The position numbers were made by a program, and so were the translations under genes. From Chloroflexota bacterium (lineage in GTDB: Bacteria > Chloroflexota > UBA11872 > VXOZ01), in the NCBI GenBank assembly GCA_964291655.2, contig OZ219802.1, positions 1,280,001-1,344,000 on the forward strand: a stretch of 64,000 nucleotides of DNA, in the 5' to 3' direction. A model generated the notes under the pieces. The model saw only the letters and a list, made by a program, of their open reading frames with translations. It did no database searches and was not told the DNA's origin. Shown here piece after piece: positions 1 through 64,000 of this stretch (positions are counted from its first letter, which is position 1; every line of letters starts with the position of its first letter).

Positions 1-163
1 GGTCGTAGTGCCCGGCCAATTCCGCCCACGGCGTTGTGGCTACCCAGGAATAGTCGAGGACGGGCTGCTGCGCCTCCGGGGCAGGAACGCCCCGTATGTC
101 ACAACCCGCAAGCACGAGCGCCCACACCATGAAGTACAAGAGAACCGGCTTTTGTGCTCTCAT
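1..163 (-). CDS. Lipoprotein, N-terminal part (runs off window edge)
   Basis: Manual translation from ATG at 163: MRAQKPVLLYFMVWALVLAGCDIRG..., signal peptide with LAGC lipobox; purine-rich RBS upstream. Confidence 0.65.
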   Translation of the reverse strand, partial: MRAQKPVLLYFMVWALVLAGCDIRGVPAPEAQQPVLDYSWVATTPWAELAGHYD

Positions 164-297
164 GCCCTTTTCTCCCCATGCGCGCCACGCCTTACCCTAT
201 TTCACCACGTCAATGTGAGCATTGTCACCCCGCAGCCGTCGACTCATCGCGTCTCTGACAGCAGGCAGACGCGGCGCAGGGGCTCTTCCTCTGCCCT

Positions 298-326
298 CGG
301 CGCAGGTTACAAACCTGCGCTACCGG
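298..326. repeat. REP-like palindrome (GCGCAGGTT-ACA-AACCTGCGC-TACCGG family)
   Basis: Similar copies near 20905-20931, 54680 and 62625-62650. Confidence 0.6.
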
Positions 327-448
327 AGGGAGCGTTGTGCTCCGGTCAAAGTTCGTTTGCATGTTAGTGTGTTTCACGCGGCACGAGAGCAGCGCGAGCC
401 GGGCATATATAATGACGGCAAGGCCCTATACCTAGGAGGTTACCTGCA

Positions 449-1666
449 ATGTCCAAACCACAAGTCGCCATTCAGCGTTGTGCTATCGGCGCAGACCAAG
501 CGGAAGTAGACGCGGCAGTAGCGGAAGCGGTACATGCCATTGGCGGCATACCGCCGGCGGTCCGCACTGCCCGGAGTATCGTGGTCAAGCCAAACTACGT
601 TGGCGTCATGTTCCGAGCAAACAACGAGGACGTGCGCATGCACAAGGGGCGTCACGCACACAATACGGAACCTGCCGTCTGCGCCGCCGCCGTCAAGCTG
701 ATTCGCGAGGCAAACCCCAGCGCGACCATCTACTACGGAGACGGGTTGGACATCCAACACGCCCACCGTACGAAAGAAGATATTTTCGATTTCATGGGAG
801 CCACGTCGCTGGCAAAGGAATTCGACTTGACGCTCCTGGACTGTAACGAAGGTGAGTTCGTGCAGGTGCCCGTACCCGACGGCGTGATGCTGCGCTACCT
901 CTGGGTGCGCCGTGAAATCGCCGAGGCCGATACGTACGTGTCACTCGCCAAGCTCAAGTGCCATCAGACTGCGGGCTTCACTATTTCCACTAAGAACATG
1001 TTCGGCTTGCTGCCGCGCGCGCACTACGGCGCAGGCAATCGCGGCTTCATGCATCAGAATGCCCATCGTTTGATGCGGGTGTTTGTAACGGTCAATCAGG
1101 CCTTTCCGCAATCGTTCCAGGTGATTGACGGCATCGTAGGGACGAATCACGGCATGAGCGGCGAGCCCAAGGAAGCCGGTCTGGTGATGGCAGGCACGAA
1201 CTCCATCGCCACGGACGCTGTGGGCATGAAGGTAATGGGGTTCGACCCACAGGCCGACTTCGGCACGCCGCCGTTCTTCATCGCGGAAAACCATCTCCTC
1301 TTGGCTGAGAGGGCAGGCCTCGGCACAACAAATCTCGATGAGATTGAGGTCGTGGGCGAGTCGCCGGAGTCGTTCGGTCTGCAATTCGAGACGAGGCCGG
1401 AAGCCGACTTCTCACATGCCAAGGCCGCGGCTATTCTTGACGCCACCCGGGCCCAAGCGCGCGTCTACCTGGAGAAACGCGATGAGTTGCTGCGCACCCA
1501 CCGGGGCAAGTTTGTGTTCTTAGTGGATGGCGAAGTGGTGCAGAGCGTTGCTACCATCGCCGAGGCCGCCAAGCTCGACTACTTCAACAATGCGCACGGC
1601 TTTGGCTTTGCCACACAGGTGCTGCCGCCCACCGAAGCGGCTGAGATCGTTGAAGCGTATCTCTAA
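449..1666 (+). CDS. DUF362 domain protein with C-terminal extension
   Basis: IVVKPN, T-x-P, SLAKLKCH, STKNMFG, IDGIVG and ATDAVG motifs typical of DUF362; AGGAGG RBS. Confidence 0.8.
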   Translation: MSKPQVAIQRCAIGADQAEVDAAVAEAVHAIGGIPPAVRTARSIVVKPNYVGVMFRANNEDVRMHKGRHAHNTEPAVCAAAVKLIREANPSATIYYGDGLDIQHAHRTKEDIFDFMGATSLAKEFDLTLLDCNEGEFVQVPVPDGVMLRYLWVRREIAEADTYVSLAKLKCHQTAGFTISTKNMFGLLPRAHYGAGNRGFMHQNAHRLMRVFVTVNQAFPQSFQVIDGIVGTNHGMSGEPKEAGLVMAGTNSIATDAVGMKVMGFDPQADFGTPPFFIAENHLLLAERAGLGTTNLDEIEVVGESPESFGLQFETRPEADFSHAKAAAILDATRAQARVYLEKRDELLRTHRGKFVFLVDGEVVQSVATIAEAAKLDYFNNAHGFGFATQVLPPTEAAEIVEAYL

Positions 1667-1904
1667 TGGCAACAACGGGAACATAGAGCGCATACAAAGG
1701 TCAAGGCTCTGCCACCCGCTGCTGTTCTCGAGCGTCAAAGGGAACTGCCACCGATTCGCTTGAGTCGGCGCACGTTGTAAGAGTCCAGCGCTGCCTCCCC
1801 TCGCGCCACTATTGCGGAAGTAAACTGGGTGGCCCACGCAGCGGATAAGACACGGCTGCGCAGTGTATCGCCGCGTTCCGCTGTGTAATTGGCATCCGGC
1901 CGGC

Positions 1905-3062
1905 TTATTCGTACACCGTCTCACCGGTCTTGTTGGCGTTAATGAAGTCCCAATCGAGTTCGACACCCAGGCCGGGGCCGTCCGGTACCGCCACACAGCC
2001 TTCGGAATCCACGGAATAGAGTTCATCGCGCCACTTGGGATCGGCGTAGATGGGCGCTTTGGTGTGTTTCACGTTGGGGTGCACCAGACCAAGCTCGTAG
2101 TAGTTCGTGTTGCGAATGGCCGCCATGCAGTGGCGGTGCGCCAGGCCGCCGCCATGCAATTCCACGTCCAAGCCGTAGGCTTCCGCCAGCACCGCCAGTT
2201 TCATCACGCCCGTAATGCCGCCGTCACGTCCGCTGCCGGCGCGCAGGTAGTCAACGGCCCCGGCGTGGATGGCGTCCGCTTTAGTTTCCAGACCGCGGAT
2301 GTGCTCACCCATCAGCAATGGCGTCTTGATGAACTGCCGCAGCTTGGCGTGGACAAACTGCGAAACGCCGCCGCCCCGAAAGGCATCTTCGTACCAGAAG
2401 TACTGCGCTTCGTCGCAGGCGCGGCCGACTTTCAGCACGTCGTCGAAGGTGCCGAACGCCCCGGCGGGATCGAGCATGATGTCCATGTCGTCGCCCACGG
2501 CATCGCGAATGGCGAGCACCGCCGCCACTTCACGGGTGATGGGCGCGCCGATCCAGCCGTGTATTTTAAAGGCCGGATAGCCGTACTCTTCCTTACAATG
2601 CAAAGCGAACTCGCCATAGTCTTCCGGCGTGCTCAGGCCGCCGTTCTCGTCGCCGTGGTAGGTGCTGGCGTAGCAGGGCAGGCGCGTGCGCCAGCCGCCG
2701 AGGAGAGCCGCTATGGGAACCCCCGCCAGCTTGCCGGCGATGTCCCACAGGGCCACGTCATGGTCGCCTGGGGGTGTGGAGGTGCTGCCGCGAAAGAGAC
2801 GCTTGAGGTCCTGCCAGATGATCTCGCGTTCGAGCGGATTGCGACCCAGCAGATAGTTGGCGGTGCGGGAGTCAATGCCGCCGGGGATCTCGGCGCGCAC
2901 GCCTGCATCGGTTTCGATGATCAGGATGCTGCCGCCGCCGCCCAACCGAGCGCCCTCCTTGTAGACCATGTCAAAACCGTACATATCCTCCAGCGTGAGA
3001 TTCTCGATCTCGTGCGCATATTTCGTCACGACAATGCGCGTAATCTTCGGCGCTGCGCCCAT
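1905..3062 (-). CDS. Mandelate racemase/muconate lactonizing enzyme family (enolase superfamily)
   Basis: DVALWDIAGK, FKIH, MLD, WYED, GEH and ELH motifs. Confidence 0.9.
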   Translation of the reverse strand: MGAAPKITRIVVTKYAHEIENLTLEDMYGFDMVYKEGARLGGGGSILIIETDAGVRAEIPGGIDSRTANYLLGRNPLEREIIWQDLKRLFRGSTSTPPGDHDVALWDIAGKLAGVPIAALLGGWRTRLPCYASTYHGDENGGLSTPEDYGEFALHCKEEYGYPAFKIHGWIGAPITREVAAVLAIRDAVGDDMDIMLDPAGAFGTFDDVLKVGRACDEAQYFWYEDAFRGGGVSQFVHAKLRQFIKTPLLMGEHIRGLETKADAIHAGAVDYLRAGSGRDGGITGVMKLAVLAEAYGLDVELHGGGLAHRHCMAAIRNTNYYELGLVHPNVKHTKAPIYADPKWRDELYSVDSEGCVAVPDGPGLGVELDWDFINANKTGETVYE

Positions 3063-3331
3063 GCGTCTCTTCTCCTTGCTAAAGGCAGATGTTCAGAAGT
3101 TTGGTAGTAGGGTACCAGCTTTACCCTTTGATCTTAAGCAAATGCCGCGAGCACGTGGGATGGCGTACCCCTTCCTCGATCCGTCTGGCCGGAGGCTTGA
3201 GCCGTTCAATGGGCGCAAGGTAAAGCGGGTAGGCGGCATTTCCTGTGCTACAATGGGGTGTATCAAGCGGTAGATTCACACATTTTGACACAACTTTATA
3301 CGTAAAATCGTATGCGGAGGCGTTCGAAAAT

Positions 3332-5971
3332 ATGAGCCAACCGGAAGAGCCGGCATCTGCGACGAAGTCGGAGACTGCGACGAAGTCGACGGCCGCCGAG
3401 CAAGAGTCGACAAGTGTTGTAGAGAGCCCTGCGGAAGCGCCAGCGGAAGCCGCCTCGCCGGAGGCTGCGGTAGACGTGGCGGAAGCGGCTGTTGCCCCAG
3501 TGGAAGCAGAGAAGTCTTCAGAGGACTACCAGCCGCAGGAATTCGAGCAGGCGTGGCAGGCGCGCTGGCGCGATACGAAACTCTACAAGACTGAAGACAC
3601 CGAGGACAGCCGCAAGACGTACTACTGCCTCGATTTCTTCCCCTATCCTTCTGGTGACGGTCTCTCCGTCGGTCACTGCCATAACTATATTCCCACGGAT
3701 GTAATCTCCCGTCAGATGCGCATGCGCGGCTATAACGTGCTGCACCCCATGGGCTGGGATGCCTTCGGCTTGCCCGCTGAGAACCGGGCCCGTGACACGG
3801 GTATCGCGCCACGGCTGACCGTGGACCAGAACACTGCAAATTACAAACGCCAACTCGACCTTATCGGTTGCTCGTACGACTGGGATCGCGAGATCGACTC
3901 CAGCGCGCCGGAATACTACAGATTTACCCAGTGGCTCTTTCTGCTCATCCACCGCCGCGGCTTGGCGTATAAGGCCAAGGGCCAACAGTGGTGGTGCCCG
4001 TCATGCCAGACTATTCTGGCCAACGAGCAGGTGCACGACGGCCGCTGCTGGCGCTGCGAATCTTTGGTGGAGAAGAAGAGCCTGGAGCAATGGTATTTCA
4101 AAATCACGGACTACGCGGACCGCCTGCTCAACGATTTGGAGAAAATTGACTGGCCGGAATCTACCAAAGAAATGCAGCGTAACTGGATTGGCCGCAGCGA
4201 GGGCACGGAAGCCGTCTTTCTGACTGAATTCGGCGACGAACTGCGTGTCTTTACCACTCGTGCGGATACGCTGTTTGGCGCTACCTTCATGGTGCTGGCG
4301 CCGGAACACGAGCTGGTGGACAAGCTCACCAAGCCGGAGCAGAAAGAGGCCGTAGACCGCTACGTGGCTGCCGCCGCGCGCACGGCGGAGACCGAACGCC
4401 AGTCTGCCGAGCGCGAAAAGACCGGCGTTTTCACCGGCTCCTACGCCGTCAATCCCGTGAATAACGAACATATCCCCATCTGGATCGCCGACTACGTACT
4501 GGTGACGTACGGTACCGGCGCCATTATGGCCGTGCCCGCTCACGACCAGCGCGACTTTGAGTTCGCGCAAAAGTTTGGCTTGGACGTGCGCGTGGTCGTG
4601 CAGCCGCCGGATGACGTCGACTGGGATGTATCCGACGCCTACGAGGGCGAGGGCACCTTGGTCAACTCCGAGGCGTTCGCTGGTGACACGTCCGCTGCAG
4701 GCGGGAAGAAGATAACGGATTGGCTGAACGAGCGCGACCTGGGCGGACCCAAGGTGCAGTTCCGCATGCGCGATTGGCTGATTTCGCGCCAGCGCTACTG
4801 GGGCGCCCCCATTCCCATGATCAAATGCCCGAAGTGCGGGTGGGTGGAGATGCCCACGCCGAAGCTGCCGGTGCTGCTGCCCGAAATCGATGACTTCCAA
4901 CCGACCGGTGACGGCCGTTCGCCCCTGGCCAAGGTGGGCTCTTTCATGGCCACCACGTGTCCGGATTGCGGCGGCCCCGCCGAACGCGAGACGGATACGA
5001 TGGATACCTTCGCGTGCTCATCGTGGTACTTCCTGCGCTTTGCAGATCCGCAAAACGACGAGTTGCCGTTCGGCCTCGATAAGGCGCGCCATTGGCTGCC
5101 GGTAGACCTCTACGTCGGCGGCGCCGAACACGCCACAATGCACCTGATCTACGCGCGTTTCTGGACCAAGGTCATCAAGGACGCCATGCTCATCGACTTC
5201 AACGAGCCGTTTACCAAACTGCGGCATCAAGGCGTCGTCCTGGCCCCGGACGGGAGCAGAATGTCCAAGAGTCGCGGCAACGTCATCGGCCCGGATGAAA
5301 TGGTAGAAAAGTTTGGCGTTGATGCGTTGCGCGTGTACGAACTCTTCATGGGTCCATTCGACCAGAACACGAGCTGGAACAGCGAGGGCATTCCCGGCGC
5401 GCGCCGCTGGTTGGTGCGCGTATGGAACATGCTGCTGGGCCGGGTCGAACAGGGCAGCGAGCCGCTGCCGGTCGAGAAAGCCGAGCCGGAGTTGAGCCGT
5501 TGGATCAACCGCGTCATCAAGCGCGCCGGTGAGGACATCGACGCGATGAAGTTCAACACCATGGTTGCCTACTTCATGGAGTTCACGAACTGGCTCTATA
5601 AAGTCTACACGCCGGAACTGGCGGCAACGGAGACCTGGAAGCGGTCCATGGCGCAATTCCTCCTGGTGCTGGCGCCGGTCGCGCCTCACCTGGCGGAAGA
5701 GGTCTGGGAGCGCTGGGGACATGAGTATTCCGTGCACCAGCAGGACTGGCCGGAATTCGACGAGGAGTTAATCCAGGAAGAGACATTCACGCTCGTCGTG
5801 CAAGTAAACGGCAAGGTGCGCGATACCATCGAGGCCCCCGTCTCGCTGGATGAAGAGAGCGCCCGTGAACTGGCGCTGGCAAGCGAGCGCGTGCAGCAGT
5901 TCTTGGACGGCAAAGACGTACGACTGGTGAAGTACGTGCCCGGGCGGCTGGTAAACGTGGTGGTGGGCTAG
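3332..5971 (+). CDS. leuS: Leucine--tRNA ligase
   Basis: FPYPSGDGLSVGH (HIGH-like), GWDAFGLPAEN, FTTRADT editing domain, GTGAIMAVPAHDQRD, DWLISRQRYWG, RMSKS; ATG 3332 after GGAGG. Confidence 0.97.
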   Translation: MSQPEEPASATKSETATKSTAAEQESTSVVESPAEAPAEAASPEAAVDVAEAAVAPVEAEKSSEDYQPQEFEQAWQARWRDTKLYKTEDTEDSRKTYYCLDFFPYPSGDGLSVGHCHNYIPTDVISRQMRMRGYNVLHPMGWDAFGLPAENRARDTGIAPRLTVDQNTANYKRQLDLIGCSYDWDREIDSSAPEYYRFTQWLFLLIHRRGLAYKAKGQQWWCPSCQTILANEQVHDGRCWRCESLVEKKSLEQWYFKITDYADRLLNDLEKIDWPESTKEMQRNWIGRSEGTEAVFLTEFGDELRVFTTRADTLFGATFMVLAPEHELVDKLTKPEQKEAVDRYVAAAARTAETERQSAEREKTGVFTGSYAVNPVNNEHIPIWIADYVLVTYGTGAIMAVPAHDQRDFEFAQKFGLDVRVVVQPPDDVDWDVSDAYEGEGTLVNSEAFAGDTSAAGGKKITDWLNERDLGGPKVQFRMRDWLISRQRYWGAPIPMIKCPKCGWVEMPTPKLPVLLPEIDDFQPTGDGRSPLAKVGSFMATTCPDCGGPAERETDTMDTFACSSWYFLRFADPQNDELPFGLDKARHWLPVDLYVGGAEHATMHLIYARFWTKVIKDAMLIDFNEPFTKLRHQGVVLAPDGSRMSKSRGNVIGPDEMVEKFGVDALRVYELFMGPFDQNTSWNSEGIPGARRWLVRVWNMLLGRVEQGSEPLPVEKAEPELSRWINRVIKRAGEDIDAMKFNTMVAYFMEFTNWLYKVYTPELAATETWKRSMAQFLLVLAPVAPHLAEEVWERWGHEYSVHQQDWPEFDEELIQEETFTLVVQVNGKVRDTIEAPVSLDEESARELALASERVQQFLDGKDVRLVKYVPGRLVNVVVG

Positions 5972-6184
5972 AGGAGGGCTGGGCCGCTAAGCGCGTTGGT
6001 GCCTTGGGTGTTTGTTCCGGTAGCGCGTGCTCGCAGCCAATTTGTAGCCTTGCGTACTTTTCCTGGGTTGTGTGTCTTAGTATTCTGAATGTAGGTGCCA
6101 AGCGCCCTATTTTCATTGCTGGGTGCACGTACGGCCCTGGAGCTGACGAAAGTGGTTGTCGCCAAATGTCGTGCGTACGCCACA

Positions 6185-6562
6185 CCGTTCGCCCTGAGCT
6201 AGTCGAAGGGCAAGTGACTGCGCTTGGCGTAGTCTTGGGACGAGTGCTAACAATTGTGACGCAGAGGCCATTCCGTTCGCCCTGAGCTTGTCGAAGGGCA
6301 AGTGACTGCGCTTGGCGTACTCATGGGACGAGTGCTAACAATGGTGACGTAGAGGCCACACCGTTCGCCCTGAGCTTGTCGAAGGGCAAGTGACTGCGCT
6401 TGGCGTAGTCTTGGGACGAGTCTAACAGTGGTGACGCAGAGGCCATTCCGTTCGCCCTGAGCTTGTCAAAGGGCAAGTGCCAGCGCTTGGCCTAGTCATG
6501 GGACGAGTGCTAACGATGGTGACGCAGGGGCCGTTCCGTTCGCCCTGAGCTTGTCGAAGGGC
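6185..6562. repeat. Tandem array of ~88-bp units, each starting with REP-like CCGTTCGCCCTGAGCTTGTCGAAGGGC
   Basis: Unit starts at 6185, 6273, 6361, 6448 and 6536; intervening sequences near-identical. Confidence 0.9.
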
Positions 6563-6634
6563 CGCGGGGCATGAGAGTGGGGCCGGAGCATCTGCGAGAC
6601 GAGGGGTCACGCAAAGTTCAGGAGGAACAAAACG

Positions 6635-7207
6635 ATGAGAAGACGGAACGTGTTGTCCGGGCTGGCTTGCGGCGCCGCGGCCGTCGGACTGAGCGCGTGC
6701 GGCCAGACGTTAATCGGCCAGCGGAGCACCGGCGTCGCATCTGTTGACGTCAATGATCTTCCCGTGCTGGGCAAAGCCCCGGAGCTCATTGACACGACAT
6801 GGATCAACTCGGAACCGCTCACGCTTGCGGGTTTTCAGGGCAAGTCGGCCGTGGGCTTAGCCTTCTGGACCTATGGCTGAATCAACTGCCTGAACGATAT
6901 CCCCGGTCTGGTGGATATACATAATTCCTACGCCGACGATCGCTTCACTCTGATCAGCATTCACACGCCTGAGTTCAGCCACGAGAAAGTCGTGGACAAC
7001 GTGCGCAAGGCCGTAGACCGGCTCGGTCTGCCGTATCCCGTTGCCATCGATAACGACTTCAAGATCTGGCGGGCGTTCGGCAACCGCGCCTGGCCGACCC
7101 TCTACCTCATCGACCGACAAGGCGACGTGCGCATGTCCAAGGTCGGCGAAGGCCGCTTCGGCTTGGTGCGCGGAGCGATCGAATACCTCAAGGAAAACGA
7201 AGCCTAA
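6635..7207 (+). CDS. Probable selenoprotein: TlpA/AhpC-TSA-like redoxin, Tat-lipoprotein, UxxC motif
   Basis: ORFs 6635-6880 and 6911-7207 are in frame across TGA 6878-6880, giving FWTYG-U-INC; IHTPEF, VAIDND and AWPTLYLID motifs; MRRRNVL...LSAC signal. Confidence 0.85.
6897..6918 (+). promoter_or_regulatory. Bacterial SECIS-like hairpin
   Basis: ATATCC-CC-GGTCT-GG-T-GGATAT; GGUCU loop begins 24 nt after the UGA, similar to the E. coli fdhF SECIS loop. Confidence 0.7.
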
Positions 7208-7832
7208 GCCTCTCGTCATCTGATGAAGCGATGACGAAGCCAGCTCGCCACTCCTGACGACCGACAGGCTCGTTGCTCTGTGCCACTGTTGCTCAGGAGC
7301 ATCTTCACGCGTTGCCGATGGCTGCAACGACGATTATTCGTCGTACTAGTCGCGCCGCGGCTCAACGCTAGACAAGGGATAGTTGCCAATGAGGATGACA
7401 ATCCGACATGGCAACTTTTCGATGAGCAACTTCGGCTTCCCCTCCTGATTCCCCGAGCAGTGGTACGCGGCTGTTTTAGGCTGTACCGCTTCTGCAGTGT
7501 CAACACTGATCAGGTGGTGGCGAAACCATTGGTCCGCCGGTAGCGCACATTATATGAGTCTTGGCAAAGGTCGGCTCTCGCCAGCCATTCCAACTCTTGG
7601 GCACCTACCCATACCTCCCCGGTGAACGTACTCCTACTCCGCATGAAGTGCCGTGCTGCCTCGTCGCGCCATCAGTCAGAATGTGAAGGCTCTCGGCGAA
7701 AGGGGCGATAGGTAGCCGCTGTTCGCTCCGGCGCAGAGCGGCTTGTCAGTCTCTTGCCGGCGGGAACCGCGCGCCGGGCACTTAATTTGGCGAAAATTGC
7801 TCAAACTAAAGTACTTGACCTGCAAGATACAC

Positions 7833-7860
7833 TTGCAAAACCCGTAGAAAGTGGTAGAGT
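7833..7860 (+). promoter_or_regulatory. Putative sigma70 promoter for the RRM gene (long leader)
   Basis: TTGCAA-16-TAGAGT with extended -10 TGn in an AT-richer patch. Confidence 0.35.
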
Positions 7861-8230
7861 AGATGGAGTACGTGTGTAGGCCTGGTATGGCGTCGGTGCT
7901 ATAAAGAGCGCGAAGGGGTTGAGTCTGCGGTCTCGCCTCTGCGCCTCGCCGAAGTGCGAATTATCGTGGCAGGATTAGTGTCCGTTTACCTTTCCAGGCG
8001 CGTGTTGGAGGAAAGGAGTGTTGATACCGCAGAAAGGAATTCTGGCGCATCGCTGAGAGTGTAGAATTGCCGCCTGAAGAAGTATGGCGGACGTTCTCTC
8101 CAAGGTGAAGCGCACCGGCAACGCCGTGCAGGGTGGGGGTGCAATAACTGCACCTCGATGTTTTTTGTAATATGAGATTGAGTCTGCTGACCGGCGGCGT
8201 CAGGCGGCAGTCTGAGAAAAGGAACCGACT

Positions 8231-8515
8231 GTGAATATCTATGTAGGGAATCTTCCCTATACGACGACTGATGAAGAACTGCGGGAGCTGTTTGCCGAGT
8301 TTGGCGACGTAGCCTCGGCTTCCGTCATAATGGACCGTGACACCGGTCGCTCTCGAGGTTTTGGCTTTGTCGAGATGTCATCCCAGGCAGAAGCCGAAGC
8401 CGCGATTAGCGCCCTCAACCAGAAGGACATGGGCGGTCGTGCGCTAAACGTCAACCAGGCACGCCCACGCGGCGAGCGCCGACCCCGCGAATTCAACCGA
8501 CCGCGTTCCTGGTAA
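8231..8515 (+). CDS. RRM-domain RNA-binding protein (Rbp type)
   Basis: RNP2 IYVGNL, RNP1 RGFGFVEM, LNVNQARPR. Confidence 0.95.
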   Translation: MNIYVGNLPYTTTDEELRELFAEFGDVASASVIMDRDTGRSRGFGFVEMSSQAEAEAAISALNQKDMGGRALNVNQARPRGERRPREFNRPRSW

Positions 8516-8595
8516 TACGCGACACATCTGCGAGTTAGCGATCCCTTAGAAGCTCGTTAACTAGCATCTCAATGTACCCTGTCAAAGGGAATCGA

Positions 8596-8625
8596 AAGGC
8601 TGTAGGTCTTACGACCTGCAGCCTT
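8596..8625. terminator. Hairpin between convergent genes (possible bidirectional terminator)
   Basis: AAGGCTGTAGGTC-TTAC-GACCTGCAGCCTT. Confidence 0.55.
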
Positions 8626-8686
8626 GATGTATTAATTCCGATATCATCCGTTAGCGCTGAGGACTACGTCCGCTCCCTCGCAGGAA

Positions 8687-9979
8687 TCAGCCTTTCGGGT
8701 GCGCCGGCACCGCCCGGCTGCAGCGGCCTAGCTGTTCAATTGCGCTGTGCCGAATTATCGGCTCGGATTCCGCTGTTAGGGATGAGAGCGCCGGCTCCAT
8801 GCCGCCCTGGGCAAACGCGCCGGGCACCGGCACGTACCCAACCTCCCGGGAGGCACGGCTGAGTATGATCGTATGCGTGAATGGAGAAGCCTCCTGTATC
8901 GCGCCGACCGTCTCATGAAACATCTCGCCGGGCAGCGCAACCAGCGCAAGGGCATCGCCGAGCGTGACCACGCGTATTGGATAGACAATCGATGGATTCC
9001 GGTGGAATTGTTCAAAGAGGTACCGGCGGTAGCGAGCACGCGAGTTGCGTAATTCGGACCGCATTTCCTCCGGCTCTTCCGCCACCAGCCGCGCAGGCAC
9101 AGGCACTTCTCGGCTGTGGATTCTCAGCACCGGCGACTCTGTGGGCGTAATCTGCTCGAAGACGTAGAGTGCCTGGGCGCCGAGCGCGTGGCCGATGCGG
9201 CGGGCAGAATGGGCCCCATCCGCCTCAATCGGTATTTGTTCGCCGATACTGCCTTGCGTAAAGACGACGGGAATGCCCGCCACCTTGCGAAAGACCGCCG
9301 CCACGTGCTGGGGATAGTCTGCCGTAATGTGCCCATACCGGTCGTCAGAACAAAGCGCGTGGCAGCCGAAGTTCACGAGCGCCCCAAGCTGATTCCCAGT
9401 CACGGTATCAAAGCGCACAACCCGCACCGTATCGTCGATGCCTTGTTCGAGCCAGTCCGAGTCAGTTGGGATTGACGACTTCAACCCCACCATTTCCACG
9501 GAGCCGTCAGGCTTGATCCAACGGCGATTGCGGGTGAGTTCCGGCGCATGCCCGACCCCTGCGCTGACATGTACGGGAGTGAGGCTTTGCAATGCTTCAC
9601 GGATGCCAGCCGCAATGCGCTTAGCACACTCCGCTTCAAAGTCGTTGATGATGAGGTCCTGCGCAAAGACGATGATGTACGCGCCGTAATGCGAGATTGG
9701 CGACATGCCCACGTGCGACGGCGAGAACAACAGCGACCCGCTGCCTATTCCCGTACCCGCCAGGTGGGAGCACACGAGATCCTCGAAACCGCCGCCCAGC
9801 TCAAATACGTCAATCCCGCCCAGCACCGCCGTCCGGGTACCTTGCCGCAGCACGCAGAGGCGCGCCATGAGCGGATCGTGCACGGTAAAACTGCGCCGCC
9901 TCCGCCTACCGTTTTGCGTCGTCTCGACGGCGGGGGTTATGTCTACTTCGGCGAATGCGGCCAGCAGTGGCTCTGACAA
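8687..9979 (-). CDS. Neutral/alkaline ceramidase-like N-terminal domain hydrolase
   Basis: VDITP, VHDPLMAR, NRR, LVNFGCH, ITADYP and LPGEMF motifs. Confidence 0.7.
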   Translation of the reverse strand: MSEPLLAAFAEVDITPAVETTQNGRRRRRSFTVHDPLMARLCVLRQGTRTAVLGGIDVFELGGGFEDLVCSHLAGTGIGSGSLLFSPSHVGMSPISHYGAYIIVFAQDLIINDFEAECAKRIAAGIREALQSLTPVHVSAGVGHAPELTRNRRWIKPDGSVEMVGLKSSIPTDSDWLEQGIDDTVRVVRFDTVTGNQLGALVNFGCHALCSDDRYGHITADYPQHVAAVFRKVAGIPVVFTQGSIGEQIPIEADGAHSARRIGHALGAQALYVFEQITPTESPVLRIHSREVPVPARLVAEEPEEMRSELRNSRARYRRYLFEQFHRNPSIVYPIRVVTLGDALALVALPGEMFHETVGAIQEASPFTHTIILSRASREVGYVPVPGAFAQGGMEPALSSLTAESEPIIRHSAIEQLGRCSRAVPAHPKG

Positions 9980-10340
9980 ACTCGTGCTCCTCGAGCTCGG
10001 CGGGCAATTGTCAGGCGGGAAGGATGTGCGAAACAGGGCACACTCTCAACGATGGAGAGTCCCTGCAACTGCGTGAGCCACCATTGAGGCATCTCCCTGT
10101 GCAACGCGCTGACAGCTTCTCATGCGGGGCCTGGATCAAGCCTACCACGCGACTATTGTTCCTTCAATTGCACCCTGTAGGGCGCCGGGAACCTTGATTT
10201 GCCCCTAGTCAGAAAAGAAATTTCTTCACCGCGTCCGAACTGGAATCTGCCCGACAAGACCCGGACCGCAAGGTGGCGTTCTGACCCTGACACGAGTACG
10301 CTAAGGAAGTTACTGACACAACAGGATTGGGGGTGTTGCA

Positions 10341-11276
10341 TTGCCACAAGACTTTCTTGACCGCTTGCGGCGGGGACCGGTGCTTGGCGATGGCGGGTAC
10401 TTCTTGGAGCTTGAACGCCGCTGCCTTGGCAGTTACGGGGGAGGCGTGCCGCTGGCCGTGCTCGACCACCCCGACGGCGTCTTGGAACTTCATCGCGAGT
10501 TCGCCCGAGCGGGCGCGGAAGTCCTGCAGGCCATGGCGTGGGGCGTGGGCAGGATAGACCGCGAAGAGGAGTTGCACCGCACGGCCGTGGCGCTGGCGCG
10601 TGAAGCCGCCGGACCGGACCGCTACGTGGCCGGCACCCTGAGTCCCTATTTCGGCAAGCGCCGCCCGCAACTCTCTGCCGCCGACCGTCAGGAGGTTGCC
10701 GCTTTCTTCGATCGGCGCATCGGGCAACAGGTGTCGGCCGGTGTCGATCTCTTCATCGTTGAGACCTTCCACACGGTAGCTGAGGCAAGCGTTGCCATCC
10801 CTTTCATCAAGCAGGCCGGCATCCCCGCCGTCGTCACGCTCACGTACCAAGAGAACGACGTAACCCGCGACGGCCTCTCACCGGCGGAGGGAGCGCGCCA
10901 ACTCGTCGCTAACGGCGCCGACGTGGTGGGCATCAACTGTCACCGGCCGCCCCAGACCCTGCTCCCTCTGGCGCGCGAAGTGCGCCAGGCGGTGGATGTG
11001 CCCGTCTGCATACAGCCCACAGCCTACGAGCTGGAACCCGGCTCGGTGTATAACCGCGAGATCGTCGTGCCCGGCCTCTGGACAACCGTGGAACCACGCA
11101 TTCTTTCGCGGTTCGTCGCGGCAGAATACGCTAAGGAAGCGGCGGGGATCGGCATCGAATTCATCGGCGGCTGCTGCGGCATGCTCCCCTACCACATCCG
11201 TGCCATGGCCGACGCGCTGGGCAAACCCAGCACGCTCCCCGATAGACCGCGCGAGTATAGCGTCGACACCGCGTGA
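10341..11276 (+). CDS. Homocysteine S-methyltransferase family (BHMT-like)
   Basis: GDGGY, HREFARAGA, GINC and GGCCG zinc ligands. Confidence 0.9.
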   Translation: MPQDFLDRLRRGPVLGDGGYFLELERRCLGSYGGGVPLAVLDHPDGVLELHREFARAGAEVLQAMAWGVGRIDREEELHRTAVALAREAAGPDRYVAGTLSPYFGKRRPQLSAADRQEVAAFFDRRIGQQVSAGVDLFIVETFHTVAEASVAIPFIKQAGIPAVVTLTYQENDVTRDGLSPAEGARQLVANGADVVGINCHRPPQTLLPLAREVRQAVDVPVCIQPTAYELEPGSVYNREIVVPGLWTTVEPRILSRFVAAEYAKEAAGIGIEFIGGCCGMLPYHIRAMADALGKPSTLPDRPREYSVDTA

Positions 11277-11343
11277 TGAGCGAGCAAGAACGGGCCACCT
11301 GCGGGACGTACGCACGCGTCAGAAGCTGGAGGCACAAATCGAA

Positions 11344-11703
11344 GTGAGGCTGAGCGAATTCGACATCCTCCGGCTGCTGCGGGCGACGAAGCACGCCTTG
11401 AGAGGGTTCGGTGACGCCATTCGCGGCCAGGTTTCCATTCGACAGGAAGTAATCATAATCCTGGTCGGGACTCCGCTCGCTCTCTGGCTGGGAGATAGCG
11501 GTGTCGAGCGCGCGCTCATGATAGGCACGCTGCTCCTCATTCTCCTAACTGAACTACTGAACGCGGCGATCGAGACGACGATCGATCGCATCGGCCCCGA
11601 ACACCACGAACTCTCCCGCAAAGCCAAGGACATGGCCGCTGCCGCAGTGCTGGTTTCGCTCATCATGGCGGCCATAGTCTGGTTGCTCATTCTGCTCGAT
11701 TGA
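11344..11703 (+). CDS. dgkA: Diacylglycerol kinase (prokaryotic, membrane)
   Basis: ELLNAAIETTIDRIG...LSRKAKDMAAAAVL; start uncertain. Confidence 0.9.
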   Translation: MRLSEFDILRLLRATKHALRGFGDAIRGQVSIRQEVIIILVGTPLALWLGDSGVERALMIGTLLLILLTELLNAAIETTIDRIGPEHHELSRKAKDMAAAAVLVSLIMAAIVWLLILLD

Positions 11704-11746
11704 GCGCAGCAATGGCTTGCGTTGCATTCTGGTAGCCGGAAAGAGT

Positions 11747-12796
11747 CTAGTAGTCGAGTACGACCGCCAGTGCCTCGTCGGGATGGTCGATGAGGAGGTC
11801 GACAGCCTTTGGCGCTTCTGCGAAGGAAAAGCGGTGCGTGAGCAGCGGGCCGACGTCTATCTGGCCGGAAGCCTGCATCCCCAGCAACGCATAGAGGTTA
11901 CGCTCCTGGTCCCATTGCACGAAACGGTTCGGATAGTCCATTCGCGCATTTAAATAATCCTGGTCGCGGCTGCCGGGCCCGCGGCCGAACACCCAGCGGA
12001 TGTCGATCTCCTTGGTGTGGGGGTTGGCATCGGGGTGCCCGACGGTGAAGTCCGGCACGAGACCGCCAATCATCATCACCCGACCGCTGGGCCGCACCAA
12101 ATGCACGCCCAAGCGTCCCGGCTCCGGCCCGCCGCCGGCTGCCACAAACGACGCGTCCGCGCCCAAACCGCACGTGTAGTCCGCCACCGCCGCGGCCACT
12201 GTATCGGCGTCGCCTTGCAATGCCAGGTCTACGCCCAGCTCCCGCGCCTTCTCCAAGCGGAAGGGAATAAGGTCGATGCCAATGGCCTGGCCACCCATCA
12301 TCCGCACCATCTGCACGATCATCTGACCCACCAGTCCCAGACCGATCACCGCCGCCGTTTCGCCCGGCAGGAATTGCGCGCGGCGCAGCGCGTGCAGTGC
12401 CGTGAGACCGATGTTCGCCGTCGCGGCTTCCGCCGTGTCCAAGTTGTCCGGAATCTTGGCGAAGTTGTGCCTAATCACAAACGCCCGCTCGGCATGCGGC
12501 GCAAAACCGCCGCCCACGGCCACCACGCGGTCGCCCGGCGCAACATGCGACTCTAAATCAGGTGAAACTGCCACGACCTTGCCCGCCGACTGGTAGCTCA
12601 TGGGACGTTCGTGCACCTCGCCGGGTTCGCTGCCTGCTTGCGTGGCCTGGCGCGCTTTGCCCACACCGCCCACCTCTGAGCCGGTGCCGAGCACCGATAC
12701 GGTCGTCTCCATGAGCACGCCGGTCTCTCCAAGCTCCGGCTCCGGCACTTCTTTCAGGTAAGTCTCACCTCGATTGTTTGCGTACAACGCGCGCAT
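11747..12796 (-). CDS. Medium-chain (MDR) zinc-binding dehydrogenase family
   Basis: GroES-like N-domain, GLGLVG Rossmann motif, LLTHRF C-terminal motif. Confidence 0.85.
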   Translation of the reverse strand: MRALYANNRGETYLKEVPEPELGETGVLMETTVSVLGTGSEVGGVGKARQATQAGSEPGEVHERPMSYQSAGKVVAVSPDLESHVAPGDRVVAVGGGFAPHAERAFVIRHNFAKIPDNLDTAEAATANIGLTALHALRRAQFLPGETAAVIGLGLVGQMIVQMVRMMGGQAIGIDLIPFRLEKARELGVDLALQGDADTVAAAVADYTCGLGADASFVAAGGGPEPGRLGVHLVRPSGRVMMIGGLVPDFTVGHPDANPHTKEIDIRWVFGRGPGSRDQDYLNARMDYPNRFVQWDQERNLYALLGMQASGQIDVGPLLTHRFSFAEAPKAVDLLIDHPDEALAVVLDY

Positions 12797-12877
12797 GTGG
12801 CCTCCCTTTGGGTTCGCAGTTCGTATCTACAGTAGTCTTGAATTTGGATAGATTCGCACCCACGTCGGAATTGCAAG

Positions 12878-13376
12878 TGTCAGGTAATTCGTTGACAGAA
12901 TCTCCTATTCACTAGACAGTATCAATCTTACCTATCATTCCTGAATGTGTTGAGTATTTCGTTGACAGAGTCCTTCCCCCACTTGACAGTATTGACAATT
13001 CATGTCATTCCGAGCGGAGCGTCGAACCCTGTTCGCGGAATCTGGAGTCCTTACGGTATGTCGCCTAATAGCCTTAGCATCTTAGATTCCGCGCTCTTAG
13101 CGACACTTCGCTGCGCTCCGTTCGGAATTGTAAGTGTTGAGTAATTCGTTGACAGTATTCTCTCCCAAATTGGCAGTGTTGACAGATCATGTCATTCCGA
13201 GCGGAGCGAGGAATCTAGGGCCCATGCAACGTGTCGCCCAATAGGCTCAACATCCTAGATTCCGCGCTCTTAGCGACTCTTCGCTGCGCTTCGTTCGGAA
13301 TGACATGTGTACTAGTCATGTCTAACTCTGCGAAAGGTTGCTTTTGTTCTCAAGTCTGTCAACGAATTACCTGACA
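12878..13376. mobile_element. MITE/REPIN-like element with perfect 22-bp terminal inverted repeats
   Basis: TGTCAGGTAATTCGTTGACAGA (12878-12899) vs TCTGTCAACGAATTACCTGACA (13355-13376); internal 187-bp direct repeats containing GTCATTCCGAGCGGAGC palindromes; non-coding. Confidence 0.7.
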
Positions 13377-13504
13377 TTTACAGGAATGACATGGGATCAA
13401 GACTCCCGGGCGAGGCAAAAAAGGAACCTGCCTACATAATCTTGGCAATGACTACGTGCAACCCCTGTCGTTGCATGCCGTCTCCTGTCCACCTGCTGCG
13501 CTTG

Positions 13505-15076
13505 CTACGAAGTCGCCGGCCACCGCCATGCGGATTGACGTCGCACAACGGCATCCCATGCTGCCGTGAATTCGGCCCGCCGCTCAGGGGACACGTAGGA
13601 ATAGCTCGGCGTGGGCATGCCGGGGATCTGGACCAGCGGCGGTTCTTCCGCTTCCCATTCGTCCAGCCGAGTCGCCAGCGCCTGCAGCACTGACTTGTGC
13701 GCCGGATCGTCAGCCAAATTGTGCATCTCCAACGGGTCATTTGCCATGTCAAAGAGTTCCCACCGCGTGAGGAAGTCTGCTCCGTAATCGATCAGCTTGT
13801 ATTCAGGCGTGCGCAGCATGCGCTGGGTGCCCAGCATGTACGCTTCCTGCCGCGTGTACGGCACACCGAGCATCCAGGAGAAGGCTTCATCCGGCCAATT
13901 GGCGCTATTTCCGGCGCACAGCGGCGCGAGACTCTTGCCCTGAACGCCCTGCGGGACCGGCAGCCCGCAGAGATCGAGCACCGTCGGCACAATGTCCACG
14001 TGACCCGTTACCTCATCCACCACACGGCCCGGAGTCAGCGACGGGAACACCGACTCAGGCGCCTGCACAATCAACGGTACGTGGCTGGCGCCTTCGTACA
14101 TCACCTGCTTATACATGCGGCCGTGGTCGCCCATCATGTCGCCGTGATCGGAGAGGAAGAGGATGATCGTATTGTCCTTCAGGCCGCGCCTCTCGAGTTC
14201 TGCTAAGACGATGCCGATGTCGTGGTCGACGTGTGTGGTGGCCGCGTAGTAGATTGCCGTTATCTCGCGCAGCATCGCCGGGTCGTCGATCAGGTGAGCG
14301 ACTTCTTGCGTGCCGCGGGCATTCCGGCGCAGTCCGCTGATCTCGGGTGGGATGTCAGGCAACGCAATGGAATCCCGATCGTACATCGAGTAATACGGTT
14401 CCGGCTCGACAAAGGGTGAGTGGGGATCGTGATAACTGGAGAAGAGGAACCACGGCTTGCCGGACTGCTCCAGCAGGTCGAGAGCCTCGAGAGTCTGTCT
14501 GGTAATCCAGCTCGTATCATTGTCTTCTGGTGGATCGGCGAATAATCCCACGCCGCGCCCATGCGGATCGCCCGGCCACCGGCAGGTGCCTTCTGCAATC
14601 CTGTCGCGCTTCCACGCGCCGTGCTTGTCTTTCATATACGCCTCGTAGCCCCGTTCCGGCGTAGGCCCTTCGGCGCGAAACGTGCGGAAGTCATCAAAGC
14701 CAAACGAATCTTCCTTGGGATCGAAGTGCAGCTTGCCCGCAATCGCCGTCGCATAGCCGTAGTGCTGCATGATGGACGGCAAGAAAACCTCACCGTCCCG
14801 CGTAGGCAGACCGTTCCAATTGCCCTCGTGGACGGGGACATGGCGGCCGTTGAAAACAGAATATCGCGCCGGTGTGCAGATCGGCGCCGCGCTGTAAAAG
14901 TTCGCGAAGCGCACGCCCCGTTCAGCCAAGGCATCGAGCACCGGCGTCCGGCAAACGGGATGCCCCGCGCAACTGAGCAGGTCCCACCGCATCTGGTCTG
15001 TCATGAGTATGAGCACGTTCGGCAGCTGCTCGCCTCCGCCATGCTCGCCTTGCCCGTTGCCGGTTTGCTCATTCAC
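13505..15076 (-). CDS. Sulfatase (FGly-dependent, choline/aryl-sulfatase-like)
   Basis: PNVLILMTDQ, CTPAR (CxPxR), GKLH, HDPH, SDHGD. Confidence 0.93.
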   Translation of the reverse strand: MNEQTGNGQGEHGGGEQLPNVLILMTDQMRWDLLSCAGHPVCRTPVLDALAERGVRFANFYSAAPICTPARYSVFNGRHVPVHEGNWNGLPTRDGEVFLPSIMQHYGYATAIAGKLHFDPKEDSFGFDDFRTFRAEGPTPERGYEAYMKDKHGAWKRDRIAEGTCRWPGDPHGRGVGLFADPPEDNDTSWITRQTLEALDLLEQSGKPWFLFSSYHDPHSPFVEPEPYYSMYDRDSIALPDIPPEISGLRRNARGTQEVAHLIDDPAMLREITAIYYAATTHVDHDIGIVLAELERRGLKDNTIILFLSDHGDMMGDHGRMYKQVMYEGASHVPLIVQAPESVFPSLTPGRVVDEVTGHVDIVPTVLDLCGLPVPQGVQGKSLAPLCAGNSANWPDEAFSWMLGVPYTRQEAYMLGTQRMLRTPEYKLIDYGADFLTRWELFDMANDPLEMHNLADDPAHKSVLQALATRLDEWEAEEPPLVQIPGMPTPSYSYVSPERRAEFTAAWDAVVRRQSAWRWPATS

Positions 15077-15159
15077 ATTGAGACTCCTTAGAGCTTGTAT
15101 GTGATCTTCTCAGGAGGGTGCTTGCATAGTCCAAGCAGAGTCGTTGGCGCCGATCCTGC

Positions 15160-15325
15160 CTGCCCTGAGCCTGCTGCCGTTCGTGCTGAGCCTGTCGAAG
15201 TATGTACGGCAGCGCGCTCGTACACTGCCGTTCCCGCAATGCCGCAACATACACTCTTCGACAAAGCCTGTGCTGAGCCTGTCGAAGTACTCAGAGCCTG
15301 CCCCGTACTGGTTTCGGGGTCGAAC
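15160..15325. repeat. Cluster of REP-like repeats (CTGAGCCTGTCGAAG; AGAGCCTGCCCCGTAC)
   Basis: Multiple copies; related blocks at 18705-18800, 55425-55470 and 61385-61430. Confidence 0.7.
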
Positions 15326-15393
15326 GTCGTTCGAACAGACTCCACCATCGTAGATAGGCTCTTTGCGGATTGCGTGCCTACCTAATTGCTGCA

Positions 15394-16953
15394 CTACTGC
15401 GTATTGGACGAAGCCTGCGGCCAGCGCCGCGCCGCCGACCGGCGCATGTTGGCCTCCCAAGCCGCGTACATTGCCGCGCGGCGTTCTGCAGGGAGGTATG
15501 AATAGCTCGGTGTGGGCATGCCGGGCACGCTTATCGGTGGCGGTACATCGGCCTGCCACGCATCCAGCCGCGCCGCCAGCGCACTCAGAACGGAACCGTA
15601 CGCAGGGTCGTCGGCGAGGTTGTGCGTCTCTGCAGGGTCGTCGGCCATGTTGAAAAGCTCCCACTGTTTGCGGAAGTCCGCGCCGTAGTCAATTAACTTG
15701 TACTCTGGCGTGCGTAACATTCGTTTCTTGCCGACCATGTACGCTTCCTGGCGCACGAACGGCGCGGCCCGTACCGCTGCGAACGCCTCATTGGGCCAAC
15801 CGGCCGTCTCGCCCGCGCACAGCGGCACGAGGCTCTTGCCCTGCACGCCCTGTGGGACGGGGAGGCCGCAGAGTTCGAGTACGGTCGGCAGAATGTCCAC
15901 CTGGCCGGTGATCTCGTCAACCACGCGACCCGGCGTCACTGCCGGATGGATGGACTCCGGAATCTGCAGAACGAGCGGCACGTGCGCCGCGCCTTCATAC
16001 ATCACCTGTTTATTCATGCGGCCGCGGTCGCCCATCATGTCGCCATGGTCGGAGAGAAAGAGCACGATGGTGTTGTCCGCCAGGCCACGTTCTTCAAGAG
16101 CGGCCAAGAGTACGCCGATATCGTGGTCCACGTGCGTCGTGGATGCATAGTAGATGGCCGTGATCGATTGCACAACCTCGGGATCGTCGATCACGTGGGC
16201 GCGTTCCTGGGTGCCGCGGGCGTCCCGCCGCAGCCTGCCTATTTCGGGCGGAATTTCACGCAGCGGGATGGATTCCCGAGCGTACATAGAAAAGTACGGT
16301 TCCGGCTCGACGAAGGGCGAGTGCGGATCATGGTAGCTGGCAAAGAGAAACCACGGCTTGCCACTCTGTTCAAGCCCATCAAGGGCCTCCAGGGACTGAG
16401 CCGTAATCCAGTTTGTATCGTAATCTTCCGGCGGATCGGCAAAACGCCCCACGCCCTTGCCCCCGGTGCCTTCCTCGATCCTATCGCGGGTGTACTCACC
16501 GTACTTTCGCGTCATATGGGCGTTGTAGCCGCGTTCCGGTGTCGGGCCCTCGGCGCGGAACGAACGAAAGTCGTCAAAGCCGAATGAGTCTTCCCTGGGC
16601 GCGAAGTGCAGCTTGCCGGCGATGGCTGTGGCGTAGCCGTAGTGCTTCAGGATAGACGGAAGGAAAACTTCGCCATCCTGCGTGGGCCAGCCGTTGCTCC
16701 AGCCCTTATGGACGTGCACGTGCCGTCCACTGAAGATCGAGTAGCGGGCGGGGGTACACGTCGGGGCAGCGGTGTAAAAGTTCGCGAAACGCACGCCCCG
16801 TGCCGCCATGGCGTCGAGCACCGGCGTTCGGCATATTGGATGACCTGCGCAACTGAGCACGTCCCAGCGCATTTGGTCCGCCATGATGAACAGCACGTTT
16901 GGTTGCTTGTGGTCGGAGTTGCCGCTTTTGCCCTCGGCGCTAAGTTTGTTCAC
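15394..16953 (-). CDS. Sulfatase, tandem paralog of 13505-15076
   Basis: Same motifs (CTPAR, GKLH, SDHGD); long near-identical stretches with the neighbour. Confidence 0.93.
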   Translation of the reverse strand: MNKLSAEGKSGNSDHKQPNVLFIMADQMRWDVLSCAGHPICRTPVLDAMAARGVRFANFYTAAPTCTPARYSIFSGRHVHVHKGWSNGWPTQDGEVFLPSILKHYGYATAIAGKLHFAPREDSFGFDDFRSFRAEGPTPERGYNAHMTRKYGEYTRDRIEEGTGGKGVGRFADPPEDYDTNWITAQSLEALDGLEQSGKPWFLFASYHDPHSPFVEPEPYFSMYARESIPLREIPPEIGRLRRDARGTQERAHVIDDPEVVQSITAIYYASTTHVDHDIGVLLAALEERGLADNTIVLFLSDHGDMMGDRGRMNKQVMYEGAAHVPLVLQIPESIHPAVTPGRVVDEITGQVDILPTVLELCGLPVPQGVQGKSLVPLCAGETAGWPNEAFAAVRAAPFVRQEAYMVGKKRMLRTPEYKLIDYGADFRKQWELFNMADDPAETHNLADDPAYGSVLSALAARLDAWQADVPPPISVPGMPTPSYSYLPAERRAAMYAAWEANMRRSAARRWPQASSNTQ

Positions 16954-17033
16954 AGATGACCTCGCTCGCTTTAGCGTCGAACGCGTGCGCTCTTGTGAAG
17001 TCGTGCCGGTTCACTGGTTTACAATTGCTCCCT

Positions 17034-17183
17034 GTAGCGCGGGGGCTCGTCCCCCGCTCGGTATGGGGTCGCTCTAATGCGGATAAGATGGATTCCGTGC
17101 CCCCGCACGGGGGCGAGCATTCGCGGGAATGACGAATTCTGTCTTTCCCCTCTTCTTTGTAGCGCGGGGGCTTGTCCCCCGCC
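17034..17183. repeat. REP-like cluster (GTAGCGCGGGGGCTTGTCCCCCGC and GATTCC...GGGAATGAC families)
   Basis: Same motifs recur near 37208-37345, 49560-49720, 50990, 52048, 57030 and 63776-64000. Confidence 0.8.
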
Positions 17184-17197
17184 ATGTCCGTGCCTTT

Positions 17198-18520
17198 TCA
17201 CGTAATAAGATTCTCTTGCCCTAGCCCAAAGAACTCATTGGCATTGTCGTGCAGCAACCGCGCGCCGACAATTCTGGCTTGATCAATAGAATAGAGCCCC
17301 TCTTCCACCTTCTCGCTCAGCACGCGCGCGACATTCTCCCGCGCCATCACACTGTGGCCGTACGCCAACTCGACAGGTCCATAGTCGCCGCCAAAGCCGA
17401 ATATCTTGTTGTGGGGTATCGTTTCCAGCCATTCGTGCAAGGTGGCCCGCGCCACGTACGGGCTGATGATGTGCACCCAACAGAGATCGACGTAGACGTT
17501 TTGGAAATTCTTGCCGAGCGTAGCCAGCTCGCTTTGGTACGGGTAGCCCGCGTGGAAGATGTCAAAGCGCGCCTGTGGATACTGGATGAAGAGGTTCACC
17601 AGATGCGTCGGGTTACTGTTCGTGATGATGTTGCCATTACCGGCGTGGAGGCCGGTATGGATTTGCATCGGAATGCCATGGTCGATGCAAAGCCGCACCA
17701 CCTGGTGCAGCATATAGTCCTGCAGCGGCTTGCACTCCGTGAACGTCAAGCCGTCTTGGGTCATGCCATCGCCCTGTGGCCTGGTGCCGGCTGCTACCTG
17801 CGCGAAGATCTCCTCAGCGGCAGAACGAGGCACGTTGTCATACTGCAGGATGCGCCGGTAGGCCAGCCCGCTCTTGACCGTCACCATGCCCTCTGCTTTG
17901 GCTTTAACGAAGGCAACGCCCAGGGCAGACACGAGATCGTCCAGATCGTAAATGCTGCGTTCGGTCTGGCGTTCCAGTTCCGCAATGCCGCTGCGGCTGC
18001 TCACGCTTATGAACGAATCAAAGCGCATGGCCGGGGCAAACAGCGTCTTGTCCACCTGCGTCGATTGCACGTCGGGGATTGCCAGCACGATGTTCCCGCG
18101 CTCTTGCAGGATATGCCGGTACCATGCTTCATGCCGCTGCGAGGCGGTCAATTGTTCGTTGACGCTGCGGTAGCCCGCCAGCGACGGCTCAGCCGACATG
18201 AGGTCGTCCACCCCAAAGAGGTCGCGGCAGGCAATGTGCAACGCTTTGGCGTAGCCGGTGGTCTTGGCAAACTGCCAGTAACGCAGGAATACGTCCCAGC
18301 GGTCAGCGGGGTCGCGGCTTTGGTCGTACATCCGCGCCTGCTCGGCCGGGGTCAAACCGGCGGAAACCAGGTCGCTGCCCACGTAGTGGTGCATTTCGGT
18401 AGAGAGGAGATCGAGCGAACGCTGCCGCCGGTCTGCCTCGGAGAACGTATGCTCGTGGGTATCGATGACCGGCTGAGCCGCGATGAACTGTTCGATTTCC
18501 GGTACTGAAGCAATCGCCAT
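17198..18520 (-). CDS. Amidohydrolase superfamily protein (uronate-isomerase-like/amidohydro_2)
   Basis: IDTHEH, QIHTG, FHAGYP, FGGDY. Confidence 0.85.
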   Translation of the reverse strand: MAIASVPEIEQFIAAQPVIDTHEHTFSEADRRQRSLDLLSTEMHHYVGSDLVSAGLTPAEQARMYDQSRDPADRWDVFLRYWQFAKTTGYAKALHIACRDLFGVDDLMSAEPSLAGYRSVNEQLTASQRHEAWYRHILQERGNIVLAIPDVQSTQVDKTLFAPAMRFDSFISVSSRSGIAELERQTERSIYDLDDLVSALGVAFVKAKAEGMVTVKSGLAYRRILQYDNVPRSAAEEIFAQVAAGTRPQGDGMTQDGLTFTECKPLQDYMLHQVVRLCIDHGIPMQIHTGLHAGNGNIITNSNPTHLVNLFIQYPQARFDIFHAGYPYQSELATLGKNFQNVYVDLCWVHIISPYVARATLHEWLETIPHNKIFGFGGDYGPVELAYGHSVMARENVARVLSEKVEEGLYSIDQARIVGARLLHDNANEFFGLGQENLIT

Positions 18521-19043
18521 GGACTGGTCTCCTTGCGACTAAGTTCTGCCTTTGTACTCTACTTCTTCACCGTTATGCGTTCAAGCGGAAGTAACAGAAT
18601 GTTGTTGACTCCTGACCTGCCAGCAAGACACGTGGGTGTTTGCATCACCAGTTGTTATACTTTCACGATCATCCGTCATTACCAAGAAAATAGGCGATCA
18701 TACCGTTCGCCCCCGTATCGTGCGATACGCTGTATCGAGTACGGGGCAGGCTCTGAGTACTTCGACAGGCTCAGCACAGGCTTATCGAAGTATGAACGGA
18801 GAGATCGGAGTCACTTTTCATACCCTTGTGTGGCCTTAGCAAGGCCATGGTGATTCCCGCTTTCGCGGGAACCCATCTTTGTCTGCCGTCGAGCTTACCG
18901 GCTGGAATTCGAAATAGCCGTGTCGATTGTGCCGGACTTAATGTACGGAGATCCGTCTTGGTGTAATCTCTTTATGGATAACGCTGCAGGTCTTTGCGCA
19001 GCATTGCTTAGAGCCTACCGGGCAAAAACTGGAGCAATCGATC

Positions 19044-20807
19044 GTGCTGATATGGTCGGAACCGCCTGATTGGGACACCTGTGCCAGGGACGCTGGCATC
19101 GTCATTGACGAGGCGGGCGGGATGCGCCTCGCTACGAGCCATCTCATCACCCACGAGACCGGGGAGTTCTCTACCCAGCACGGCGAGGAACTCTTTCGCA
19201 ATGTCCAAGCCCAAGTCTCTTTCGCACTGGGCGAGACAATTCCCCATGGGGCCGATTGCTATTTCTTCGCCCGTGAAGAGCAGCACAATCGCTGGCCGCT
19301 CAAGGTGACGGTCAACGGTCACGGACAGACTCTTGGTCCCGGCACACCGCTGGCCGGTGAATTTGCCTGGTATCACCTGCGGCTACCGCGGCAACACCTG
19401 CGGCCCGGGCAGAATACCGTCCGCTTTGCCTGCGAAAGCCCCGCTGCCAACGCTTGGATACTCTCCGTTGACACCAGTGTTCCCTGTGCGCACAGCCGCA
19501 AGAGCACGGACGGCGGGCTGACCTGGAACGCCGCGGGGCTCGGCTTGGAAGGCGCATTGTCCGGCGAGTACGTGGTGCGACTGCGGGTGTGGGAGCATCC
19601 GGCGCAGGGGGCGATCACGAGTTCCATACTTGACGTGGAAACGGTGTTTCCGTCCGCACCGCTCGTCCTTCACTGGCACGCCGACACTCCGGCTGGAACG
19701 AGAGTGGCCTTGCGCTACCGCAGCGGAACGCTGCAAGACGTAGAGAATTCAGCTTGGCGCGACGTGGTGAATACCGCTGTGAGTGAAAATGAGCAGATGG
19801 ATTCCCCTCCCGAATCAGATGCGGGGCAGGCATCGCACAAGAGTGAAGAATTCGGGCAAGCCGAGTTTCCGAATCCCGTCGGCCCATGCGTGCAATGGCA
19901 AGCAGAGTTGCATTCCAGCGACGGGAGCGAGTCGCCAGTCCTGCGGGGCATGGCGCTTCTTCCCAAAGACGCCAGTTCTGACGAGACCAAACCCGTGGGC
20001 GAGCTGTCTTGTGCTGAGAGCAAAACCATATCTTCTTACACTTTCACCCACCAAGATCCGGCGGAGCCGAAGTTAGGTGTCCTCCGCAATCAGGAGAGAC
20101 TTGACGAGATCATCGCCGGAGCGGGGACGCAGTGGGAGCAGATGCTGGCGCTGCGGGCTTGGGTAGCGGTGCAGTGGGTGCACCGGGCGCCGCATGAGTT
20201 CCGGCGCTGCTGTCCCTGGGATGCCCTGTCGATATTGGATTGGATGCGCGCCGACCGTGGCCACGGCCAGCCCCAACCCGACGCCTACTGCACACACTAC
20301 GCGGTGGTTTTGGCACAGTGCGCTCTGGCACTGGGCTGGCGGGCGCGGCTCTGGGTGATGTCCGCTGAGCCGACACTCCACGACAACGGGCATTTTGTGG
20401 CGGAGATCTGGAGCACAGAGCATGCTAAGTGGGTGATGCACGACGCCGATACCGATTCGCACGTCGAGCGCGGCGGCGTCCCGCTTAGCGTGCTAGAAAT
20501 ACATGATGCCTGGCGGGTGGGCGCTCTCGATAAGTTGGACGTCGTTGCCGGTGTGAACGCCGGCAAGGTCAAAATCGGCCCCGACTGGATCGAGGAAATG
20601 CTGCCCCGCGGCCTTTACCGCTTCTGCGGTCTCGTGCTGCGCAACAATCACCTCTCAACCCTCATCCCGGGGCCGGTGGAGCACGGCTGGACCACGTACA
20701 AGTGGGATGGCTTCCTCTGGTGGCGGGACGGACCGGAACCGGAACTGCTGTTCTTCTCGCTGTCCTCCAACCGGCGGGCAGACTTCTCTGGGGAGCCGGA
20801 AGGGTAG
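19044..20807 (+). CDS. Multidomain protein with C-terminal transglutaminase-like domain
   Basis: Cys-His-Asp triad context AYCTHYA / GHFVAEIW / WVMHDAD; N-terminal beta-rich region. Confidence 0.7.
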   Translation: MLIWSEPPDWDTCARDAGIVIDEAGGMRLATSHLITHETGEFSTQHGEELFRNVQAQVSFALGETIPHGADCYFFAREEQHNRWPLKVTVNGHGQTLGPGTPLAGEFAWYHLRLPRQHLRPGQNTVRFACESPAANAWILSVDTSVPCAHSRKSTDGGLTWNAAGLGLEGALSGEYVVRLRVWEHPAQGAITSSILDVETVFPSAPLVLHWHADTPAGTRVALRYRSGTLQDVENSAWRDVVNTAVSENEQMDSPPESDAGQASHKSEEFGQAEFPNPVGPCVQWQAELHSSDGSESPVLRGMALLPKDASSDETKPVGELSCAESKTISSYTFTHQDPAEPKLGVLRNQERLDEIIAGAGTQWEQMLALRAWVAVQWVHRAPHEFRRCCPWDALSILDWMRADRGHGQPQPDAYCTHYAVVLAQCALALGWRARLWVMSAEPTLHDNGHFVAEIWSTEHAKWVMHDADTDSHVERGGVPLSVLEIHDAWRVGALDKLDVVAGVNAGKVKIGPDWIEEMLPRGLYRFCGLVLRNNHLSTLIPGPVEHGWTTYKWDGFLWWRDGPEPELLFFSLSSNRRADFSGEPEG

Positions 20808-20933
20808 CGTTAATTCCGCGCTACGCCTGCCCCGCAGAAGTTTCGGCGGTGGCGTCCAGACATCAGGCCAATTGGGCACGCGCGCGTGAACATGCCGGCG
20901 GGAGACGCAGGCTGCAAACCTGCGCTACCGGAG

Positions 20934-21180
20934 GAGAACTTTGCATAACCCCACTTTCAAGCAGGGGCACTCCCTCTCCTGGGGGAGAGGGGTCTTTTTG
21001 CTACGATGGCCCTTTACGCTGGGCAGTGTCAAGCCGTATCAGGGCAGAATTGGTGTGCATATGTAGAGATTTCAGGAGATCCACCCTCACCCCCGTATCG
21101 AGTACGGGGCAGGCTCTAGCCCTCTCCCGTCGAGGGAGAGGGGACATCCGCGCTGTGGCGAGGGTTTATGCAAAGGTCTC
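20934..21180. mobile_element. MITE-like element (empty copy) with GAGA(A/C)CTTTGCATAA...TTATGCAAAGGTCTC ends
   Basis: Inverted termini; internal sequence colinear with 58569-60097 once IS481 is removed. Confidence 0.65.
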
Positions 21181-21326
21181 CGTCGAGGGAGAGGGAACTA
21201 TATTGCTACCGCTTGAGTTGCGCAAGGGTCTCCGGAGGGAGAGCCTTTACCCGTCAGATTCCTCAACAACGTTGGCAGGTGGCATTAACTCGCAGAACGA
21301 CATGAGAAGGTCTCTGCTGCCTTGGT

Positions 21327-22529
21327 TTACGCCTCGTGCCACAAGGGGGCAATCTTGGCCTGGTACTCTTCTTCAATGAGTGCCGCGTAATCCGGCCAGA
21401 CATCCATGAGCGCGTCGAGCCGAGCGTCGTTCATGTCGTCGTGGGGCGTAATCGCGTCAAAGAGGTTTGCGACGATTTGCGCCGCAGCAGCGTCCAGCAC
21501 GCTACCGAGCTTTGCAACAATAGGACCATCACCCGCGCCGTCGTCATCCAGCAAAGCTTTGAAGAACTGCGTGCTCAGCGCCTCGATCTCCTCACCCAAG
21601 TGCATGCGCAGCCATTCACCGTCAAAGAGGTCGGGAGAGGCGTGGCGGAAGAAGACGGCAATGCCGAAGCGCCCGCGGATTCCGGCGAGCGCCTGCAGCG
21701 CATACCGCAACCGCTGCTCACGAGCCGCCTGAGCGGGATCTTGTAGGGGCAACTGCTTACAATACTTGGCAACCATGTCGCGCAACTCGTAGACCACTTC
21801 CAAGAGCTCGTCTGCCATGGCGGCACACTCGTCGCCGGTCATCTCTACACGGTACTCGGCGTCGACTATTGCATTCAGCCTATCAAGCAGCGGTCGGGAA
21901 CCAATTACCTCAGGGAGAACCGGCAATGCCGCCGGTTTGGTTGGGACCCACGCATCACGCAGCAGGCTGCACGCCAGCTTGGCAGCCGGCAAGAACCAGT
22001 GCGACAGCGCGCCGTAAACCGGGTAGTAGGGCAGGTATTCCGGCAGCAAGTTGATGGGCGGATCGAACTGCTCTTCACGCGGGACCAGATAGATCTTGTA
22101 CTTGCCACACGCTTCATGTTGCTGCGCCTGTGTAAGTTGCGGCTCTTGCGCTGCCAGCACGTCATCTAGCTCATTCGCCGCACCACCGATCCGCTGCCAG
22201 TCGCGCACCTCACCCATCAAGGGCAGGAGTTGCTGTGCCTCAGCCGGCGAGCAAATGAATCCCGGGGGATGCTCAAGAATGCGGGCGTAGTGGGGTGCTT
22301 CTTCCAGTAGCTCCACGTACGATTCGCCACCGGCACGACTGAGCGCCAGCCAGGACTCGGCATCGGGCGCAGCCGCAACGGTTCGGAGATCATGATCGCT
22401 GAAACCTGGGGTGAGCGTGCCTAGGTGATGCTTGCAGTAGACAGCGGCGTCGAGACCCGGCACGTGCTCTGCAATGTAGCGGCCAAGTTCCGTGCCGATG
22501 TATCGGTAATCGTCGAGCGTTAGCTTCAT
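21327..22529 (-). CDS. Hypothetical protein with nucleotidyltransferase-like motif
   Basis: 400-aa ORF; LGTLTPGFSDHDL resembles the pol-beta NTase G...SDxD motif. Confidence 0.55.
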   Translation of the reverse strand: MKLTLDDYRYIGTELGRYIAEHVPGLDAAVYCKHHLGTLTPGFSDHDLRTVAAAPDAESWLALSRAGGESYVELLEEAPHYARILEHPPGFICSPAEAQQLLPLMGEVRDWQRIGGAANELDDVLAAQEPQLTQAQQHEACGKYKIYLVPREEQFDPPINLLPEYLPYYPVYGALSHWFLPAAKLACSLLRDAWVPTKPAALPVLPEVIGSRPLLDRLNAIVDAEYRVEMTGDECAAMADELLEVVYELRDMVAKYCKQLPLQDPAQAAREQRLRYALQALAGIRGRFGIAVFFRHASPDLFDGEWLRMHLGEEIEALSTQFFKALLDDDGAGDGPIVAKLGSVLDAAAAQIVANLFDAITPHDDMNDARLDALMDVWPDYAALIEEEYQAKIAPLWHEA

Positions 22530-22783
22530 GCGGTAGAGACCTCATCGCATCACGAGTACATCGCGTGGTTGGCATTATTGGATCGTCATTCCCGCGCACG
22601 CGGGAATCCATCTTTGTCTAGTTTCCAGTGCCGAATCCCTACTCGATACCGTTCTCGCTCTTGTTCGCGGCGCCCCGGAACTCCGGATTCCGCCTGAATG
22701 ACAGCCTTGCGCCAATCCCATCACTGGAAATGGGCCGACATGAGCCACGAATCAGCAGCAGCCGAATGCTGCATACCCTAGAC

Positions 22784-23824
22784 TCAAGACGCTGCCGCCG
22801 CGGGGGTCTTTGAAAACGTGAACGCCTCAAACTCGTTCTCGCAAGGATAGCCGAAGCTCACCAACAAGCTGCGTTCCCGCGCGATCATGATATAGCCCAT
22901 GATGCTCTGGGCCAGCGCGTCGTGCCGGCAGATACTGGCGGGCTCGGTGTGGGTGCGGGCAATCCGCATGAGCTGCTCCAGCGAGTGGGGCAGCTCTGCC
23001 GTCAGCCGCGCGAGCACGGTGAAGCGATCGCGGCTGTTCTGGGCGGCCGCACCGCCGTCGTTCTTGAGCACGGGCTGCATTTCGTCGGTCAAGAAGTGGT
23101 TCGTATTCCAGATGGTGTGGCCTTCCATGCGCCGCACTGCGACACGCGTGGACGACCGTTCCACTACGATGGCCGCGCCAGTCGGATCGGTCAGCATGAG
23201 GTTTATTCCGTGGTTCATGATGGGCGTGCGCGCCACCAAGTCCGCGGCCGATTCTACGTTATTGGCATACTGCAAGAGGTAGCGCAGGAACGTATTCGCG
23301 GGAATGCCGTGCTCCCAGTCGCTGTCGTTATTAGGAATGCTGCTGCCGCCGTAGGTGAGGCCCGCCTCGTTCACGCCCGCGTTCAGCCACGTGGTGCCGG
23401 CGTAGTTCACGCCAACAGAAGCAAGCCCCTTGTCCGGGTGAGTCTCCTGTAAAACGTGGAACTGCTTCATGTCGGCGTCCACGTCGTTGGACTTGAAATG
23501 GATGGTGCCCTGGGGTGTATCGGCCAACGCCACGTTCGTGCACTCCACGCGGGAGCGCCCGATCTCCTGGCAGGCGTTATAGGCGAGGAGATCGTCGTAG
23601 TTCACGTTGGCGGCGTCCGCTATGGCGTGAAGTTCCTCTAAGGACTCAGGGAAGACTCTGTCCAGGTTGCGCTCAACCTGCCGCAGCACCCGCCTGCCGT
23701 GGGCATTGTTCCAACCGCGATCCAGCGCGAACCGTTTCACCGCCACGGGAATGATATCCACAAACGCCGCGCCATGCTGAAGTCCCATTTCGTGGGGGGT
23801 GCCTGACTGAACCACTTGCCGCAT
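22784..23824 (-). CDS. C45 family autoproteolytic acyltransferase/peptidase (Ntn hydrolase)
   Basis: GTPHEMGLQHG, ECT nucleophile, GVNEAGL, TNHF, SRDR. Confidence 0.88.
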   Translation of the reverse strand: MRQVVQSGTPHEMGLQHGAAFVDIIPVAVKRFALDRGWNNAHGRRVLRQVERNLDRVFPESLEELHAIADAANVNYDDLLAYNACQEIGRSRVECTNVALADTPQGTIHFKSNDVDADMKQFHVLQETHPDKGLASVGVNYAGTTWLNAGVNEAGLTYGGSSIPNNDSDWEHGIPANTFLRYLLQYANNVESAADLVARTPIMNHGINLMLTDPTGAAIVVERSSTRVAVRRMEGHTIWNTNHFLTDEMQPVLKNDGGAAAQNSRDRFTVLARLTAELPHSLEQLMRIARTHTEPASICRHDALAQSIMGYIMIARERSLLVSFGYPCENEFEAFTFSKTPAAAAS

Positions 23825-23901
23825 GGGAATATCCTCCTGTCTGCAATAGTCCTGTGTCGCCTACAACACGTAGCTTTCGCCAATCGCCGGAGCCGATCCG
23901 G

Positions 23902-24786
23902 CTAATTGCGTATCCCTTCCACCGCCGCGTACACGCTGCCGATAGTACCGCCGATAACCTCGTAACCCTCTTCCGCGGCAATCGTGTTGATTTCATCCAC
24001 GATGGCATCGAGCGCCAACCGTTTTTCGCCGGTGGTGTCGCCGTAGAAGTGCGTATTGTGGGTGAAGGGCATGATGATCTTGGGCAATCTGTCGTCATAC
24101 TCTGCCATGTCGGCCCAGGCTTGGCGAATGGTCTGCCGGTGGGACTCGCCGTCGGCGCCCTCAATGCGGAGTTCCATGGGCAGATGCGGCGCGCGCCGCC
24201 GTACCTGGTCGCAGGTCAGCGGTATTTCATAAAAGTCGAGGTCGCCGGGAAAGAGGCGGTTTGCCTTGTGCGCGTAATGCGCATAGGGCACGGCGCCCTG
24301 CCACACGGCCTTGGCTTGGTCGTACTGGCGGCCTGGCGATGACACGCTACCGTGGGTGAATCCCGTGGCGACAAGCGCGGGGTACGTATTGTCGTTGGCG
24401 GAAAAGTTGCCGCCCCGGAACGTTGTCGGCCGCTTGCCGATGGCGTCCGCCCACTGGTCGGCTACCGTATCGAACATAGTCACTTGTTCCTCAAACGTGT
24501 GACCGCCGAGATAGTCCGTGTACCCGAGGCCGGTATCCTGCGGATGGATGTGGAGGCCGAGTTCGAAGCCGCGCTTTTCCAGGTCCCAGTAAAGCGCGGG
24601 CTGCGCTGCCGCCGTTTGCGCCACGATGAAAAACGTCGCGCTCAGGCCGTATTCTTCCAAGGTGTCAGCTAGCCCCGCGACTGACCGCTCGCTGACGCCC
24701 CACTCCTCCGGCCCGCCGTGGAGGGAGTCGTCCATGAGCTGCTCGCAGTCCTGCGTGAAGGTAACATAGAGCGGTTTACCGGCCAT
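23902..24786 (-). CDS. Polysaccharide deacetylase/NodB-like family protein
   Basis: TFTQDCE, ATFF, ELGLHIHP, FRGG. Confidence 0.8.
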   Translation of the reverse strand: MAGKPLYVTFTQDCEQLMDDSLHGGPEEWGVSERSVAGLADTLEEYGLSATFFIVAQTAAAQPALYWDLEKRGFELGLHIHPQDTGLGYTDYLGGHTFEEQVTMFDTVADQWADAIGKRPTTFRGGNFSANDNTYPALVATGFTHGSVSSPGRQYDQAKAVWQGAVPYAHYAHKANRLFPGDLDFYEIPLTCDQVRRRAPHLPMELRIEGADGESHRQTIRQAWADMAEYDDRLPKIIMPFTHNTHFYGDTTGEKRLALDAIVDEINTIAAEEGYEVIGGTIGSVYAAVEGIRN

Positions 24787-25059
24787 GAATCTCGATCCTT
24801 TGCATCTCTAGCTCATTCTTCTCTCGCACAGACTAGAATTCGGAATCTAGCGCTAGAAGTCTTGCCAGCACGTCATTTGCATTGTCTTCCATTTGGCTAA
24901 ATCCAGTCGGACGAGCAAGCGTTCGGTGACGTCCATTTGCGGCAAGAGCCGGAATCCATCTTCTCTGCATTCCAAGATTCCGGTTTGCGCCGAACTCCTT
25001 CTTCGCAGCACACCTGGACTCCGGCTTTCGCCGGAGTGACAGATTCACCTTCAGTCTCT

Positions 25060-25447
25060 TCCCCAACTTCCTGCAGTGGCGGGACACAGGGCCCCGCGCT
25101 ACATTCCCCGGGCCGCGCCTCCGGTTCCCTCTCCTGGGGGAGAGGGTTAGAGCCTGCCCCGTACTTGATACGGGGGTGAGAGGAACGCCCATATCCTAGT
25201 TTGCTGACTTGCCAGCGCTACCCCACACCCCTGCCTTGCTTCCCATTTCGCCCTCTAAGCCGGCGGGGCACAAGGCCCCGCGCTACATTCCCCAGGCTGC
25301 GCCTCCGGTTCCCTCTCCTGGGGGAGAGGGTTAGGGTGAGGGGAACTCCAATGTTCTGGAACGCTGAGACCCGAGTCCTCAGATCTTGCTTCCCAGCTTC
25401 CTCTTTGCGCCCTATAAGGCGGCGGGGCACAAGGCCCCGCGCTACTA
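25060..25447. repeat. Duplicated REP composite (CCCTCTCCTGGGGGAGAGGG and GCGGGGCACAAGGCCCCGCGCTAC)
   Basis: Direct repeat of ~70 bp at ~25080 and ~25262 plus extra palindromes. Confidence 0.75.
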
Positions 25448-25511
25448 AGTCCGGCCCGTCGCTGGGGCCTCATCCGAACGGCCCCGGCATGCCGAAGTCG
25501 CTGACCGATAG

Positions 25512-26624
25512 CTAACAGCACTTCTCCTCCTGCGCCATGCGGTCCACGTCCACCATCACGTCGGTGAGCAAGTCCACGTCCACCTCGTACCACAGGCCGA
25601 AGGTGCTCTTGCCGCCCGGCCCCAGGATTTCTTCCGCAATCTCGCGCACCAGGCTGCGGTTCGCATTCTGCACGCCGAAATCGGCAAACGTCGAGGGCAG
25701 GTTGACCGACTGGTTGAAGCGGATCAGCTTACGCACCTCGGCTTCGCCCTGCTGCATCAGCGCCACCGCGACCAGAACGCCAAATGCCACCTCTTCGCCG
25801 TGCACCCTCTCAATGGTGGCGTGTTTCGATTTGCCGGGATGCACACCGTGCTCTCCGCCAACCCCGCCGCACGCCGGTCCAGCCACACCGCCGCCGTAGA
25901 CAATCGCTTCTACGACCTTATCAACTGCTTCTGTGGCCACGCCGCGCTCGCACGCGTGGTACGCCGATGCGCCGTGCTCGAGAATCGTGTCGTAGGTCCA
26001 TTCGGCAATGGCGACGGCCGCGCCGGTGGGAAAGACATTATCGAAGCCGAGAATGCGTTCAGTACCGCTGCGCAGGCGCAGCTCGCGCCCGATGCGGCCG
26101 CCCGTCCACGTGGGCAACGCATCGGCCATACCGGCTGCCAGCCAGCGGCCGCCGCCTTGGGCGATGATGCGGGTGTCGGCAATCACGGTATGCGGCCCGA
26201 CGTACCACACGTTGCGGTCGGCGTCGCCTTCGATACTAGCGCTAAACGTGGCTGTCGCGTTGGTGGAAGCGACGGTCGGCACACTGATAAGCCACGCGCC
26301 CATCTCGTGGGCGATGGCCTTAGCTGCGTCCACTACACGCCCGCCGCCGGCAGCAATAACGACGTCTGCCCCGAGCTCCTTGCCCTTTGACACGAGGGCA
26401 TCCACTTCCGGGCGCTTCTTGTCGACGTGGCTGCCGTGCTCGATGTGGTACGAGATACCATGTTCGTCGAGCGCGCCGGTAACGGTATCTTTGATTGCCG
26501 CCATGGCCCGGCCGCCGCCAACGATCAGCGCTTTGCTTCCCAGCGCCGCCGCATGCGCGCCAACATCGCTAACAATTCCCGGCCCTACCACAAATCGCAG
26601 CGGGTGAACGATCGCTTTCTTCAT
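25512..26624 (-). CDS. Glycerol dehydrogenase-like / iron-containing alcohol dehydrogenase
   Basis: GGGRVVDAAKA, VPTVAST, AGMADAL, HGEEVAFG. Confidence 0.85.
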   Translation of the reverse strand: MKKAIVHPLRFVVGPGIVSDVGAHAAALGSKALIVGGGRAMAAIKDTVTGALDEHGISYHIEHGSHVDKKRPEVDALVSKGKELGADVVIAAGGGRVVDAAKAIAHEMGAWLISVPTVASTNATATFSASIEGDADRNVWYVGPHTVIADTRIIAQGGGRWLAAGMADALPTWTGGRIGRELRLRSGTERILGFDNVFPTGAAVAIAEWTYDTILEHGASAYHACERGVATEAVDKVVEAIVYGGGVAGPACGGVGGEHGVHPGKSKHATIERVHGEEVAFGVLVAVALMQQGEAEVRKLIRFNQSVNLPSTFADFGVQNANRSLVREIAEEILGPGGKSTFGLWYEVDVDLLTDVMVDVDRMAQEEKCC

Positions 26625-26753
26625 GCCAGCTAATTCCCCTAGTCGATTAAGATTCAACCTATTCTCATCTCTGCTTCCACATCTGCAACAGGATCTTGGT
26701 AACAATACTCCGTAGCGAGACTGCGCTAGATCTCCTGATTCAACCTGGAAGCC

Positions 26754-27158
26754 TCAATTCTCTTCGCCTTCCTCCTCGTCCCAATGATATGACGCATCGT
26801 CCTCAAGTTCGTCCACGGCTGCCCAGTCTTCCCATTGTTCACCGGAACCATGCACTTCTTGCAGTTCCGCTCCTATCTCGGCCTCATCCTCTTCCCAACC
26901 CCATTCATGTGGAGATGCGTCTTGCCAGGCAGCAAACGCTACTGCGCCTGCAATCTCATCTTCATATTCGTCCCAATCATTCTCTCCACCGTCCTCATCG
27001 GCAACCTCGTTTGCCCCGGCGTCTTCAAGAGCTCCTTGCTCTGCATTGGGAGTGCTCTTGTCCTGTATCTCGCCATTAAGTGAACCAGGACAGTATTCTT
27101 GTGCATCTCCTTTAGCAAGAGGTACAAACGAGATTTTACCGAGAATCCTTCGCAGCAT
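26754..27158 (-). CDS. Small highly acidic hypothetical protein
   Basis: 134-aa ORF in a lower-GC intergenic stretch; D/E/W-rich; no known motif. Confidence 0.4.
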   Translation of the reverse strand: MLRRILGKISFVPLAKGDAQEYCPGSLNGEIQDKSTPNAEQGALEDAGANEVADEDGGENDWDEYEDEIAGAVAFAAWQDASPHEWGWEEDEAEIGAELQEVHGSGEQWEDWAAVDELEDDASYHWDEEEGEEN

Positions 27159-27361
27159 GTAGCTTTAACCAGGCGTGCCAGGCGAGCCTGCCGCAATGCC
27201 GACTTTGCCAGCCATCAAGTTCAATCTTGAATGCACCCTACACCGGAGGGACATAGCCACAGAGGCACTCAACGCCAGCAGCCCCACCCAGCACACAATA
27301 GCTGAGATAGTCTGCCTTTAGACCATCTTCAGCCTTGATTGGCAAACAGCGACTCTAGGTC

Positions 27362-28579
27362 CTATCCCACCGCCACCGGCAAGCGCATATCCGCCGCCAC
27401 CGTATTCATGCTCTCCTTGATGGCCGCAGCCACGTAGCGCAGGTCCTCGTCGGTCATGAGCGGATGGATGGCGGGGCAGAAGAGCCGCCGGCCGGCATCG
27501 GTGGAGACCGGCACGTCTTCCGGACTGTGCCCCATCCTCACCATATATCCGACGTAGTCTGGCAGTGAAGCGTTCATGATCCAGGTACCCACGCCGTGCT
27601 CGCCGATGAGGCGGTCTGCAAACTTGTCCCGCGGATCGCCGGCCCAGTCCTCTTCCAGCATGAGCGTGTAGCCGTACCAGACGTGGTGGTAGCCCTCGGG
27701 TTCGATGGGCAGGATCAGGCCGGGAATATCCTCTATCAGTTCGACAAAGTCAGCCACGCGCTGCCTTCGCGCATCATTCATTTCGTCGAGGCGTGTGACT
27801 TGAATGGAACCGGCCACCGCTTGCAGCTTCGTCATGCGGAAGTTGGTGCCCCAGCCATCCAGCGCGCTGCCAAACGAGCGCATGCTATTCACGAACGCGG
27901 CGTAATCGTCATCGTCCGTGGTGACCATGCCGCCTTCGCCCAGGGTAGTCATGTTCTTGCTGGTCTGGAAGCTGAAGATGTTCATGGCGCCTTTCTTGCC
28001 GACCTTGGTACCCTTATACCCGGCGCCGACGGCGCGGGCAGCGTCGCAAAGCACAGGCGGCGGGCCGTGAACGGGATGCGGGTGCCGCTGTGCGACGTCT
28101 TCCAGGGCGTCCACGTCGGCGGATAGACCGTTGTTGTGCACGGCCAGGATCGCGCGGGTATTCGGCGTCATGCAGCGCTCGACGTCGTTCGAATCGATGT
28201 TGAACGTGGCCGGGTCGATCTCCGCCAGCACTACCTTGGCGCCGACGCCCATCACGCAAAGGGACGTGGCCTTGAACGTGATGCCCGGCACGATGACCTC
28301 GTCTTCGGGGCCGAGTTGGAGGGCATGGATTGCCGCGTCCAAGCCGGTGCCGCAGGAGTTCACGGCAAGGGCATGCTTGACGTCGCAATACTCAGCGAAT
28401 GCTTCCTCAAACTGCGCGACCTCCGGGCCGTGAAAGCCGATGCGCCAGTCCATGCTCTCCTGCAGGCTGGCGTTGATGGCGTCTACCTCTGCTTGGGTGT
28501 ACCACCCGCCGAGAGTCGGAAACGGAAACTGCCGCTTACCGTGCTCCAGCAAGTCTCGTTCGTCTTTTGTCAATTCCAT
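27362..28579 (-). CDS. DegT/DnrJ/EryC1/StrS family PLP aminotransferase
   Basis: FEEAFA, VNSCGTGL, DAAR, FSFQTSKNMTTLGEGG. Confidence 0.92.
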   Translation of the reverse strand: MELTKDERDLLEHGKRQFPFPTLGGWYTQAEVDAINASLQESMDWRIGFHGPEVAQFEEAFAEYCDVKHALAVNSCGTGLDAAIHALQLGPEDEVIVPGITFKATSLCVMGVGAKVVLAEIDPATFNIDSNDVERCMTPNTRAILAVHNNGLSADVDALEDVAQRHPHPVHGPPPVLCDAARAVGAGYKGTKVGKKGAMNIFSFQTSKNMTTLGEGGMVTTDDDDYAAFVNSMRSFGSALDGWGTNFRMTKLQAVAGSIQVTRLDEMNDARRQRVADFVELIEDIPGLILPIEPEGYHHVWYGYTLMLEEDWAGDPRDKFADRLIGEHGVGTWIMNASLPDYVGYMVRMGHSPEDVPVSTDAGRRLFCPAIHPLMTDEDLRYVAAAIKESMNTVAADMRLPVAVG

Positions 28580-28696
28580 CGCAAACTCCTCATTGATGCT
28601 TACTACTCGGTGGTAGGTAACTCACTACCACACATTAGTTTGGACCTTCAATCTACTCAAGCGCGTGAGATAGAGCGGCGCATTGAAGAGTCGCCC

Positions 28697-30454
28697 TCAC
28701 CCTAACCCTCTCCCCCAGGAGAGGGAACCGGATCTGCTCAACGCGCTAGGCACTGAACTCCTCTCCAACACTCCAATGAGAGGGGACCGAATCTGCTCCT
28801 CGTACGCTTGGCTCCGCAATCTGCCCCCTCTCCCAGGAGAGGGAACCGGGCCTGCTCCGCATGCTCTTGGCTCCGTTTTCTGCACCCTCTCCCTGGGAGG
28901 CTGTCTCAATATTTTGGTGCGGGGCACGGTGAATGGGGTGAGAAGGACAGACAGATGGCGGGTGGTATGAACAAGACGGTGCCAGTGAGAGACTCGTCCC
29001 CGGGGCGACGCTGGACTACACCCAGACCGCCACAGGGCGTGGAGGCTCTTGAGATTGAACGCGGTGGCCAGCAGGTGCCATTCGGACGTCACGTGGCTGC
29101 GGCCTCTGAGCAGGAAGCGCCTGGCACTGTGCCACTCCTTGAGCAGGCCAAAGACCGGCTCGACGATGGTACTCCGGCGGCGGTACACCTGCTTGGCAGG
29201 CGCGGTGGCCATCAACTGCCTGTGCCGTTGCAGTATTGGCTCGTAGGCGCTGATCTTTATGGAGCGGCCCCTCTGGGAGGAGGTGCAGACGCCGAAGGCC
29301 GGACAGGTTCTGCAGTCCCGGCCGTTGGCTTGGTACCGCTTGACCCGGTAGCCGTTGCTGTGGGTCAAGCGGTGCGTGTAGGTGAGCACCTTTTGCTGGG
29401 GACACAGGTAGGTGTCGGTCTCTGGACGGTAGGTGAAGTGGTCTTTATGGTAGGGGTTGCGGCGTCTGCGCTCGTGGGTCGTGGGCATCAATACCGTGTG
29501 GCCGCCGGCGTGGCACGTGGCGAGGTTGGCCCCCGAATGGTAGCCGGCGTCCGCAACGGTCACCACGTCCCGCGCGGCGTCGATGTTCTCCTGCGCCGCC
29601 TCGATCAGCGGCGCCAGGTGGGGATGGTCGTCGGCACTGGCGCTCACGTCCACGGCTGTGATCAACCTCCCCCCTGCGCCCTCGTCCGGGGACGCAAGAG
29701 GGGAGACCAGCGCCTGGGCGTTGTAGCCGGTGATGAAGCCACCCATGCCAGTCTTGAGCAGGGCCGCGTCCGCATCAGTCAGGTTCGTGTAGCGCGGCCC
29801 GTCCTCAGCCGCGACGCGGGCGAGCGCGTCGTCCACCCGCCGCCGCAGGGCCTGGGCATCGGCAAGTTCCTGCGGCAAAGTCGCTGGCGGCGCGTCGCCC
29901 CCCGTGGCGTTCTGCGCCTCCAGGTCCGCGATCGCTTGCTCGGTGCGGGACAACAGCCGCTGCAGCCCCTGCGCGTCGTGGGTATGCCGCGTCCCGGCGT
30001 TGGCCGCGATCCTGGTGCCGTCCACCGCCTGGATTGCCAACTCCACCAGGCCGGCTCGCACCGCCGTGCGCACCGTGCGCTTGAGCAGCATCCGCATCCG
30101 GTCGCGGTGCGCCTTGTAGAAGCGCCACAGCGTGTTGTGGTCCGGCTGCTGCATCCCCACCAGCCACAGGTACGGTACCTGATCCCGGCAGGCTGCCTCC
30201 AGCTTGCGGCTCGAGCGCACGCCGGTCATGAAGCCGTAGACCCATACGCCCAGCAGCGCGCGCGGATGGTAGGCCCCGGCGCCACGCGGATCGCCTTGCA
30301 GGTCAATCTCCATCGCCTCCCAGGCCGCAGCATCGAGGCTGTCCACGAACGCTGCCGCAAACCTGACAGGATGGTCGTCCGGGATCAGTTCGTCCAGCGT
30401 CGGCGGCAACAGCCAGGCCTGTTCACGACTAAACGGTCTCAACGGCATCGTCAC
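28697..30454 (-). CDS. IS1182-family DDE transposase (ORF runs past the element end)
   Basis: REQAWLLPP..DHPVR (DUF772), PDHNTL, VDGT, GYNAQ, ADAGY, zinc finger, RSTIVEPVFG. Confidence 0.92.
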   Translation of the reverse strand: MTMPLRPFSREQAWLLPPTLDELIPDDHPVRFAAAFVDSLDAAAWEAMEIDLQGDPRGAGAYHPRALLGVWVYGFMTGVRSSRKLEAACRDQVPYLWLVGMQQPDHNTLWRFYKAHRDRMRMLLKRTVRTAVRAGLVELAIQAVDGTRIAANAGTRHTHDAQGLQRLLSRTEQAIADLEAQNATGGDAPPATLPQELADAQALRRRVDDALARVAAEDGPRYTNLTDADAALLKTGMGGFITGYNAQALVSPLASPDEGAGGRLITAVDVSASADDHPHLAPLIEAAQENIDAARDVVTVADAGYHSGANLATCHAGGHTVLMPTTHERRRRNPYHKDHFTYRPETDTYLCPQQKVLTYTHRLTHSNGYRVKRYQANGRDCRTCPAFGVCTSSQRGRSIKISAYEPILQRHRQLMATAPAKQVYRRRSTIVEPVFGLLKEWHSARRFLLRGRSHVTSEWHLLATAFNLKSLHALWRSGCSPASPRGRVSHWHRLVHTTRHLSVLLTPFTVPRTKILRQPPRERVQKTEPRACGAGPVPSPGRGGRLRSQAYEEQIRSPLIGVLERSSVPSALSRSGSLSWGRGLG

Positions 30455-30540
30455 TACCTCTCTACAAACTATCCCACCACCTCACCTTGCTTCTCTTCAC
30501 ACCAGTATATATCCAGTAGATCTATTTTTGAGACACCCTC
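28897..30540 (-). mobile_element. IS1182-family insertion sequence
   Basis: IRs GAGGCTGTCTCAA / TTGAGACACCCTC (1 mismatch in 13); 4-bp direct repeat CTGG at 28893-28896 and 30541-30544. Confidence 0.9.
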
Positions 30541-30707
30541 CTGGGGAGAGGGCCGGGGTGAGGGGGAAGCGTCGCCTATCCAACCCAATGCAACTATCTG
30601 GCGGGGCTACGCAAAGGCCTCCTCTAAGGAAAAGGGGATTTCACGCCACCAACAGCGGCTCTTAGGATTTCTCAGCGCCAGACTCTTATTCTGCATTGAC
30701 GAGTCTA

Positions 30708-32462
30708 TCATGTTTGCAGTACCACGTGCCGCGCCTCCGCCCCGTTGCTGCTGATTGGCACCGGCACCAAGGCATAGGTCCACCCGTAAGCCTCTTGCAG
30801 CGACACGTCCACCGCCTCACCATCCACACTGGCACGAGGAGTCTCGCCGTTTTCTAGCGGGACCATCAACGTAAATGTGCCGCTGGGCGAACTGCCGGAG
30901 ACCCGGCACGAGAAGCTCCCATTGTCCCAGGCGCTATGAGAGACCTGTGCCCGGTTGCGGGCGCGCACAAAGTCGGCCCATTCGAAAGCGCTCCAGATGG
31001 GCAGACCCAGTTCGTTTGCGTAATCCCAGCTCTGGTTCTGGTAGGCGCTGCTATAGGTGTAAAACGATACGGGATGCGAGAGCACCGTGAGCGGACTGAA
31101 ATAGCGCTCCTTTTTCTCCAGCATCACCTGGCGCGTGCGCTTGGCTTCGCCCACCGGGTCCGACGAGAGCTTGACTTTGACCGATGCGTCGTCATACGCC
31201 TGGGTCAGTTGCTGGTAGACCTCGATGATCTCGCCGTTGGTATCCACGAACTTGCCGGGATGCCCGGAGCCGTTGGTGTACTGCAGCCACTGGTCGTGGA
31301 TGCTGAGCACATTGGTATCCAATACCACGCCCACGTCCTCGTAGATGCGCGGCAGGTCGACATAGCCCTTCCAGCCAAGGCAGTGATTGCGGTTGGCAAT
31401 GACAGTCTCGCCGCCATAGTGCTCCCGGAAATAGTCGGTATCCCGTCGCACGATTTCTTCCATGACGGCATCCTGCTCTTCATTAACGTATTGCGGATCA
31501 AAGGCGTTGTGGTGGATGCCAAAGGAATGGCCGCGAGCGCGCCAGCCTTCCACTCGTTCCGGCGTCGCGATGGTGTACTTGGATGGGCCGAGCATCAGGT
31601 AAATGGTAACGTGTCCGTTGTGTGCTTCCGCCGCATTCATCAGCGCTTCGAAGGCTTCGAGCGGCGAGTAGTCGTCATCAGAGTCCAATACCACCATGCT
31701 CTTGGTCTCCGGCGTGTCGTAGTACCACAGCCGGGGCTGCGGGTGCTTAGCGATGGCATTGATGGCGTTGCCGAGCAGCATGGCATGGATGTCGGCCTGC
31801 GGCAGGTGCATGCGCCGCGTGTCCAGGTGATTGCTAAAGAATTCGTTGGGACGGTAGGGGTTGCCGAATCCCACGGTGCGCCAGCCATAGTGCACCGGAT
31901 TACCCTGGCGAATCAACGCCACCGCTTGGGCAAGGTCGTAACCGAATGCCACCACCTGTCCTTTACCAAGCGGGAAGTGCATGACTGCGGGGTATGACGT
32001 TTCGACGTCAGCATCGACGTAAATCCTGGCGATCTCTCGTGTGCCTTCCGGCAGTTGCAGCGGCTCGTAGTTGTCCACCGGCATGTGGGTCTGGATCGAC
32101 TCATGCGGCACGCCGGCGCTAATGGCATTGCCCGGCAGCGGCCGCACGTAGGCCGGATAGGCGGCGGTGTCCGTCGGCGCCAGACCAAGCTCCACAGCGA
32201 GCACGCGTGAAGGACGCAGCGCGATCAGCCGCCCGCCCGCCTTCACATAGGCCACAAGCCGCTCCACGTAGGCGCGTCGCGGCAAACTGGGCGTCAGGAC
32301 AACCGCATCATAGGCGTCAAGCCGCGCCAGAGCATCCTGGCCGATGGGCTGCACGTCGAAGTCCGCAAAACCCTCCGCCTTTAGTACTTCAGACGTATAC
32401 GGTCCATAAGTATTGGCGCGGCTACCCGGTTGGGTGAGAATCAGCATGCTCACGGGGGACAA
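30708..32462 (-). CDS. Hypothetical protein: class I GATase-like domain plus deacetylase-like domain
   Basis: LVAYVKAGGRLI, GKGQVVAFGYDL; then LDSDDD, GIHH and RNH motifs. Confidence 0.6.
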   Translation of the reverse strand: MSPVSMLILTQPGSRANTYGPYTSEVLKAEGFADFDVQPIGQDALARLDAYDAVVLTPSLPRRAYVERLVAYVKAGGRLIALRPSRVLAVELGLAPTDTAAYPAYVRPLPGNAISAGVPHESIQTHMPVDNYEPLQLPEGTREIARIYVDADVETSYPAVMHFPLGKGQVVAFGYDLAQAVALIRQGNPVHYGWRTVGFGNPYRPNEFFSNHLDTRRMHLPQADIHAMLLGNAINAIAKHPQPRLWYYDTPETKSMVVLDSDDDYSPLEAFEALMNAAEAHNGHVTIYLMLGPSKYTIATPERVEGWRARGHSFGIHHNAFDPQYVNEEQDAVMEEIVRRDTDYFREHYGGETVIANRNHCLGWKGYVDLPRIYEDVGVVLDTNVLSIHDQWLQYTNGSGHPGKFVDTNGEIIEVYQQLTQAYDDASVKVKLSSDPVGEAKRTRQVMLEKKERYFSPLTVLSHPVSFYTYSSAYQNQSWDYANELGLPIWSAFEWADFVRARNRAQVSHSAWDNGSFSCRVSGSSPSGTFTLMVPLENGETPRASVDGEAVDVSLQEAYGWTYALVPVPISSNGAEARHVVLQT

Positions 32463-32762
32463 CCTCCTGGCTTCCAGTAACGCTGTTTTTCAGAGTTTAC
32501 CAGAGGAGGATGGGCGTTGCCTGTCCTTGGCATCTGAGCCAAGAGCTCGTACAGAGTCTCCAACCGCGCTTCCGCGCGAGAGGAAATGCAACAATGTCAG
32601 AATGGCGCAGTGTCCTACCCAAGCAAGATCGTCCGCCCACCCTCACGTTTCCTCACCTTGTGACTTACTCGAAACGACGTTTCCAGGAAGGTAGACACGT
32701 CCAGTTGTAGCTAGTACTCTGGACGCTACGACAGTGGGAGCATCGAGGAGGATGCGCTTGGC

Positions 32763-34292
32763 ATGTTGACCGCGTGGGTGCTCATCGTCTTCTTAGCCTA
32801 TTTTGCGGCGCTCATTGGCATTGCGGTCTTTCGCAGCCGCCAGATGCAGGAGATGTCGGACTACGTGCTCGCCGGCCGTAAGGTTGGCAGCTTTACCTCG
32901 GCGTTAAGTTCCAGTTCGTCTTCTACCAGTGGGTGGACTATGCTCGTCTTCCCGGCGCTGGCATTCATGAATGGCGCCGTGGAGTTCTGGACGGTATTTA
33001 GCATAGTCTTTGGCTTTTGGTTGACGTGGGCCATTTATGCCAAGCGGCTCCGCCGGTATACGATCGCGACGGACAACTCACTTACCTTTCCTGAGTTTTT
33101 CGAGAAGCGCTTTGGGGACAAATGGGGCGTGCTGCGCACGCTTTCAGCCGCGATTGCCCTTTTCTTCATCATCTTTTACATTAGCTCCGGCCTGATCGCC
33201 GGATCCAAGCTGCTGAATACGGTATTTGGCCTCGAGGGCATTGTGGGTATTTTGGTGACTCTCGTGGCTGTCGCATCGTATACCTTCATTGGCGGTTTTC
33301 TCGCCGTTTCCCGCACCGACGTCTTCCAAGCCATTATCATGTTGGCCGGCTTCATCATCTTGCCAATTTCGTTGCTATTCCTCACCTCCGATCCTTTACA
33401 GGGCCTGGAGGGCACGGCCGCCGGCTTTTGGAATCCGTTTACAGACGCGTCCGGCGAGGGCGTCACGGTCACCTTCCTGCTTTCGACAGCCGGCTGGGGC
33501 TTGGGCGCCTTTGGCTCGTTGCGCATACTGCAGCGCTTCATGGCGGTGGAAAGCGAAAGGCGTATACGGCCCAGCCGCGATATCGGCACGCTTTGGGCAT
33601 CGCTCATCTTCATGTTTGGCCTCATGCTGGGGCTGGTAGCCTTGCCGGCCCTTGGCGAAGTTGGGAGGCTCGATGAAGTCACCGCCGATCCGGAGCGCCT
33701 CTATCTAGTCGCCGCGACCGCCTTCTTCCCGCCGATCATTGCGGGGGTCCTGCTGTCGGCCGTAATCGCCGCCGTCATGAGTACGGCGGACTCACAACTG
33801 CTCTTGGCCTCGGCCATGGCGACTGACGACTTACCGTTCATCCGGCGCTACGCCTACGCCAAACGGTACGTCTTCGTGCTCGGCGCCTTTGCACGCGTCT
33901 GGTTGGGCCGCTTCCTGCTGGTCGTGGTCGGCGTCATCGCGGCCCTCTTGTCCATCTTCAACCCCGATTCGGTGTTCAATCTGGTTTCCTATGCCTGGGG
34001 CGGCATGGGCGCGGCCTTCGGACCCCTGCTCTTGCTCGCGCTTTATTGGCGCCGCTTCAACTTTTGGGGAGCACTCACGTCCATGCTCACCGGCACGGTC
34101 GTTGCCTCGATTTGGGGCTACTCTTCCGGCGGCCCCGGCGGCATTATGGACATCCAACCCGCCACACCGGGTTTCCTCATCGCCATTCCCTTTGCCGTCG
34201 TTGTCACGTTGCTCACGGCCAAACCTTCTGAAAAGATGACAGAAGTGTTCGACGACGTGGCTACCGGCTGGTCCGCTGCGCGCGAGACCTAA
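32763..34292 (+). CDS. putP: Sodium/proline symporter (SSS family)
   Basis: DYVLAGR, SGW, YTFIGGFLAVSRTD, AAVMSTADSQLL, LVSYAWGG. Confidence 0.85.
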   Translation: MLTAWVLIVFLAYFAALIGIAVFRSRQMQEMSDYVLAGRKVGSFTSALSSSSSSTSGWTMLVFPALAFMNGAVEFWTVFSIVFGFWLTWAIYAKRLRRYTIATDNSLTFPEFFEKRFGDKWGVLRTLSAAIALFFIIFYISSGLIAGSKLLNTVFGLEGIVGILVTLVAVASYTFIGGFLAVSRTDVFQAIIMLAGFIILPISLLFLTSDPLQGLEGTAAGFWNPFTDASGEGVTVTFLLSTAGWGLGAFGSLRILQRFMAVESERRIRPSRDIGTLWASLIFMFGLMLGLVALPALGEVGRLDEVTADPERLYLVAATAFFPPIIAGVLLSAVIAAVMSTADSQLLLASAMATDDLPFIRRYAYAKRYVFVLGAFARVWLGRFLLVVVGVIAALLSIFNPDSVFNLVSYAWGGMGAAFGPLLLLALYWRRFNFWGALTSMLTGTVVASIWGYSSGGPGGIMDIQPATPGFLIAIPFAVVVTLLTAKPSEKMTEVFDDVATGWSAARET

Positions 34293-34372
34293 CGCGAAAC
34301 GGCGTTGAGGGAAAGATTGCACAGGCAGCTTTGGGCACTCCGTAGCGGCCAGGACTCCATCTTATAGAACAA

Positions 34373-34392
34373 CACCCGCCTTGCGGCGGGTG
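34373..34392. terminator. Hairpin between convergent putP and NIF3-like genes
   Basis: CACCCGCC-TTGC-GGCGGGTG. Confidence 0.5.
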
Positions 34393-34431
34393 ATTGCTAT
34401 ACAAGCATCGCTTCGAACTGGCGCTTGCCCT

Positions 34432-35448
34432 TTAGTGTCTCAGCGACCTGATAATCGGACCCTCTGCCAACATCTGCGCGAGTTGCCCGGCGCGGTCAAC
34501 CCGTCCGAAATAGTTGCAGGGAATGACGTCGAACGGCTCCAGGCGGCGCATGAGTTCATCGAGCAGCAAGTTCTGGCCGATATTGTCAGTGGCGTAGTGA
34601 GGCAAACGCACCAGGGCGATGCCGTGCTCGCGGCAGGCCGCTACTGTCTCCGACCCCGCCGAGACTTGCACCACAGTTTGCACGCCAGCCTTTGCCAGCA
34701 ACGGAAATGCGCTGGGCGGATAGGCGTAGCCGCCGGCAAACTTCGCGTGCATGCGTCCGGTGAGCTGCGCCGGGTCGCCCGTCATGATACGGGGCACCGC
34801 GCCGATGCGCGCGGCTTCCTGCATTTCCGGTAGCGTCAGCATGAGTTCTACGACGTCGCCGACGGTCTCCGGCTCTTCGCGCGCAAAGAGCGCGTTGATG
34901 TATTGCCGGTGCGCATAGTCAACCGGTGTATGAATGCATGCCAGCGGATACCCAAGCAACTGCGCGGTATCGGGCCCGATGCGGTGCATGTCTTCGTGCT
35001 CCCGCAAGCGTGCCGCCATGAAGTCGAAGATGCAGGCGCGCGCCTCAGTTTCGGGTACACCTTCCCAAATGAGATAGTCGGCGTTGACCTCCATGAAGTC
35101 GGCGACGAGCGAAGCTGAGATGCCGACACTGTTCGTATGGTGGGAAATGAATGCGTCTATTGGGGTGCCCTTTGCCGCCAGTTGTACCCCAAGCAGCATC
35201 TCTTGCACGTGCAGGTTAATGCCGACGAGCGCAGTGCGAATCGGTGTTTCTGCCGGGCCGTGGGATATGCGCACGTCGCCGTAGGGATTACGAAAGCGCT
35301 CCTGATCGTAGAGTGCCTGCTGCCAAGCAGGCAGAGCGGCATACTCGTCGCGGCGTCGCTGTAGTTGGCGCTCTATGGCCGCCTGACCCCTGGGGTCAAG
35401 CTCGCGGCCGATTTCGATGGACGTCTCGTACAAATCACGTAGAGTCAT
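34432..35448 (-). CDS. NIF3/DUF34-like metal-binding protein (paralog 1)
   Basis: DPRG, NPYGD, ISHH, CIHTPVD, H-x-x-x-DNIGQNLLLD. Confidence 0.75.
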   Translation of the reverse strand: MTLRDLYETSIEIGRELDPRGQAAIERQLQRRRDEYAALPAWQQALYDQERFRNPYGDVRISHGPAETPIRTALVGINLHVQEMLLGVQLAAKGTPIDAFISHHTNSVGISASLVADFMEVNADYLIWEGVPETEARACIFDFMAARLREHEDMHRIGPDTAQLLGYPLACIHTPVDYAHRQYINALFAREEPETVGDVVELMLTLPEMQEAARIGAVPRIMTGDPAQLTGRMHAKFAGGYAYPPSAFPLLAKAGVQTVVQVSAGSETVAACREHGIALVRLPHYATDNIGQNLLLDELMRRLEPFDVIPCNYFGRVDRAGQLAQMLAEGPIIRSLRH

Positions 35449-35566
35449 TCATGTGCTCCCATGCCCCAGCCCAATCGCTATACCGCGCTCATGCCCGTCT
35501 CACTGCAAGATCGAAACTATGCGTCGAAGAAGGCGTACAATCACCCTCTCCCCAATCCACTCCCAC

Positions 35567-35576
35567 AGTGTACACT
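35567..35576. promoter_or_regulatory. Palindrome AGTGTACACT (candidate operator)
   Basis: Identical 10-mer at 38640-38649. Confidence 0.35.
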
Positions 35577-35719
35577 CCCATCTGTACAATGGGTGAGTGC
35601 CTCGACTCCGGTTAGAGGGACCAATGAGGATGCTATTCTTACCCGCGTTTCGCATCCTGACCGGACGGCAGGCCACGGAAACCCGACAGGAAGCCATCGT
35701 TTCCGGCGAGGCAGGGAAG

Positions 35720-37078
35720 ATGTTGCGGCGAGTTGCGATTGTTGGCGGAGGTATTTCAGGTCTGGCCGCCGCCTGGGCGCTTAGTCATCACCCGGACCGC
35801 TTTGACTTCCGGCTGTACGAGGCGCAGGCCCAGATTGGCGGGAATGCGATTACGGCCGATATGCCGCAGGAAGACGGCTCCTCAATCCCTTTCGACATTT
35901 CCGTCACCGCCTGTATCCCGTCGGTCTACCATCACATTCTCTTGCTGATGGAGCAATTTGGCATTGATCTGATCGATACCAAGTTTAGCTACAGCGTGAA
36001 ATACCGCGGCCAAGTGTATGCCCACGACTTCGATTCCGAAATTAGAGAGCAACTGCGGTTCGAGATCCAGAAGTTCCAGCAACTCCTGCGGCGTCTCCAC
36101 TGGTTTGGCGGGCTGACTCGTTCCCAGTCGAAGCTGCTCAACGCTCTCAACCCCTTCAACTACCTAAGCATGGGGACGCTGCTGAATTGGGGAGCCTATT
36201 CCGGTGATTTCAGATTCAAGATTCTGAAGCCGATGTTCGTCAATTTTCTCATGGCGACGAACGTGTTCGATATGCCCGCGTCGCTCTTTGCGCGGTATCT
36301 TGAATTCTTCGACATCGAGAGCGCCACGCCGATGCAGACGTGGGACCAGGGAACGCGGCGTATCTACGAGAATCTATCGGCTGGTTTCCAAGACAAGATC
36401 TACCTCAGTAGGCCGGTACGCAAGGTGTGTCGACAGGAATCCCGCGTCGTGGTGGAGGACGAAGCCGGTGGCCGAGAGGTCTACGATGAAGTCATCTTCG
36501 CCTGCAACGCGAACCAGACGCTGATGATCCTCGACAAGCCCACGTTTCTGGAGCGGTATATTCTCTCTTCAATTCGCTACGAGAGCGAGCTGCACAACCA
36601 CACCGTCGTCCACTCGGATTCCTCAGTCTTGCCGGACAACGAGGTGAAGCCTCTGACAACCCGGAGCAATCACATCGAACAGTACGGCGCCAGGCCGGAC
36701 AACTATGAAATCACGTACATCATGCACAACCAGCAACCGTGGGCTAATCGCTCGGATAAGCCGTGCCTGGTGACGTATAACCCGATCAGTCCCATCGATG
36801 AGCGAAAGGTCGTGAAGAAGTGGTGGTTTCAGCACATCGTCCACGACGTGCGTCACGTCGCGTGGCTCGTGAACATCTTTCGCTTCATTCAGGGCAAGCG
36901 GCGGACGTGGCACTGCGGCGCGCACACCCTGGTCAACAGTCAAGAGACCTGCTTCGTGACCGGGCTCGCAGCGGCACGGCAGCTCGGTGCGAACTACCCC
37001 TTTGACAATCCCGGGGCAAGGCGCATGTTCAACTACTACGGCAGGATCATGTACGGTTGGCGCTTCAGGAAGGCGTAG
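35720..37078 (+). CDS. FAD-dependent oxidoreductase (COG2907/amine-oxidase-like)
   Basis: VAIVGGGISGLAAAW, YEA..IGG, YDEVIFAC, VHSD, QGKRRTWHCGAH, QETCFVTGL. Confidence 0.8.
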   Translation: MLRRVAIVGGGISGLAAAWALSHHPDRFDFRLYEAQAQIGGNAITADMPQEDGSSIPFDISVTACIPSVYHHILLLMEQFGIDLIDTKFSYSVKYRGQVYAHDFDSEIREQLRFEIQKFQQLLRRLHWFGGLTRSQSKLLNALNPFNYLSMGTLLNWGAYSGDFRFKILKPMFVNFLMATNVFDMPASLFARYLEFFDIESATPMQTWDQGTRRIYENLSAGFQDKIYLSRPVRKVCRQESRVVVEDEAGGREVYDEVIFACNANQTLMILDKPTFLERYILSSIRYESELHNHTVVHSDSSVLPDNEVKPLTTRSNHIEQYGARPDNYEITYIMHNQQPWANRSDKPCLVTYNPISPIDERKVVKKWWFQHIVHDVRHVAWLVNIFRFIQGKRRTWHCGAHTLVNSQETCFVTGLAAARQLGANYPFDNPGARRMFNYYGRIMYGWRFRKA

Positions 37079-37532
37079 GGCTGCATGCCGCGGCTGCTCC
37101 TGAGTGTCTCAACCCTGTCAGCGAGTCTTGCCGCGACACCGCCCGCTAGCAAACCGTAGCACGGAAGCTTGTCCCCCGCTGGAGCGGCTGCGCCAGGGCG
37201 GAGAAGATGGATTCCCGCGTGCGCGGGAATGACGGATGCGGTCAGCTTCCGTGGCAATGACGGATACTGCCCGCTTCCGCCGTGGCACGGCAATGACCGA
37301 TGCTCTCCGCTTCCGCCGTAGCGCGGGGGCTTGTCCCCCGCTCTTGTGCTTGAGCACGAAGGCTGAAGACCCGGTGGTGAAATGTGGTTGCGGGAAAGAG
37401 AAGATGAATTCCGGCTTGCACCGGAATGACGGACTGGGGTGTTGCCTGGTTTAAAGAGCTGGCGGGCCGATTCTTAAAGAGTCGACACAACCGATTACGC
37501 AACTTGGGGCTGTGCAAACTCCCGCTGAGGCA

Positions 37533-38585
37533 TCAAGAAGTCGCGTTGCCGTTTTCGCTCACGTCGGAATAGAATTGGGCGCAGTAGCGACGGTACCTGG
37601 TGATCTCGCCGTCGGAACGGCAGAGGCGCGGGCGGGACTGATACCGTTTGCGGCTCCAAATGACCTCATCTTGCCGTACTTCCCATACTTGCTGCGACGC
37701 GGTAAACCAGTTCATGATTGGCGCGCGCATGCCCACCGGCAGAAATCCCAGGCCTGCGAGCCAGCGTTTCGGCTTGCGCAACTCCCGCACTTGCGAGGCC
37801 AGCGACATGTCGATGAACGTGCCGTCCACCGGTGTCGCCAGCACCCAGAGACGCATGTCCATACCGATCGAGTGTTCGCGAATGTCCACGAATGAGTAGC
37901 CAAGCCCGTGGACATGCGTGTCGGCGGTAAGATCAAACGTGAGTTTTGCGACTCTCGCAATCGAACGGGTGGACCTGAAGTTGAAACGGCTCCTCAGATA
38001 GGGACCGTCCACAGACACCGGCTCAATACGTTCCACCTTGCCAAAGCCGTGGATGTAGCGCAGGTGGGCCAGGTCCACCGCGTTTTCCGAAGTCTCCTGG
38101 GGATGGCCGGCAAAGCGCACCGTGCGGATCGCGAGATCGCACCAATCGTCATCGTCGGACGCAACCGCGGGTAGGTGCCATTGCGGCTCCCGATCTTGAA
38201 TGCCATACCACGCAAAGATCATGCCGACGATCTCCTGCGTCTCAAACACCCGCAGGACAGTGTGCCGTGGCGCCGGGGCATACGGCGTGGCCACGCACGT
38301 GCCGGTGGCATCGAACTCATAGCCGTGAAATGGACATACCAGCCGGCCATCACGCACGCGCCCCCCGGCAGCAGGGCTCAGGTCGGAGCCCAGGTGCGGG
38401 CAATAGGCCTCGGCAACGCAGATTTGGCCACTATCGTCGCAATACACGACGATGTTCTCACCCATCCAGGTCTTGTGGATGAGCTTTTCTTTCTCGATGT
38501 CCTTGCGGCTGGCGACGAAGTACCAACCCTCCGGAAATGGAGAAGGTATGGCAGCAGACACGAGCATGGGGGAGGAGGTTTGCAT
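37533..38585 (-). CDS. Rieske oxygenase, cholesterol 7-desaturase (Neverland/DAF-36)/KshA-like
   Basis: CPHLG...CPFHG Rieske cluster; ENAVDLAHLRYIH mononuclear Fe motif; DEVIWSRKRY..P.LC..DG.I..YRRYCAQFY tail. Confidence 0.85.
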   Translation of the reverse strand: MQTSSPMLVSAAIPSPFPEGWYFVASRKDIEKEKLIHKTWMGENIVVYCDDSGQICVAEAYCPHLGSDLSPAAGGRVRDGRLVCPFHGYEFDATGTCVATPYAPAPRHTVLRVFETQEIVGMIFAWYGIQDREPQWHLPAVASDDDDWCDLAIRTVRFAGHPQETSENAVDLAHLRYIHGFGKVERIEPVSVDGPYLRSRFNFRSTRSIARVAKLTFDLTADTHVHGLGYSFVDIREHSIGMDMRLWVLATPVDGTFIDMSLASQVRELRKPKRWLAGLGFLPVGMRAPIMNWFTASQQVWEVRQDEVIWSRKRYQSRPRLCRSDGEITRYRRYCAQFYSDVSENGNATS

Positions 38586-38615
38586 AACTGAAATCCGGAC
38601 ACACTAAGTTGAGGA

Positions 38616-38655
38616 TTGACATGTGAGTGTCTGTCGGGTAGTGTACACTTATAAT
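38616..38655 (+). promoter_or_regulatory. Putative promoter in the divergent Rieske/P450 intergenic region
   Basis: TTGACA (38616)-17-TAGTGT (38639) overlapping AGTGTACACT, followed by TATAAT at 38650. Confidence 0.5.
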
Positions 38656-38826
38656 AACATATGTCGTGTACATCCCCTACTGCCGCTAGGTTTACTATTG
38701 CCAGCGACTACATTTCGCTTCCCAATTTTCGCCCTACCCATTGCCCGTGAAGCCGAGTCATCACTTTCCGGTGGTGCGATGCGCCAGGGCGATCTGGACC
38801 AATCCTGACCCCTGGAGGCAACGCAA

Positions 38827-40860
38827 GTGACAATCGCAACCGACCGTGTAACCACCCATGAGCTGACGTTGCCTCAAGAACTCGTCCTGATGCTCCTCAA
38901 TGAGGAGACCGGCTACTTTCGCCAAGTGGCCGGCTGGGACCTCAACTGCGCCATCATCGGCGGCGTATTAGCGGAACTCTCGCTGAGAGCCCGTATTGAC
39001 ACAGACATGGAGTCTCTCAAACTCCTGGATCCGACTCCGACGGACAATCCAGTCTTGGATCCAATTCTGGAAAAGATTGCCGAGGAACCGGAAGCACATA
39101 ACGTGCAGTATTGGATCGAGCGGCTTGTTTTTCGCGCCCCGGCAATCGTCGACCAGATCATGGAACGCTTGGTTGAGTTGAAGATTCTGGACTACCACGA
39201 CGGTGAATTCTGGACGCTGTCCCGGTCTTCGTGGCGGACGGAACTGTACACCGACTTCCGTGAAGTCACTGCGGCGGAGTTCGTCGAGACACGCGTGAGC
39301 CGGGCGATCTTCGATAATGAGATTCCCAGCCCACGGGATGTCATCATCATCGCCCTTCTCAATACGTGCGATGTCCTGCGCTTCATATTTCAACTCGAAG
39401 AGGCCTCAGAGGAGCGAATCCAGACTATCTGTAGGATGGAGTTGATTGGCCGGTCCATCGCGGATGCGGTAGCCAACAACTTTGCCGGAGGCATGCTCCG
39501 GCGCTCCGCCCTTGCCAAATCGATTCCGGTTGTCCCATTGCACAAGGTTTTGCTGAATCCGCATTTGCGCAGCGGCAACATTGCGGCGATCTTTGCGGAA
39601 TTTGGAAATGAGTACGGCCCGGTGTTTCAGTTGCGCCCGCCCTTTTCCGAGCCACTGTATTTCATAGGCGGGCCCCGCGTAAATCAATGGGTGCAACGAA
39701 ACGGGCGGCAGTACCTACGGGCGCGGGATTACTTTGCCGACTTCGAGAAAGTCTTCGGCGCGTCCGGGCTCATACCCGCGGTGGATGGGGCCGACCACTT
39801 CCGGCTGCGCAAGGCCATGTCACCGGGGTATTCACGCGAGAGATTGGAAGCGCAACTGGATGAGGTCTATGGCAACGCCCGCACGTATATGGCGGATTGG
39901 AAGGTCGGTGACTCTTACTCTGCGCGGTCGCTGTGCCGGCGGATGATCAATGCGCAAATTTCGCCGTTCACCGTCAGCATTGATTCACAAGACATCGTCG
40001 ACGATCTCATGGCATACAAAGAACGGGGCCTCTGCACACACGTCGCGCGGGTTCTACCCAAGTTCATGCTCTATACCCCCGGCATGAGACGCCGGGCGAA
40101 AATCGTCAATGAGGTGACGAACCGGGTCCAGCAAGTCCATACGCCCGCCCAGCGCGCGGGTCGTCCACGGGATCTTGCGGATGACCTTCTCAGCCTTCAG
40201 GCCAGCGACCCGCAGTTCCTGCCGGAGTCGAATATGCCGTTCATGCTCTCGGCGCCGCTGCTTGCCAGCATGTACTTGGGCGATGCGCTGAGCTTTGCGG
40301 TCTACGCCATGGCGGCGCAGCCCGAAATCTACGCACGGATACAGAAAGAAGCCGACGCCTTGTTTAGCGATGGCGATCCCCAGGGCAAAGACTTCACCCT
40401 AGAAGCACTGGACGTGACGCACCGCTTCATCATGGAGGTCATGCGCATGTACCCGGTCGTGCCCATGTCTATTCGCAACGTCATGAACGCCTGCGTGGTG
40501 GAAGGCTTTGAGTTGCCGGTGGGCGCGCGGATCCATATTGCTACGACCGCCTCACACTACATGGAGAAGGCCTTTCCCGAACCCTTCAAATTCGACATTG
40601 AACGCTATACGGCGCCGCGCTTTGAGCATCGCAGCCGGGCGTACGCCCCCTACGGCCTGGGTACGCACACTTGTCTCGGCACCCGGTTTATGGAGCGGCA
40701 ACTGACAATCAACCTACTCATGATCGCGCACTACTTCACGCTCGAGGTATCCCCCGATAAGTTCAAGCACAAGCTCACGTTCAGCCCGTTCCCGTCCAAC
40801 AAACCGAGCGGAAAGCTGAAGTTCGTCATTTCCGATCAGAGACGCGAGATAAACGTCTAA
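38827..40860 (+). CDS. GPP34 (GOLPH3/Vps74-like) domain fused to cytochrome P450
   Basis: N-term LTLPQELVLMLL..GGVLAELSLRARI; C-term EVMR (ExxR), PFKFDIERY, YGLGTHTCLG heme ligand. Confidence 0.85.
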   Translation: MTIATDRVTTHELTLPQELVLMLLNEETGYFRQVAGWDLNCAIIGGVLAELSLRARIDTDMESLKLLDPTPTDNPVLDPILEKIAEEPEAHNVQYWIERLVFRAPAIVDQIMERLVELKILDYHDGEFWTLSRSSWRTELYTDFREVTAAEFVETRVSRAIFDNEIPSPRDVIIIALLNTCDVLRFIFQLEEASEERIQTICRMELIGRSIADAVANNFAGGMLRRSALAKSIPVVPLHKVLLNPHLRSGNIAAIFAEFGNEYGPVFQLRPPFSEPLYFIGGPRVNQWVQRNGRQYLRARDYFADFEKVFGASGLIPAVDGADHFRLRKAMSPGYSRERLEAQLDEVYGNARTYMADWKVGDSYSARSLCRRMINAQISPFTVSIDSQDIVDDLMAYKERGLCTHVARVLPKFMLYTPGMRRRAKIVNEVTNRVQQVHTPAQRAGRPRDLADDLLSLQASDPQFLPESNMPFMLSAPLLASMYLGDALSFAVYAMAAQPEIYARIQKEADALFSDGDPQGKDFTLEALDVTHRFIMEVMRMYPVVPMSIRNVMNACVVEGFELPVGARIHIATTASHYMEKAFPEPFKFDIERYTAPRFEHRSRAYAPYGLGTHTCLGTRFMERQLTINLLMIAHYFTLEVSPDKFKHKLTFSPFPSNKPSGKLKFVISDQRREINV

Positions 40861-40899
40861 TGCACCATGGATCGCCCGAGAAACCGGGAAGGAGAGGGA

Positions 40900-41937
40900 C
40901 TAAACGGGCTTAAGAGCCAGGAAACAATATAGCGGCGTGAAGATCCCGGTCTTGCCGCCCGCGACGTAGGCGTTGGCAGTCCGATCCAGCAGCTTGACGA
41001 CACGGGCGGAGCCCGATGGGAACACCCCCAGCACCTCGGCCAACCTGGATGCCCCGAAAACTGCCTTGCGGCCCAGCGGAAGCCTGATAAGGGCGTTGCC
41101 GAGCGTTCCGTGCCGGGTCTCCATGGGCCGATACCACGGCGTGGTCGGACCGTTCTCCCCAACAGCCCGATCCCTCCCTTCTATGACCTGAAAACCCGCC
41201 GTTTCGAGGTCGCGGTTTACCTCGTCCATCGTCGCTATTTCTTTGAGCGCGATCCCGTGCATCAGTTCTTTCTCAATAGCTCGATGTCGCTCGTCACCGG
41301 GATTGAACTTGCTCGTCATGCACATTTCCTGGCCCCAGAACAGGGCCCCGGGTTTCAGCACGCGGTAGATCTCGGCAAACGCGCCCGCCTTGTCCGGCGC
41401 ATGGCACGTCGATTCAATCGCGTACCCCCGGTCGAATGTGTCGTCCGCGATAGCGTCCATGTTCATGAAGCTACACGCGAGGTAGTCGATCGCATGGTCG
41501 AGTCCCGCCTCGGCGTCCAACGATCTCGCCTTGTCCAACTGGATTTCGTTGCTATTGACCCCGACTACCCTGACTCCGGCCTCCCGGACGACGCGGCGCA
41601 GCGGGCCGCCGACCCCGCAACCGACATCGATCACCGTCATGCCCTCGCGCAACTCCAACTTGGCGATCATCAGCCGCTGGTGACGGATCTTGGAGTCCTC
41701 CAGGCTTTCATGGGGCGACAGCGGTGCGAAGTGAAGGGACTCACCCCAACCGAACTCCATGAACTCGCCGCAGAGGTCGTAGTATTCCTTGACGGTTTCG
41801 GTGTGGTCGTAGCCCGTCGGGACGGCGTCCTCCACGTGTGCTTTGTCCATCCAGCCATCGAAGCGATTCACGCGACTGTGGACATCCGTTCCACGGTATT
41901 GAGCCTTCAGCCGGTTGGATAGTTTGCGGATTTGCAA
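40900..41937 (-). CDS. Sterol 24-C-methyltransferase-like (ERG6/SMT family)
   Basis: YYD..., MEFGWGESLHF, IDVGCGVGGP, YAIESTCHAP, IYRVLKPG, PWY, GGKTGIFTP. Confidence 0.88.
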   Translation of the reverse strand: MQIRKLSNRLKAQYRGTDVHSRVNRFDGWMDKAHVEDAVPTGYDHTETVKEYYDLCGEFMEFGWGESLHFAPLSPHESLEDSKIRHQRLMIAKLELREGMTVIDVGCGVGGPLRRVVREAGVRVVGVNSNEIQLDKARSLDAEAGLDHAIDYLACSFMNMDAIADDTFDRGYAIESTCHAPDKAGAFAEIYRVLKPGALFWGQEMCMTSKFNPGDERHRAIEKELMHGIALKEIATMDEVNRDLETAGFQVIEGRDRAVGENGPTTPWYRPMETRHGTLGNALIRLPLGRKAVFGASRLAEVLGVFPSGSARVVKLLDRTANAYVAGGKTGIFTPLYCFLALKPV

Positions 41938-41964
41938 GGATCTTTCCTTTGCGGAGTACTGTTC

Positions 41965-44424
41965 CTACTCGTAGCGCCGCTGCACGGCCTCGATTTCCAG
42001 GTCCAACTCATCCGCCCAGCGCTTCACCTTGGATCGCAGCCGGACATTCTGGTAGGCGCCCCAGATTGTCATCGCAGGTGGAACCAGCAGAATGGACACT
42101 AACAGCGAGTAGAGGATCGTGATGGATGCCGCAATTGCGAACTGCTGGGAAGCAAGCAGGGGCGAGGCAATTAGCGCGCCAAGTCCGAGCGCCGTCGTGA
42201 GCGCGGAACCCAACAGCGCCGAACCGGTGGTGGCGAGTGTCCGAATTGCCGCTTGCTCCGGGTCCCGACCGCGGGCGTATTCCTCCCGGTAGCGATGAAT
42301 CACGTGGATGGTGTAGTCCACCCCGATACCTACCGAGAGCGCCGTGATGATAGACGTGACGAGCGAATAGGGAATATCCAGCAGCGCCATGGTGCCCAAC
42401 ACCGAGATGAGCACGAGCACAATCGGGCCCACCGCGATGACGGATAGCACCGGCTGGCGCACCGTGATCCAGAAGAAGAGCGCCAGCACGCCGAGGGCCA
42501 CCGCGATGGTGGTAGTAATCGCTTCTGTCTGCCGTTCAGTAATGGCGTCCGTGATTGTGATACCAATGATGCCCTCAGATGTTGCTGCGATAGCGTTGTC
42601 ATCACCGATCCAGAGGTCCTCCAGGGACTCTTGGATTTGCTTCGCCTGATTGGTATCGCCCGAGTAGGCCGGGAACTGGATCAGCATTGCGTCAGTGCCG
42701 GCCGGATCGTTAACCAGGAGATACGAAAGCGTCGGGTCCAGGGATTGGAGCCTGTTGAGGAATTCCTGCATCAACCCGGCATCAAGTCTCAGTCCCGCCG
42801 AGGCTTCTTGGAAAAGGGCGGCAAGTTCAGAATCGTATTTGTCGCCGGGCTGACCGCTGTCGTGTATCCAGTCTCGCACGAGGAGCTCATACGATGCCTG
42901 GATTGGTCCCGCCGCGGCGGCGGGACGGCTCTCTTCGTCCGCGAAGGCAGCGGTCAAGTCCCGCAGGTTCAACAGCGTGCGGGTCTCTGTGGCCTCCGCT
43001 CTGATGAGCACACTAACTATCTCCGTTGAGCCGCCAATTGCCGCATCAATGGTGTCCAAGTCCGCCATCAGGGTGCCCCCTCTGGGCAGAATGTCGCGGA
43101 TGTTGAACTCAGACTTGATCCCTGTGGCTGCGTACCCCAGCGCGAGCGTAACCCCAAGCACAACAATGAGGTACGGCGCAGGCGCGCGCGTGATACTTTT
43201 GCCCAGCACGGTCGCCAATCCCTCGATTCCGGGCAATGCCGTAGCTACCAAGCGAGGCTGCTTAAGATTGCCCCGGGCTTCCCGCTGCCGGTCGATGATC
43301 GTCCGGCCGGCCGGAAGCAGCGTAAGCATCACGATGAGAGTCATGCCCACACCCAGTCCTGCGATCAAACCGAAATCACCAATGATTCCTATAGGGGAAA
43401 ACAGACTCACCAGCAGGCTCACGATTGTCGTGACGGCGGCCAGTACCAGCGGAATGGTGACTTTGCGCAGTCCGATCTGGGCGGCCGGTACCACCGCCTC
43501 GCCTTCGTGACGCTGCTCCCGGTAGTGCGAGACGATCTGAATCGCGTAGTCGACCGTAAGGCTGATTACGATGATCGGCACCATCGCGGTAAGCTGGTTT
43601 GGCGGTCCGGTGATGCCCAGCGCGTAGGGACCCAGCCAGCCTTCCACACCAACGATCCACATCAGCGAAATAAACAGACCGGCCAGCGTGAGCAATAAAT
43701 CAGTCAACGTACGCAGGAAAAGCAGGATTAGCCCCGCGATGAGCAAGAGCGCCAGCCCGATCAACGGCCCCATGCCTTCTTGGGTAGCTTTCTTGTACTC
43801 GTCCTCGATTATCGCGGGTGAAACGCTGCTCACCTGCAGCGTACCCTCAGACGCGGCTGCAAGTTCGTCAATTTTGCGTTCAGCGTCGTCAATGCGCTCA
43901 TCACCCGTGTCCCGCAGACGAACAATGGCAATCGCCACCTCTGTACCATCCGTATCGGTGCCGGTCAGGGCGTCAAGCGCCGCCTGAATCTCGGGTGGGC
44001 CGCGGGCCGCGTTGATTTGCTCCTGTGTGATGGACGTGACGTTGTCCGTTTGGAGCACAGCCTTGATCAACAACACGGGCGCGACGAGGGGATTGACCGG
44101 CGCGAAGAGCTCCTGAACGGCAGGATCGGCGACGATCTCGTTGATCAGGGCATCCATCTGCGCCAGACCGTCAGGCGTCAGCGCGTCTCCACGGAAGATG
44201 AGCGTCACCACATTGGCTTCGCCGGATTCGCCAAAGAGCTCATCGATTTCAGCAATGGCGTCGGCAACGGTACTCCCTGGAGGAAGTATTGCCTCGTCTC
44301 CGGGAGGAGGCGCACGCCGTACCGCCCCGGCAGTCAGGAAAACGGTTATGTTCAGGATGACGAAAATCGTGATCCAAGGGCGGGCTGTAACAAAGCGGCT
44401 CAGCCTACCAAGTTGATTCTCCAT
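41965..44424 (-). CDS. MMPL/RND family lipid transporter
   Basis: Two 1+5 TM repeats; LTVDYAIQ..YRE and GIGVDYTIH..YREE motifs. Confidence 0.88.
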   Translation of the reverse strand: MENQLGRLSRFVTARPWITIFVILNITVFLTAGAVRRAPPPGDEAILPPGSTVADAIAEIDELFGESGEANVVTLIFRGDALTPDGLAQMDALINEIVADPAVQELFAPVNPLVAPVLLIKAVLQTDNVTSITQEQINAARGPPEIQAALDALTGTDTDGTEVAIAIVRLRDTGDERIDDAERKIDELAAASEGTLQVSSVSPAIIEDEYKKATQEGMGPLIGLALLLIAGLILLFLRTLTDLLLTLAGLFISLMWIVGVEGWLGPYALGITGPPNQLTAMVPIIVISLTVDYAIQIVSHYREQRHEGEAVVPAAQIGLRKVTIPLVLAAVTTIVSLLVSLFSPIGIIGDFGLIAGLGVGMTLIVMLTLLPAGRTIIDRQREARGNLKQPRLVATALPGIEGLATVLGKSITRAPAPYLIVVLGVTLALGYAATGIKSEFNIRDILPRGGTLMADLDTIDAAIGGSTEIVSVLIRAEATETRTLLNLRDLTAAFADEESRPAAAAGPIQASYELLVRDWIHDSGQPGDKYDSELAALFQEASAGLRLDAGLMQEFLNRLQSLDPTLSYLLVNDPAGTDAMLIQFPAYSGDTNQAKQIQESLEDLWIGDDNAIAATSEGIIGITITDAITERQTEAITTTIAVALGVLALFFWITVRQPVLSVIAVGPIVLVLISVLGTMALLDIPYSLVTSIITALSVGIGVDYTIHVIHRYREEYARGRDPEQAAIRTLATTGSALLGSALTTALGLGALIASPLLASQQFAIAASITILYSLLVSILLVPPAMTIWGAYQNVRLRSKVKRWADELDLEIEAVQRRYE

Positions 44425-44735
44425 TGCACTCCTCTCAATCTGAGAAAGCCCCGTAACGCGACGGGAACTGCCTCTCGACTCCGACCCAATGTGATACTGC
44501 TACTGCGGTTCGGCACGTCCTTGCCGCAGCTTGTCCCACTATCCCTCTTTAAGCTGCATCCCTGGCGGGCTGGTAGCCCGCCGGCGCCAGCCAAGTGTCG
44601 TCCGGGCGCATTGTCTCTCCGACAGACCACCCTGCCGGTTACCGAATTCCTTCAGCAAGAATGACACAAGATCTACCACCCAATTCGATCATGCGCCATT
44701 CAGTCCCGTACCTGACACCTGGCACTATACCGTAT

Positions 44736-45701
44736 CTAGTTGCGCTTGACGCGCTCGAAGTAGTTACATGCTATGACGTTGAGCGGCCCTAGGCGCTGCT
44801 CAACCTTATCGAGCAATAGGTTGAGACCCACATTATCGCACGCGCCATGGGGCATGCGCACCCAGCCCATACCGAGTTCTTCCGCTATCTTCTGGTGCTC
44901 AGGCGGGCAGCCAATGGTGACGAACGTGCCGACTCCGGCCTCCCTCAGCAGCGGGATCACCTCAAAGGGAAACATCCAACCACCGCCGTCCTGGTGGAAG
45001 ATCCGGCCCGCCGGCTGCTCGGCATCACCTGCCATAATGCGCGGGATCGCGCCAATGCGCGCCGCACCTTGGAACTCCGGGAGCGCCAGCAACGCCTGCA
45101 CCACGTCTCCCACCGTCTCCGCGTTCGCTGCCGCGATGGCGCCGCGCACACCCCGGCCGTGATGGAAGTCGGCGGGCGTATGGATGCACGCCAGCGGAAA
45201 CTCCAGCAGTTGCGCCATGTCGATGCCGTTGCGGTTGAAGTCCTCGGCGTAGTTCCAGCGGTCGGTCATCATGTCCGCGATGTGGGGCTCGGCGTCGGCC
45301 CGGGCAACACCCGCGCCTTCAAGCAGGTCCACGAGATAGGGCACTGTATCATAGATCAGCGTATCCGCCGGTACCCCGATGCCGTTGGTATGGTGGGAGA
45401 TGACGGCATCGATTCGCGTGCCGTTGGCGCGCAGATGGTCCGCCAGCAGAAGCTCCTGCGTGCCGATGTTTATGCCCATGAGGATGGTATCGAGTTCCGT
45501 GTCCTCCGGGCCGTTCACGATGCGCACGTCGCCGTAGGGATTGTTGAAGCGCTCCTGGTCGTAGTACGGCTTGCGCCAGTCCGCCAGCGCTGTATACTCC
45601 TGCCGTCGCCGTTCAAGCTGGCGGTCAAGGGCTTCACGCCCCCTAGGATCGACCTCACGGCCGATTTCGATGGAAGTTTCGTAGAGCTCGCGTAAGGTCA
45701 T
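44736..45701 (-). CDS. NIF3/DUF34-like protein (paralog 2)
   Basis: Same motifs as paralog 1; its start overlaps the paralog 3 stop (ATGA). Confidence 0.78.
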   Translation of the reverse strand: MTLRELYETSIEIGREVDPRGREALDRQLERRRQEYTALADWRKPYYDQERFNNPYGDVRIVNGPEDTELDTILMGINIGTQELLLADHLRANGTRIDAVISHHTNGIGVPADTLIYDTVPYLVDLLEGAGVARADAEPHIADMMTDRWNYAEDFNRNGIDMAQLLEFPLACIHTPADFHHGRGVRGAIAAANAETVGDVVQALLALPEFQGAARIGAIPRIMAGDAEQPAGRIFHQDGGGWMFPFEVIPLLREAGVGTFVTIGCPPEHQKIAEELGMGWVRMPHGACDNVGLNLLLDKVEQRLGPLNVIACNYFERVKRN

Positions 45702-46666
45702 CGCTCGTTACGCCTAATTCGCTCGAAGTAGTTGCACGGAATGACATTGAGCGGTCCCAAGCGGCGCTCTACCTCATCCAGCAGTAAATTGATGCCAATG
45801 TTGTCGCACGCCGCGTGGGCAATGCGCACAATCGCTACGCCCGCCCCCTGTGCCGCTAACGCTTGCGTCGGTGTGCACCCAATTTGCACCACGGTGTTCA
45901 CGCCTGCCTTGCCGAGCAGCGTGTACGCGTCCGGCGGCAAGCCGTACCCGCCGCCAAACTTGAGCAGCATGCGCCCGGCAGGCCATCTTGCTTCCCCACT
46001 CATCACACGCGGCTCAACGCCAATATGCGCCGCGCTCTGCACCTCCGGTATCACCATGAGCGCCCGCACCACGTCAGCAACGGTCTCGGGCCTTGCAGCT
46101 TCCACCACAGGCCGGACGCCTTCGCCAATGTAGTAATCTGCCGGCGTATGGATGCAGGCCAGCGGGAAGCCGAGCAACGCTGCCATGTCGGGGCCCATGC
46201 GTGCCGTATCTTCAAGCGCCTGCTCTTTTTCCTCGATGTAACGGTTGATGCACGCCTCGGCGTCTCCGCGCGGCACGCCTTCACCTGCCAGAAAATCTAT
46301 CGCTACCGGCATGAAGTCATGTACCAGCGAGATAGCGATGCCGATACCATTGGTATGGTGCGCGATTACGGCATCGATCTTGGTACCCTTGCTGCGCAGC
46401 CGGTCGGCCAGCAGGAGTTCGTCGAGGCCGATGTTGATGCCGAGCAGGACTGTCTGAAGCTCCACGTCCGCCGGGCCGTTGACGATACGCACGTCGCCAA
46501 AGGGATTGCGAAACCGCTCTTGATCGTAGAAGGGCTGCTCCCAATCGGGCAGGGCTGCGTATTCCGCCCGGCGCTGCTCGAGTTGCTGTTGAAGAGCTGC
46601 CTCTCCCCGCACGTCAAGCGCCATGCCGAGTTGTATTGAAGTCTCGTAGAGTTCTCGCAGTGTCAT
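45698..46666 (-). CDS. NIF3/DUF34-like protein (paralog 3)
   Basis: MTLRELYE, NPFGD, IAHH, CIHTPAD, HAACDNIGINLLLD. Confidence 0.78.
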   Translation of the reverse strand: MTLRELYETSIQLGMALDVRGEAALQQQLEQRRAEYAALPDWEQPFYDQERFRNPFGDVRIVNGPADVELQTVLLGINIGLDELLLADRLRSKGTKIDAVIAHHTNGIGIAISLVHDFMPVAIDFLAGEGVPRGDAEACINRYIEEKEQALEDTARMGPDMAALLGFPLACIHTPADYYIGEGVRPVVEAARPETVADVVRALMVIPEVQSAAHIGVEPRVMSGEARWPAGRMLLKFGGGYGLPPDAYTLLGKAGVNTVVQIGCTPTQALAAQGAGVAIVRIAHAACDNIGINLLLDEVERRLGPLNVIPCNYFERIRRNER

Positions 46667-46988
46667 GTTGGCACTCTTCGTTTCGCTAACTTGCACCTAT
46701 TGTAGCGCATTGGCAAACCGCAGCCGAAATCGAGGTGCGTAAAGCCCTTGGCAAGGTGAGCAAACAGCTTTCCACCTGGCATTTTGCTTGAGAGAGCACC
46801 CGCTCCACGCAGCCATGGCGGCTCAAGTTGCACACTACGAGCGGCCGGCAGTTGTGCGGTCAGTCCTCATACAGGCTAATGGGGGCAGCAAATCAGCATT
46901 TTGGCGCTCTCACCCGACAAATGCGGGCTCTATCGTTTAGAATTGCGTTGTAGCATGAATGCCGCATCAAACACAAGGATGTGACACG

Positions 46989-47471
46989 ATGCAAATCGCG
47001 AACCAGTATTCGTTCATCTTCATCGGGGTCTTCGTGGTATCACTTTGCATTTTTGCCGCCGCTCAGTGGTTTCCGGGGACCATTGGCTTGCTGGCTATAC
47101 TCCTCTCGCTGGTTGGCTTCATTGCGATTGGCTCGGTCTCGCGGTATCGAGATGACGATACCAGTGGGACTCCGCCGGATGCCCTGATCGGTAGAGGACT
47201 GCCGGTGCTGTTAGCCGTGTATTCTAATTTCTGAGCGGGGTGCCTTGTGGCACGCCCCATCGTCGATGGGATAGAACGCGATCTTGGCGACGCAGTGCGG
47301 GTCATCCGGCTGAACCGGCACACGCCGGCGGGACGGGCGATTACGGCCCGCCTTGGCTTGCGCCTGGTGCCGTCCTTCGTGGTCTTCGACGGGCAGGGCG
47401 AGGTACGGCTGCGCAAGGATGGCATTGTGATCAAGCACCAGCCGGTGCTGGATGCGCTCGGCCACGAGTAG
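46989..47471 (+). CDS. Probable selenoprotein: membrane-anchored thioredoxin-like, UxxC
   Basis: ORFs in frame across TGA 47232-47234: VYSNF-U-AGC-LVARPIVD...VPSFVVFD; two N-terminal TM helices. Confidence 0.8.
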
Positions 47472-47742
47472 CTGGTCCTCTTCTCGGCCAACGGGACGCG
47501 CGGCGTGATTGCAAATTCGCCGTCCCAGCACCGCTTCTCCGGGCCCTGCCACGGAATCAATAACTCCTGCCGCGACGACGCCCCACCGCCACTCGAGTGC
47601 TGAGTGCGGGAGGGATACGCTGCCTGCATCAAGATGGAGCAAGCATTCCTCCTCGTTTTGGAGTAACGGCCTGATCCCTATTTTCGCAGTGTGCTATAGT
47701 TTCAATACAACAATGGGAAGACGGTCGGAACGGATAGACGCA

Positions 47743-48228
47743 ATGCGGTTCGTCAACCAGTACTCCTACCTCTTATTCGTAGTCTTTGTCCTCCCTGCCA
47801 GCGCGGTGGCAGCCTATTTTTGGTTGCCGGAGGCTGCTGGCTTGGCGCTTGTAACGCTGGTTGGCCTTGGTCTTGTCGCCGTGGCGTACCTCCTGCGCTA
47901 TCGTGAAACGCACCTCACCGACACCGCGGCATTGGATGGGCTCATCGGTAAGGGCTCGCCGGTCATTGTCGTCTTGTTCTCCCACTACTGAGCGAAAAGC
48001 CTCGCGGCACGCCCCACGGTCGATGGGATTGAGCGAGAATTCGGCGAGACTGCGCACATCGTGCGGCTCAGCCAGCATACGCCCGTCGGACGCGCCTTCG
48101 CGGACCGTCTGGATATACACGCGGTGCCATCCCTTGTCGTCTACGACGAGGCGGGCGAGGAGCAACTGAGGTTCATGGAGAGCATCCCCAGCCCGCAGAA
48201 GCTCGCTGCCGCGTTGCAGCAGGAGTAA
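47743..48228 (+). CDS. Probable selenoprotein: membrane-anchored thioredoxin-like paralog, UxxS
   Basis: Reading through TGA 47989-47991 gives LFSHY-U-AKS-LAARPTVDGIER...VPSLVVYD to TAA 48228; aligns with 46989-47471 on both sides of the UGA. Confidence 0.78.
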
Positions 48229-48390
48229 GGCACACTCTCTTGCCATGGGCCGCGCTTTGCGTTGCCCGGTACCGTTGCTTGGGCCGCCCCACGGAAACCG
48301 CCCGCCAAGACCAACGTACCCCGTCTGTAGTCGATGAGCGACCCGCGCTATACTGTAGAGAAACTTTCTCTCGCCCTCGAGGAGCATGTC

Positions 48391-49419
48391 GTGAGCAAGC
48401 AAACAGTGCTGCCGCCGTTGCAGTCCGAAGAACAACTCATGGCGCAGATGACCGCGCCCACGCCGGAAGTGTGTACAGCGGTGCAGGCGCTGGACGGCGA
48501 CATCATGGTGCTGGGTGTGGCGGGCAAGATGGGCCCTACGCTCGCGGAGCTATTGGTGCACGCGGGGGCCAAGCGCGTGATCGGCGTTTCGCGCTTTTCC
48601 TCTCCGGACTCGCGCCGTTACTTGGATAGCGTCGGCGTGGAGACGGTGGCCTGCGACTTGCTGGACGACGCAAGCGTGGCCAAGCTGCCGGATGCGCCGT
48701 ATCTTTACTTGCTGGCGGGGTTCAAGTTCGGCTCCAGCGGCGCGCCTTCCCTGAACTGGGCCATGAATACGCTCGTGCCGGCCAAGCTCATGGAGCGCTT
48801 TCCCAATTCCCGCATGGTCTACGTGTCTTCCGGCAACGTCTACCGCTTCATGCCGGTGGACGGCGGTGGCGCTGATGAAGACGCGCCCCTGGGGCCGGTG
48901 GGTGAATACGCCGAATCCCGCCTGGGCGGCGAGCGCCTGGTGGAATACTACGCAGAAAAGAACAGCACCCCTACCCTCATCGTGCGGCTCTTCTACGCCA
49001 CGGAACTGCGCTACGGCATCATCCTGGATATCGCTACCAAGGTGAATGACCGGACGCCAATCGACCTATCTATGGGCTACGTAAATCAGATTTGGCAGGG
49101 CGACGCCTGCGACATGCTCGCCCGCTCGTTCCCGCTCTGCGCAAGTCCTGCTGACGTGATTAATCTGACCGGCACGGAAACCCTTTCCGTGCAAGCGGTG
49201 GCTGAGGCTTTGGGTGAACGGCTCGGTGTCGCGCCGATCTTCACCGGGAAGCCGGAGGCTACGGCGCTACTGGGCGATGCGACGCGCTACGTGGAGACCT
49301 TCGGCGCGCCCCGCGTACCGGCGGAACAGATTATCGACTGGGTTGCCACGTGGGTCAAGCACGAAGGCGCGACGCTGGGCAAGCCGACGAAATACGAGAG
49401 CAGGACGGGGGATTTCTAA
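48391..49419 (+). CDS. NAD-dependent epimerase/dehydratase
   Basis: GVAGKMG, SSGNVY, YAESR. Confidence 0.85.
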   Translation: MSKQTVLPPLQSEEQLMAQMTAPTPEVCTAVQALDGDIMVLGVAGKMGPTLAELLVHAGAKRVIGVSRFSSPDSRRYLDSVGVETVACDLLDDASVAKLPDAPYLYLLAGFKFGSSGAPSLNWAMNTLVPAKLMERFPNSRMVYVSSGNVYRFMPVDGGGADEDAPLGPVGEYAESRLGGERLVEYYAEKNSTPTLIVRLFYATELRYGIILDIATKVNDRTPIDLSMGYVNQIWQGDACDMLARSFPLCASPADVINLTGTETLSVQAVAEALGERLGVAPIFTGKPEATALLGDATRYVETFGAPRVPAEQIIDWVATWVKHEGATLGKPTKYESRTGDF

Positions 49420-49468
49420 GTCCTGCGGGATTGTTGAGAGGCAATTAGATTGAACTCTTGATTGACTG

Positions 49469-49498
49469 CGTAGGGGCACGATATATCGTGCCCCTACG
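49469..49498. repeat. Perfect 30-bp GTAG-type REP palindrome
   Basis: CGTAGGGGCACGATATATCGTGCCCCTACG; related 28-bp perfect palindrome at 54913-54940. Confidence 0.75.
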
Positions 49499-49754
49499 GC
49501 GTTATGGACCAGCCGAACGCCTTAGGGTCATCAAGCGACCCTCACGTGCCAAGAGTAAGGGGACAAGCCCCCTCGTGATCCGTCATTTCCGCGCGGGCTC
49601 ACCCCGTGCGGGGGCGCGGAGTCCATCTTCTCTGCCCTGTGCATTCTTGATGACCACGGAAACCGAGACCAGCGCCGCGATGTTCCCGTCCCAGAGCGGG
49701 GGACAAGCCCCCGCGCTACGTTGAAGACGCGAACACTAGGCGATTTTGGCAAGC

Positions 49755-50867
49755 TTATTGTCGCGCCTGCAAGACTGCCCGGAGGCGCTCGGCGACGATT
49801 TCCGCTTCGCCGGGCTGGAGGGTCATGGGACTGATGAGTATGCCCTCCTCGTTGAGCCGCACGTCGATTGAGGGTTCACCTTCCCGCAAGGCGCGCGCAA
49901 CGGCGGCGGCCTGTTTGCCGCTCTCACCCCCAAATCTGATCTGCGCGTGGGGCACGATATCCCAACTGGCGCCTTCATCCTTGCGGCGCACTTCTCCGCT
50001 TACGCCTTCCAGGCCGTGCGCGGCTGCCGCAACCGTACGCATCTGTTGTTCCCAGTCATCAAGCTCCGCTGCTTCGTCTTGCGCCAGGTAGAGATCCACT
50101 GCTTTCAGCAGCCCCATAATCTCTTCTTTGCCTACCTTCATACCCCGTCCCACCGCGCTCTGCGGACTGCCGTTCAGGCGCGCCGCTGCCACGAGATCGG
50201 GTCTTCCCAGCACGAGGCCTGTGGCCTGCGGTCCGCGCATGCCCTTGCCGCCGCTGAAGATTACAAGGTCGGCGCCCAGCCCCACGACCTCCGCGAGGTT
50301 GGAGCGAGGCGGCAGTTGGGCGGCGGCGTCCACGATCACCGGCACGCCGCGCTCATGCGCTCCGGCGATGACCTCGATCAACTGTTGCCTGGTCTGTTTG
50401 CCGAGGAAGTGCACCACCGCCGCCGTGCGGTCCGTGATCGCGCCGATCAGTTCCTCTGATGTCACGCCCGTGCTGGTGCCGGCGGCCACCAGTACGCCAC
50501 CAACAACGCGAAAACCCTGATGAACGTACGTGTGCTCGTCCACGTAGCTAATCACAAACTCGTTCTTGCCGCTCGGCACTTCCGGTATTGCACGGATCAG
50601 ATCAGTGTCCGTGCCGGTCAAGCAGGCTGCGGCCGCCACGAGCATACCGCTGGCGGCGCCACAGGCAATAAACGCGGCCGGTACGCCAATCTTCGCTGCC
50701 AGCCATTTGCCCGCCTCTTCGTGCAGCTCGTCAAGTCCGACAAAGCTGCGGGAAGCCTGTACCATGGCCTCCACCACCGGTTCCGGCATCAGGCTGCCAC
50801 CCAGCGTCGTTACGGTGCCGCTGGCGTTGATGAACGTGCCGACTTTCAGATCGTCATACGTAATCAT
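49755..50867 (-). CDS. SelA-like/DgaE family PLP-dependent enzyme
   Basis: INASGTVTTLGGS, VDAAA, FSGGK, GRGMKVGKEEI; ~370 aa. Confidence 0.85.
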   Translation of the reverse strand: MITYDDLKVGTFINASGTVTTLGGSLMPEPVVEAMVQASRSFVGLDELHEEAGKWLAAKIGVPAAFIACGAASGMLVAAAACLTGTDTDLIRAIPEVPSGKNEFVISYVDEHTYVHQGFRVVGGVLVAAGTSTGVTSEELIGAITDRTAAVVHFLGKQTRQQLIEVIAGAHERGVPVIVDAAAQLPPRSNLAEVVGLGADLVIFSGGKGMRGPQATGLVLGRPDLVAAARLNGSPQSAVGRGMKVGKEEIMGLLKAVDLYLAQDEAAELDDWEQQMRTVAAAAHGLEGVSGEVRRKDEGASWDIVPHAQIRFGGESGKQAAAVARALREGEPSIDVRLNEEGILISPMTLQPGEAEIVAERLRAVLQARQ

Positions 50868-51072
50868 GTACCGCTCCTCTTGCTGCTGCGGGTCTCCCTC
50901 GTATCGGGAAGTGCCCATAAAGTTTTCGCGACCATTCGGTAGCCGCTGACAGTTTCCTTGATTGGTTCGTTCTTGTCCATCTCGCCAAGAGGCGGGGGAC
51001 AAGCCCCCACGCTACAGCTTGTGAGAAACCCTTACCATGCATTGCATGCGCACAATTGCCAACGTTCAGCGC

Positions 51073-51945
51073 CTAGATGCGGTAAAGCTTCTCGGCATTT
51101 CTTGAAAACAGCGCAACCTGCTCATCACGGCTGAAGCCTGAGACTATCTCCGTGTAAGCGTCGATCTGGTTGTCGTACGTGCTCCAGAGCCAGTCCACCG
51201 GCCAGTTGGTGCCGAAGATGCAGCGTTCGACGCCAAACGTCTCGATGGACGCGAGCACCCAGCGCCGGATGCTGTTTAACGTCCAGGTCTGGTCGCTCAT
51301 GCCGAGACCGGAAATCTTCCAGCGGATATTGTCGCAGGTGGCTGCAACCTCAAGGCCGCCCTTCCACAGTGCAAAGTACTCGTCCGTGCGCTCCTCTGGG
51401 AGTCCGGTGTGATCAACAACGATCATGACATTGGGGTACTTGCCCGCCAAGTCCCGGAGTTTTCCCATGTCCTGCCACGTTACGGCAATGCTCGACACAA
51501 GGTTGTACTTCTCTAAGTGGGCGAAACCACGCTGAAAATCAGGCGCAACCAGATAGTCACCGTAGGAGAAGTCCCGTATGCCCCGCATGTTAGGAGATTG
51601 ACAGTGCCGCTCCAGCACGGCCTCCACGCCAGGATCGCGCAGATCGGCGTAGGCAACGATGGCGTGAGGGAAACCCGTGCGGTCGGCGGCAGTTTGCAGC
51701 CACTCGGTCTCCGTAACCGGGTCCGGGCTGCCGATGGCGGCCTGCACGTGGATGGCTTTGGTGACGTTGGCGTTGCGGGTCTCGGCGATGTAGTCTTCGG
51801 CAAGATAGTTGCGCTCTGCCAGGCGCTGGATCTGTTCTCCCAAAGCGGGATGGGGTACGCCGGGCTGCCAGTGGCCGTAGACGAGCTCCGGGTGCTGCAT
51901 GTCGTAGAAGTGGACGTGCGCATCGACGAACGCCAGCTTGTCCAT
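51073..51945 (-). CDS. Amidohydrolase_2 family (lactonase-like)
   Basis: DAHVH, GIR, VDHTG, KISG, FGTNWP. Confidence 0.88.
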   Translation of the reverse strand: MDKLAFVDAHVHFYDMQHPELVYGHWQPGVPHPALGEQIQRLAERNYLAEDYIAETRNANVTKAIHVQAAIGSPDPVTETEWLQTAADRTGFPHAIVAYADLRDPGVEAVLERHCQSPNMRGIRDFSYGDYLVAPDFQRGFAHLEKYNLVSSIAVTWQDMGKLRDLAGKYPNVMIVVDHTGLPEERTDEYFALWKGGLEVAATCDNIRWKISGLGMSDQTWTLNSIRRWVLASIETFGVERCIFGTNWPVDWLWSTYDNQIDAYTEIVSGFSRDEQVALFSRNAEKLYRI

Positions 51946-52244
51946 GAACGAAATCTCCTCAGCCCCAGGGCTTCTCTGTGCCACTCAAGAGTTTTCCGTC
52001 GTTCCCGCTTCTCATCAGTCATTCCCAAGAAATAGCACGACGGACTCAGTCATTCCGGCGAAAGCCGGAATCCATCCTCTCTGCGCGCCCTGGATTCCGG
52101 CCCCGTATCGCGTACGGGTCTGGCTCTTCGGCAAGCTCAGAGCAGGCTTTTTGCCGGAAAGACGGGGGTGGGGCGTTTGTTTTCTTGCCAAGGGCGGACA
52201 AGCACGTCGACCGTTCTCCTCGTCGATCACAAGTTGTCGAGCCA

Positions 52245-53312
52245 CTAGCGTAGTGAATCAACTCTCACAGCCCGTCCCGAAGCCGCCGACCGGTACCCCG
52301 CATCCAAGAACTCGACAACCCGCGCGCCCACCTCGCCCGGAGCGCGGTTTTCGCCCACGCCCAAGATGACGTCGACAAGCCCCCGCGCCGGCAAGTGCGC
52401 CGGATAGCGCTCCTCCTCGGAAAGGTCTACAAACTCATCGGCAGTGCCGTCGTTGTACTGGGCCTCTAAGCGGCCTCCGGCCATATCCTGGCGCAGAACG
52501 CCGTTGCTGCCCGTATACACAAACCCCTGATCGAGCCGCTGGTGCGGACGCATGGCGCCGGTGGAGGCCATGGTGCCCATTGCCCCGTTGTCCAATCGGA
52601 AGCTGAACGCGTTGACTATGTCCACTGCCAGATCGTAATTCTCCATGTAGGCAAAAACCTCAACCGCCCGGCGGCCGGTGACCCACAACGCCATGCCCAT
52701 CGGGTGCGTCACCTGCAAGTGTCCCTGACCGCCGCCCGCCATCTGTGGGTCTGAATAGCTTTCGGCCTCAGGGCCGGTCACGGGGAAACCGAAGGCCTCC
52801 GCGTAGTCTTGCGGTCTACCCCGCAGGTAGGATTCGACCCAGGACGTGAAAATGCCGGACACCATCTGCAGTTCGCCAATTTTGCCGGACCGCACGATCT
52901 CCCGCGCCGCCTGCGCATGGCGTGTGAACTGGCTGGTGTAACCGACCATCAGATGCGCCTGATTGCGTTCGGCGCGTTCTACCAAGTCCCAGGCGTCGGT
53001 AGCGGTGAGCGTCATCGGCTTCTCAACGAGCACGTGCACGCCCGCGTCCAGCGCGTCGCGGGCGGCCTCGTAGTGGTAGGCGTGCTGCACGGCGATCACA
53101 ACTCCGTCGACGCCTGCCGCCAGCAGGTCCTGATGACTGTCGTAAGTCCGGGGAATGTCGTAGTAGTCGGCGGCGGTCTTTGCCTTTGCCGGTTTGACGT
53201 CGGCAACGCCGACGAGGTCGGCTTTCGCGTACGTCTTCAGGCTGGGGATGTGATGCTGGGTCGCCCACCAACCGGCGCCAATCACGCCCACTCTCACCTT
53301 CGCCATAGCCAT
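52245..53312 (-). CDS. Gfo/Idh/MocA oxidoreductase
   Basis: GVIGAGWW, HVLVEKP, GGG...TH. Confidence 0.9.
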   Translation of the reverse strand: MAMAKVRVGVIGAGWWATQHHIPSLKTYAKADLVGVADVKPAKAKTAADYYDIPRTYDSHQDLLAAGVDGVVIAVQHAYHYEAARDALDAGVHVLVEKPMTLTATDAWDLVERAERNQAHLMVGYTSQFTRHAQAAREIVRSGKIGELQMVSGIFTSWVESYLRGRPQDYAEAFGFPVTGPEAESYSDPQMAGGGQGHLQVTHPMGMALWVTGRRAVEVFAYMENYDLAVDIVNAFSFRLDNGAMGTMASTGAMRPHQRLDQGFVYTGSNGVLRQDMAGGRLEAQYNDGTADEFVDLSEEERYPAHLPARGLVDVILGVGENRAPGEVGARVVEFLDAGYRSAASGRAVRVDSLR

Positions 53313-53681
53313 GCTTTCACCTGACACCAATTGTCTCAGCACGTACTGCTGTCCGTGCATTCACGTACGCCAGCCACACTCAAATTGCTCAACAACGGGG
53401 GCAAAAGCGTCTTGTCATTGCTCTGCGGCCTCTGCGCCCAACGGTAGTCATTGCGTGCCGCCTCGCGCCTCCGCATTGCCAGCGCTCACCTGGCTGGTAG
53501 AAGTGGCCGGTCTATCAAGCGCTTTCACGATGACGCGCTTCGATTCTAGGCCTGTATGCAGGTATCTTACCACGTTGGACAGGCTGCGACGGTTGACGAG
53601 CAGGGCGTCGGATTTACAAGTGATATACTTGGACTGGCTAGGCGGCGTATACAGTGAAAGAGCAGATTCGCAAAAGCGCGT

Positions 53682-54533
53682 GTGCCCATGCAAAGCGTCA
53701 ATTCTGACCCGTTTCTTAGCAAATTCAATCCACTCGACCGCATCCTCTTTGCCGATAACTTCGACACCGGCATGTGCGGCTGGAGCGAGTTGATCGGCAA
53801 CTACGAGGGCAGCCTGGATACGATTCTGCCGCCCTTCCGCGACCTGCGTCCGCCCATGCTGAGCAGCGCGACCATGTGGGACACCGGCACGGCCGGATCG
53901 CTCTCCGGCACGTACTCGCTCAAGCTCGCCACCCGCGCCCGCGCCGGACATCTGGCGGTGGCGGTTAAGCGCGCGACGTGGCGCAAGAAGGGGCGCGTCC
54001 AAGTGGAGTGCTACTTCGCGGTCAAGCCCGAAGCCAGCGCACTGACGCTGGGTGATCACGACGTCGGCAGCTTTGGGGTCTTCTTCGATCTGCAGGACAA
54101 CGAGCAGCGCGCCATGCCGCATCTGCGCTACTGCAATGTCGAACCGGGCATGCCCCGCTACCAGTGGCAATACCGCGATGAACTACCGTCTCGCCACGTG
54201 GTCGGCCACAGCGGTGAGATAAAGTCCTTCTTTCACCTGGACCGGCGCGGCTGGAAAGACATTCCCAACGCGCAGCAGCGGCTCTGCTACAACGAACTGC
54301 CCACCAAGTTCAACTGGCATTACCTGCGGTTTACGTGCGATCTGCATACCATGAATTACGCCGAACTCCAGTGCAATGACCACACGTTTGCCTTGAGCGA
54401 CCTCTCGCCCATTCGCGCGCCCACCGATGCCGACCTCTGGTGCATGCTGAATACGGCCTTCTTTGTTGAGACGGCTACCGACAGGCGGGCATTCCTTTAT
54501 TTGGATTCGGTGGTCGTTTCGCTGGAGGAGTAG
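53682..54533 (+). CDS. Conserved hypothetical protein (DUF6772-like)
   Basis: LSKFNPLDRIL..DNFD.G.CGW, LCYNELPTKFNWHYLR; family name from recall. Confidence 0.55.
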   Translation: MPMQSVNSDPFLSKFNPLDRILFADNFDTGMCGWSELIGNYEGSLDTILPPFRDLRPPMLSSATMWDTGTAGSLSGTYSLKLATRARAGHLAVAVKRATWRKKGRVQVECYFAVKPEASALTLGDHDVGSFGVFFDLQDNEQRAMPHLRYCNVEPGMPRYQWQYRDELPSRHVVGHSGEIKSFFHLDRRGWKDIPNAQQRLCYNELPTKFNWHYLRFTCDLHTMNYAELQCNDHTFALSDLSPIRAPTDADLWCMLNTAFFVETATDRRAFLYLDSVVVSLEE

Positions 54534-54983
54534 AGACTGCGATATGCCGCGATGCGAAGTGCTGCTTGGACGTGGCGCGGGGGTTTGTCTCCTGCCTCAG
54601 AATGCTTGACCCGTGCCATCGAGCCAAGAGCCCAAGTCAGTGGCTTCTGAACAAAGACTTTGCTGGCTTGGCGATCAGGCACGCAGGTTGCAAACGTGTC
54701 CTGAGCACTTTGGCAGGCCAGTGCTGAGACTGTCGAAGGGCCTGCGCTACCGGAGCGAAAGCACACGATCCGCCTACTTGCAAGGCGATTACGGCCAAGC
54801 TTGGCAGAGCGCACGAGAGATTGGTATATGGTTTACGATCTCGCACCTGTCAAGAAGATAGGATCAGGTTAGCAAAGGGAATTGCGCTAACAAACTCCGG
54901 CTGCTTGCAAGAGTAATGGCACGACATGTCGTGCCATTACAGTGCAGATTTCATAGTGAGGATAGTAAGGGGTTCTAAGGCAG

Positions 54984-55316
54984 ATGCCGCGACAGGTTTA
55001 CACCGCTGTTGTCGAACGCAACGTCACATGGGAAGGCGCTTACACCACGGAACCTTACGAGGCCGGTTGGGCGGCGGAGGCGCTGATCTTCATTCGCGTC
55101 CTTAAGAGTGGTGCTTCCGGCCACAGCGCGGCAGTGCAGGTTTCGCCGGACGGCATCCGTTGGCTGGATGAAGGCACGCGCATACGGCTTCCAGAGCAAC
55201 CGGACGGGCTGACCATGGCCCGGGCAACGCACTTTGGCAACTGGCTCCGGCTCGCGGGCGAACTTCCACCCGGCCAGTCCTGCACGGTGCTGGTCTACTT
55301 CGTACTCAAGGACTAG
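54984..55316 (+). CDS. Conserved hypothetical protein (DUF6385-like)
   Basis: TEPYEAGWA, QVSPDGIRW, FGNWLRL; family name from recall. Confidence 0.55.
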   Translation: MPRQVYTAVVERNVTWEGAYTTEPYEAGWAAEALIFIRVLKSGASGHSAAVQVSPDGIRWLDEGTRIRLPEQPDGLTMARATHFGNWLRLAGELPPGQSCTVLVYFVLKD

Positions 55317-55541
55317 GGCTAGGATCTCTGAGCAACCAGCCGTGCTCAGTGGACATTGCAAAGTGCGGCGCCACAGTCAATTGCTGCTTCCACAGACGCT
55401 GCGCGAGATAGCTCGGTACAGGCTGCTTCGACCCTTCGGCAGGCCTGTACTGAGCTTGTCGAAGTGCTCGGGACAGACAGGCTCTGAGCCTGTCGCACGG
55501 TAAACGAGCGGAGAGGGCTATCCTTGTGCGGCGAACTCTTG

Positions 55542-56894
55542 CTACTGTTCCGCGCCGTTATACTCTTCAGTCTGTGCGAGACTGCGTAGTTGGGTAAGGT
55601 ACTCTTCCTTGGAAAGCGGCGGCTTGGTCTCTTCCATCACGCGGTGCGCCGTTGCCGCGCCGTTCGACAGCAGATCGACCGCCGTCTGGGCCATGAGCTT
55701 TGCCGGGTTGATGATAGCGTGGTTGGCGTCGGCAAGCAGGAAGTCGTTGCCGTGGCCGGTACCTGTCGCGCCGCCCGCGGCCGGATGGATGCCGCGCACC
55801 ACGTGCATTACGTCACCCATGTCGGTAGAGCCGGTGCCGTGGTCGCGCGTCTTAATGTTGTCTTCACCCACCAGCGACACCGCGTTCTCCCGGTAGAGAT
55901 CAGCTAGCGGTGTGTGGTGAATCATAGGGAAGTAGCCGGGAAACGTCTCGATATCCACGGTCGCGCCGGTCGCCAGCGCACCCGCCTTCAGCGCGCGCTG
56001 CACTTTTTCATTGGCCTCCAGCATGGCCTCCATGGTCTTGCCGCGCACCTTGCCTTCCATCTGCACAAGGGCCGGGATTACGTTGTTTACTTCGCCGCCG
56101 CGCTTGATGATGAAGTGCGCGCGCACCGTGTCCTCTTCGCGGAAAGTCTCACGCTGGTACTGGATTGCCGTGAAGGCCAGCGTCGCCGCATTAAGCGCGT
56201 TGATGCCCCTATGCGGCGCACCGGCGGCATGCGCCGCGCGGCCGTGGTACGTCACGTGCTTGGCCACCGTGCCGTTGCTCGTCCCCGTCATGCAGACTAT
56301 GCCGTCCTCGGCGCTGCTGGTCGTGTGCACCATCATGGCAAAGTCCACGTCGTCGAACGCGCCGAGGCGGATGAATTCCGGCTTACCGCCCAGAAACTCG
56401 ATTGTGCCCTGGTCGCGGAGCGATTGCCGGAAGCCGACCTCCACATACTCCTCCGCCGGCACCGCGATGAAGACGAGTTTGCCGCAAAGGTTTGCGAGCG
56501 CGCCGGACTGCGTAAGGCCCATGGCAGCGCCCAGCATGGACGCAATCTGGTTGTTGTGGCCGCAGGCGTGGGCGGCGCCGGTTTCAGGATGCGCGTGCGG
56601 GTGATCGGGCACCGGCAGCGCGTCCAACTCGCCCATGATTGCCACGGTCGGCCCCGGTCGTCCGGTGTCGAGCTCGGCCTTTACGCCCGTCACGGCGATG
56701 CCCGTCGCATGGGGAATGTCAAGACGGGTTAGCCACTCGTCTACCACGCCAGCAGTCTCGAATTCCTTGTACCCCGTTTCCGGATGCCGCAAGATGCGGT
56801 CCGCGATGCCCGTAATGGAATCGAATTGCCCGTCAATCGTCTCGCTTACGGTCTGCTTGAGTTGCGCCGGGGATATGCCATTCGTTGCGGCCAT
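55542..56894 (-). CDS. M20 family amidohydrolase
   Basis: HPETGYKE, ELDAL, HACGH, PAEE, GRAAHA, GSTDMG. Confidence 0.9.
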   Translation of the reverse strand: MAATNGISPAQLKQTVSETIDGQFDSITGIADRILRHPETGYKEFETAGVVDEWLTRLDIPHATGIAVTGVKAELDTGRPGPTVAIMGELDALPVPDHPHAHPETGAAHACGHNNQIASMLGAAMGLTQSGALANLCGKLVFIAVPAEEYVEVGFRQSLRDQGTIEFLGGKPEFIRLGAFDDVDFAMMVHTTSSAEDGIVCMTGTSNGTVAKHVTYHGRAAHAAGAPHRGINALNAATLAFTAIQYQRETFREEDTVRAHFIIKRGGEVNNVIPALVQMEGKVRGKTMEAMLEANEKVQRALKAGALATGATVDIETFPGYFPMIHHTPLADLYRENAVSLVGEDNIKTRDHGTGSTDMGDVMHVVRGIHPAAGGATGTGHGNDFLLADANHAIINPAKLMAQTAVDLLSNGAATAHRVMEETKPPLSKEEYLTQLRSLAQTEEYNGAEQ

Positions 56895-57109
56895 GTTTCT
56901 TCTCCTCGAAAAGTCATAGGCAGTACAAAAGAGGAATGCCACTTGCTTGCGACGTACACACCCCAGAAGCTAATCCGACACTCTCTGTTGCTCCGCAGCA
57001 TGCCAATTTCCTGGGTGCTCGGAGCAGATGGATTCCCGCTTTCGCGGGAATGACGAGTTTCAAGAGCGCATATTTTGTTGTACGCTGGCAAGCTCAAGGC
57101 TTTCCGCAA

Positions 57110-58384
57110 TTATATACGTGCCGTCGCCATGATGCGCGGGATGGTGGATGAGGCGCGCGGCATGATGCCGATGCGCGGCGGGTCGCCGGCGTCCTGTAGT
57201 GCTAAGTCCAGCGCGTCCTCGACGGTGACCGCGGGCATAAGGTGGAGCTTGCGGGCCTGCTCCGGCGGCACTCCACTCGACACAAGATAGGTCTGCGCCT
57301 TCAGCATGCTGCGGGCAAAGAGAAACGCCTTGTGCGCGCCCATGCGGAAGCCTTCATGCTCGAACCGTGTCACCACGTCCTGCGGAGTCTCTGCTGCGGC
57401 CATCCACGCCTCGTACAGGTCGTCGCCTGCCCCTTCCCGGCACTCCGCCGCCAGAATGACGCTGCCGCCGGGGCGCACCAATTCGCAGGCATGCGCCAGC
57501 GCCTTCTGCGCCTGATAGAGATTGATGTCTTTGGGGTAGCCCCCGGGAGACGCAACAACCACATCCATTGGGTAAGGCACTGCGGTCTCGCAGACATCCT
57601 GCACCAGCGGCACTGCTGCCGCCAGCACATCATGCGGATCGCCCGCAAAGACGCGCACTACGTCATTGGCAGCATTGAGCACGACGTTTACCACAAGGTC
57701 TATCGAGAGGAAGTCGGTGAGTTCATCGATATCCTCCCGCACCGGGTTGCCGTCGCAGACGCCCAGCTTGGCTTCCGGATCGCTGAGCATGGAGTGGTTT
57801 GCGGTGATAGTCTCGCTCCCTGCCAGACCGATGAAGGCGCCCTTACAGCCGCCGGTGTAGCCGACGAATTGGTGGGGGTCGATCATGCCGATGATAATGC
57901 GCGTATCTGCCTCGGCAAACGTACGATTGATGGTTACCGGCGTTCCCCGGCTGGTTTCACCCAGCCGCACAAGCTCCGCCGGATCATCGAACACGTGGGA
58001 GACCACATGGTAGCGTCGCGCTACGTCGGTGCCAATCAGTCCTGGGAATTCGTCGGGGGATGCGGCACGATGGTTGCCGGTGCCGACGATTATCGAAATC
58101 TCTTCTTCCTTGACACCCTTTGCGTGAAGCTCAGCCAGCAGGGGCGGCAGAATAAGATGGTTTGGCACGGGACGCGTGGCATCGCTGATGGCGATTGCCG
58201 TCTTGCCCGGCTGCTGCAGCAGTCCCCCGGCCAATGCCCCGCCCAGGGCCCGCTCCACTTCAGCCGCGGGTTCCGGCACGCCTGCTACCGAGCGCGGCTC
58301 GATTACCGTCACATCCGCCGCGTCTGGCACGGGAAAGGTAAGGGCGCCCGCGCCGTACTTAATCGAGTAGTCAGTTAGTGTCAC
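57110..58384 (-). CDS. larA: LarA-family nickel-pincer racemase/epimerase
   Basis: SDATRP, GTGNH, GETSRGTP, HQFVGYTGGCK, GGYPKDINLYQAQK, GAHK. Confidence 0.8.
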   Translation of the reverse strand: MTLTDYSIKYGAGALTFPVPDAADVTVIEPRSVAGVPEPAAEVERALGGALAGGLLQQPGKTAIAISDATRPVPNHLILPPLLAELHAKGVKEEEISIIVGTGNHRAASPDEFPGLIGTDVARRYHVVSHVFDDPAELVRLGETSRGTPVTINRTFAEADTRIIIGMIDPHQFVGYTGGCKGAFIGLAGSETITANHSMLSDPEAKLGVCDGNPVREDIDELTDFLSIDLVVNVVLNAANDVVRVFAGDPHDVLAAAVPLVQDVCETAVPYPMDVVVASPGGYPKDINLYQAQKALAHACELVRPGGSVILAAECREGAGDDLYEAWMAAAETPQDVVTRFEHEGFRMGAHKAFLFARSMLKAQTYLVSSGVPPEQARKLHLMPAVTVEDALDLALQDAGDPPRIGIMPRASSTIPRIMATARI

Positions 58385-58622
58385 GCAGGACAATCCTCGC
58401 AAGTTTCGCACGGCCGCATCGCTCTCGGGAAGCTCCTACCAAACTTGCACCGGGATGGGCCGAGCCAGGTATCCTCTCTCCCGTAGAGAACATTGTGAAA
58501 CTCTTCAAAACAGACGGATTCTTGGCCTGAACGGCATCCATTTCCCCTCATCCCGGCCCTCTCCTCTGGAGACCTTTGCATAACCCCACCCTCAGGCAGG
58601 GGCACTCCCTCTCCCTGGGGAG

Positions 58623-59887
58623 TGTACAGACCGGGGACATAGGTAACAGATGTTCGGGTAGATAGGTTACACATTTTGTGCTCTGAGGTCTATGGTTTTT
58701 ACTCTTTGGATCGAGAAGTACACGTCCCAGACACCGTCCGTTCGGGTGGGTCGCAGGGCGACTTGCTTGTGCGTGAAGGCCCTGCCCACACGGAGCCGTC
58801 TGCCTTGGAAGGAGATGCGGCCGGAGACATCGACGCTGCGTACGCGGTCGTCGGGAGCGTAGGCGAGGGCAGGCAAGGTCTCTGGGAAAGGGCGAGGACT
58901 AGGCGTGTATCTGGTAATGGGAGTGTCGAGATCGAGGGCATGGTGTGGGCGTTCCAAGTTGTAGAAGTGGCGCCAGGTGTCAAAGGCGCGCTGGCAATGG
59001 TCCAGGTCGGTAAAGGTGGTCCCTGCCAGCAGTTCGCTCTTGAGGGAGCGGTGGAAGCGTTCCAGCTTGCCGAGTGTCTGGGGATGGTAGGGTCGGCTGT
59101 GCAGGACGTTGATGCCCAGCTGCATGAGCCAGACGGTGAGGGGCGTGAAGGGCTGGGCACTGTCGTTACCCCAGGGAGAGCCGTTGTCCATGAGCATGGC
59201 CTGGGGCAAGCCGTAGCGGCGAAAGACAGCGGTGAGGCGGTCTTGGACCGTCTCTCCCCGCTCGTTGGCACAGGCCTGTAACCCGAGGTTGAAGCGGGAG
59301 TGATCGTCTAGGAGGGTGAGAGGATGACAGCGGTTCTGCTGCATGACGAAATGTCCCTTGAAGTCCATCTGCCACAGCTCGTTGGGCTGGGGTCGTTCGA
59401 AGCGCACATGGGGCGTGTGCTTGGCGCTCTGGGCTGGATCGATGAGCCCATGGCGTTTGAGAATGGCATTGATGGTGCTCTTGGCCGGCACGTCGGTGAC
59501 CCCCTGGTCCTGCAGCATCCGGCGCAGCACGTGTGCGCCTTTCTTCGGATGCGCCAGGCGCAAGGCGATGATGCGCTCCTCCAGCGCCGGGCGCGTGCGG
59601 TGCGGACACGTGTGCGGCCGCCGCGACCGGTCGTGCAAACCGTCTTCGCCAGCTTTCGCATACCGCTCCAGCGTCTTGTACGCCGTCTTGCGACTGATCT
59701 CCAGACGGCGACACAGCTCGCTGATGTTGGCCCCTTCCATCAGTGCCAGTGCAATGAACTCCTTGCGTTCAGACACAACCGTACTCTCCTTCCAAGGCAT
59801 GGCGCTCCTCCATCTGTAAGAATCTCCATGCCTTAAGGTGTAACCTATGTGCCCGAACATGTGTAACCCATGTACCCGGTCTATACA
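58623..59887 (-). mobile_element. IS481-family insertion sequence
   Basis: TGT...ACA ends, ~26-bp imperfect IRs, 5-bp direct repeat GGGAG. Confidence 0.92.
58667..59800 (-). CDS. IS481-family transposase (rve integrase core)
   Basis: MPWKE, HTH, WQMDFKG, DDHSR, DNG, HPQTLGKLERFH. Confidence 0.95.
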   Translation of the reverse strand: MPWKESTVVSERKEFIALALMEGANISELCRRLEISRKTAYKTLERYAKAGEDGLHDRSRRPHTCPHRTRPALEERIIALRLAHPKKGAHVLRRMLQDQGVTDVPAKSTINAILKRHGLIDPAQSAKHTPHVRFERPQPNELWQMDFKGHFVMQQNRCHPLTLLDDHSRFNLGLQACANERGETVQDRLTAVFRRYGLPQAMLMDNGSPWGNDSAQPFTPLTVWLMQLGINVLHSRPYHPQTLGKLERFHRSLKSELLAGTTFTDLDHCQRAFDTWRHFYNLERPHHALDLDTPITRYTPSPRPFPETLPALAYAPDDRVRSVDVSGRISFQGRRLRVGRAFTHKQVALRPTRTDGVWDVYFSIQRVKTIDLRAQNV

Positions 59888-60324
59888 GGGAGAGGGTTGG
59901 GGTGAGGGAGTTTCTTGGCTGCAATGGCCTCATAAAGTGTTCGTTGTCTAGATATCTCACTTAGAAATAGGCATGCATATGTAGCGAATGCAGGAGATTC
60001 ACCCTCACCCCCGTATCACGTACGGGGCAGGCTCTAGCCCTCTCCCGTCGAGGGAGAGGGAACTCTCTCGCTTCCGCTAGGGTTACGCAAAGGTCTCCCC
60101 TGGGAGAAGGGGTTTACTCGCCGGTAGGCTTGGGTTGTGCAAAGAACTCCCCAGTTAGAATGGGGTTACTTGCCTGCCGGCTTGGGTTTCACAAGGGTCT
60201 CCACGGGAGAGGCACAGCGTGAGGGCACGTCTTTTAGATCCTCCACACTCCCCCCTGACTCTACGGCAGCACCCGCTGCCTGCCAGCCATGGGCGAGCGG
60301 TACACTCAGATGAGATGGCTCTCT

Positions 60325-61128
60325 CTACGGCCACGTGCCGGCGAGCGCCCGCTTCAACGTATCGCCGCGCATGCCACAGCGCAGCGCCTCCAGCGCCAGG
60401 ATGTCTTCCGGCGGAATGTTGCCCAGGTTGACGTTCGGGCCGAATTCGAGGATAAGCCACTGCTGCTGGTTCTTGATCGGCGCTTCCCAGATGAGGTCTT
60501 CCACATTGTTGATGCCGCCCAAGATTTCTTGCACCATATCGCTCTGCACGTCGCCGCTGGCATCGAAAATTCCGACGCCGTGACCGGACTCCCGCGCCTC
60601 CACGATCACTTTGTCGGCGCCTTGCGCGAGGTCGCTGGCAATCTGCTCGTGCATGGTGGTCGTGGCGATGGCGTCCTTGGGGTCCTTTTTGCCCACCTCG
60701 GTGAGGACCTTGAACCCGGCGTCCTTGGCACGCTTGATGATGTCTGTGCGGGTGGCCGCATCCATTTCGATGGTGCCGTCGGAGACCTCGATAGTATTAA
60801 AGCCAAGCTCCTTGGCGCGCAGCACATACTCTGGCAACTTGCCCTGCGCCACCGCTGCCTCCAAGAACGTCCCGCCGGGGTAAATGTCCACGCCGGCGTC
60901 CTGGACAAGCGCAATCTTTTCCCGCAGCACGCTCTCCTCATAGAAAGCGGAGGTGCCGAAGGTGAGCTTGAGCGAATCGATGACGTGGCGCGCCATCTGC
61001 ATCAAGTCTGCAGTGGCGTACATTCCCAGCCCCTTATCAAGCACCATCGTATATCCGGTAGCACGCGGTTTTTGGTTTACGCGCGTCCGCACCGGCGGAT
61101 CGACAATTCCTTCCCAGGCTTGTGGCAT
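60325..61128 (-). CDS. comA: Phosphosulfolactate synthase
   Basis: VLDKG, KLTFGTS, PGGTFLE, IEVSDG, EVGKK, EARESG, WEAP, GPNVNLGNI, LEALR.G.RGDT. Confidence 0.9.
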   Translation of the reverse strand: MPQAWEGIVDPPVRTRVNQKPRATGYTMVLDKGLGMYATADLMQMARHVIDSLKLTFGTSAFYEESVLREKIALVQDAGVDIYPGGTFLEAAVAQGKLPEYVLRAKELGFNTIEVSDGTIEMDAATRTDIIKRAKDAGFKVLTEVGKKDPKDAIATTTMHEQIASDLAQGADKVIVEARESGHGVGIFDASGDVQSDMVQEILGGINNVEDLIWEAPIKNQQQWLILEFGPNVNLGNIPPEDILALEALRCGMRGDTLKRALAGTWP

Positions 61129-61189
61129 ATGCTAATCTCTCCTCGTTATCAAAGTTATGCATCCATCTGCTTGAACAGTCCATGTTCCC

Positions 61190-61316
61190 CAGGGCGAGCA
61201 GTTCCCCCTCCCAGGGGAGGCGAGCAGTTCCCTCTCCCGGGAGAGGCGAGCCATTCCCTCTCCATGGGGGAAGCGAGCAGTTCCCTCTCCTGGGGGAGAG
61301 GGTTAGGGTGAGGGGG
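61190..61316. repeat. Short tandem degenerate repeats of GCGAGCAGTTCCCTCTCC...GAG
   Basis: Four ~27-bp units ending in GGGAGAGGGTTAGGGTGAGGGG. Confidence 0.7.
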
Positions 61317-61501
61317 CATCCCGAAGGCATCGCATTAGACACCTTCGCGAAACGCACCGCGCCTCGTGTCCCCCGTAGCGCAGGCCCCTCGACAGAACCT
61401 GTGCTAAGCACTTTGACAGGCTCAGCACTGGCCTGCCGGAGTTCTCAGAACTAGCTTGAAACCTGCGCCGCTTGCGAATCCTGCTCGTCTCTTCTCCTTA
61501 C

Positions 61502-62575
61502 CTACAGTCCTTCCATACAGTTATGCGTGCCTGCCAGGGTGTCCTTGGCACGAATGATCAAAGCGGTGTGGTCGTGGACCAGGCGGTTCATGCCGTCGAG
61601 ACGTTTAGCCGCAATGTCCGGCGCGTCAGTGCTGGCAATTGGAATGCGGTCATACAGCAAGCCCGTACCGCCGATCTTCTCGGAAGCGTTATCGAACAGG
61701 AGCTTGACCATCTTGGGGCCGGGAGCCACGTCTGAGACGACCGCGGTCTCTCGCCCGGATTCGATCTTGGGGAAAAGCAGCGAGAGTCGCGGATTCACAA
61801 TTTCGTCGAACTCCGGCGCAACCGGCGCCAGGTCCACCGCCAGCTTGTGCGACCACACGTTCTTGACATCAGGCAAGTCCAGATCAAGCCGCTCTACCGC
61901 TTCCGGAAAATCATGGACAAAGTTGCCTTGGCGAATGTTGTCCACCAGCGAACCCTTGTGGAAGACCACGTCGCTGCCGCGGAATTCCAAGTGTGTCATC
62001 TCCGTACTGAATACCTGATAGCCGCGCCGCAGCCCTTCCAACAGAAAGACCGTTTTGCCTGCACCGGCCCCGCCGACCACGAGCATCAGCTCGTTTTGCT
62101 CAGGCAGGTACAGGGCGGAGGCATGGAAGCTAAAGATGTTGAACCGGCGTTCCAGCACCACCAGCGCAAAGCGAAAGAACAGTCCCAGGTTGCCGAAGAG
62201 CGAGCAGCGCCGGTCTGAGCACGCGGCCTCCAGTGCGCTGAAGTCAGCCACGGCGATGACCTCGTCCGTACCAACATGCACATACGGTGACGCCTGGGGC
62301 ACGTCCAGGATGAACATGCGGGCATCCAGCGGCTCGGCGTAGGGAATCTCCGGCACCTCGTGCACGTTCGTCACGAGCGACTGGATCACCGTGCGGCTCT
62401 CAAAGAACTCCGGGTTGCTGATAAGCTGCCGGTTGTTGGAGACCAACCCAAACCGCGCCTGCAGGACCCGCACCGCACGCCGGGCCAGGCCTTCGAGCTC
62501 AGGCTTTTTTGCCAAGGATGAACTGAAAGAGTTAGCTTGCTCGACGTTCATTGAGGTGGAATCCCCTATCCACAC
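61502..62575 (-). CDS. Hypothetical protein with HPr kinase/PEPCK-like P-loop
   Basis: FHASAL...GGAGAGKT; start uncertain. Confidence 0.6.
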   Translation of the reverse strand: MWIGDSTSMNVEQANSFSSSLAKKPELEGLARRAVRVLQARFGLVSNNRQLISNPEFFESRTVIQSLVTNVHEVPEIPYAEPLDARMFILDVPQASPYVHVGTDEVIAVADFSALEAACSDRRCSLFGNLGLFFRFALVVLERRFNIFSFHASALYLPEQNELMLVVGGAGAGKTVFLLEGLRRGYQVFSTEMTHLEFRGSDVVFHKGSLVDNIRQGNFVHDFPEAVERLDLDLPDVKNVWSHKLAVDLAPVAPEFDEIVNPRLSLLFPKIESGRETAVVSDVAPGPKMVKLLFDNASEKIGGTGLLYDRIPIASTDAPDIAAKRLDGMNRLVHDHTALIIRAKDTLAGTHNCMEGL

Positions 62576-62935
62576 GCGGCCGGCCTCAGTGGTCAGCCGA
62601 GCATAGGCAACCGCGCCGCCTCCCGGGTAGCGTAGGTTTGTAACCTACGCTTAGCCGTCGCGGCAGCCGCCCACAGTGCTGCCACTCTAGCACGGCAATG
62701 GGACTCGTACAAGGTGAACGAAGGCTGCCACCGTCCCAAGAAATGGTCCCAATCTCGCGCTAGCAAGTGAGAATTCACGTCGAGGCAGATTAGTGGATGC
62801 CCCTTGGCAGTACATAGACACGCATCACCAATTCTACTTCGTGACCATTCGCAACTTTAGAAACTCGTGCGGTACACTGGTAAGGCAATCTATGCACGGT
62901 CAATTCACTGTCATCAACCCTTCAGGACGGTATCC

Positions 62936-63715
62936 ATGCGTCTTGCGGTCCTCGCCGACATTCACGGCAACATTCACGCCCTTGAAGCAGTGCTCGCGGA
63001 CCTAAAGCAGCAGGGGCCGGACATGGTCGCGGTGTTGGGCGATAGCGTGGTGAAATTTGCGCACAACCGCGCTGTACTGGAGGCGTTGGACGGTATTCCC
63101 CACGTGGGCATTGCCGGGAACATGGAGCGGGGCTTGCAGATGCTGCTTGGCGACGAGTGCGCCGAATTGACGCAGTATGACACCGGCAAAGGGGTGCAGT
63201 ATCTCAAACGGCAGGCGCTCGCGGAGCTCGGGATGGAGCGCGTGGCGCAGTTCCGCGACCTTCCGACCGAACGATCTCTGACTCTGCTGGAGAACCAGGA
63301 TACATTGCTTTGTCACGGCTCGCCTGGATACCTCACTGAGTCTATCTATCCCGCGCCGGATGCCGCGCCGCCGGGTCCGGATCAGCCAACCACGACGGGT
63401 GGCGAACTTCACGACAAACTACAGGATGTCACCGCTCGCCTCGTGCTCTGTGCCCATAGCCACCGGCGCGTGGAACGCCGCTATAATGGAATACTGGTGG
63501 TCAATCCCGGCGGGGTCGCCCATACCTACGAACGGAAGCATGATGCGCGCGCCTGCTACGCGGTCTTGACGCACACCGGCGGCGACTGGGACGTGGACTT
63601 CCGCTTGGTACCCTACGACGGCGATCGCGCGGTGCGGGAGATGCTGGCAGCCGTGCCGCCGGCTGCCGACAGCGCCCGCCGCTACTTGGAACGCATTGCG
63701 GAGTACGTCGTCTGA
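62936..63715 (+). CDS. Metallophosphoesterase (YfcE-like)
   Basis: ADIHGN, LGD, GN, CHGSP, AHSH, NPG. Confidence 0.9.
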   Translation: MRLAVLADIHGNIHALEAVLADLKQQGPDMVAVLGDSVVKFAHNRAVLEALDGIPHVGIAGNMERGLQMLLGDECAELTQYDTGKGVQYLKRQALAELGMERVAQFRDLPTERSLTLLENQDTLLCHGSPGYLTESIYPAPDAAPPGPDQPTTTGGELHDKLQDVTARLVLCAHSHRRVERRYNGILVVNPGGVAHTYERKHDARACYAVLTHTGGDWDVDFRLVPYDGDRAVREMLAAVPPAADSARRYLERIAEYVV

Positions 63716-64000
63716 GTGCCTAAGAGATATGAGAACTCATTTGCCAGTTTCGCGGCTAGTTCCTGTAGGATCCTCGTAGCGCGGGGGCTTGTCCCCCGCC
63801 CTTGGGTGAGACCGGCGTGATGCAGGCCATGGAACCTGTTCTAGCCCATAGCACCCAAACCAGAATAGATTGATTCCGCGCCCCCCGCGCGGGGGCGAGC
63901 GTGCGCGGGAATGACGGATCGCGGCTGTCCATGATTCGTTTGGAGTGCTGCGAGACCCATGGGGTCAAGTGCGGCACGTAGCGCGGGGGCTTGTCCCCCG

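Follow-up and report, generated by a model that had tools for sequence, protein, structure and literature searches.

A candidate sterol tailoring-and-export gene cassette shared horizontally among sponge-associated bacteria

The window analyzed here, a 64,000-nt stretch of a Chloroflexota genome, carries a block of five genes at positions 35720–44424, arranged as flavoprotein (+), Rieske oxygenase (−), GPP34-P450 fusion (+), sterol methyltransferase (SMT, −), and MMPL transporter (−) (Table 1). The layout described in the first-pass annotation was confirmed, as all five open reading frames (ORFs) are intact and each assignment is backed by Pfam. The longest flavoprotein ORF begins at 35597 and encodes 493 aa; orthologues are 452–462 aa long and cover 91–93% of it, so the start at 35720 fits better. 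The Rieske and P450 genes diverge from an intergenic region presumed to be a shared control region, and the divergent pair is retained in most same-genus loci. The MMPL gene lies 27 bp upstream of the SMT gene on the same strand. Three mutual paralogues flank the block as annotated, with the label NIF3-like deriving from a single PDB match of one of them (3rxy, ‘NIF3 protein’, E 1.7e-13); none of the three has a Pfam match even at E ≤ 5. A Pfam scan of 42 window ORFs revealed, in line with the earlier reading, neither a squalene epoxidase or cyclase nor a recognizable ring-degradation gene, and none of these ORFs was seen to encode a ferredoxin or reductase that could serve the P450 or Rieske enzyme.

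Table 1 Features of the five-gene block and its flanks (window coordinates).
Feature	Position	Strand	Evidence
NIF3-like flanking paralogues	34432–35448; 44736–45701; 45698–46696		Mutual identity 52–60%
Flavoprotein (FAD-dependent oxidoreductase, amine-oxidase superfamily, LkcE-like)	35720–37078	+	Amino_oxidase 60.4 bits; NAD_binding_8
Rieske non-haem-iron oxygenase, KshA-like	37533–38585	−	Rieske 66.9 bits; KshA_C 86.7 bits
Intergenic region, Rieske/P450	38586–38826		241 bp, divergent
GPP34-P450 fusion (‘GPP34_L’)	38827–40860	+	GPP34 98.6 bits; p450 128.4 bits
GPP34 domain	~38869–39474	+	Pfam GPP34, residues 15–216
P450 domain	~39559–40821	+	Pfam p450, residues 245–665
SMT (SMT/ERG6 family)	40900–41937	−	Methyltransf_11; Sterol_MT_C 49.9 bits (cut-off 21.7)
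MMPL/HAE3-type RND membrane transporter	41965–44424	−	MMPL 172.9 bits (two stretches); Sterol-sensing; Patched

Conservation within the cassette is highest for the flavoprotein, with at least 120 orthologues at 80–98% identity among the matches listed; the few whose source is named include Chloroflexi/Chloroflexota, Acidimicrobiaceae, and Gemmatimonadetes/Gemmatimonadota. PDB matches of a profile built from its orthologues are LkcE, over its full length (E 1.1e-30), and 2b9w (E 5.3e-12). Of 72 orthologues of the Rieske enzyme, 68 retain both the CxH..CxxH and the DxxHx4H motif. The best solved relative of this enzyme is KshA, a 3-ketosteroid 9alpha-hydroxylase (E 1.3e-29, with the phmmer alignment covering only the N-terminal ~170 residues), and the two have in common a Rieske [2Fe-2S] domain and a KshA_C-type catalytic domain with mononuclear iron. 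Neverland/DAF-36 enzymes, which are cholesterol 7-desaturases, are also steroid Rieske oxygenases, and by likeness to these and to KshA the steroid nucleus is the likely substrate of the cassette Rieske too. Identification as SdmA was rejected (42.4 bits to model NF052579 against a cut-off of 600; 21% identity to the SdmA-like Rieske of locus L053).

The haem Cys loop is present in all 70 orthologues of the fusion, while the canonical I-helix motif [AG]Gx[DE]T[TS] occurs in none of them, with A[SA]xYLGDxx[SG]F instead in 63. Because the usual I-helix acid-alcohol pair is lacking in all 70, the P450 may not be an ordinary hydroxylase; the conserved haem loop and ExxR motif indicate an enzyme requiring haem and electron donors. 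At 23% identity to the true CYP51 of L053, it was rejected as a CYP51. In the AF2 model of the fusion (pLDDT 81.9), the N-terminus enters the GPP34 fold directly, without a hydrophobic leader as judged by eye.

The SMT carries the motifs FGWG.S.HFAP and DVGCGVGGP and is 38–42% identical to SMTs adjacent to fused squalene epoxidase-oxidosqualene cyclase (SE-OSC) genes at L053, L060, L086, and L045. It is an accessory member: the same-genus comparison placed it within the cassette in G000, G006, G008, G033, and G039 and elsewhere in the genome in G001, G010, G011, G016, and G027, and did not find it in G002, G012, or G015.

In order to evaluate conservation, 80 loci from other genomes were anchored on the GPP34-P450, and genes within 10 kb at ≥50% identity were counted as partners. 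The Rieske gene accompanies the P450 in 65 loci, the SMT in 55, the MMPL in 49, and the flavoprotein in 48; all five genes occur together in 26 and the P450 with at least two others in 66, while in 7 loci none of its four partners is present at this identity. By our estimate, a 20-kb neighborhood represents ~0.6% of a 3.5-Mb genome, and an unlinked single-copy gene is expected in fewer than one of 80 loci. Gene adjacency is far above chance, and the co-occurrence anticipated by the first-pass annotation was recovered in many genomes. This shared synteny supports the view that the five genes form a functional unit. The loci span nine phyla, with P450 identities of 60–89%, and in a P450 tree of 70 rows these phyla are intermixed on short branches (12 label changes versus a minimum of 8). 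As had been guessed, relatives are sponge-associated metagenome-assembled genomes (MAGs), and P450, SMT, and MMPL are spanned, with 118 differences, by a 3761-nt contig whose source run is labelled ‘sponge metagenome’.

The cassette is dispensable, being fragmented or interrupted by stops in G003, G004, G005, G007, G013, G025, and G035; in the closest relative, G008, the P450 contains a stop or frameshift. In G003 and G007 the Rieske and P450 genes are reduced to their 3′ parts, which lie side by side, a pattern that looks like a deletion spanning the region between them.

Several lines of evidence connect the cassette to sterols. A fused SE-OSC adjoins the cassette P450 in seven loci (L053, L059, L060, L086, L116, and two metagenome contigs), where a sterol pathway of SE-OSC, CYP51, ERG24, SdmA, SdmB, and paralogous SMTs lies beside the cassette or the P450 alone. 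At L053, for example, the neighbors include a true CYP51 (PDB E 1.7e-103), SdmA-like (410 bits) and SdmB-like (291 bits) proteins, and ERG4/24. Since the cassette or its P450 adjoins such CYP51/SdmA clusters, its P450 and Rieske enzymes are distinct from CYP51 and SdmA. The window’s own genome encodes two tandem ERG4/ERG24 genes (PDB 4quv, a delta14-sterol reductase, E 1e-32); in L056, L057, and L071 a pair 65–70% identical to these is found 1–3 kb away from the cassette, and the SMT-anchored contig L124 has a single ERG4/ERG24 gene. The genus genomes without ERG4/24 (G003, G004, G005, G007, and G009) are exactly those in which the P450 is absent or present only as fragments. It is the oxidosqualene-cyclase neighborhoods, the Sterol_MT_C domain of the SMT, and the ERG4/ERG24 linkage that tie the cassette to sterols.

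The genome containing the window (97.55% complete, 2 contigs) has no match to SQHop_cyclase_C, SQHop_cyclase_N, SE, or SQS_PSY anywhere, tblastn of the L053 SE-OSC, SdmA, and SdmB returned no matches in it at E ≤ 1e-8, and its best match to the L053 CYP51 is only 25% identical. Cyclases are likewise missing from all 17 genomes of the genus. With no squalene synthase, epoxidase, or cyclase in the genome, any sterol substrate is exogenous, as the annotation had proposed.

A substrate other than sterols, such as hopanoids, sponge terpenoids, or other isoprenoids methylated by the ‘SMT’, is unlikely. Some algal SMT-family enzymes do methylate squalene and botryococcene, none of the five proteins comes near the cut-off of its named equivalog model, and among 50 cassette genomes drawn from the 80, a high-scoring cyclase of the squalene-hopene (SHC) type is present in 28 and one of the OSC type in only 10; in those 28 genomes, hopanoids are a possible substrate. 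Against this, the cassette is kept in a genome and genus without SHC or squalene synthase, adjoins OSC/CYP51/SdmAB clusters and in none of the loci here an SHC, and is both linked to ERG4/ERG24 sterol reductases and lost together with them; the SMT region-I motif is intact along with its Sterol_MT_C domain.

The same neighborhoods could suggest a remnant or satellite of de novo sterol synthesis, on its way out after the genus lost its cyclase, as five of the 80 genome loci place the P450 directly next to what looks like a complete de novo cluster (three in Verrucomicrobiota, Thermodesulfobacteriota, or Binatota and two in Nitrospirota) and cassette decay is widespread in the genus. We regard this as very unlikely: none of the window’s five genes is truncated, and each matches orthologues along its whole length at 60–98% identity, at least 20 of the 50 cassette genomes, spread over several phyla, lack any cyclase above cut-off, and flavoprotein identity of 80–90% between phyla argues for strong purifying selection rather than drift.

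The direction of transport was evaluated from the pump and its replacements. The MMPL protein scores 213.5 bits against the HAE3 model TIGR00921, 100.9 against HpnN (cut-off 751.85), and 22.3 against BstA (cut-off 1400). HpnN (hopanoids), BstA, and mycobacterial MmpL have in common with it the RND/MMPL fold and sterol-sensing-like transmembrane segments; they are linked to the pathway genes of their cargo lipids and to outward membrane-lipid movement, to which the cassette MMPL is likened from its genes. BstA belongs to the BstABC sterol system of Methylococcus capsulatus (PMC10942540), whereas BstB/BstC partners were not identified for the cassette MMPL. The MMPL gene is found in 45 of 53 Chloroflexota and both Actinomycetota loci, and an AcrB-type pump in all loci of Latescibacterota (6), Gemmatimonadota (5), Verrucomicrobiota (2), Thermodesulfobacteriota (1), and Binatota (1), with membrane-fusion (MFP) and outer-membrane-factor (OMP) genes adjoining these pumps in diderm loci. 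That an efflux set takes the place of MMPL in diderm phyla points to export, and the genome has no Mce/MlaD-type lipid importer; the importer role first assigned to MMPL is not upheld. Based on the known role of the transporter family, we propose that it exports a modified sterol.

These observations also bear on sterol catabolism, in which the Rieske enzyme opens ring B, in the manner of steroid-degrading actinobacteria, and host sterol serves as a carbon source. Its KshA relationship and KshA_C domain would suit such a role, but the cassette provides no catabolic context of the KshA kind: the SMT adds carbon, the linked RND protein is a proposed exporter rather than an Mce importer, and neither the surroundings of the cassette in the window nor the recurrent neighbors in 160 loci include recognizable genes for ring cleavage or beta-oxidation of the side chain. 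Catabolism is therefore very improbable.

The fusion itself has been described. A GPP34 + cytochrome P450 protein, GPP34_L, was found only in sponge symbionts of many phyla (PMC11706023, Microbiome 2025), and in protein family, architecture, many-phylum spread, and sponge restriction it agrees with the cassette fusion. That study proposes PI4P binding and evasion of, or interference with, phagocytosis. Under this proposal the fusion would reach, or be displayed on, the host phagosome, bind PI4P by way of GPP34, and block phagosome maturation; a combined version would have the other cassette genes change the sterols of the phagosome membrane, much like a Coxiella sterol reductase with vacuole cholesterol. 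Spread between phyla at 60–66% identity suits a symbiosis factor, and Coxiella burnetii Stmp1/CBU1206 (PMC8787468), reported as sterol-modifying and regulating vacuole cholesterol, is a precedent from a likewise cyclase-less bacterium whose ERG4/ERG24-type reductases modify host sterol. However, Coxiella is intracellular and has only one or two reductases, whereas the cassette couples a methylating enzyme to two oxygenases and a flavoprotein, includes a dedicated pump, and is shared among extracellular or phagocytosis-exposed sponge symbionts. Host manipulation appears unlikely, as the fusion is tightly linked to cytoplasmic and membrane enzymes and an RND pump, shows by eye no hydrophobic leader before the GPP34 fold, and depends on haem and electron donors; no PDB sequence matches its GPP34 domain at E ≤ 0.01, which gives no support for a PI4P pocket. 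The GPP34-Rieske and GPP34-ABC ATPase fusions also described in PMC11706023 are likewise inner-face membrane-associated and suit a membrane-targeting module.

Sterol clusters from uncultured sponge symbionts, the same habitat, have been reported as well (PMC10070321, Brown et al. 2023), with SMTs that contain Methyltransf_11 and Sterol_MT_C, as here. SMTs from such metagenomes act on delta24 sterols in vitro, with desmosterol and 24-methylenecholesterol methylated by bacterial enzymes from a sponge metagenome. The tested contig falls outside the 80 kept, and the tested SMTs may lie outside the cassette orthologue group. Those clusters were read as de novo synthesis, with an OSC in the cluster or MAG for 13 of 24 tested SMTs, whereas the window genome and genus lack squalene synthase, epoxidase, and cyclase. 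The searched passages of that paper mention no Rieske, P450, or transporter, although some cassette neighbors may already appear in its Figure 3 or Supplementary Data 1. In PMC11706023, flanks were analyzed for the short GPP34 form only, and ‘sterol’, ‘methyltransferase’, and ‘MMPL’ are absent from its text; here, the fusion is a member of a sterol cassette with a putative exporter. The earlier statement that no such pathway is described therefore needs qualification, since the fusion and the SMT clusters are both published; we found no paper joining them, linking GPP34-P450 to sterols, or treating genomes without a cyclase.

Together these results make it reasonably probable that sponge-associated bacteria share, by horizontal transfer, a cassette for tailoring and exporting sterols, and that in this genome it acts on sterols that the cell does not make. 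The first-pass interpretation is retained for the unit, the sterol tie, the exogenous substrate, and the sponge relatives, but not for import. Copies of the block occur in sponge-associated bacteria of at least nine phyla, and these symbionts probably rework sterols from the host or neighbors. Such sterols, derived from the host or its food or made by co-symbionts, would partition into the cytoplasmic membrane, where four soluble or peripheral enzymes would act on them, the N-terminal GPP34 of the fusion serving as a lipid/membrane-targeting module at the inner membrane face. The KshA-like Rieske may hydroxylate or desaturate the nucleus, the LkcE-like flavoprotein may oxidize or shift a double bond, and the SMT, in the subset of genomes that includes this one, may alkylate C-24. 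The tandem ERG4/ERG24 reductases encoded elsewhere in the genome could reduce ring or side-chain double bonds, and the MMPL pump, co-directional with the SMT, would move the product from the cytoplasmic membrane to the envelope or surroundings.

Genes for an LppX_LprAFG lipoprotein and MFS proteins are also recurrent near the cassette.

Long open reading frames across 35597–44424 bear out the order and orientation that the first-pass annotation assigned to the five genes of the cassette, and the Pfam assignments agree with its families. The flavoprotein start at 35720 is likely correct because orthologues are 452–462 aa long.

Positions of the cassette genes, flanking features and related loci. 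Positions are those of the window unless a genome (G000, the window's own; G008 and G027, other genomes searched) or a fetched locus (L) is named.
Feature	Position	Strand	Description
Sulfatases, transposase, integrase	13505-15076; 15394-16953; 28697-30454; 58667-59860		Two sulfatases, DDE transposase, IS481-type integrase
NIF3-like paralogues	34432-35448; 44736-45701; 45698-46696; G000:C1:553584-554546		Four members, 43-60% identical
Flavoprotein	35720-37078	+	Amine-oxidase type (Pfam)
Intergenic repeats	37079-37532		Between the convergent flavoprotein and Rieske stops; short dispersed repeats, cores ~35-40 bp near 37198-37237 and 37315-37350
Rieske oxygenase	37533-38585	-	With KshA_C catalytic domain (Pfam)
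GPP34-P450	38827-40860	+	Single 677-aa ORF, GPP34 N-terminal and P450 C-terminal (Pfam)
SMT	40900-41937	-	Methyltransferase with Sterol_MT_C domain (Pfam)
MMPL	41965-44424	-	MMPL-type RND transporter (Pfam)
Paralogous ORFs	47063-47632; 47773-48435		189 and 220 aa; no Pfam or NCBIfam family
Epimerase-family gene	48334-49419		NAD-dependent; adjoined by the 189- and 220-aa ORFs
Short GPP34 gene	G000:C2:518741-519400		Stand-alone; 35% identity with the fusion's GPP34 domain
Tandem ERG4/ERG24 genes	G000:C2:1069451-1071852 (= L198:9451-11852)		Two genes, 210 kb from the cassette
Split fusion P450	L019 (G008:C19) ~7760-9789		Two frames near residue 75, one TAA
Second sterol-type locus	L020 (G027:C1:1632000-1651999) ~8900-12500		Rieske, paralogous SMT, full-length ERG4/ERG24

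The SMT combines a Methyltransf_11 core (59.7 bits, Pfam) with a C-terminal Sterol_MT_C domain (PF08498, residues 288–344; 49.9 bits, the cut-off being 21.7). Its SAM motif DVGCGVGGP is invariant in the SMT alignment A2, and 120 of 128 family members have it. The aromatic 'region I' sterol-site motif of SMT/ERG6 is YE[FY]GWG.S.HF; the window protein carries it as FMEFGWGESLHFAP, and 98 of the 128 members match the regular expression [FWY]GW[GN].S.HF. A search for a solved close relative of the SMT found none. In Pfam the Rieske protein scores 66.9 bits for the Rieske domain and 86.7 bits for KshA_C. Of 72 orthologues, 68 have both the CxH..CxxH cluster ligands and the DxxHx4H iron site, and among solved structures KshA is closest to the protein (PDB, E 1.3e-29). 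It shares the ligand motifs and KshA_C with KshA, but the steroid-catabolic context of that enzyme (kshB, kstD, hsa) is absent among the 42 window ORFs scanned and among the recurrent neighbours of 160 loci, which comprise 80 GPP34-P450-anchored genome loci and 80 SMT-anchored metagenome contig loci. The enzyme could hydroxylate or desaturate the sterol nucleus.

In the fusion protein, the Pfam GPP34 domain (residues 15–216), which begins at residue 15 with no leader visible by eye, precedes the p450 domain (residues 245–665); phmmer with GPP34 against the PDB returned nothing at E ≤ 0.01. The haem loop is kept in 70 of 70 orthologues, and the canonical I-helix acid-alcohol motif is found in none of the 70. 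Other P450s without this motif carry out rearrangement of oxygenated substrates or substrate-assisted catalysis. The P450 model (pLDDT 81.9) is nearest by Foldseek to CYP184A1, Methylococcus capsulatus CYP51, BM3, and CYP17/21/46, which are generic lipid- and sterol-type P450s only. An identity as CYP51, the sterol 14alpha-demethylase, was rejected, as the P450 lacks both close similarity to CYP51 and its I-helix: it scores 66.7 bits to CYP51 structures versus 350 bits for the real CYP51 of L053, a locus where the cassette P450 lies beside an apparently complete de novo sterol cluster, and aligns with the latter at 23% identity over 221 residues, with the I-helix 'AGQHTS' aligned with 'ASMYLG'.

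The flavoprotein model built by AF2 from 25 close orthologues was poor (pLDDT 50.7), and a profile search of PDB sequences was used in place of a fold search. From end to end, the orthologue profile aligns with LkcE (E 1.1e-30) and with 2b9w (E 5.3e-12), a fatty-acid double-bond isomerase; from these two matches, the flavoprotein may act on a double bond of a hydrophobic substrate, oxidising or shifting it. Homologue searches with the Rieske protein and the flavoprotein gave, among the matches listed, only close orthologues with generic names, which assign neither protein to Neverland/DAF-36 or another named family. The transporter has an MMPL Pfam domain (172.9 bits), which it shares with the HpnN and BstA RND lipid transporters, but it misses the equivalog cut-offs of HpnN (TIGR03480, 100.9 versus 751.85 bits), NF052374 (68.7 versus 1100 bits), and BstA (NF045600, 22.3 versus 1400 bits), as well as that of the HAE3 subfamily (TIGR00921, 213.5 versus 351.9 bits).

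The ORFs of all 160 loci were clustered without prior labels, and recurrent extra neighbours were then annotated. A fused squalene-epoxidase/oxidosqualene-cyclase (SE-OSC) of ~1140–1300 aa lies beside the cassette P450 in seven of these loci: L053, L059, L060, L086, and L116, from Thermodesulfobacteriota, Nitrospirales, Binatia, and Opitutales, and two metagenome contigs. Its neighbours in L053 include a separate P450, a 490-aa CYP51 (E 1.7e-103 to solved CYP51s), along with an ERG4/ERG24 reductase, an SdmA-like Rieske protein (410 bits), an SdmB-like reductase (291 bits), and a paralogous SMT, while the Nitrospirales loci L045 and L101 carry ERG4/24, SdmA-like, and paralogous SMT genes with no SE-OSC within the fetched span. 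Clusters of the L053 type therefore make the cassette a neighbour of genuine sterol pathways to which its own P450 and Rieske genes are additional, and at 23% and 21% identity to the L053 counterparts these enzymes are not the C-14 or C-4 demethylases. An identity of the cassette Rieske as SdmA was rejected on the latter comparison and on its score against NCBIfam NF052579 (42.4 bits versus a cut-off of 600); a separate SdmA-like gene (410 bits) stands alongside it, as seen for example at L045 and L101.

The window's genome (3.47 Mb in 2 contigs, 97.55% complete) contains no match anywhere to SQHop_cyclase_C/N, SE, or SQS_PSY, and endogenous squalene, hopanoid, or carotenoid was rejected as a substrate there on this ground. 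It also contains no tblastn match at E ≤ 1e-8 to the SE-OSC, SdmA, or SdmB of L053, and its best tblastn match to the L053 CYP51 is only 25% identical. All 17 genomes of the genus, ten being single contigs, lack a cyclase match. A wider cyclase survey covered the genomes of 50 of the best 80 P450-anchored loci, leaving out short-contig loci and part of the redundant Dehalococcoidia: 20 of the 50 have no cyclase above the cut-off, 28 have a high-scoring cyclase of SHC type, and ten have a lower-scoring one of OSC type, eight of these ten also having the SHC type. We infer the SHC/OSC split from two score classes (401–490 bits for SHC-like versus 175–195 bits for OSC-like, eight of the ten latter in open frames of 1143–1315 aa) and from the domain content of L053.

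To survey the distribution of the cassette, one genome per prokaryotic species was scanned with a fusion-protein alignment as the query, and the best 80 of 380 confirmed loci were kept. Within these best 80, fusion genes are 60–89% identical and come from metagenome-assembled genomes (MAGs) of nine phyla, with sources in Chloroflexota/Dehalococcoidia including SAR202, Latescibacterota, Nitrospirales, Gemmatimonadota, Opitutia, Acidimicrobiia, Alphaproteobacteria, Binatia, and Thermodesulfobacteriota. By tblastn, counting genes ≤10 kb from the P450 at ≥50% identity in the same best 80 of 380 loci, the Rieske gene is present in 65/80, the SMT in 55/80, the MMPL gene in 49/80, and the flavoprotein gene in 48/80; all five genes are found together in 26/80, the P450 with at least two others in 66/80, and the P450 with none of the four in 7/80. 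A cluster-based tally was lower owing to crude ORF calling, and cluster figures were used for extra neighbours only. In a FastTree phylogeny of 70 fusion proteins, without bootstraps, the nine phyla are intermixed on short branches; the tree holds 70 of 81 possible rows (80 loci and the window), 11 having been left out for an ORF call <600 aa or not spanning the match. Flavoproteins are 80–90% identical across phyla among the orthologues listed. Taken together, the intermixed tree and the flavoprotein identity form a pattern that points to repeated horizontal transfer within one habitat.

Scanning of metagenome contigs with the SMT as anchor recovered at least 80 further loci at 41–98% identity, all but one at ≥58%, including one on a contig of a metagenome labelled Aplysina aerophoba in PMC10070321. 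The contig carrying the experimentally tested SMT, JGIcombinedJ30088_10000835, is not among the 80 SMT-anchored contigs kept; other contigs of that metagenome matched, for example JGIcombinedJ30088_10000014 at 69%. The passages of PMC10070321 searched report sterol alkylation by SMTs of metagenomes from sponges and elsewhere, with activity in vitro, and place these SMTs in clusters with sdmA, sdmB, and OSC for which de novo synthesis is argued; these passages make no mention of a Rieske protein, P450, or transporter, although Figure 3, Supplementary Data 1, and Table 4 may show neighbours. Relatives are also present in four runs labelled 'sponge metagenome', and one 3761-nt sponge-metagenome contig spans the P450, SMT, and MMPL genes with 118 differences. 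The first-pass proposal that a host-associated bacterium remodels exogenous sterols thus appears largely right, given the genome without cyclase, SE, or SQS_PSY, the sterol-cluster neighbours, and the sponge relatives.

The search for relatives also took in 41 genomes, counting that of the window itself. Seven of the genus's 17 genomes have the SMT orthologue, as do three genomes from two other families; the P450 and Rieske genes are commoner than the SMT across the 41. The core gene order is FAD–Rieske–P450–MMPL; the SMT lies between P450 and MMPL in G000, G006, G008, G033, and G039, lies at another genomic place in G001, G010, G011, G016, and G027, and was sought and not found in G002, G012, and G015. 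Remnants comprise adjoining 3′ parts of the Rieske and P450 genes (G003, G007), a P450 fragment (G004, G005), and copies with stops (G013, G035). Gene order, SMT placement, and remnants therefore mark the cassette within the genus as ancestral, modular, and dispensable. Three P450-MMPL pairs occur in G011 (L034 and L035), two of them tandem with Rieske fragments between, which indicates duplication and decay of the module. The split fusion P450 of G008, the closest relative with 95–99% identical genes, reflects either recent pseudogenisation or an error in assembly.

Two ERG4/ERG24 reductase genes outside the window may extend the set. They score 126.2 and 122.9 bits against PF01222 (cut-off 27; model positions 75–432 of 432) and match the delta(14)-sterol reductase 4quv (PDB, E 1e-32). 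L056, L057, and L071 have a homologous tandem pair, 65–70% identical, at a distance of 1–3 kb from the cassette, and the metagenome contig L124, anchored on the SMT, has one copy. In the genus, ERG4/24 is missing from five genomes, precisely the ones where the P450 is fragmentary or absent, and in G013 stops interrupt both; because kin are not independent, this co-loss is a pattern and not a test. A third, full-length ERG4/ERG24 member (431–436 bits) is present in G001, G012, G016, and G027. In the last of these, a 2.4-Mb genome without cyclase, it belongs to a second sterol-type locus together with a Rieske gene (N-terminus 39% identical to the L053 SdmA-like protein) and a paralogous SMT (41%). 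In the window's own genome, blastp against cassette neighbours revealed no further sterol genes around two extra MMPL paralogues or the short GPP34 gene.

The direction of transport can be approached through the pumps that accompany the enzymes. Among the best 80 of 380 loci, an MMPL pump is found in Chloroflexota (45/53) and Actinomycetota (2/2), and an AcrB-type pump, adjoined by membrane-fusion and outer-membrane-factor genes, in Latescibacterota (6/6), Gemmatimonadota (5/5), Verrucomicrobiota (2/2), Thermodesulfobacteriota (1/1), and Binatota (1/1). Pump type thus varies with the cell envelope while the enzymes are constant. Tripartite RND sets are efflux machines, and MMPL, HpnN, and BstA proteins move lipids outward. 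Genes for an LppX_LprAFG lipoprotein and an MFS protein recur near the cassette in Dehalococcoidia, a pairing that resembles the mycobacterial lipid-export pair LprG/P55. The first-pass annotation had cast the MMPL protein as an importer; this is probably wrong, since AcrB-MFP-OMP sets substitute for it and no Mce/MlaD importer is present in the window's genome. Envelope-matched pumps of efflux families, the absence of Mce/MlaD from this genome, and the lipoprotein/MFS neighbours therefore lead us to read the block as 'modify and export', in which sterols would enter by partitioning, undergo modification, and then be exported by the pump.

According to the text of PMC11706023, the GPP34-P450 fusion, there named GPP34_L, is confined to sponge symbionts, among which it spans many phyla; the cassette fusion shares its architecture of GPP34 then P450 in one ORF. 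The paper proposes PI4P binding and evasion of phagocytosis by the fusion, and reports rare GPP34-Rieske and GPP34-ABC-ATPase fusions. The stand-alone GPP34 gene of the window's genome matches the short GPP34 form of the same paper, whose text makes no mention of sterol, methyltransferase, or MMPL (its Fig. S11 and Data Set S1 may show neighbours). Outside subscription journals and supplements, no published link of the fusion or cassette to sterols, and no cyclase-less case, was found. The first-pass annotation is incomplete in three ways: the module is mobile across phyla, two further reductase genes belong with it, and the gene at its centre has been published as a symbiosis marker for which another role is proposed.

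The best explanation, modification and export of exogenous sterols, is drawn from gene linkage, phyletic pattern, and family membership. In a broader reading, which we consider rather unlikely to be correct, sponge symbionts of many phyla, mostly unable to make sterols, would share horizontally a module by which host or dietary sterols are taken from their own membrane, alkylated, oxidised, and reduced, and then pumped out. If true, the holobiont, as opposed to the animal alone, would be the maker of part of the odd sponge sterol inventory, including side-chain-alkylated sterols, which serve as the oldest 'animal' biomarkers; GPP34 would be a bacterial lipid/membrane-targeting domain for sterol oxygenases instead of a PI4P-binding phagocytosis effector; and the altered sterols may themselves let symbionts escape digestion. 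Side-chain-alkylated steranes are interpreted as the oldest fossil trace of animals (demosponges), a reading that bacterial SMTs already complicate, and a mobile SMT-bearing cassette in abundant symbionts with no need of their own sterol pathway would widen the set of possible sterane makers. Ever since radiolabelling studies in the 1970s and 1980s, the maker of unusual sponge sterols has been in question, and the cassette offers five cloneable candidate genes for it. The fusion is one of few gene families reported from sponge symbionts only, and its genomic company yields a concrete hypothesis, sterol oxidation at the membrane, to set against the published one of phagocytosis. Also of interest are three enzyme types of the cassette: its P450, which lacks the I-helix threonine, its LkcE-like flavoprotein, 80–90% identical across phyla, and its KshA-like Rieske oxygenase, which stands in no catabolic setting.

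Several features surround the cassette. Three of the NIF3-like paralogues bracket it, an arrangement kept only within the genus and seen elsewhere in 1 of the best 80 of 380 loci; one paralogue matches the 'NIF3 protein' 3rxy (PDB, E 1.7e-13), and the NIF3-like, o189/o220, c11, and c46 proteins have no Pfam match even at E ≤ 5. The two paralogous ORFs and the epimerase-family gene follow the cassette as a trio in several genomes of the genus. The intergenic repeats give 155 blastn matches genome-wide, contig depth in the sponge-metagenome runs peaks at them, and many different junctions fall at 37201–37341; they look like a REP/MITE-like element. Sulfatases, transposases, and integrases, all of which the window carries, are common in sponge-symbiont genomes.

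Follow-up and report, generated by a model that had tools for sequence, protein, structure and literature searches.

A GPP34-cytochrome P450 fusion protein with a shortened I-helix motif and its linkage to candidate sterol-tailoring genes

The window analysed here, a stretch of 64,000 nucleotides from a Chloroflexota bacterium, contains a gene that joins a GPP34 domain, which has the GOLPH3/Vps74 fold, to a cytochrome P450 lacking the acid-alcohol pair of the I-helix. Together with genes for a KshA-like Rieske oxygenase, a flavoprotein, a sterol methyltransferase (SMT) and an RND pump, it makes up a set of five genes that has passed from one bacterial phylum to another. We lean towards the view that the fusion is a cytoplasmic P450 that tailors imported sterol, with the GPP34 domain docking it on the membrane. 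The five gene products would, most likely, jointly oxidise, methylate and move sterols.

The fusion gene extends from 38827 to 40860 on the + strand. It encodes 677 aa, starts with GTG, has GGAGG 8 nt upstream of the start, and its open reading frame bounds are exact. The earlier note on this DNA had read the frame as a GPP34-like domain fused to a P450. That fusion is real, since both Pfam families that the note proposed to scan for are found above cut-off in the one frame. PF05719 (GPP34) covers residues 15–216 (38869..39474, + strand; profile positions 1–199 of 201, E 6.3e-28, 98.6 bits with the cut-off at 29.1), and PF00067 (p450) covers residues 245–665 (39559..40821, + strand; E 4.4e-37, 128.4 bits with the cut-off at 22.8). 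Besides a 100%-identical cluster, a homologue search returned 119 two-domain proteins of 644–697 aa; all of the best 120 homologues (120/120) have both domains. NCBIfam gave the fusion sub-threshold weak matches only, such as one to pentalenene oxygenase (67 bits; cut-off 800). No signal-like segment is seen by eye at the N-terminus, where the residues form the first GPP34 helix in the predicted model. A complex prediction pairing the two domains of the fusion gave no verdict on their contact (score 0.00). Consensus scans for a promoter between the Rieske and P450 genes and for a terminator downstream of the fusion gene were negative, the counts being at or below the shuffle level in each case.

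GOLPH3 and Vps74 are eukaryotic PI4P-binding Golgi adaptors. A profile built from 31 N-domains and run against the PDB matched GOLPH3/Vps74 only, with E values of 8e-8 to 2e-7. The AF2 model of the N-domain (pLDDT 81.1, pTM 0.80) has a β-hairpin at residues 121–131 (strands 121–124 and 128–131), and a Foldseek search gave eight matches at E ≤ 0.001, every one of them a GOLPH3 or Vps74 chain (TM 0.64–0.69 to GOLPH3). Thus, the structure prediction proposed in the earlier note has been run, and the N-domain folds like GOLPH3/Vps74. The PI4P analogy fares less well. In GOLPH3 the pocket consists of W81, R90, R171 and R174, and the three arginines are required for PI4P binding (Wood et al. 2009). 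Alignments at about 18–20% identity place R90 opposite I44, R171 opposite P105 (E in most homologues) and R174 opposite V108; W37 of the fusion falls at, or within two residues of, the W81 position in a similarly low-identity alignment. As judged from these alignments, the basic pocket of GOLPH3 appears not to be conserved in the fusion.

The GPP34 domain may serve in membrane targeting or lipid delivery, i.e., it would keep the enzyme on the surface of the membrane or pass it a membrane lipid. Eukaryotic P450s carry a membrane anchor at the position held by the GPP34 domain in the fusion. The rare GPP34+Rieske fusions noted in the available part of PMC11706023 fit a role in which GPP34 assists lipid oxygenases.

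The P450 domain has a profile match to the P450 domain of the CYP51-ferredoxin fusion and is distantly related to bacterial CYP51; against the ESM Atlas it matched generic "cytochrome P450" clusters only. The earlier claim that the P450 is complete, with ExxR, PERF-like and GxxxCxG motifs, holds. The haem-thiolate loop comprises residues 609–618 (Y-G-L-G-T-H-T-C-L-G; 40651..40680, + strand) and includes C616, the invariant ligand. E537/R540 of the ExxR motif, R593 of the PERF-like motif (DIERY) and C616 are invariant in 32 close and 43 distant homologues, and this conservation makes the fusion a catalytically plausible P450.

The I-helix string, APLLASMYLGDALS, corresponds to residues 476–489, and the oxygen-activation site within it to residues 480–486 (A-S-M-Y-L-G-D; 40264..40284, + strand). 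An (A/G)-G-x-(D/E)-(T/S) pair is typical of monooxygenase P450s and is unneeded for PF00067 membership. The pair is missing from the fusion in three kinds of alignment, bearing out the non-canonical I-helix that had been claimed. A profile alignment with solved CYP51 sets A-S-v-Y-L-G opposite A-G-H-H-T-S, BLASTP against the CYP51-like P450 that is co-resident with the fusion in other genomes sets the same helix opposite A-G-Q-H-T-S, and MAFFT opens a one-residue gap where distant fusions read AG-x-[DE]-T. The [DE]-T residues are kept in 27 of 43 distant relatives. The proteins with the deletion form a clade, conserved at 60–90% identity across phyla, whose I-helix reads AS-x-Y-L-G-D with Y483 and D486 invariant. 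Either Y483 or D486 may replace the missing proton relay.

On one side of the fusion gene and divergent from it lies the gene for the KshA-like Rieske oxygenase (37533..38585, − strand). Its product has the Pfam Rieske and KshA_C domains, is the sole KshA_C match of the genome, and finds its best PDB match in KshA, a 3-ketosteroid 9α-hydroxylase (E 1.3e-29). Beyond it is the gene for a flavoprotein of the FAD amine-oxidase family (35597..37078, + strand), assigned by Pfam and by PDB matches to LkcE (E 1.6e-27) and to 2b9w (E 2e-11) as LkcE- or fatty-acid-isomerase-like; HpnE was matched weakly. On the other side, the SMT gene (40900..41937, − strand) is convergent with the fusion gene and carries the genome's only Sterol_MT_C match in Pfam. 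The pump gene (41965..44424, − strand) is of the MMPL/HAE3 type and HpnN-like, with Pfam matches to MMPL, Sterol-sensing and Patched and NCBIfam matches to HAE3 and HpnN.

Two further assignments in this region were rejected. The Rieske neighbour is not SdmA, as it scores 42.4 bits to NCBIfam NF052579 against a cut-off of 600; in full sterol clusters, SdmA-like proteins (Rieske+VanA_C) are encoded by genes of their own. An epimerase-family gene at 48334–49419, conserved in four close loci only, is not SdmB-like, as BLASTP gave no similarity (E 1.5). Pfam found no ferredoxin or reductase gene among the module genes and the surrounding small open reading frames, the latter having no Pfam match of any kind; six neighbouring open reading frames had no match above cut-off even at a relaxed E-value limit of 0.1. 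The module without ferredoxin or reductase, and the KshA-like partner, KshA being catabolic, are points against a sterol-tailoring role.

Close relatives of the fusion occur in at least 147 species-level genomes, counted as confirmed genome matches, and related records are titled as MAGs. Linkage was counted within ±10 kb at 80 loci of these 147, spanning eight labelled phyla. The KshA-like Rieske gene is the most constant partner (64/80 loci), followed by the flavoprotein and SMT genes (44/80 each) and the pump gene (37/80). The order of the genes differs from locus to locus, and the flavoprotein retains a median identity of 81%. In eight of the 80 loci the P450 stands alone, some of these being on short contigs.

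Partner linkage follows the I-helix type: the deletion-type clade has the partners, and the canonical AG-x-D-T fusions nearly all lack them. In a metagenome set of 80 loci, eight of which were left out as wrong-frame or partial, partners accompany 5 of 6 deletion-type and 2 of 66 canonical-type loci (p = 8.8e-6); with flanks of at least 3 kb required, the figures are 4/4 and 1/46 (p = 2.2e-5). Loci in these counts are not statistically independent, as several assemblies share some of the contigs.

The spread among phyla was assessed on an unrooted FastTree tree of 78 rows with MAG labels, from which L011, L027 and L062 were omitted for frames of <600 aa. Phylum labels change 11 times on this tree, against a minimum of 7 and a shuffled mean of 31.4. 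Free mixing of the fusion gene among phyla is thus out, and the counts indicate few inter-phylum transfers followed by vertical descent.

The genome of this bacterium, 97.55% complete as assembled, has no match to PF13243, PF13249 or PF08491; cyclase and squalene epoxidase are absent. It has two P450s only, the second being CYP4/CYP102-like and not CYP51. With no cyclase, squalene epoxidase or CYP51 encoded, the substrate would therefore be a sterol from outside the cell, and the most plausible source is the host. Two tandem reductases of the ERG4/ERG24 family are present, which are divergent (about 125 bits). Members of this family occur in 21 of 34 chromosome-level carriers of the fusion (19 of the 32 without an oxidosqualene-cyclase-type, or OSC-type, frame) and in none of 14 control genomes. 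As a point against the sterol-tailoring reading, homologues this divergent could act on other lipids.

An OSC-type frame, with the V-x-DCTAE motif and a squalene-epoxidase fusion, occurs in two of the 34 carriers. In both, the GPP34-P450 gene lies about 2–11 kb from the OSC, beside genes for a CYP51-like P450, ERG24, SdmA/SdmB-like proteins and SMT, and the gene order agrees with that of a cluster in Brown et al. Supplementary Data 1 (PMC10070321). The CYP51-like P450 of these clusters has the AGQHTS signature and 23% identity to the fusion over 235 residues. As this separate gene coexists with the fusion, and the signature is absent from the latter, the fusion is not the cluster's CYP51, i.e., not the 14-demethylase. 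The sterol connection suggested in the earlier note gains support, firmer than the note itself could offer, on two sides: from the linkage across phyla to SMT, the KshA-like Rieske oxygenase and the RND/MMPL pump, and from the full OSC/CYP51/ERG24/SdmAB pathway adjoining the fusion in both OSC-bearing carriers.

Other readings of the locus have to be weighed against sterol tailoring. CYP125 and KshA act in actinobacterial cholesterol degradation, and the P450, together with the KshA-like Rieske oxygenase, might likewise begin to degrade host sterols for their carbon, with the pump as importer. The identity of the closest solved relative of the Rieske protein, its KshA_C domain and the inability of the genome to make sterols all agree with such catabolism. 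We think it quite unlikely, because SMT, an anabolic tailoring enzyme, accompanies the fusion in more than half of the loci counted above, because the fusion sits inside or beside a biosynthetic cluster wherever an OSC is found, and because a search of the module neighbourhood revealed no ring-cleavage or β-oxidation genes.

The substrate of the P450, and of the methyltransferase and pump as well, might also be a hopanoid, another triterpenoid, a sponge-derived terpenoid, or some other polycyclic or long-chain lipid. A squalene-hopene cyclase (SHC) type is found in 15/34 carriers, the DxDDTA motif being confirmed in the two that were checked, and the pump matches HpnN-type models as the flavoprotein weakly matches HpnE. 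For the SHC-bearing genomes, a hopanoid-like substrate is therefore possible. As a general account it is improbable in our judgement. A cyclase match is wholly absent from this genome and from 17 of 34 other carriers, and is only weak in two more. The methyltransferase carries Sterol_MT_C, ERG4/ERG24-family genes are widespread among the carriers, and the fusion adjoins OSC, CYP51 and ERG24 wherever an OSC exists. In addition, PMC10070321 reports in vitro methylation of desmosterol by related symbiont SMTs, which may or may not be of the module type.

The role proposed in the available part of PMC11706023 is of another kind. There, the GPP34 domain would bind host PI4P and divert phagosome maturation as a host-directed effector, with the P450 assisting. 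In its favour, the N-domain has the GOLPH3 fold, the long form is reported there from sponge symbionts only, and ankyrin-repeat genes lie near one canonical-type fusion. Against it stand the residues opposite the pocket arginines, the requirement of a P450 for haem and a cytoplasmic electron supply, the N-terminus with no signal-like segment by eye, and the tight linkage of the gene to those for sterol enzymes and for a lipid pump. For the protein studied here, we consider an effector role very improbable.

Under the sterol-tailoring reading, the P450 step would be a tailoring oxidation tied to side-chain methylation and carried out with no usual proton relay. Desaturation at C-22 or elsewhere in the side chain is one candidate reaction, a fairly unlikely one. 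A wider proposal, for which we see a rather slender chance, is that the deletion-type P450 and its partners are a transferable kit with which symbionts unable to make sterols reconstruct the side chains of sterols from the host, with the P450 working in the absence of the proton relay and GPP34 presenting lipid or docking the enzyme. As examples, the P450 of such a kit might be a desaturase making the double bond needed by the methyltransferase, or it might rearrange an oxygenated sterol. If so, unusual sponge sterols, including the alkylated early-animal fossil markers, would be partly joint products of host and bacteria, and the GOLPH3 family would have originated in the service of enzymes that act on membrane lipids.

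The sterol-tailoring reading, if true, would provide bacterial GPP34 domains, and a P450 family for which only a speculative effector role is in print, with a function that can be tested. At least 147 genomes have close relatives, yet only two of the 34 examined are able to make sterols. If the module remodels imported sterols, cyclase counts underestimate which bacteria shape sterol pools. The reading also bears on the debate over the maker of side-chain-alkylated sponge sterols (PMC10070321). In addition, the deletion-type clade offers a natural setting in which to study how oxygen is activated when the usual proton relay is missing.

Among known systems, the best solved relative of the P450 domain by profile is the CYP51-ferredoxin fusion (PDB 6mi0, 6mcw; E 2.2e-25), whose CYP51 is a P450 that binds sterol. 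The same fusion (6mi0, 6mcw, 7snm) is among the top Foldseek matches, with TM to target of 0.79–0.80. The identity to CYP51 is about 20%, and the A-G-x-H-T-S I-helix of CYP51 is replaced.

The sterol C-22 desaturases CYP61 and CYP710 are P450s that act on 24-alkylated sterol side chains, and they have an I-helix of the A-S-Q-D-A type, in which the acid is kept and the threonine is absent. At the motif level the fusion resembles them in lacking the threonine, and the pairing with SMT would fit such a step. It differs in lacking the acid, since it reads Y-L there with one residue missing. No solved CYP61 or CYP710 structure is among the listed PDB matches of the fusion.

The N-domain shares with GOLPH3/Vps74 (PDB 3kn1, 2zih) the fold, the Pfam family, the modelled β3/β4 hairpin and a tryptophan at or near W81. 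Unlike them, it appears to lack the pocket arginines, and it is joined to an enzyme.

Brown et al. 2023 (PMC10070321) describe, in the text available, SMT clusters of sponge symbionts as de novo pathways with SMO-OSC, ERG11, ERG24, sdmA and sdmB. Habitat and SMT family are alike, and the fusion gene of two carriers abuts such a cluster. In contrast, the module is mostly found without OSC (32/34 carriers). The available main text of that paper mentions neither cytochrome nor Rieske, and the available content of three supplements makes no mention of P450, Golgi, Rieske or GPP34.

The GPP34-P450 architecture itself is already known, having been published in 2025 as GPP34_L (PMC11706023; Microbiome 2025;13:4). 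According to the available part of that paper, 656 of 663 long GPP34 proteins are GPP34+PF00067, the group is defined by Pfam architecture alone, the proposed role is PI4P binding and phagocytosis control, and sterols are never mentioned. No paper tying GPP34/GOLPH3 to bacterial sterol genes was found outside subscription journals, and, by titles and the openings of abstracts, none of the three papers found to name both GPP34 and sterol concerns bacterial sterol genes; within that coverage, a sterol-tailoring reading of GPP34-P450 was not found in print. The protein studied here has the order of GPP34_L, GPP34 then PF00067 in one polypeptide. Unlike the group as published, its members here split into those with a canonical and those with a deletion-type I-helix, and the linkage to sterol genes is tied to the latter.

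The fusion gene at 38827–40860 (+) is the sole long frame there; it has a GTG start with a GGAGG 8 nt upstream, and encodes a protein of 677 residues. The Pfam scan places GPP34 at residues 15–216 (98.6 bits, cut-off 29.1; profile positions 1–199 of 201) and p450 at residues 245–665 (128.4 bits, cut-off 22.8). With both domains above cut-off in one ORF, the GPP34–P450 fusion proposed in the earlier note is borne out. In the P450 part, 32 close and 43 distant homologues keep E537 and R540 (ExxR), R593 of the PERF region, and C616, the haem cysteine (YGLGTHTCLG), without variation; it is an intact haem-thiolate P450, CYP51-like in its ancestry.

The I-helix, read in the earlier note as a stretch corresponding to residues 476–489, was said to lack the acid–alcohol pair, and three kinds of alignment agree. 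A480-S-M-Y-L-G485 occupies the acid–alcohol site of other P450s: an HMM profile aligns it with A-G-H-H-T-S of a solved CYP51, BLASTP aligns it with A-G-Q-H-T-S of the CYP51-like P450 from a related cluster, and MAFFT opens a one-residue gap opposite the AG-x-[DE]-T of distant fusions. Every close homologue has Y483 and D486, with L484 and G485 kept in at least 90%. That is, the oxygen-activation site is remodelled, in a form nearly invariant across phyla. Should the reaction need proton delivery, this would fall to other groups, with Y483, D486 and the substrate as possible sources, and desaturation, raised earlier, is a candidate reaction. An exhaustive homologue search gave 360 cluster representatives at E ≤ 1e-30, including many end-to-end fusions (26–41% identity) and unfused P450s (~30%). 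Across 43 aligned representatives the site reads [DE]-T in 27, H-T in three, D-[I/P/Q] in four, and a one-residue gap in nine, six of which have Tyr. At least one of the 360, P0132 (872 aa), has an N-terminus ~200 residues longer than the usual 675 aa protein, its match to the window protein beginning at its residue 219.

The best 120 homologues (644–697 aa, 64–100% identity) all have both domains. Among species-representative genomes, a relative is encoded in 147 stretches; 80 were kept, every one titled as a MAG. Their NCBI phyla are Chloroflexota (40), Gemmatimonadota (10), Pseudomonadota (8), Latescibacterota (6), Nitrospirota (3), and Binatota, Thermodesulfobacteriota and Rhodothermota (2 each), with four unknown. 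On an unrooted FastTree of 78 rows, with three loci having frames <600 aa left out, the phylum labels, which are the submitters', need 11 changes, against a minimum of 7 and a shuffled mean of 31.4. These counts indicate that the gene crossed between phyla a few times and was then inherited within each. Several MAGs titled Dehalococcoidia (loci L011, L023, L027, L040, L062) have partial fusion, pump or Rieske matches, frames <600 aa, or an N-domain stop codon; these copies may be decaying modules or assembly errors.

The fusion gene is divergent from a KshA-like Rieske oxygenase gene (37533–38585, −) and convergent with a sterol methyltransferase (SMT) gene with a Sterol_MT_C match (40900–41937, −). 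It is flanked further by genes for an LkcE/PAI-like flavoprotein (35597–37078, +) and an RND/MMPL pump with a sterol-sensing-domain match (41965–44424, −). By tblastn (E ≤ 1e-10, match at least half of the query length), these partners are present in 64 (Rieske), 44 (flavoprotein), 44 (SMT), and 37 (pump) of the 80 loci, in widely differing order and orientation; the P450 stands without partners in eight, some of which are short contigs. The remaining window genes recur in only 0–4 close relatives. Between the Rieske and P450 genes, a perfect 10-bp palindrome, AGTGTACACT, lies at 38640–38649, and 26 nt downstream comes a second GTGTACA, the two framing an A+T-rich stretch, TATAATAACATAT; the region (38640–38672) may be an operator. 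Directly downstream of the pump gene, the same strand carries two ORFs that overlap (321 and 332 aa; 44736–46696, −); neither Pfam nor NCBIfam matches them, and they are kept in two close relatives only. Upstream of the flavoprotein gene by ~5 kb is a DDE transposase gene (DDE_Tnp_1_6, DUF772; 28697–30454, −), which was found in none of the 80 related loci.

Partner linkage follows the type of I-helix. A profile of canonical fusions (AG-x-[DE]-T) fetched a separate set of 80 metagenome loci, eight of which, partial or in the wrong frame, were left out. Fusions with the one-residue deletion (AS-x-Y-L-G-D) have partner genes in 5/6 loci versus 2/66 for canonical ones (p = 8.8e-6), or in 4/4 versus 1/46 where the flank is 3 kb or more (p = 2.2e-5), counts that overstate independence because some contigs recur across assemblies. 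The sixth, partner-less deletion-type locus is just 3.3 kb long. The I-helix type thus appears to mark out a sterol-linked clade. MFS/TRI12-like transporters adjoin canonical fusions in 4/7 annotated loci; therefore, both fusion groups pair with a membrane transporter. At one locus (L104:2351–15193), a canonical fusion gene lies beside genes for an EcKL (ecdysteroid-kinase-like) protein, an MFS transporter, two sulfatases, and a large ankyrin-repeat protein; a methyltransferase ~7 kb away, 78% identical to the window SMT, has no Sterol_MT_C match at E ≤ 1e-6.

Do carriers of the fusion make sterols? Strong cyclase C-domain matches, in frames of 631–758 aa, occur in 15/34 chromosome-level carriers, two of which additionally have ~1,200-aa cyclase frames; 17 have no match and two only a weak one. 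Both short frames checked have DxDDTA, the squalene-hopene cyclase motif. Both ~1,200-aa frames are squalene-epoxidase–cyclase fusions (SMO-OSC) by Pfam and have V-T-DCTAE, the oxidosqualene cyclase (OSC) motif, and in both OSC-bearing carriers the fusion gene lies within the OSC gene neighbourhood. The order in the Nitrospirales MAG is GPP34-P450, SMT, KshA-like Rieske, outer-membrane barrel, flavoprotein, second SMT, SdmB-like, SdmA-like, ERG24, CYP51-like P450, SMO-OSC. It agrees with the gene numbering of a cluster in Supplementary Data 1 of Brown et al. (PMC10070321), a listing that names known-sterol-gene homologues only. The Thermodesulfobacteriota MAG has a pair of GPP34-P450 paralogues directly upstream of ERG24, CYP51-like P450, and SMO-OSC. 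A second paralogue in tandem with the deletion-type gene (L036:7773–9797 and L012:4987–7008) is 28% identical to the window protein, with I-helix A-L-D-P; in L036 it is directly upstream of the ERG24, CYP51-like P450, and SMO-OSC genes.

The window's own genome (3.47 Mb, two contigs, 97.55% complete) had no match to either of the two cyclase domains or to squalene epoxidase. Its only other P450 resembles CYP184/CYP4/CYP97/CYP102 types, not CYP51, and the window SMT and KshA-like genes are the sole ones of their kinds. Yet, ~210 kb upstream of the window (G000:C2:1069601–1071849; L173:9452–11853), it has two tandem divergent ERG4/ERG24-family reductase-like genes (402 and 388 aa, ~125 bits), set among solute-binding-protein genes. 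This family occurs in 21/34 carriers (19/32 of those without OSC) versus 0/14 control genomes. From this gene content we infer that the module acts on a sterol not made by the cell. The genome also encodes a stand-alone GPP34 protein (G000:C2:518789–519379; L086:8742–9401, −; 219 aa, 156 bits) with neutral/alkaline-ceramidase-like genes on both sides (L086:7075–8481 and L086:9585–11069), a second GPP34/lipid-enzyme pairing.

A single-sequence PDB search with the N-domain gave only marginal GOLPH3/Vps74 matches (E 0.07–0.19), and a profile of 31 N-domains matched GOLPH3 and Vps74 alone, over nearly the whole domain (E 8e-8 to 2e-7). The AF2 model of residues 1–240 (pLDDT 81.1, pTM 0.80) has eight Foldseek matches at E ≤ 0.001. 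Because all are GOLPH3 or Vps74 chains (TM 0.64–0.69 to GOLPH3), the N-domain is predicted to fold like GPP34, in agreement with Pfam and the earlier reading. The domain sits where eukaryotic P450s have their membrane anchor, and may keep the mouth of the enzyme's substrate channel against the membrane or hand over a lipid, much as the earlier note supposed. Rare GPP34+Rieske fusions, reported in the part of PMC11706023 consulted, fit GPP34 as an accessory of lipid oxygenases.

We suggest that the fusion enzyme carries out a sterol oxidation, within a pathway in which the side chain is methylated as well. That the module instead serves sterol catabolism seems unlikely, and we give an equally small chance to a non-sterol lipid as the substrate. 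The effector role published in PMC11706023 (Microbiome 2025) is less probable still. That paper, as far as consulted, already describes the architecture as "GPP34_L" (656/663 long GPP34 proteins are GPP34+P450), states that it is confined to sponge symbionts, and proposes that these proteins bind PI4P and interfere with phagocytosis; the word "sterol" is absent from it. In GOLPH3, the PI4P pocket comprises W81, R90, R171, and R174, and binding is abolished by W81A/R90A and by R171A/R174A, according to the part of Wood et al. 2009 (PMC2806290) consulted.

Literature searches found nothing in print on the link to a sterol module, on the clade with the I-helix deletion, or on PI4P-pocket loss; together, the three make function directly testable in what is a further member of an already published family. 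By alignments at ~18–20% identity, at which residue correspondence is not certain, the basic PI4P pocket would, on the mapping as it stands, be lost in the window protein: R90 of GOLPH3 corresponds to I44, R171 to P105 (E in most homologues), and R174 to V108 (I or V across the family), and W37 lies at the W81 position or at most two residues away.
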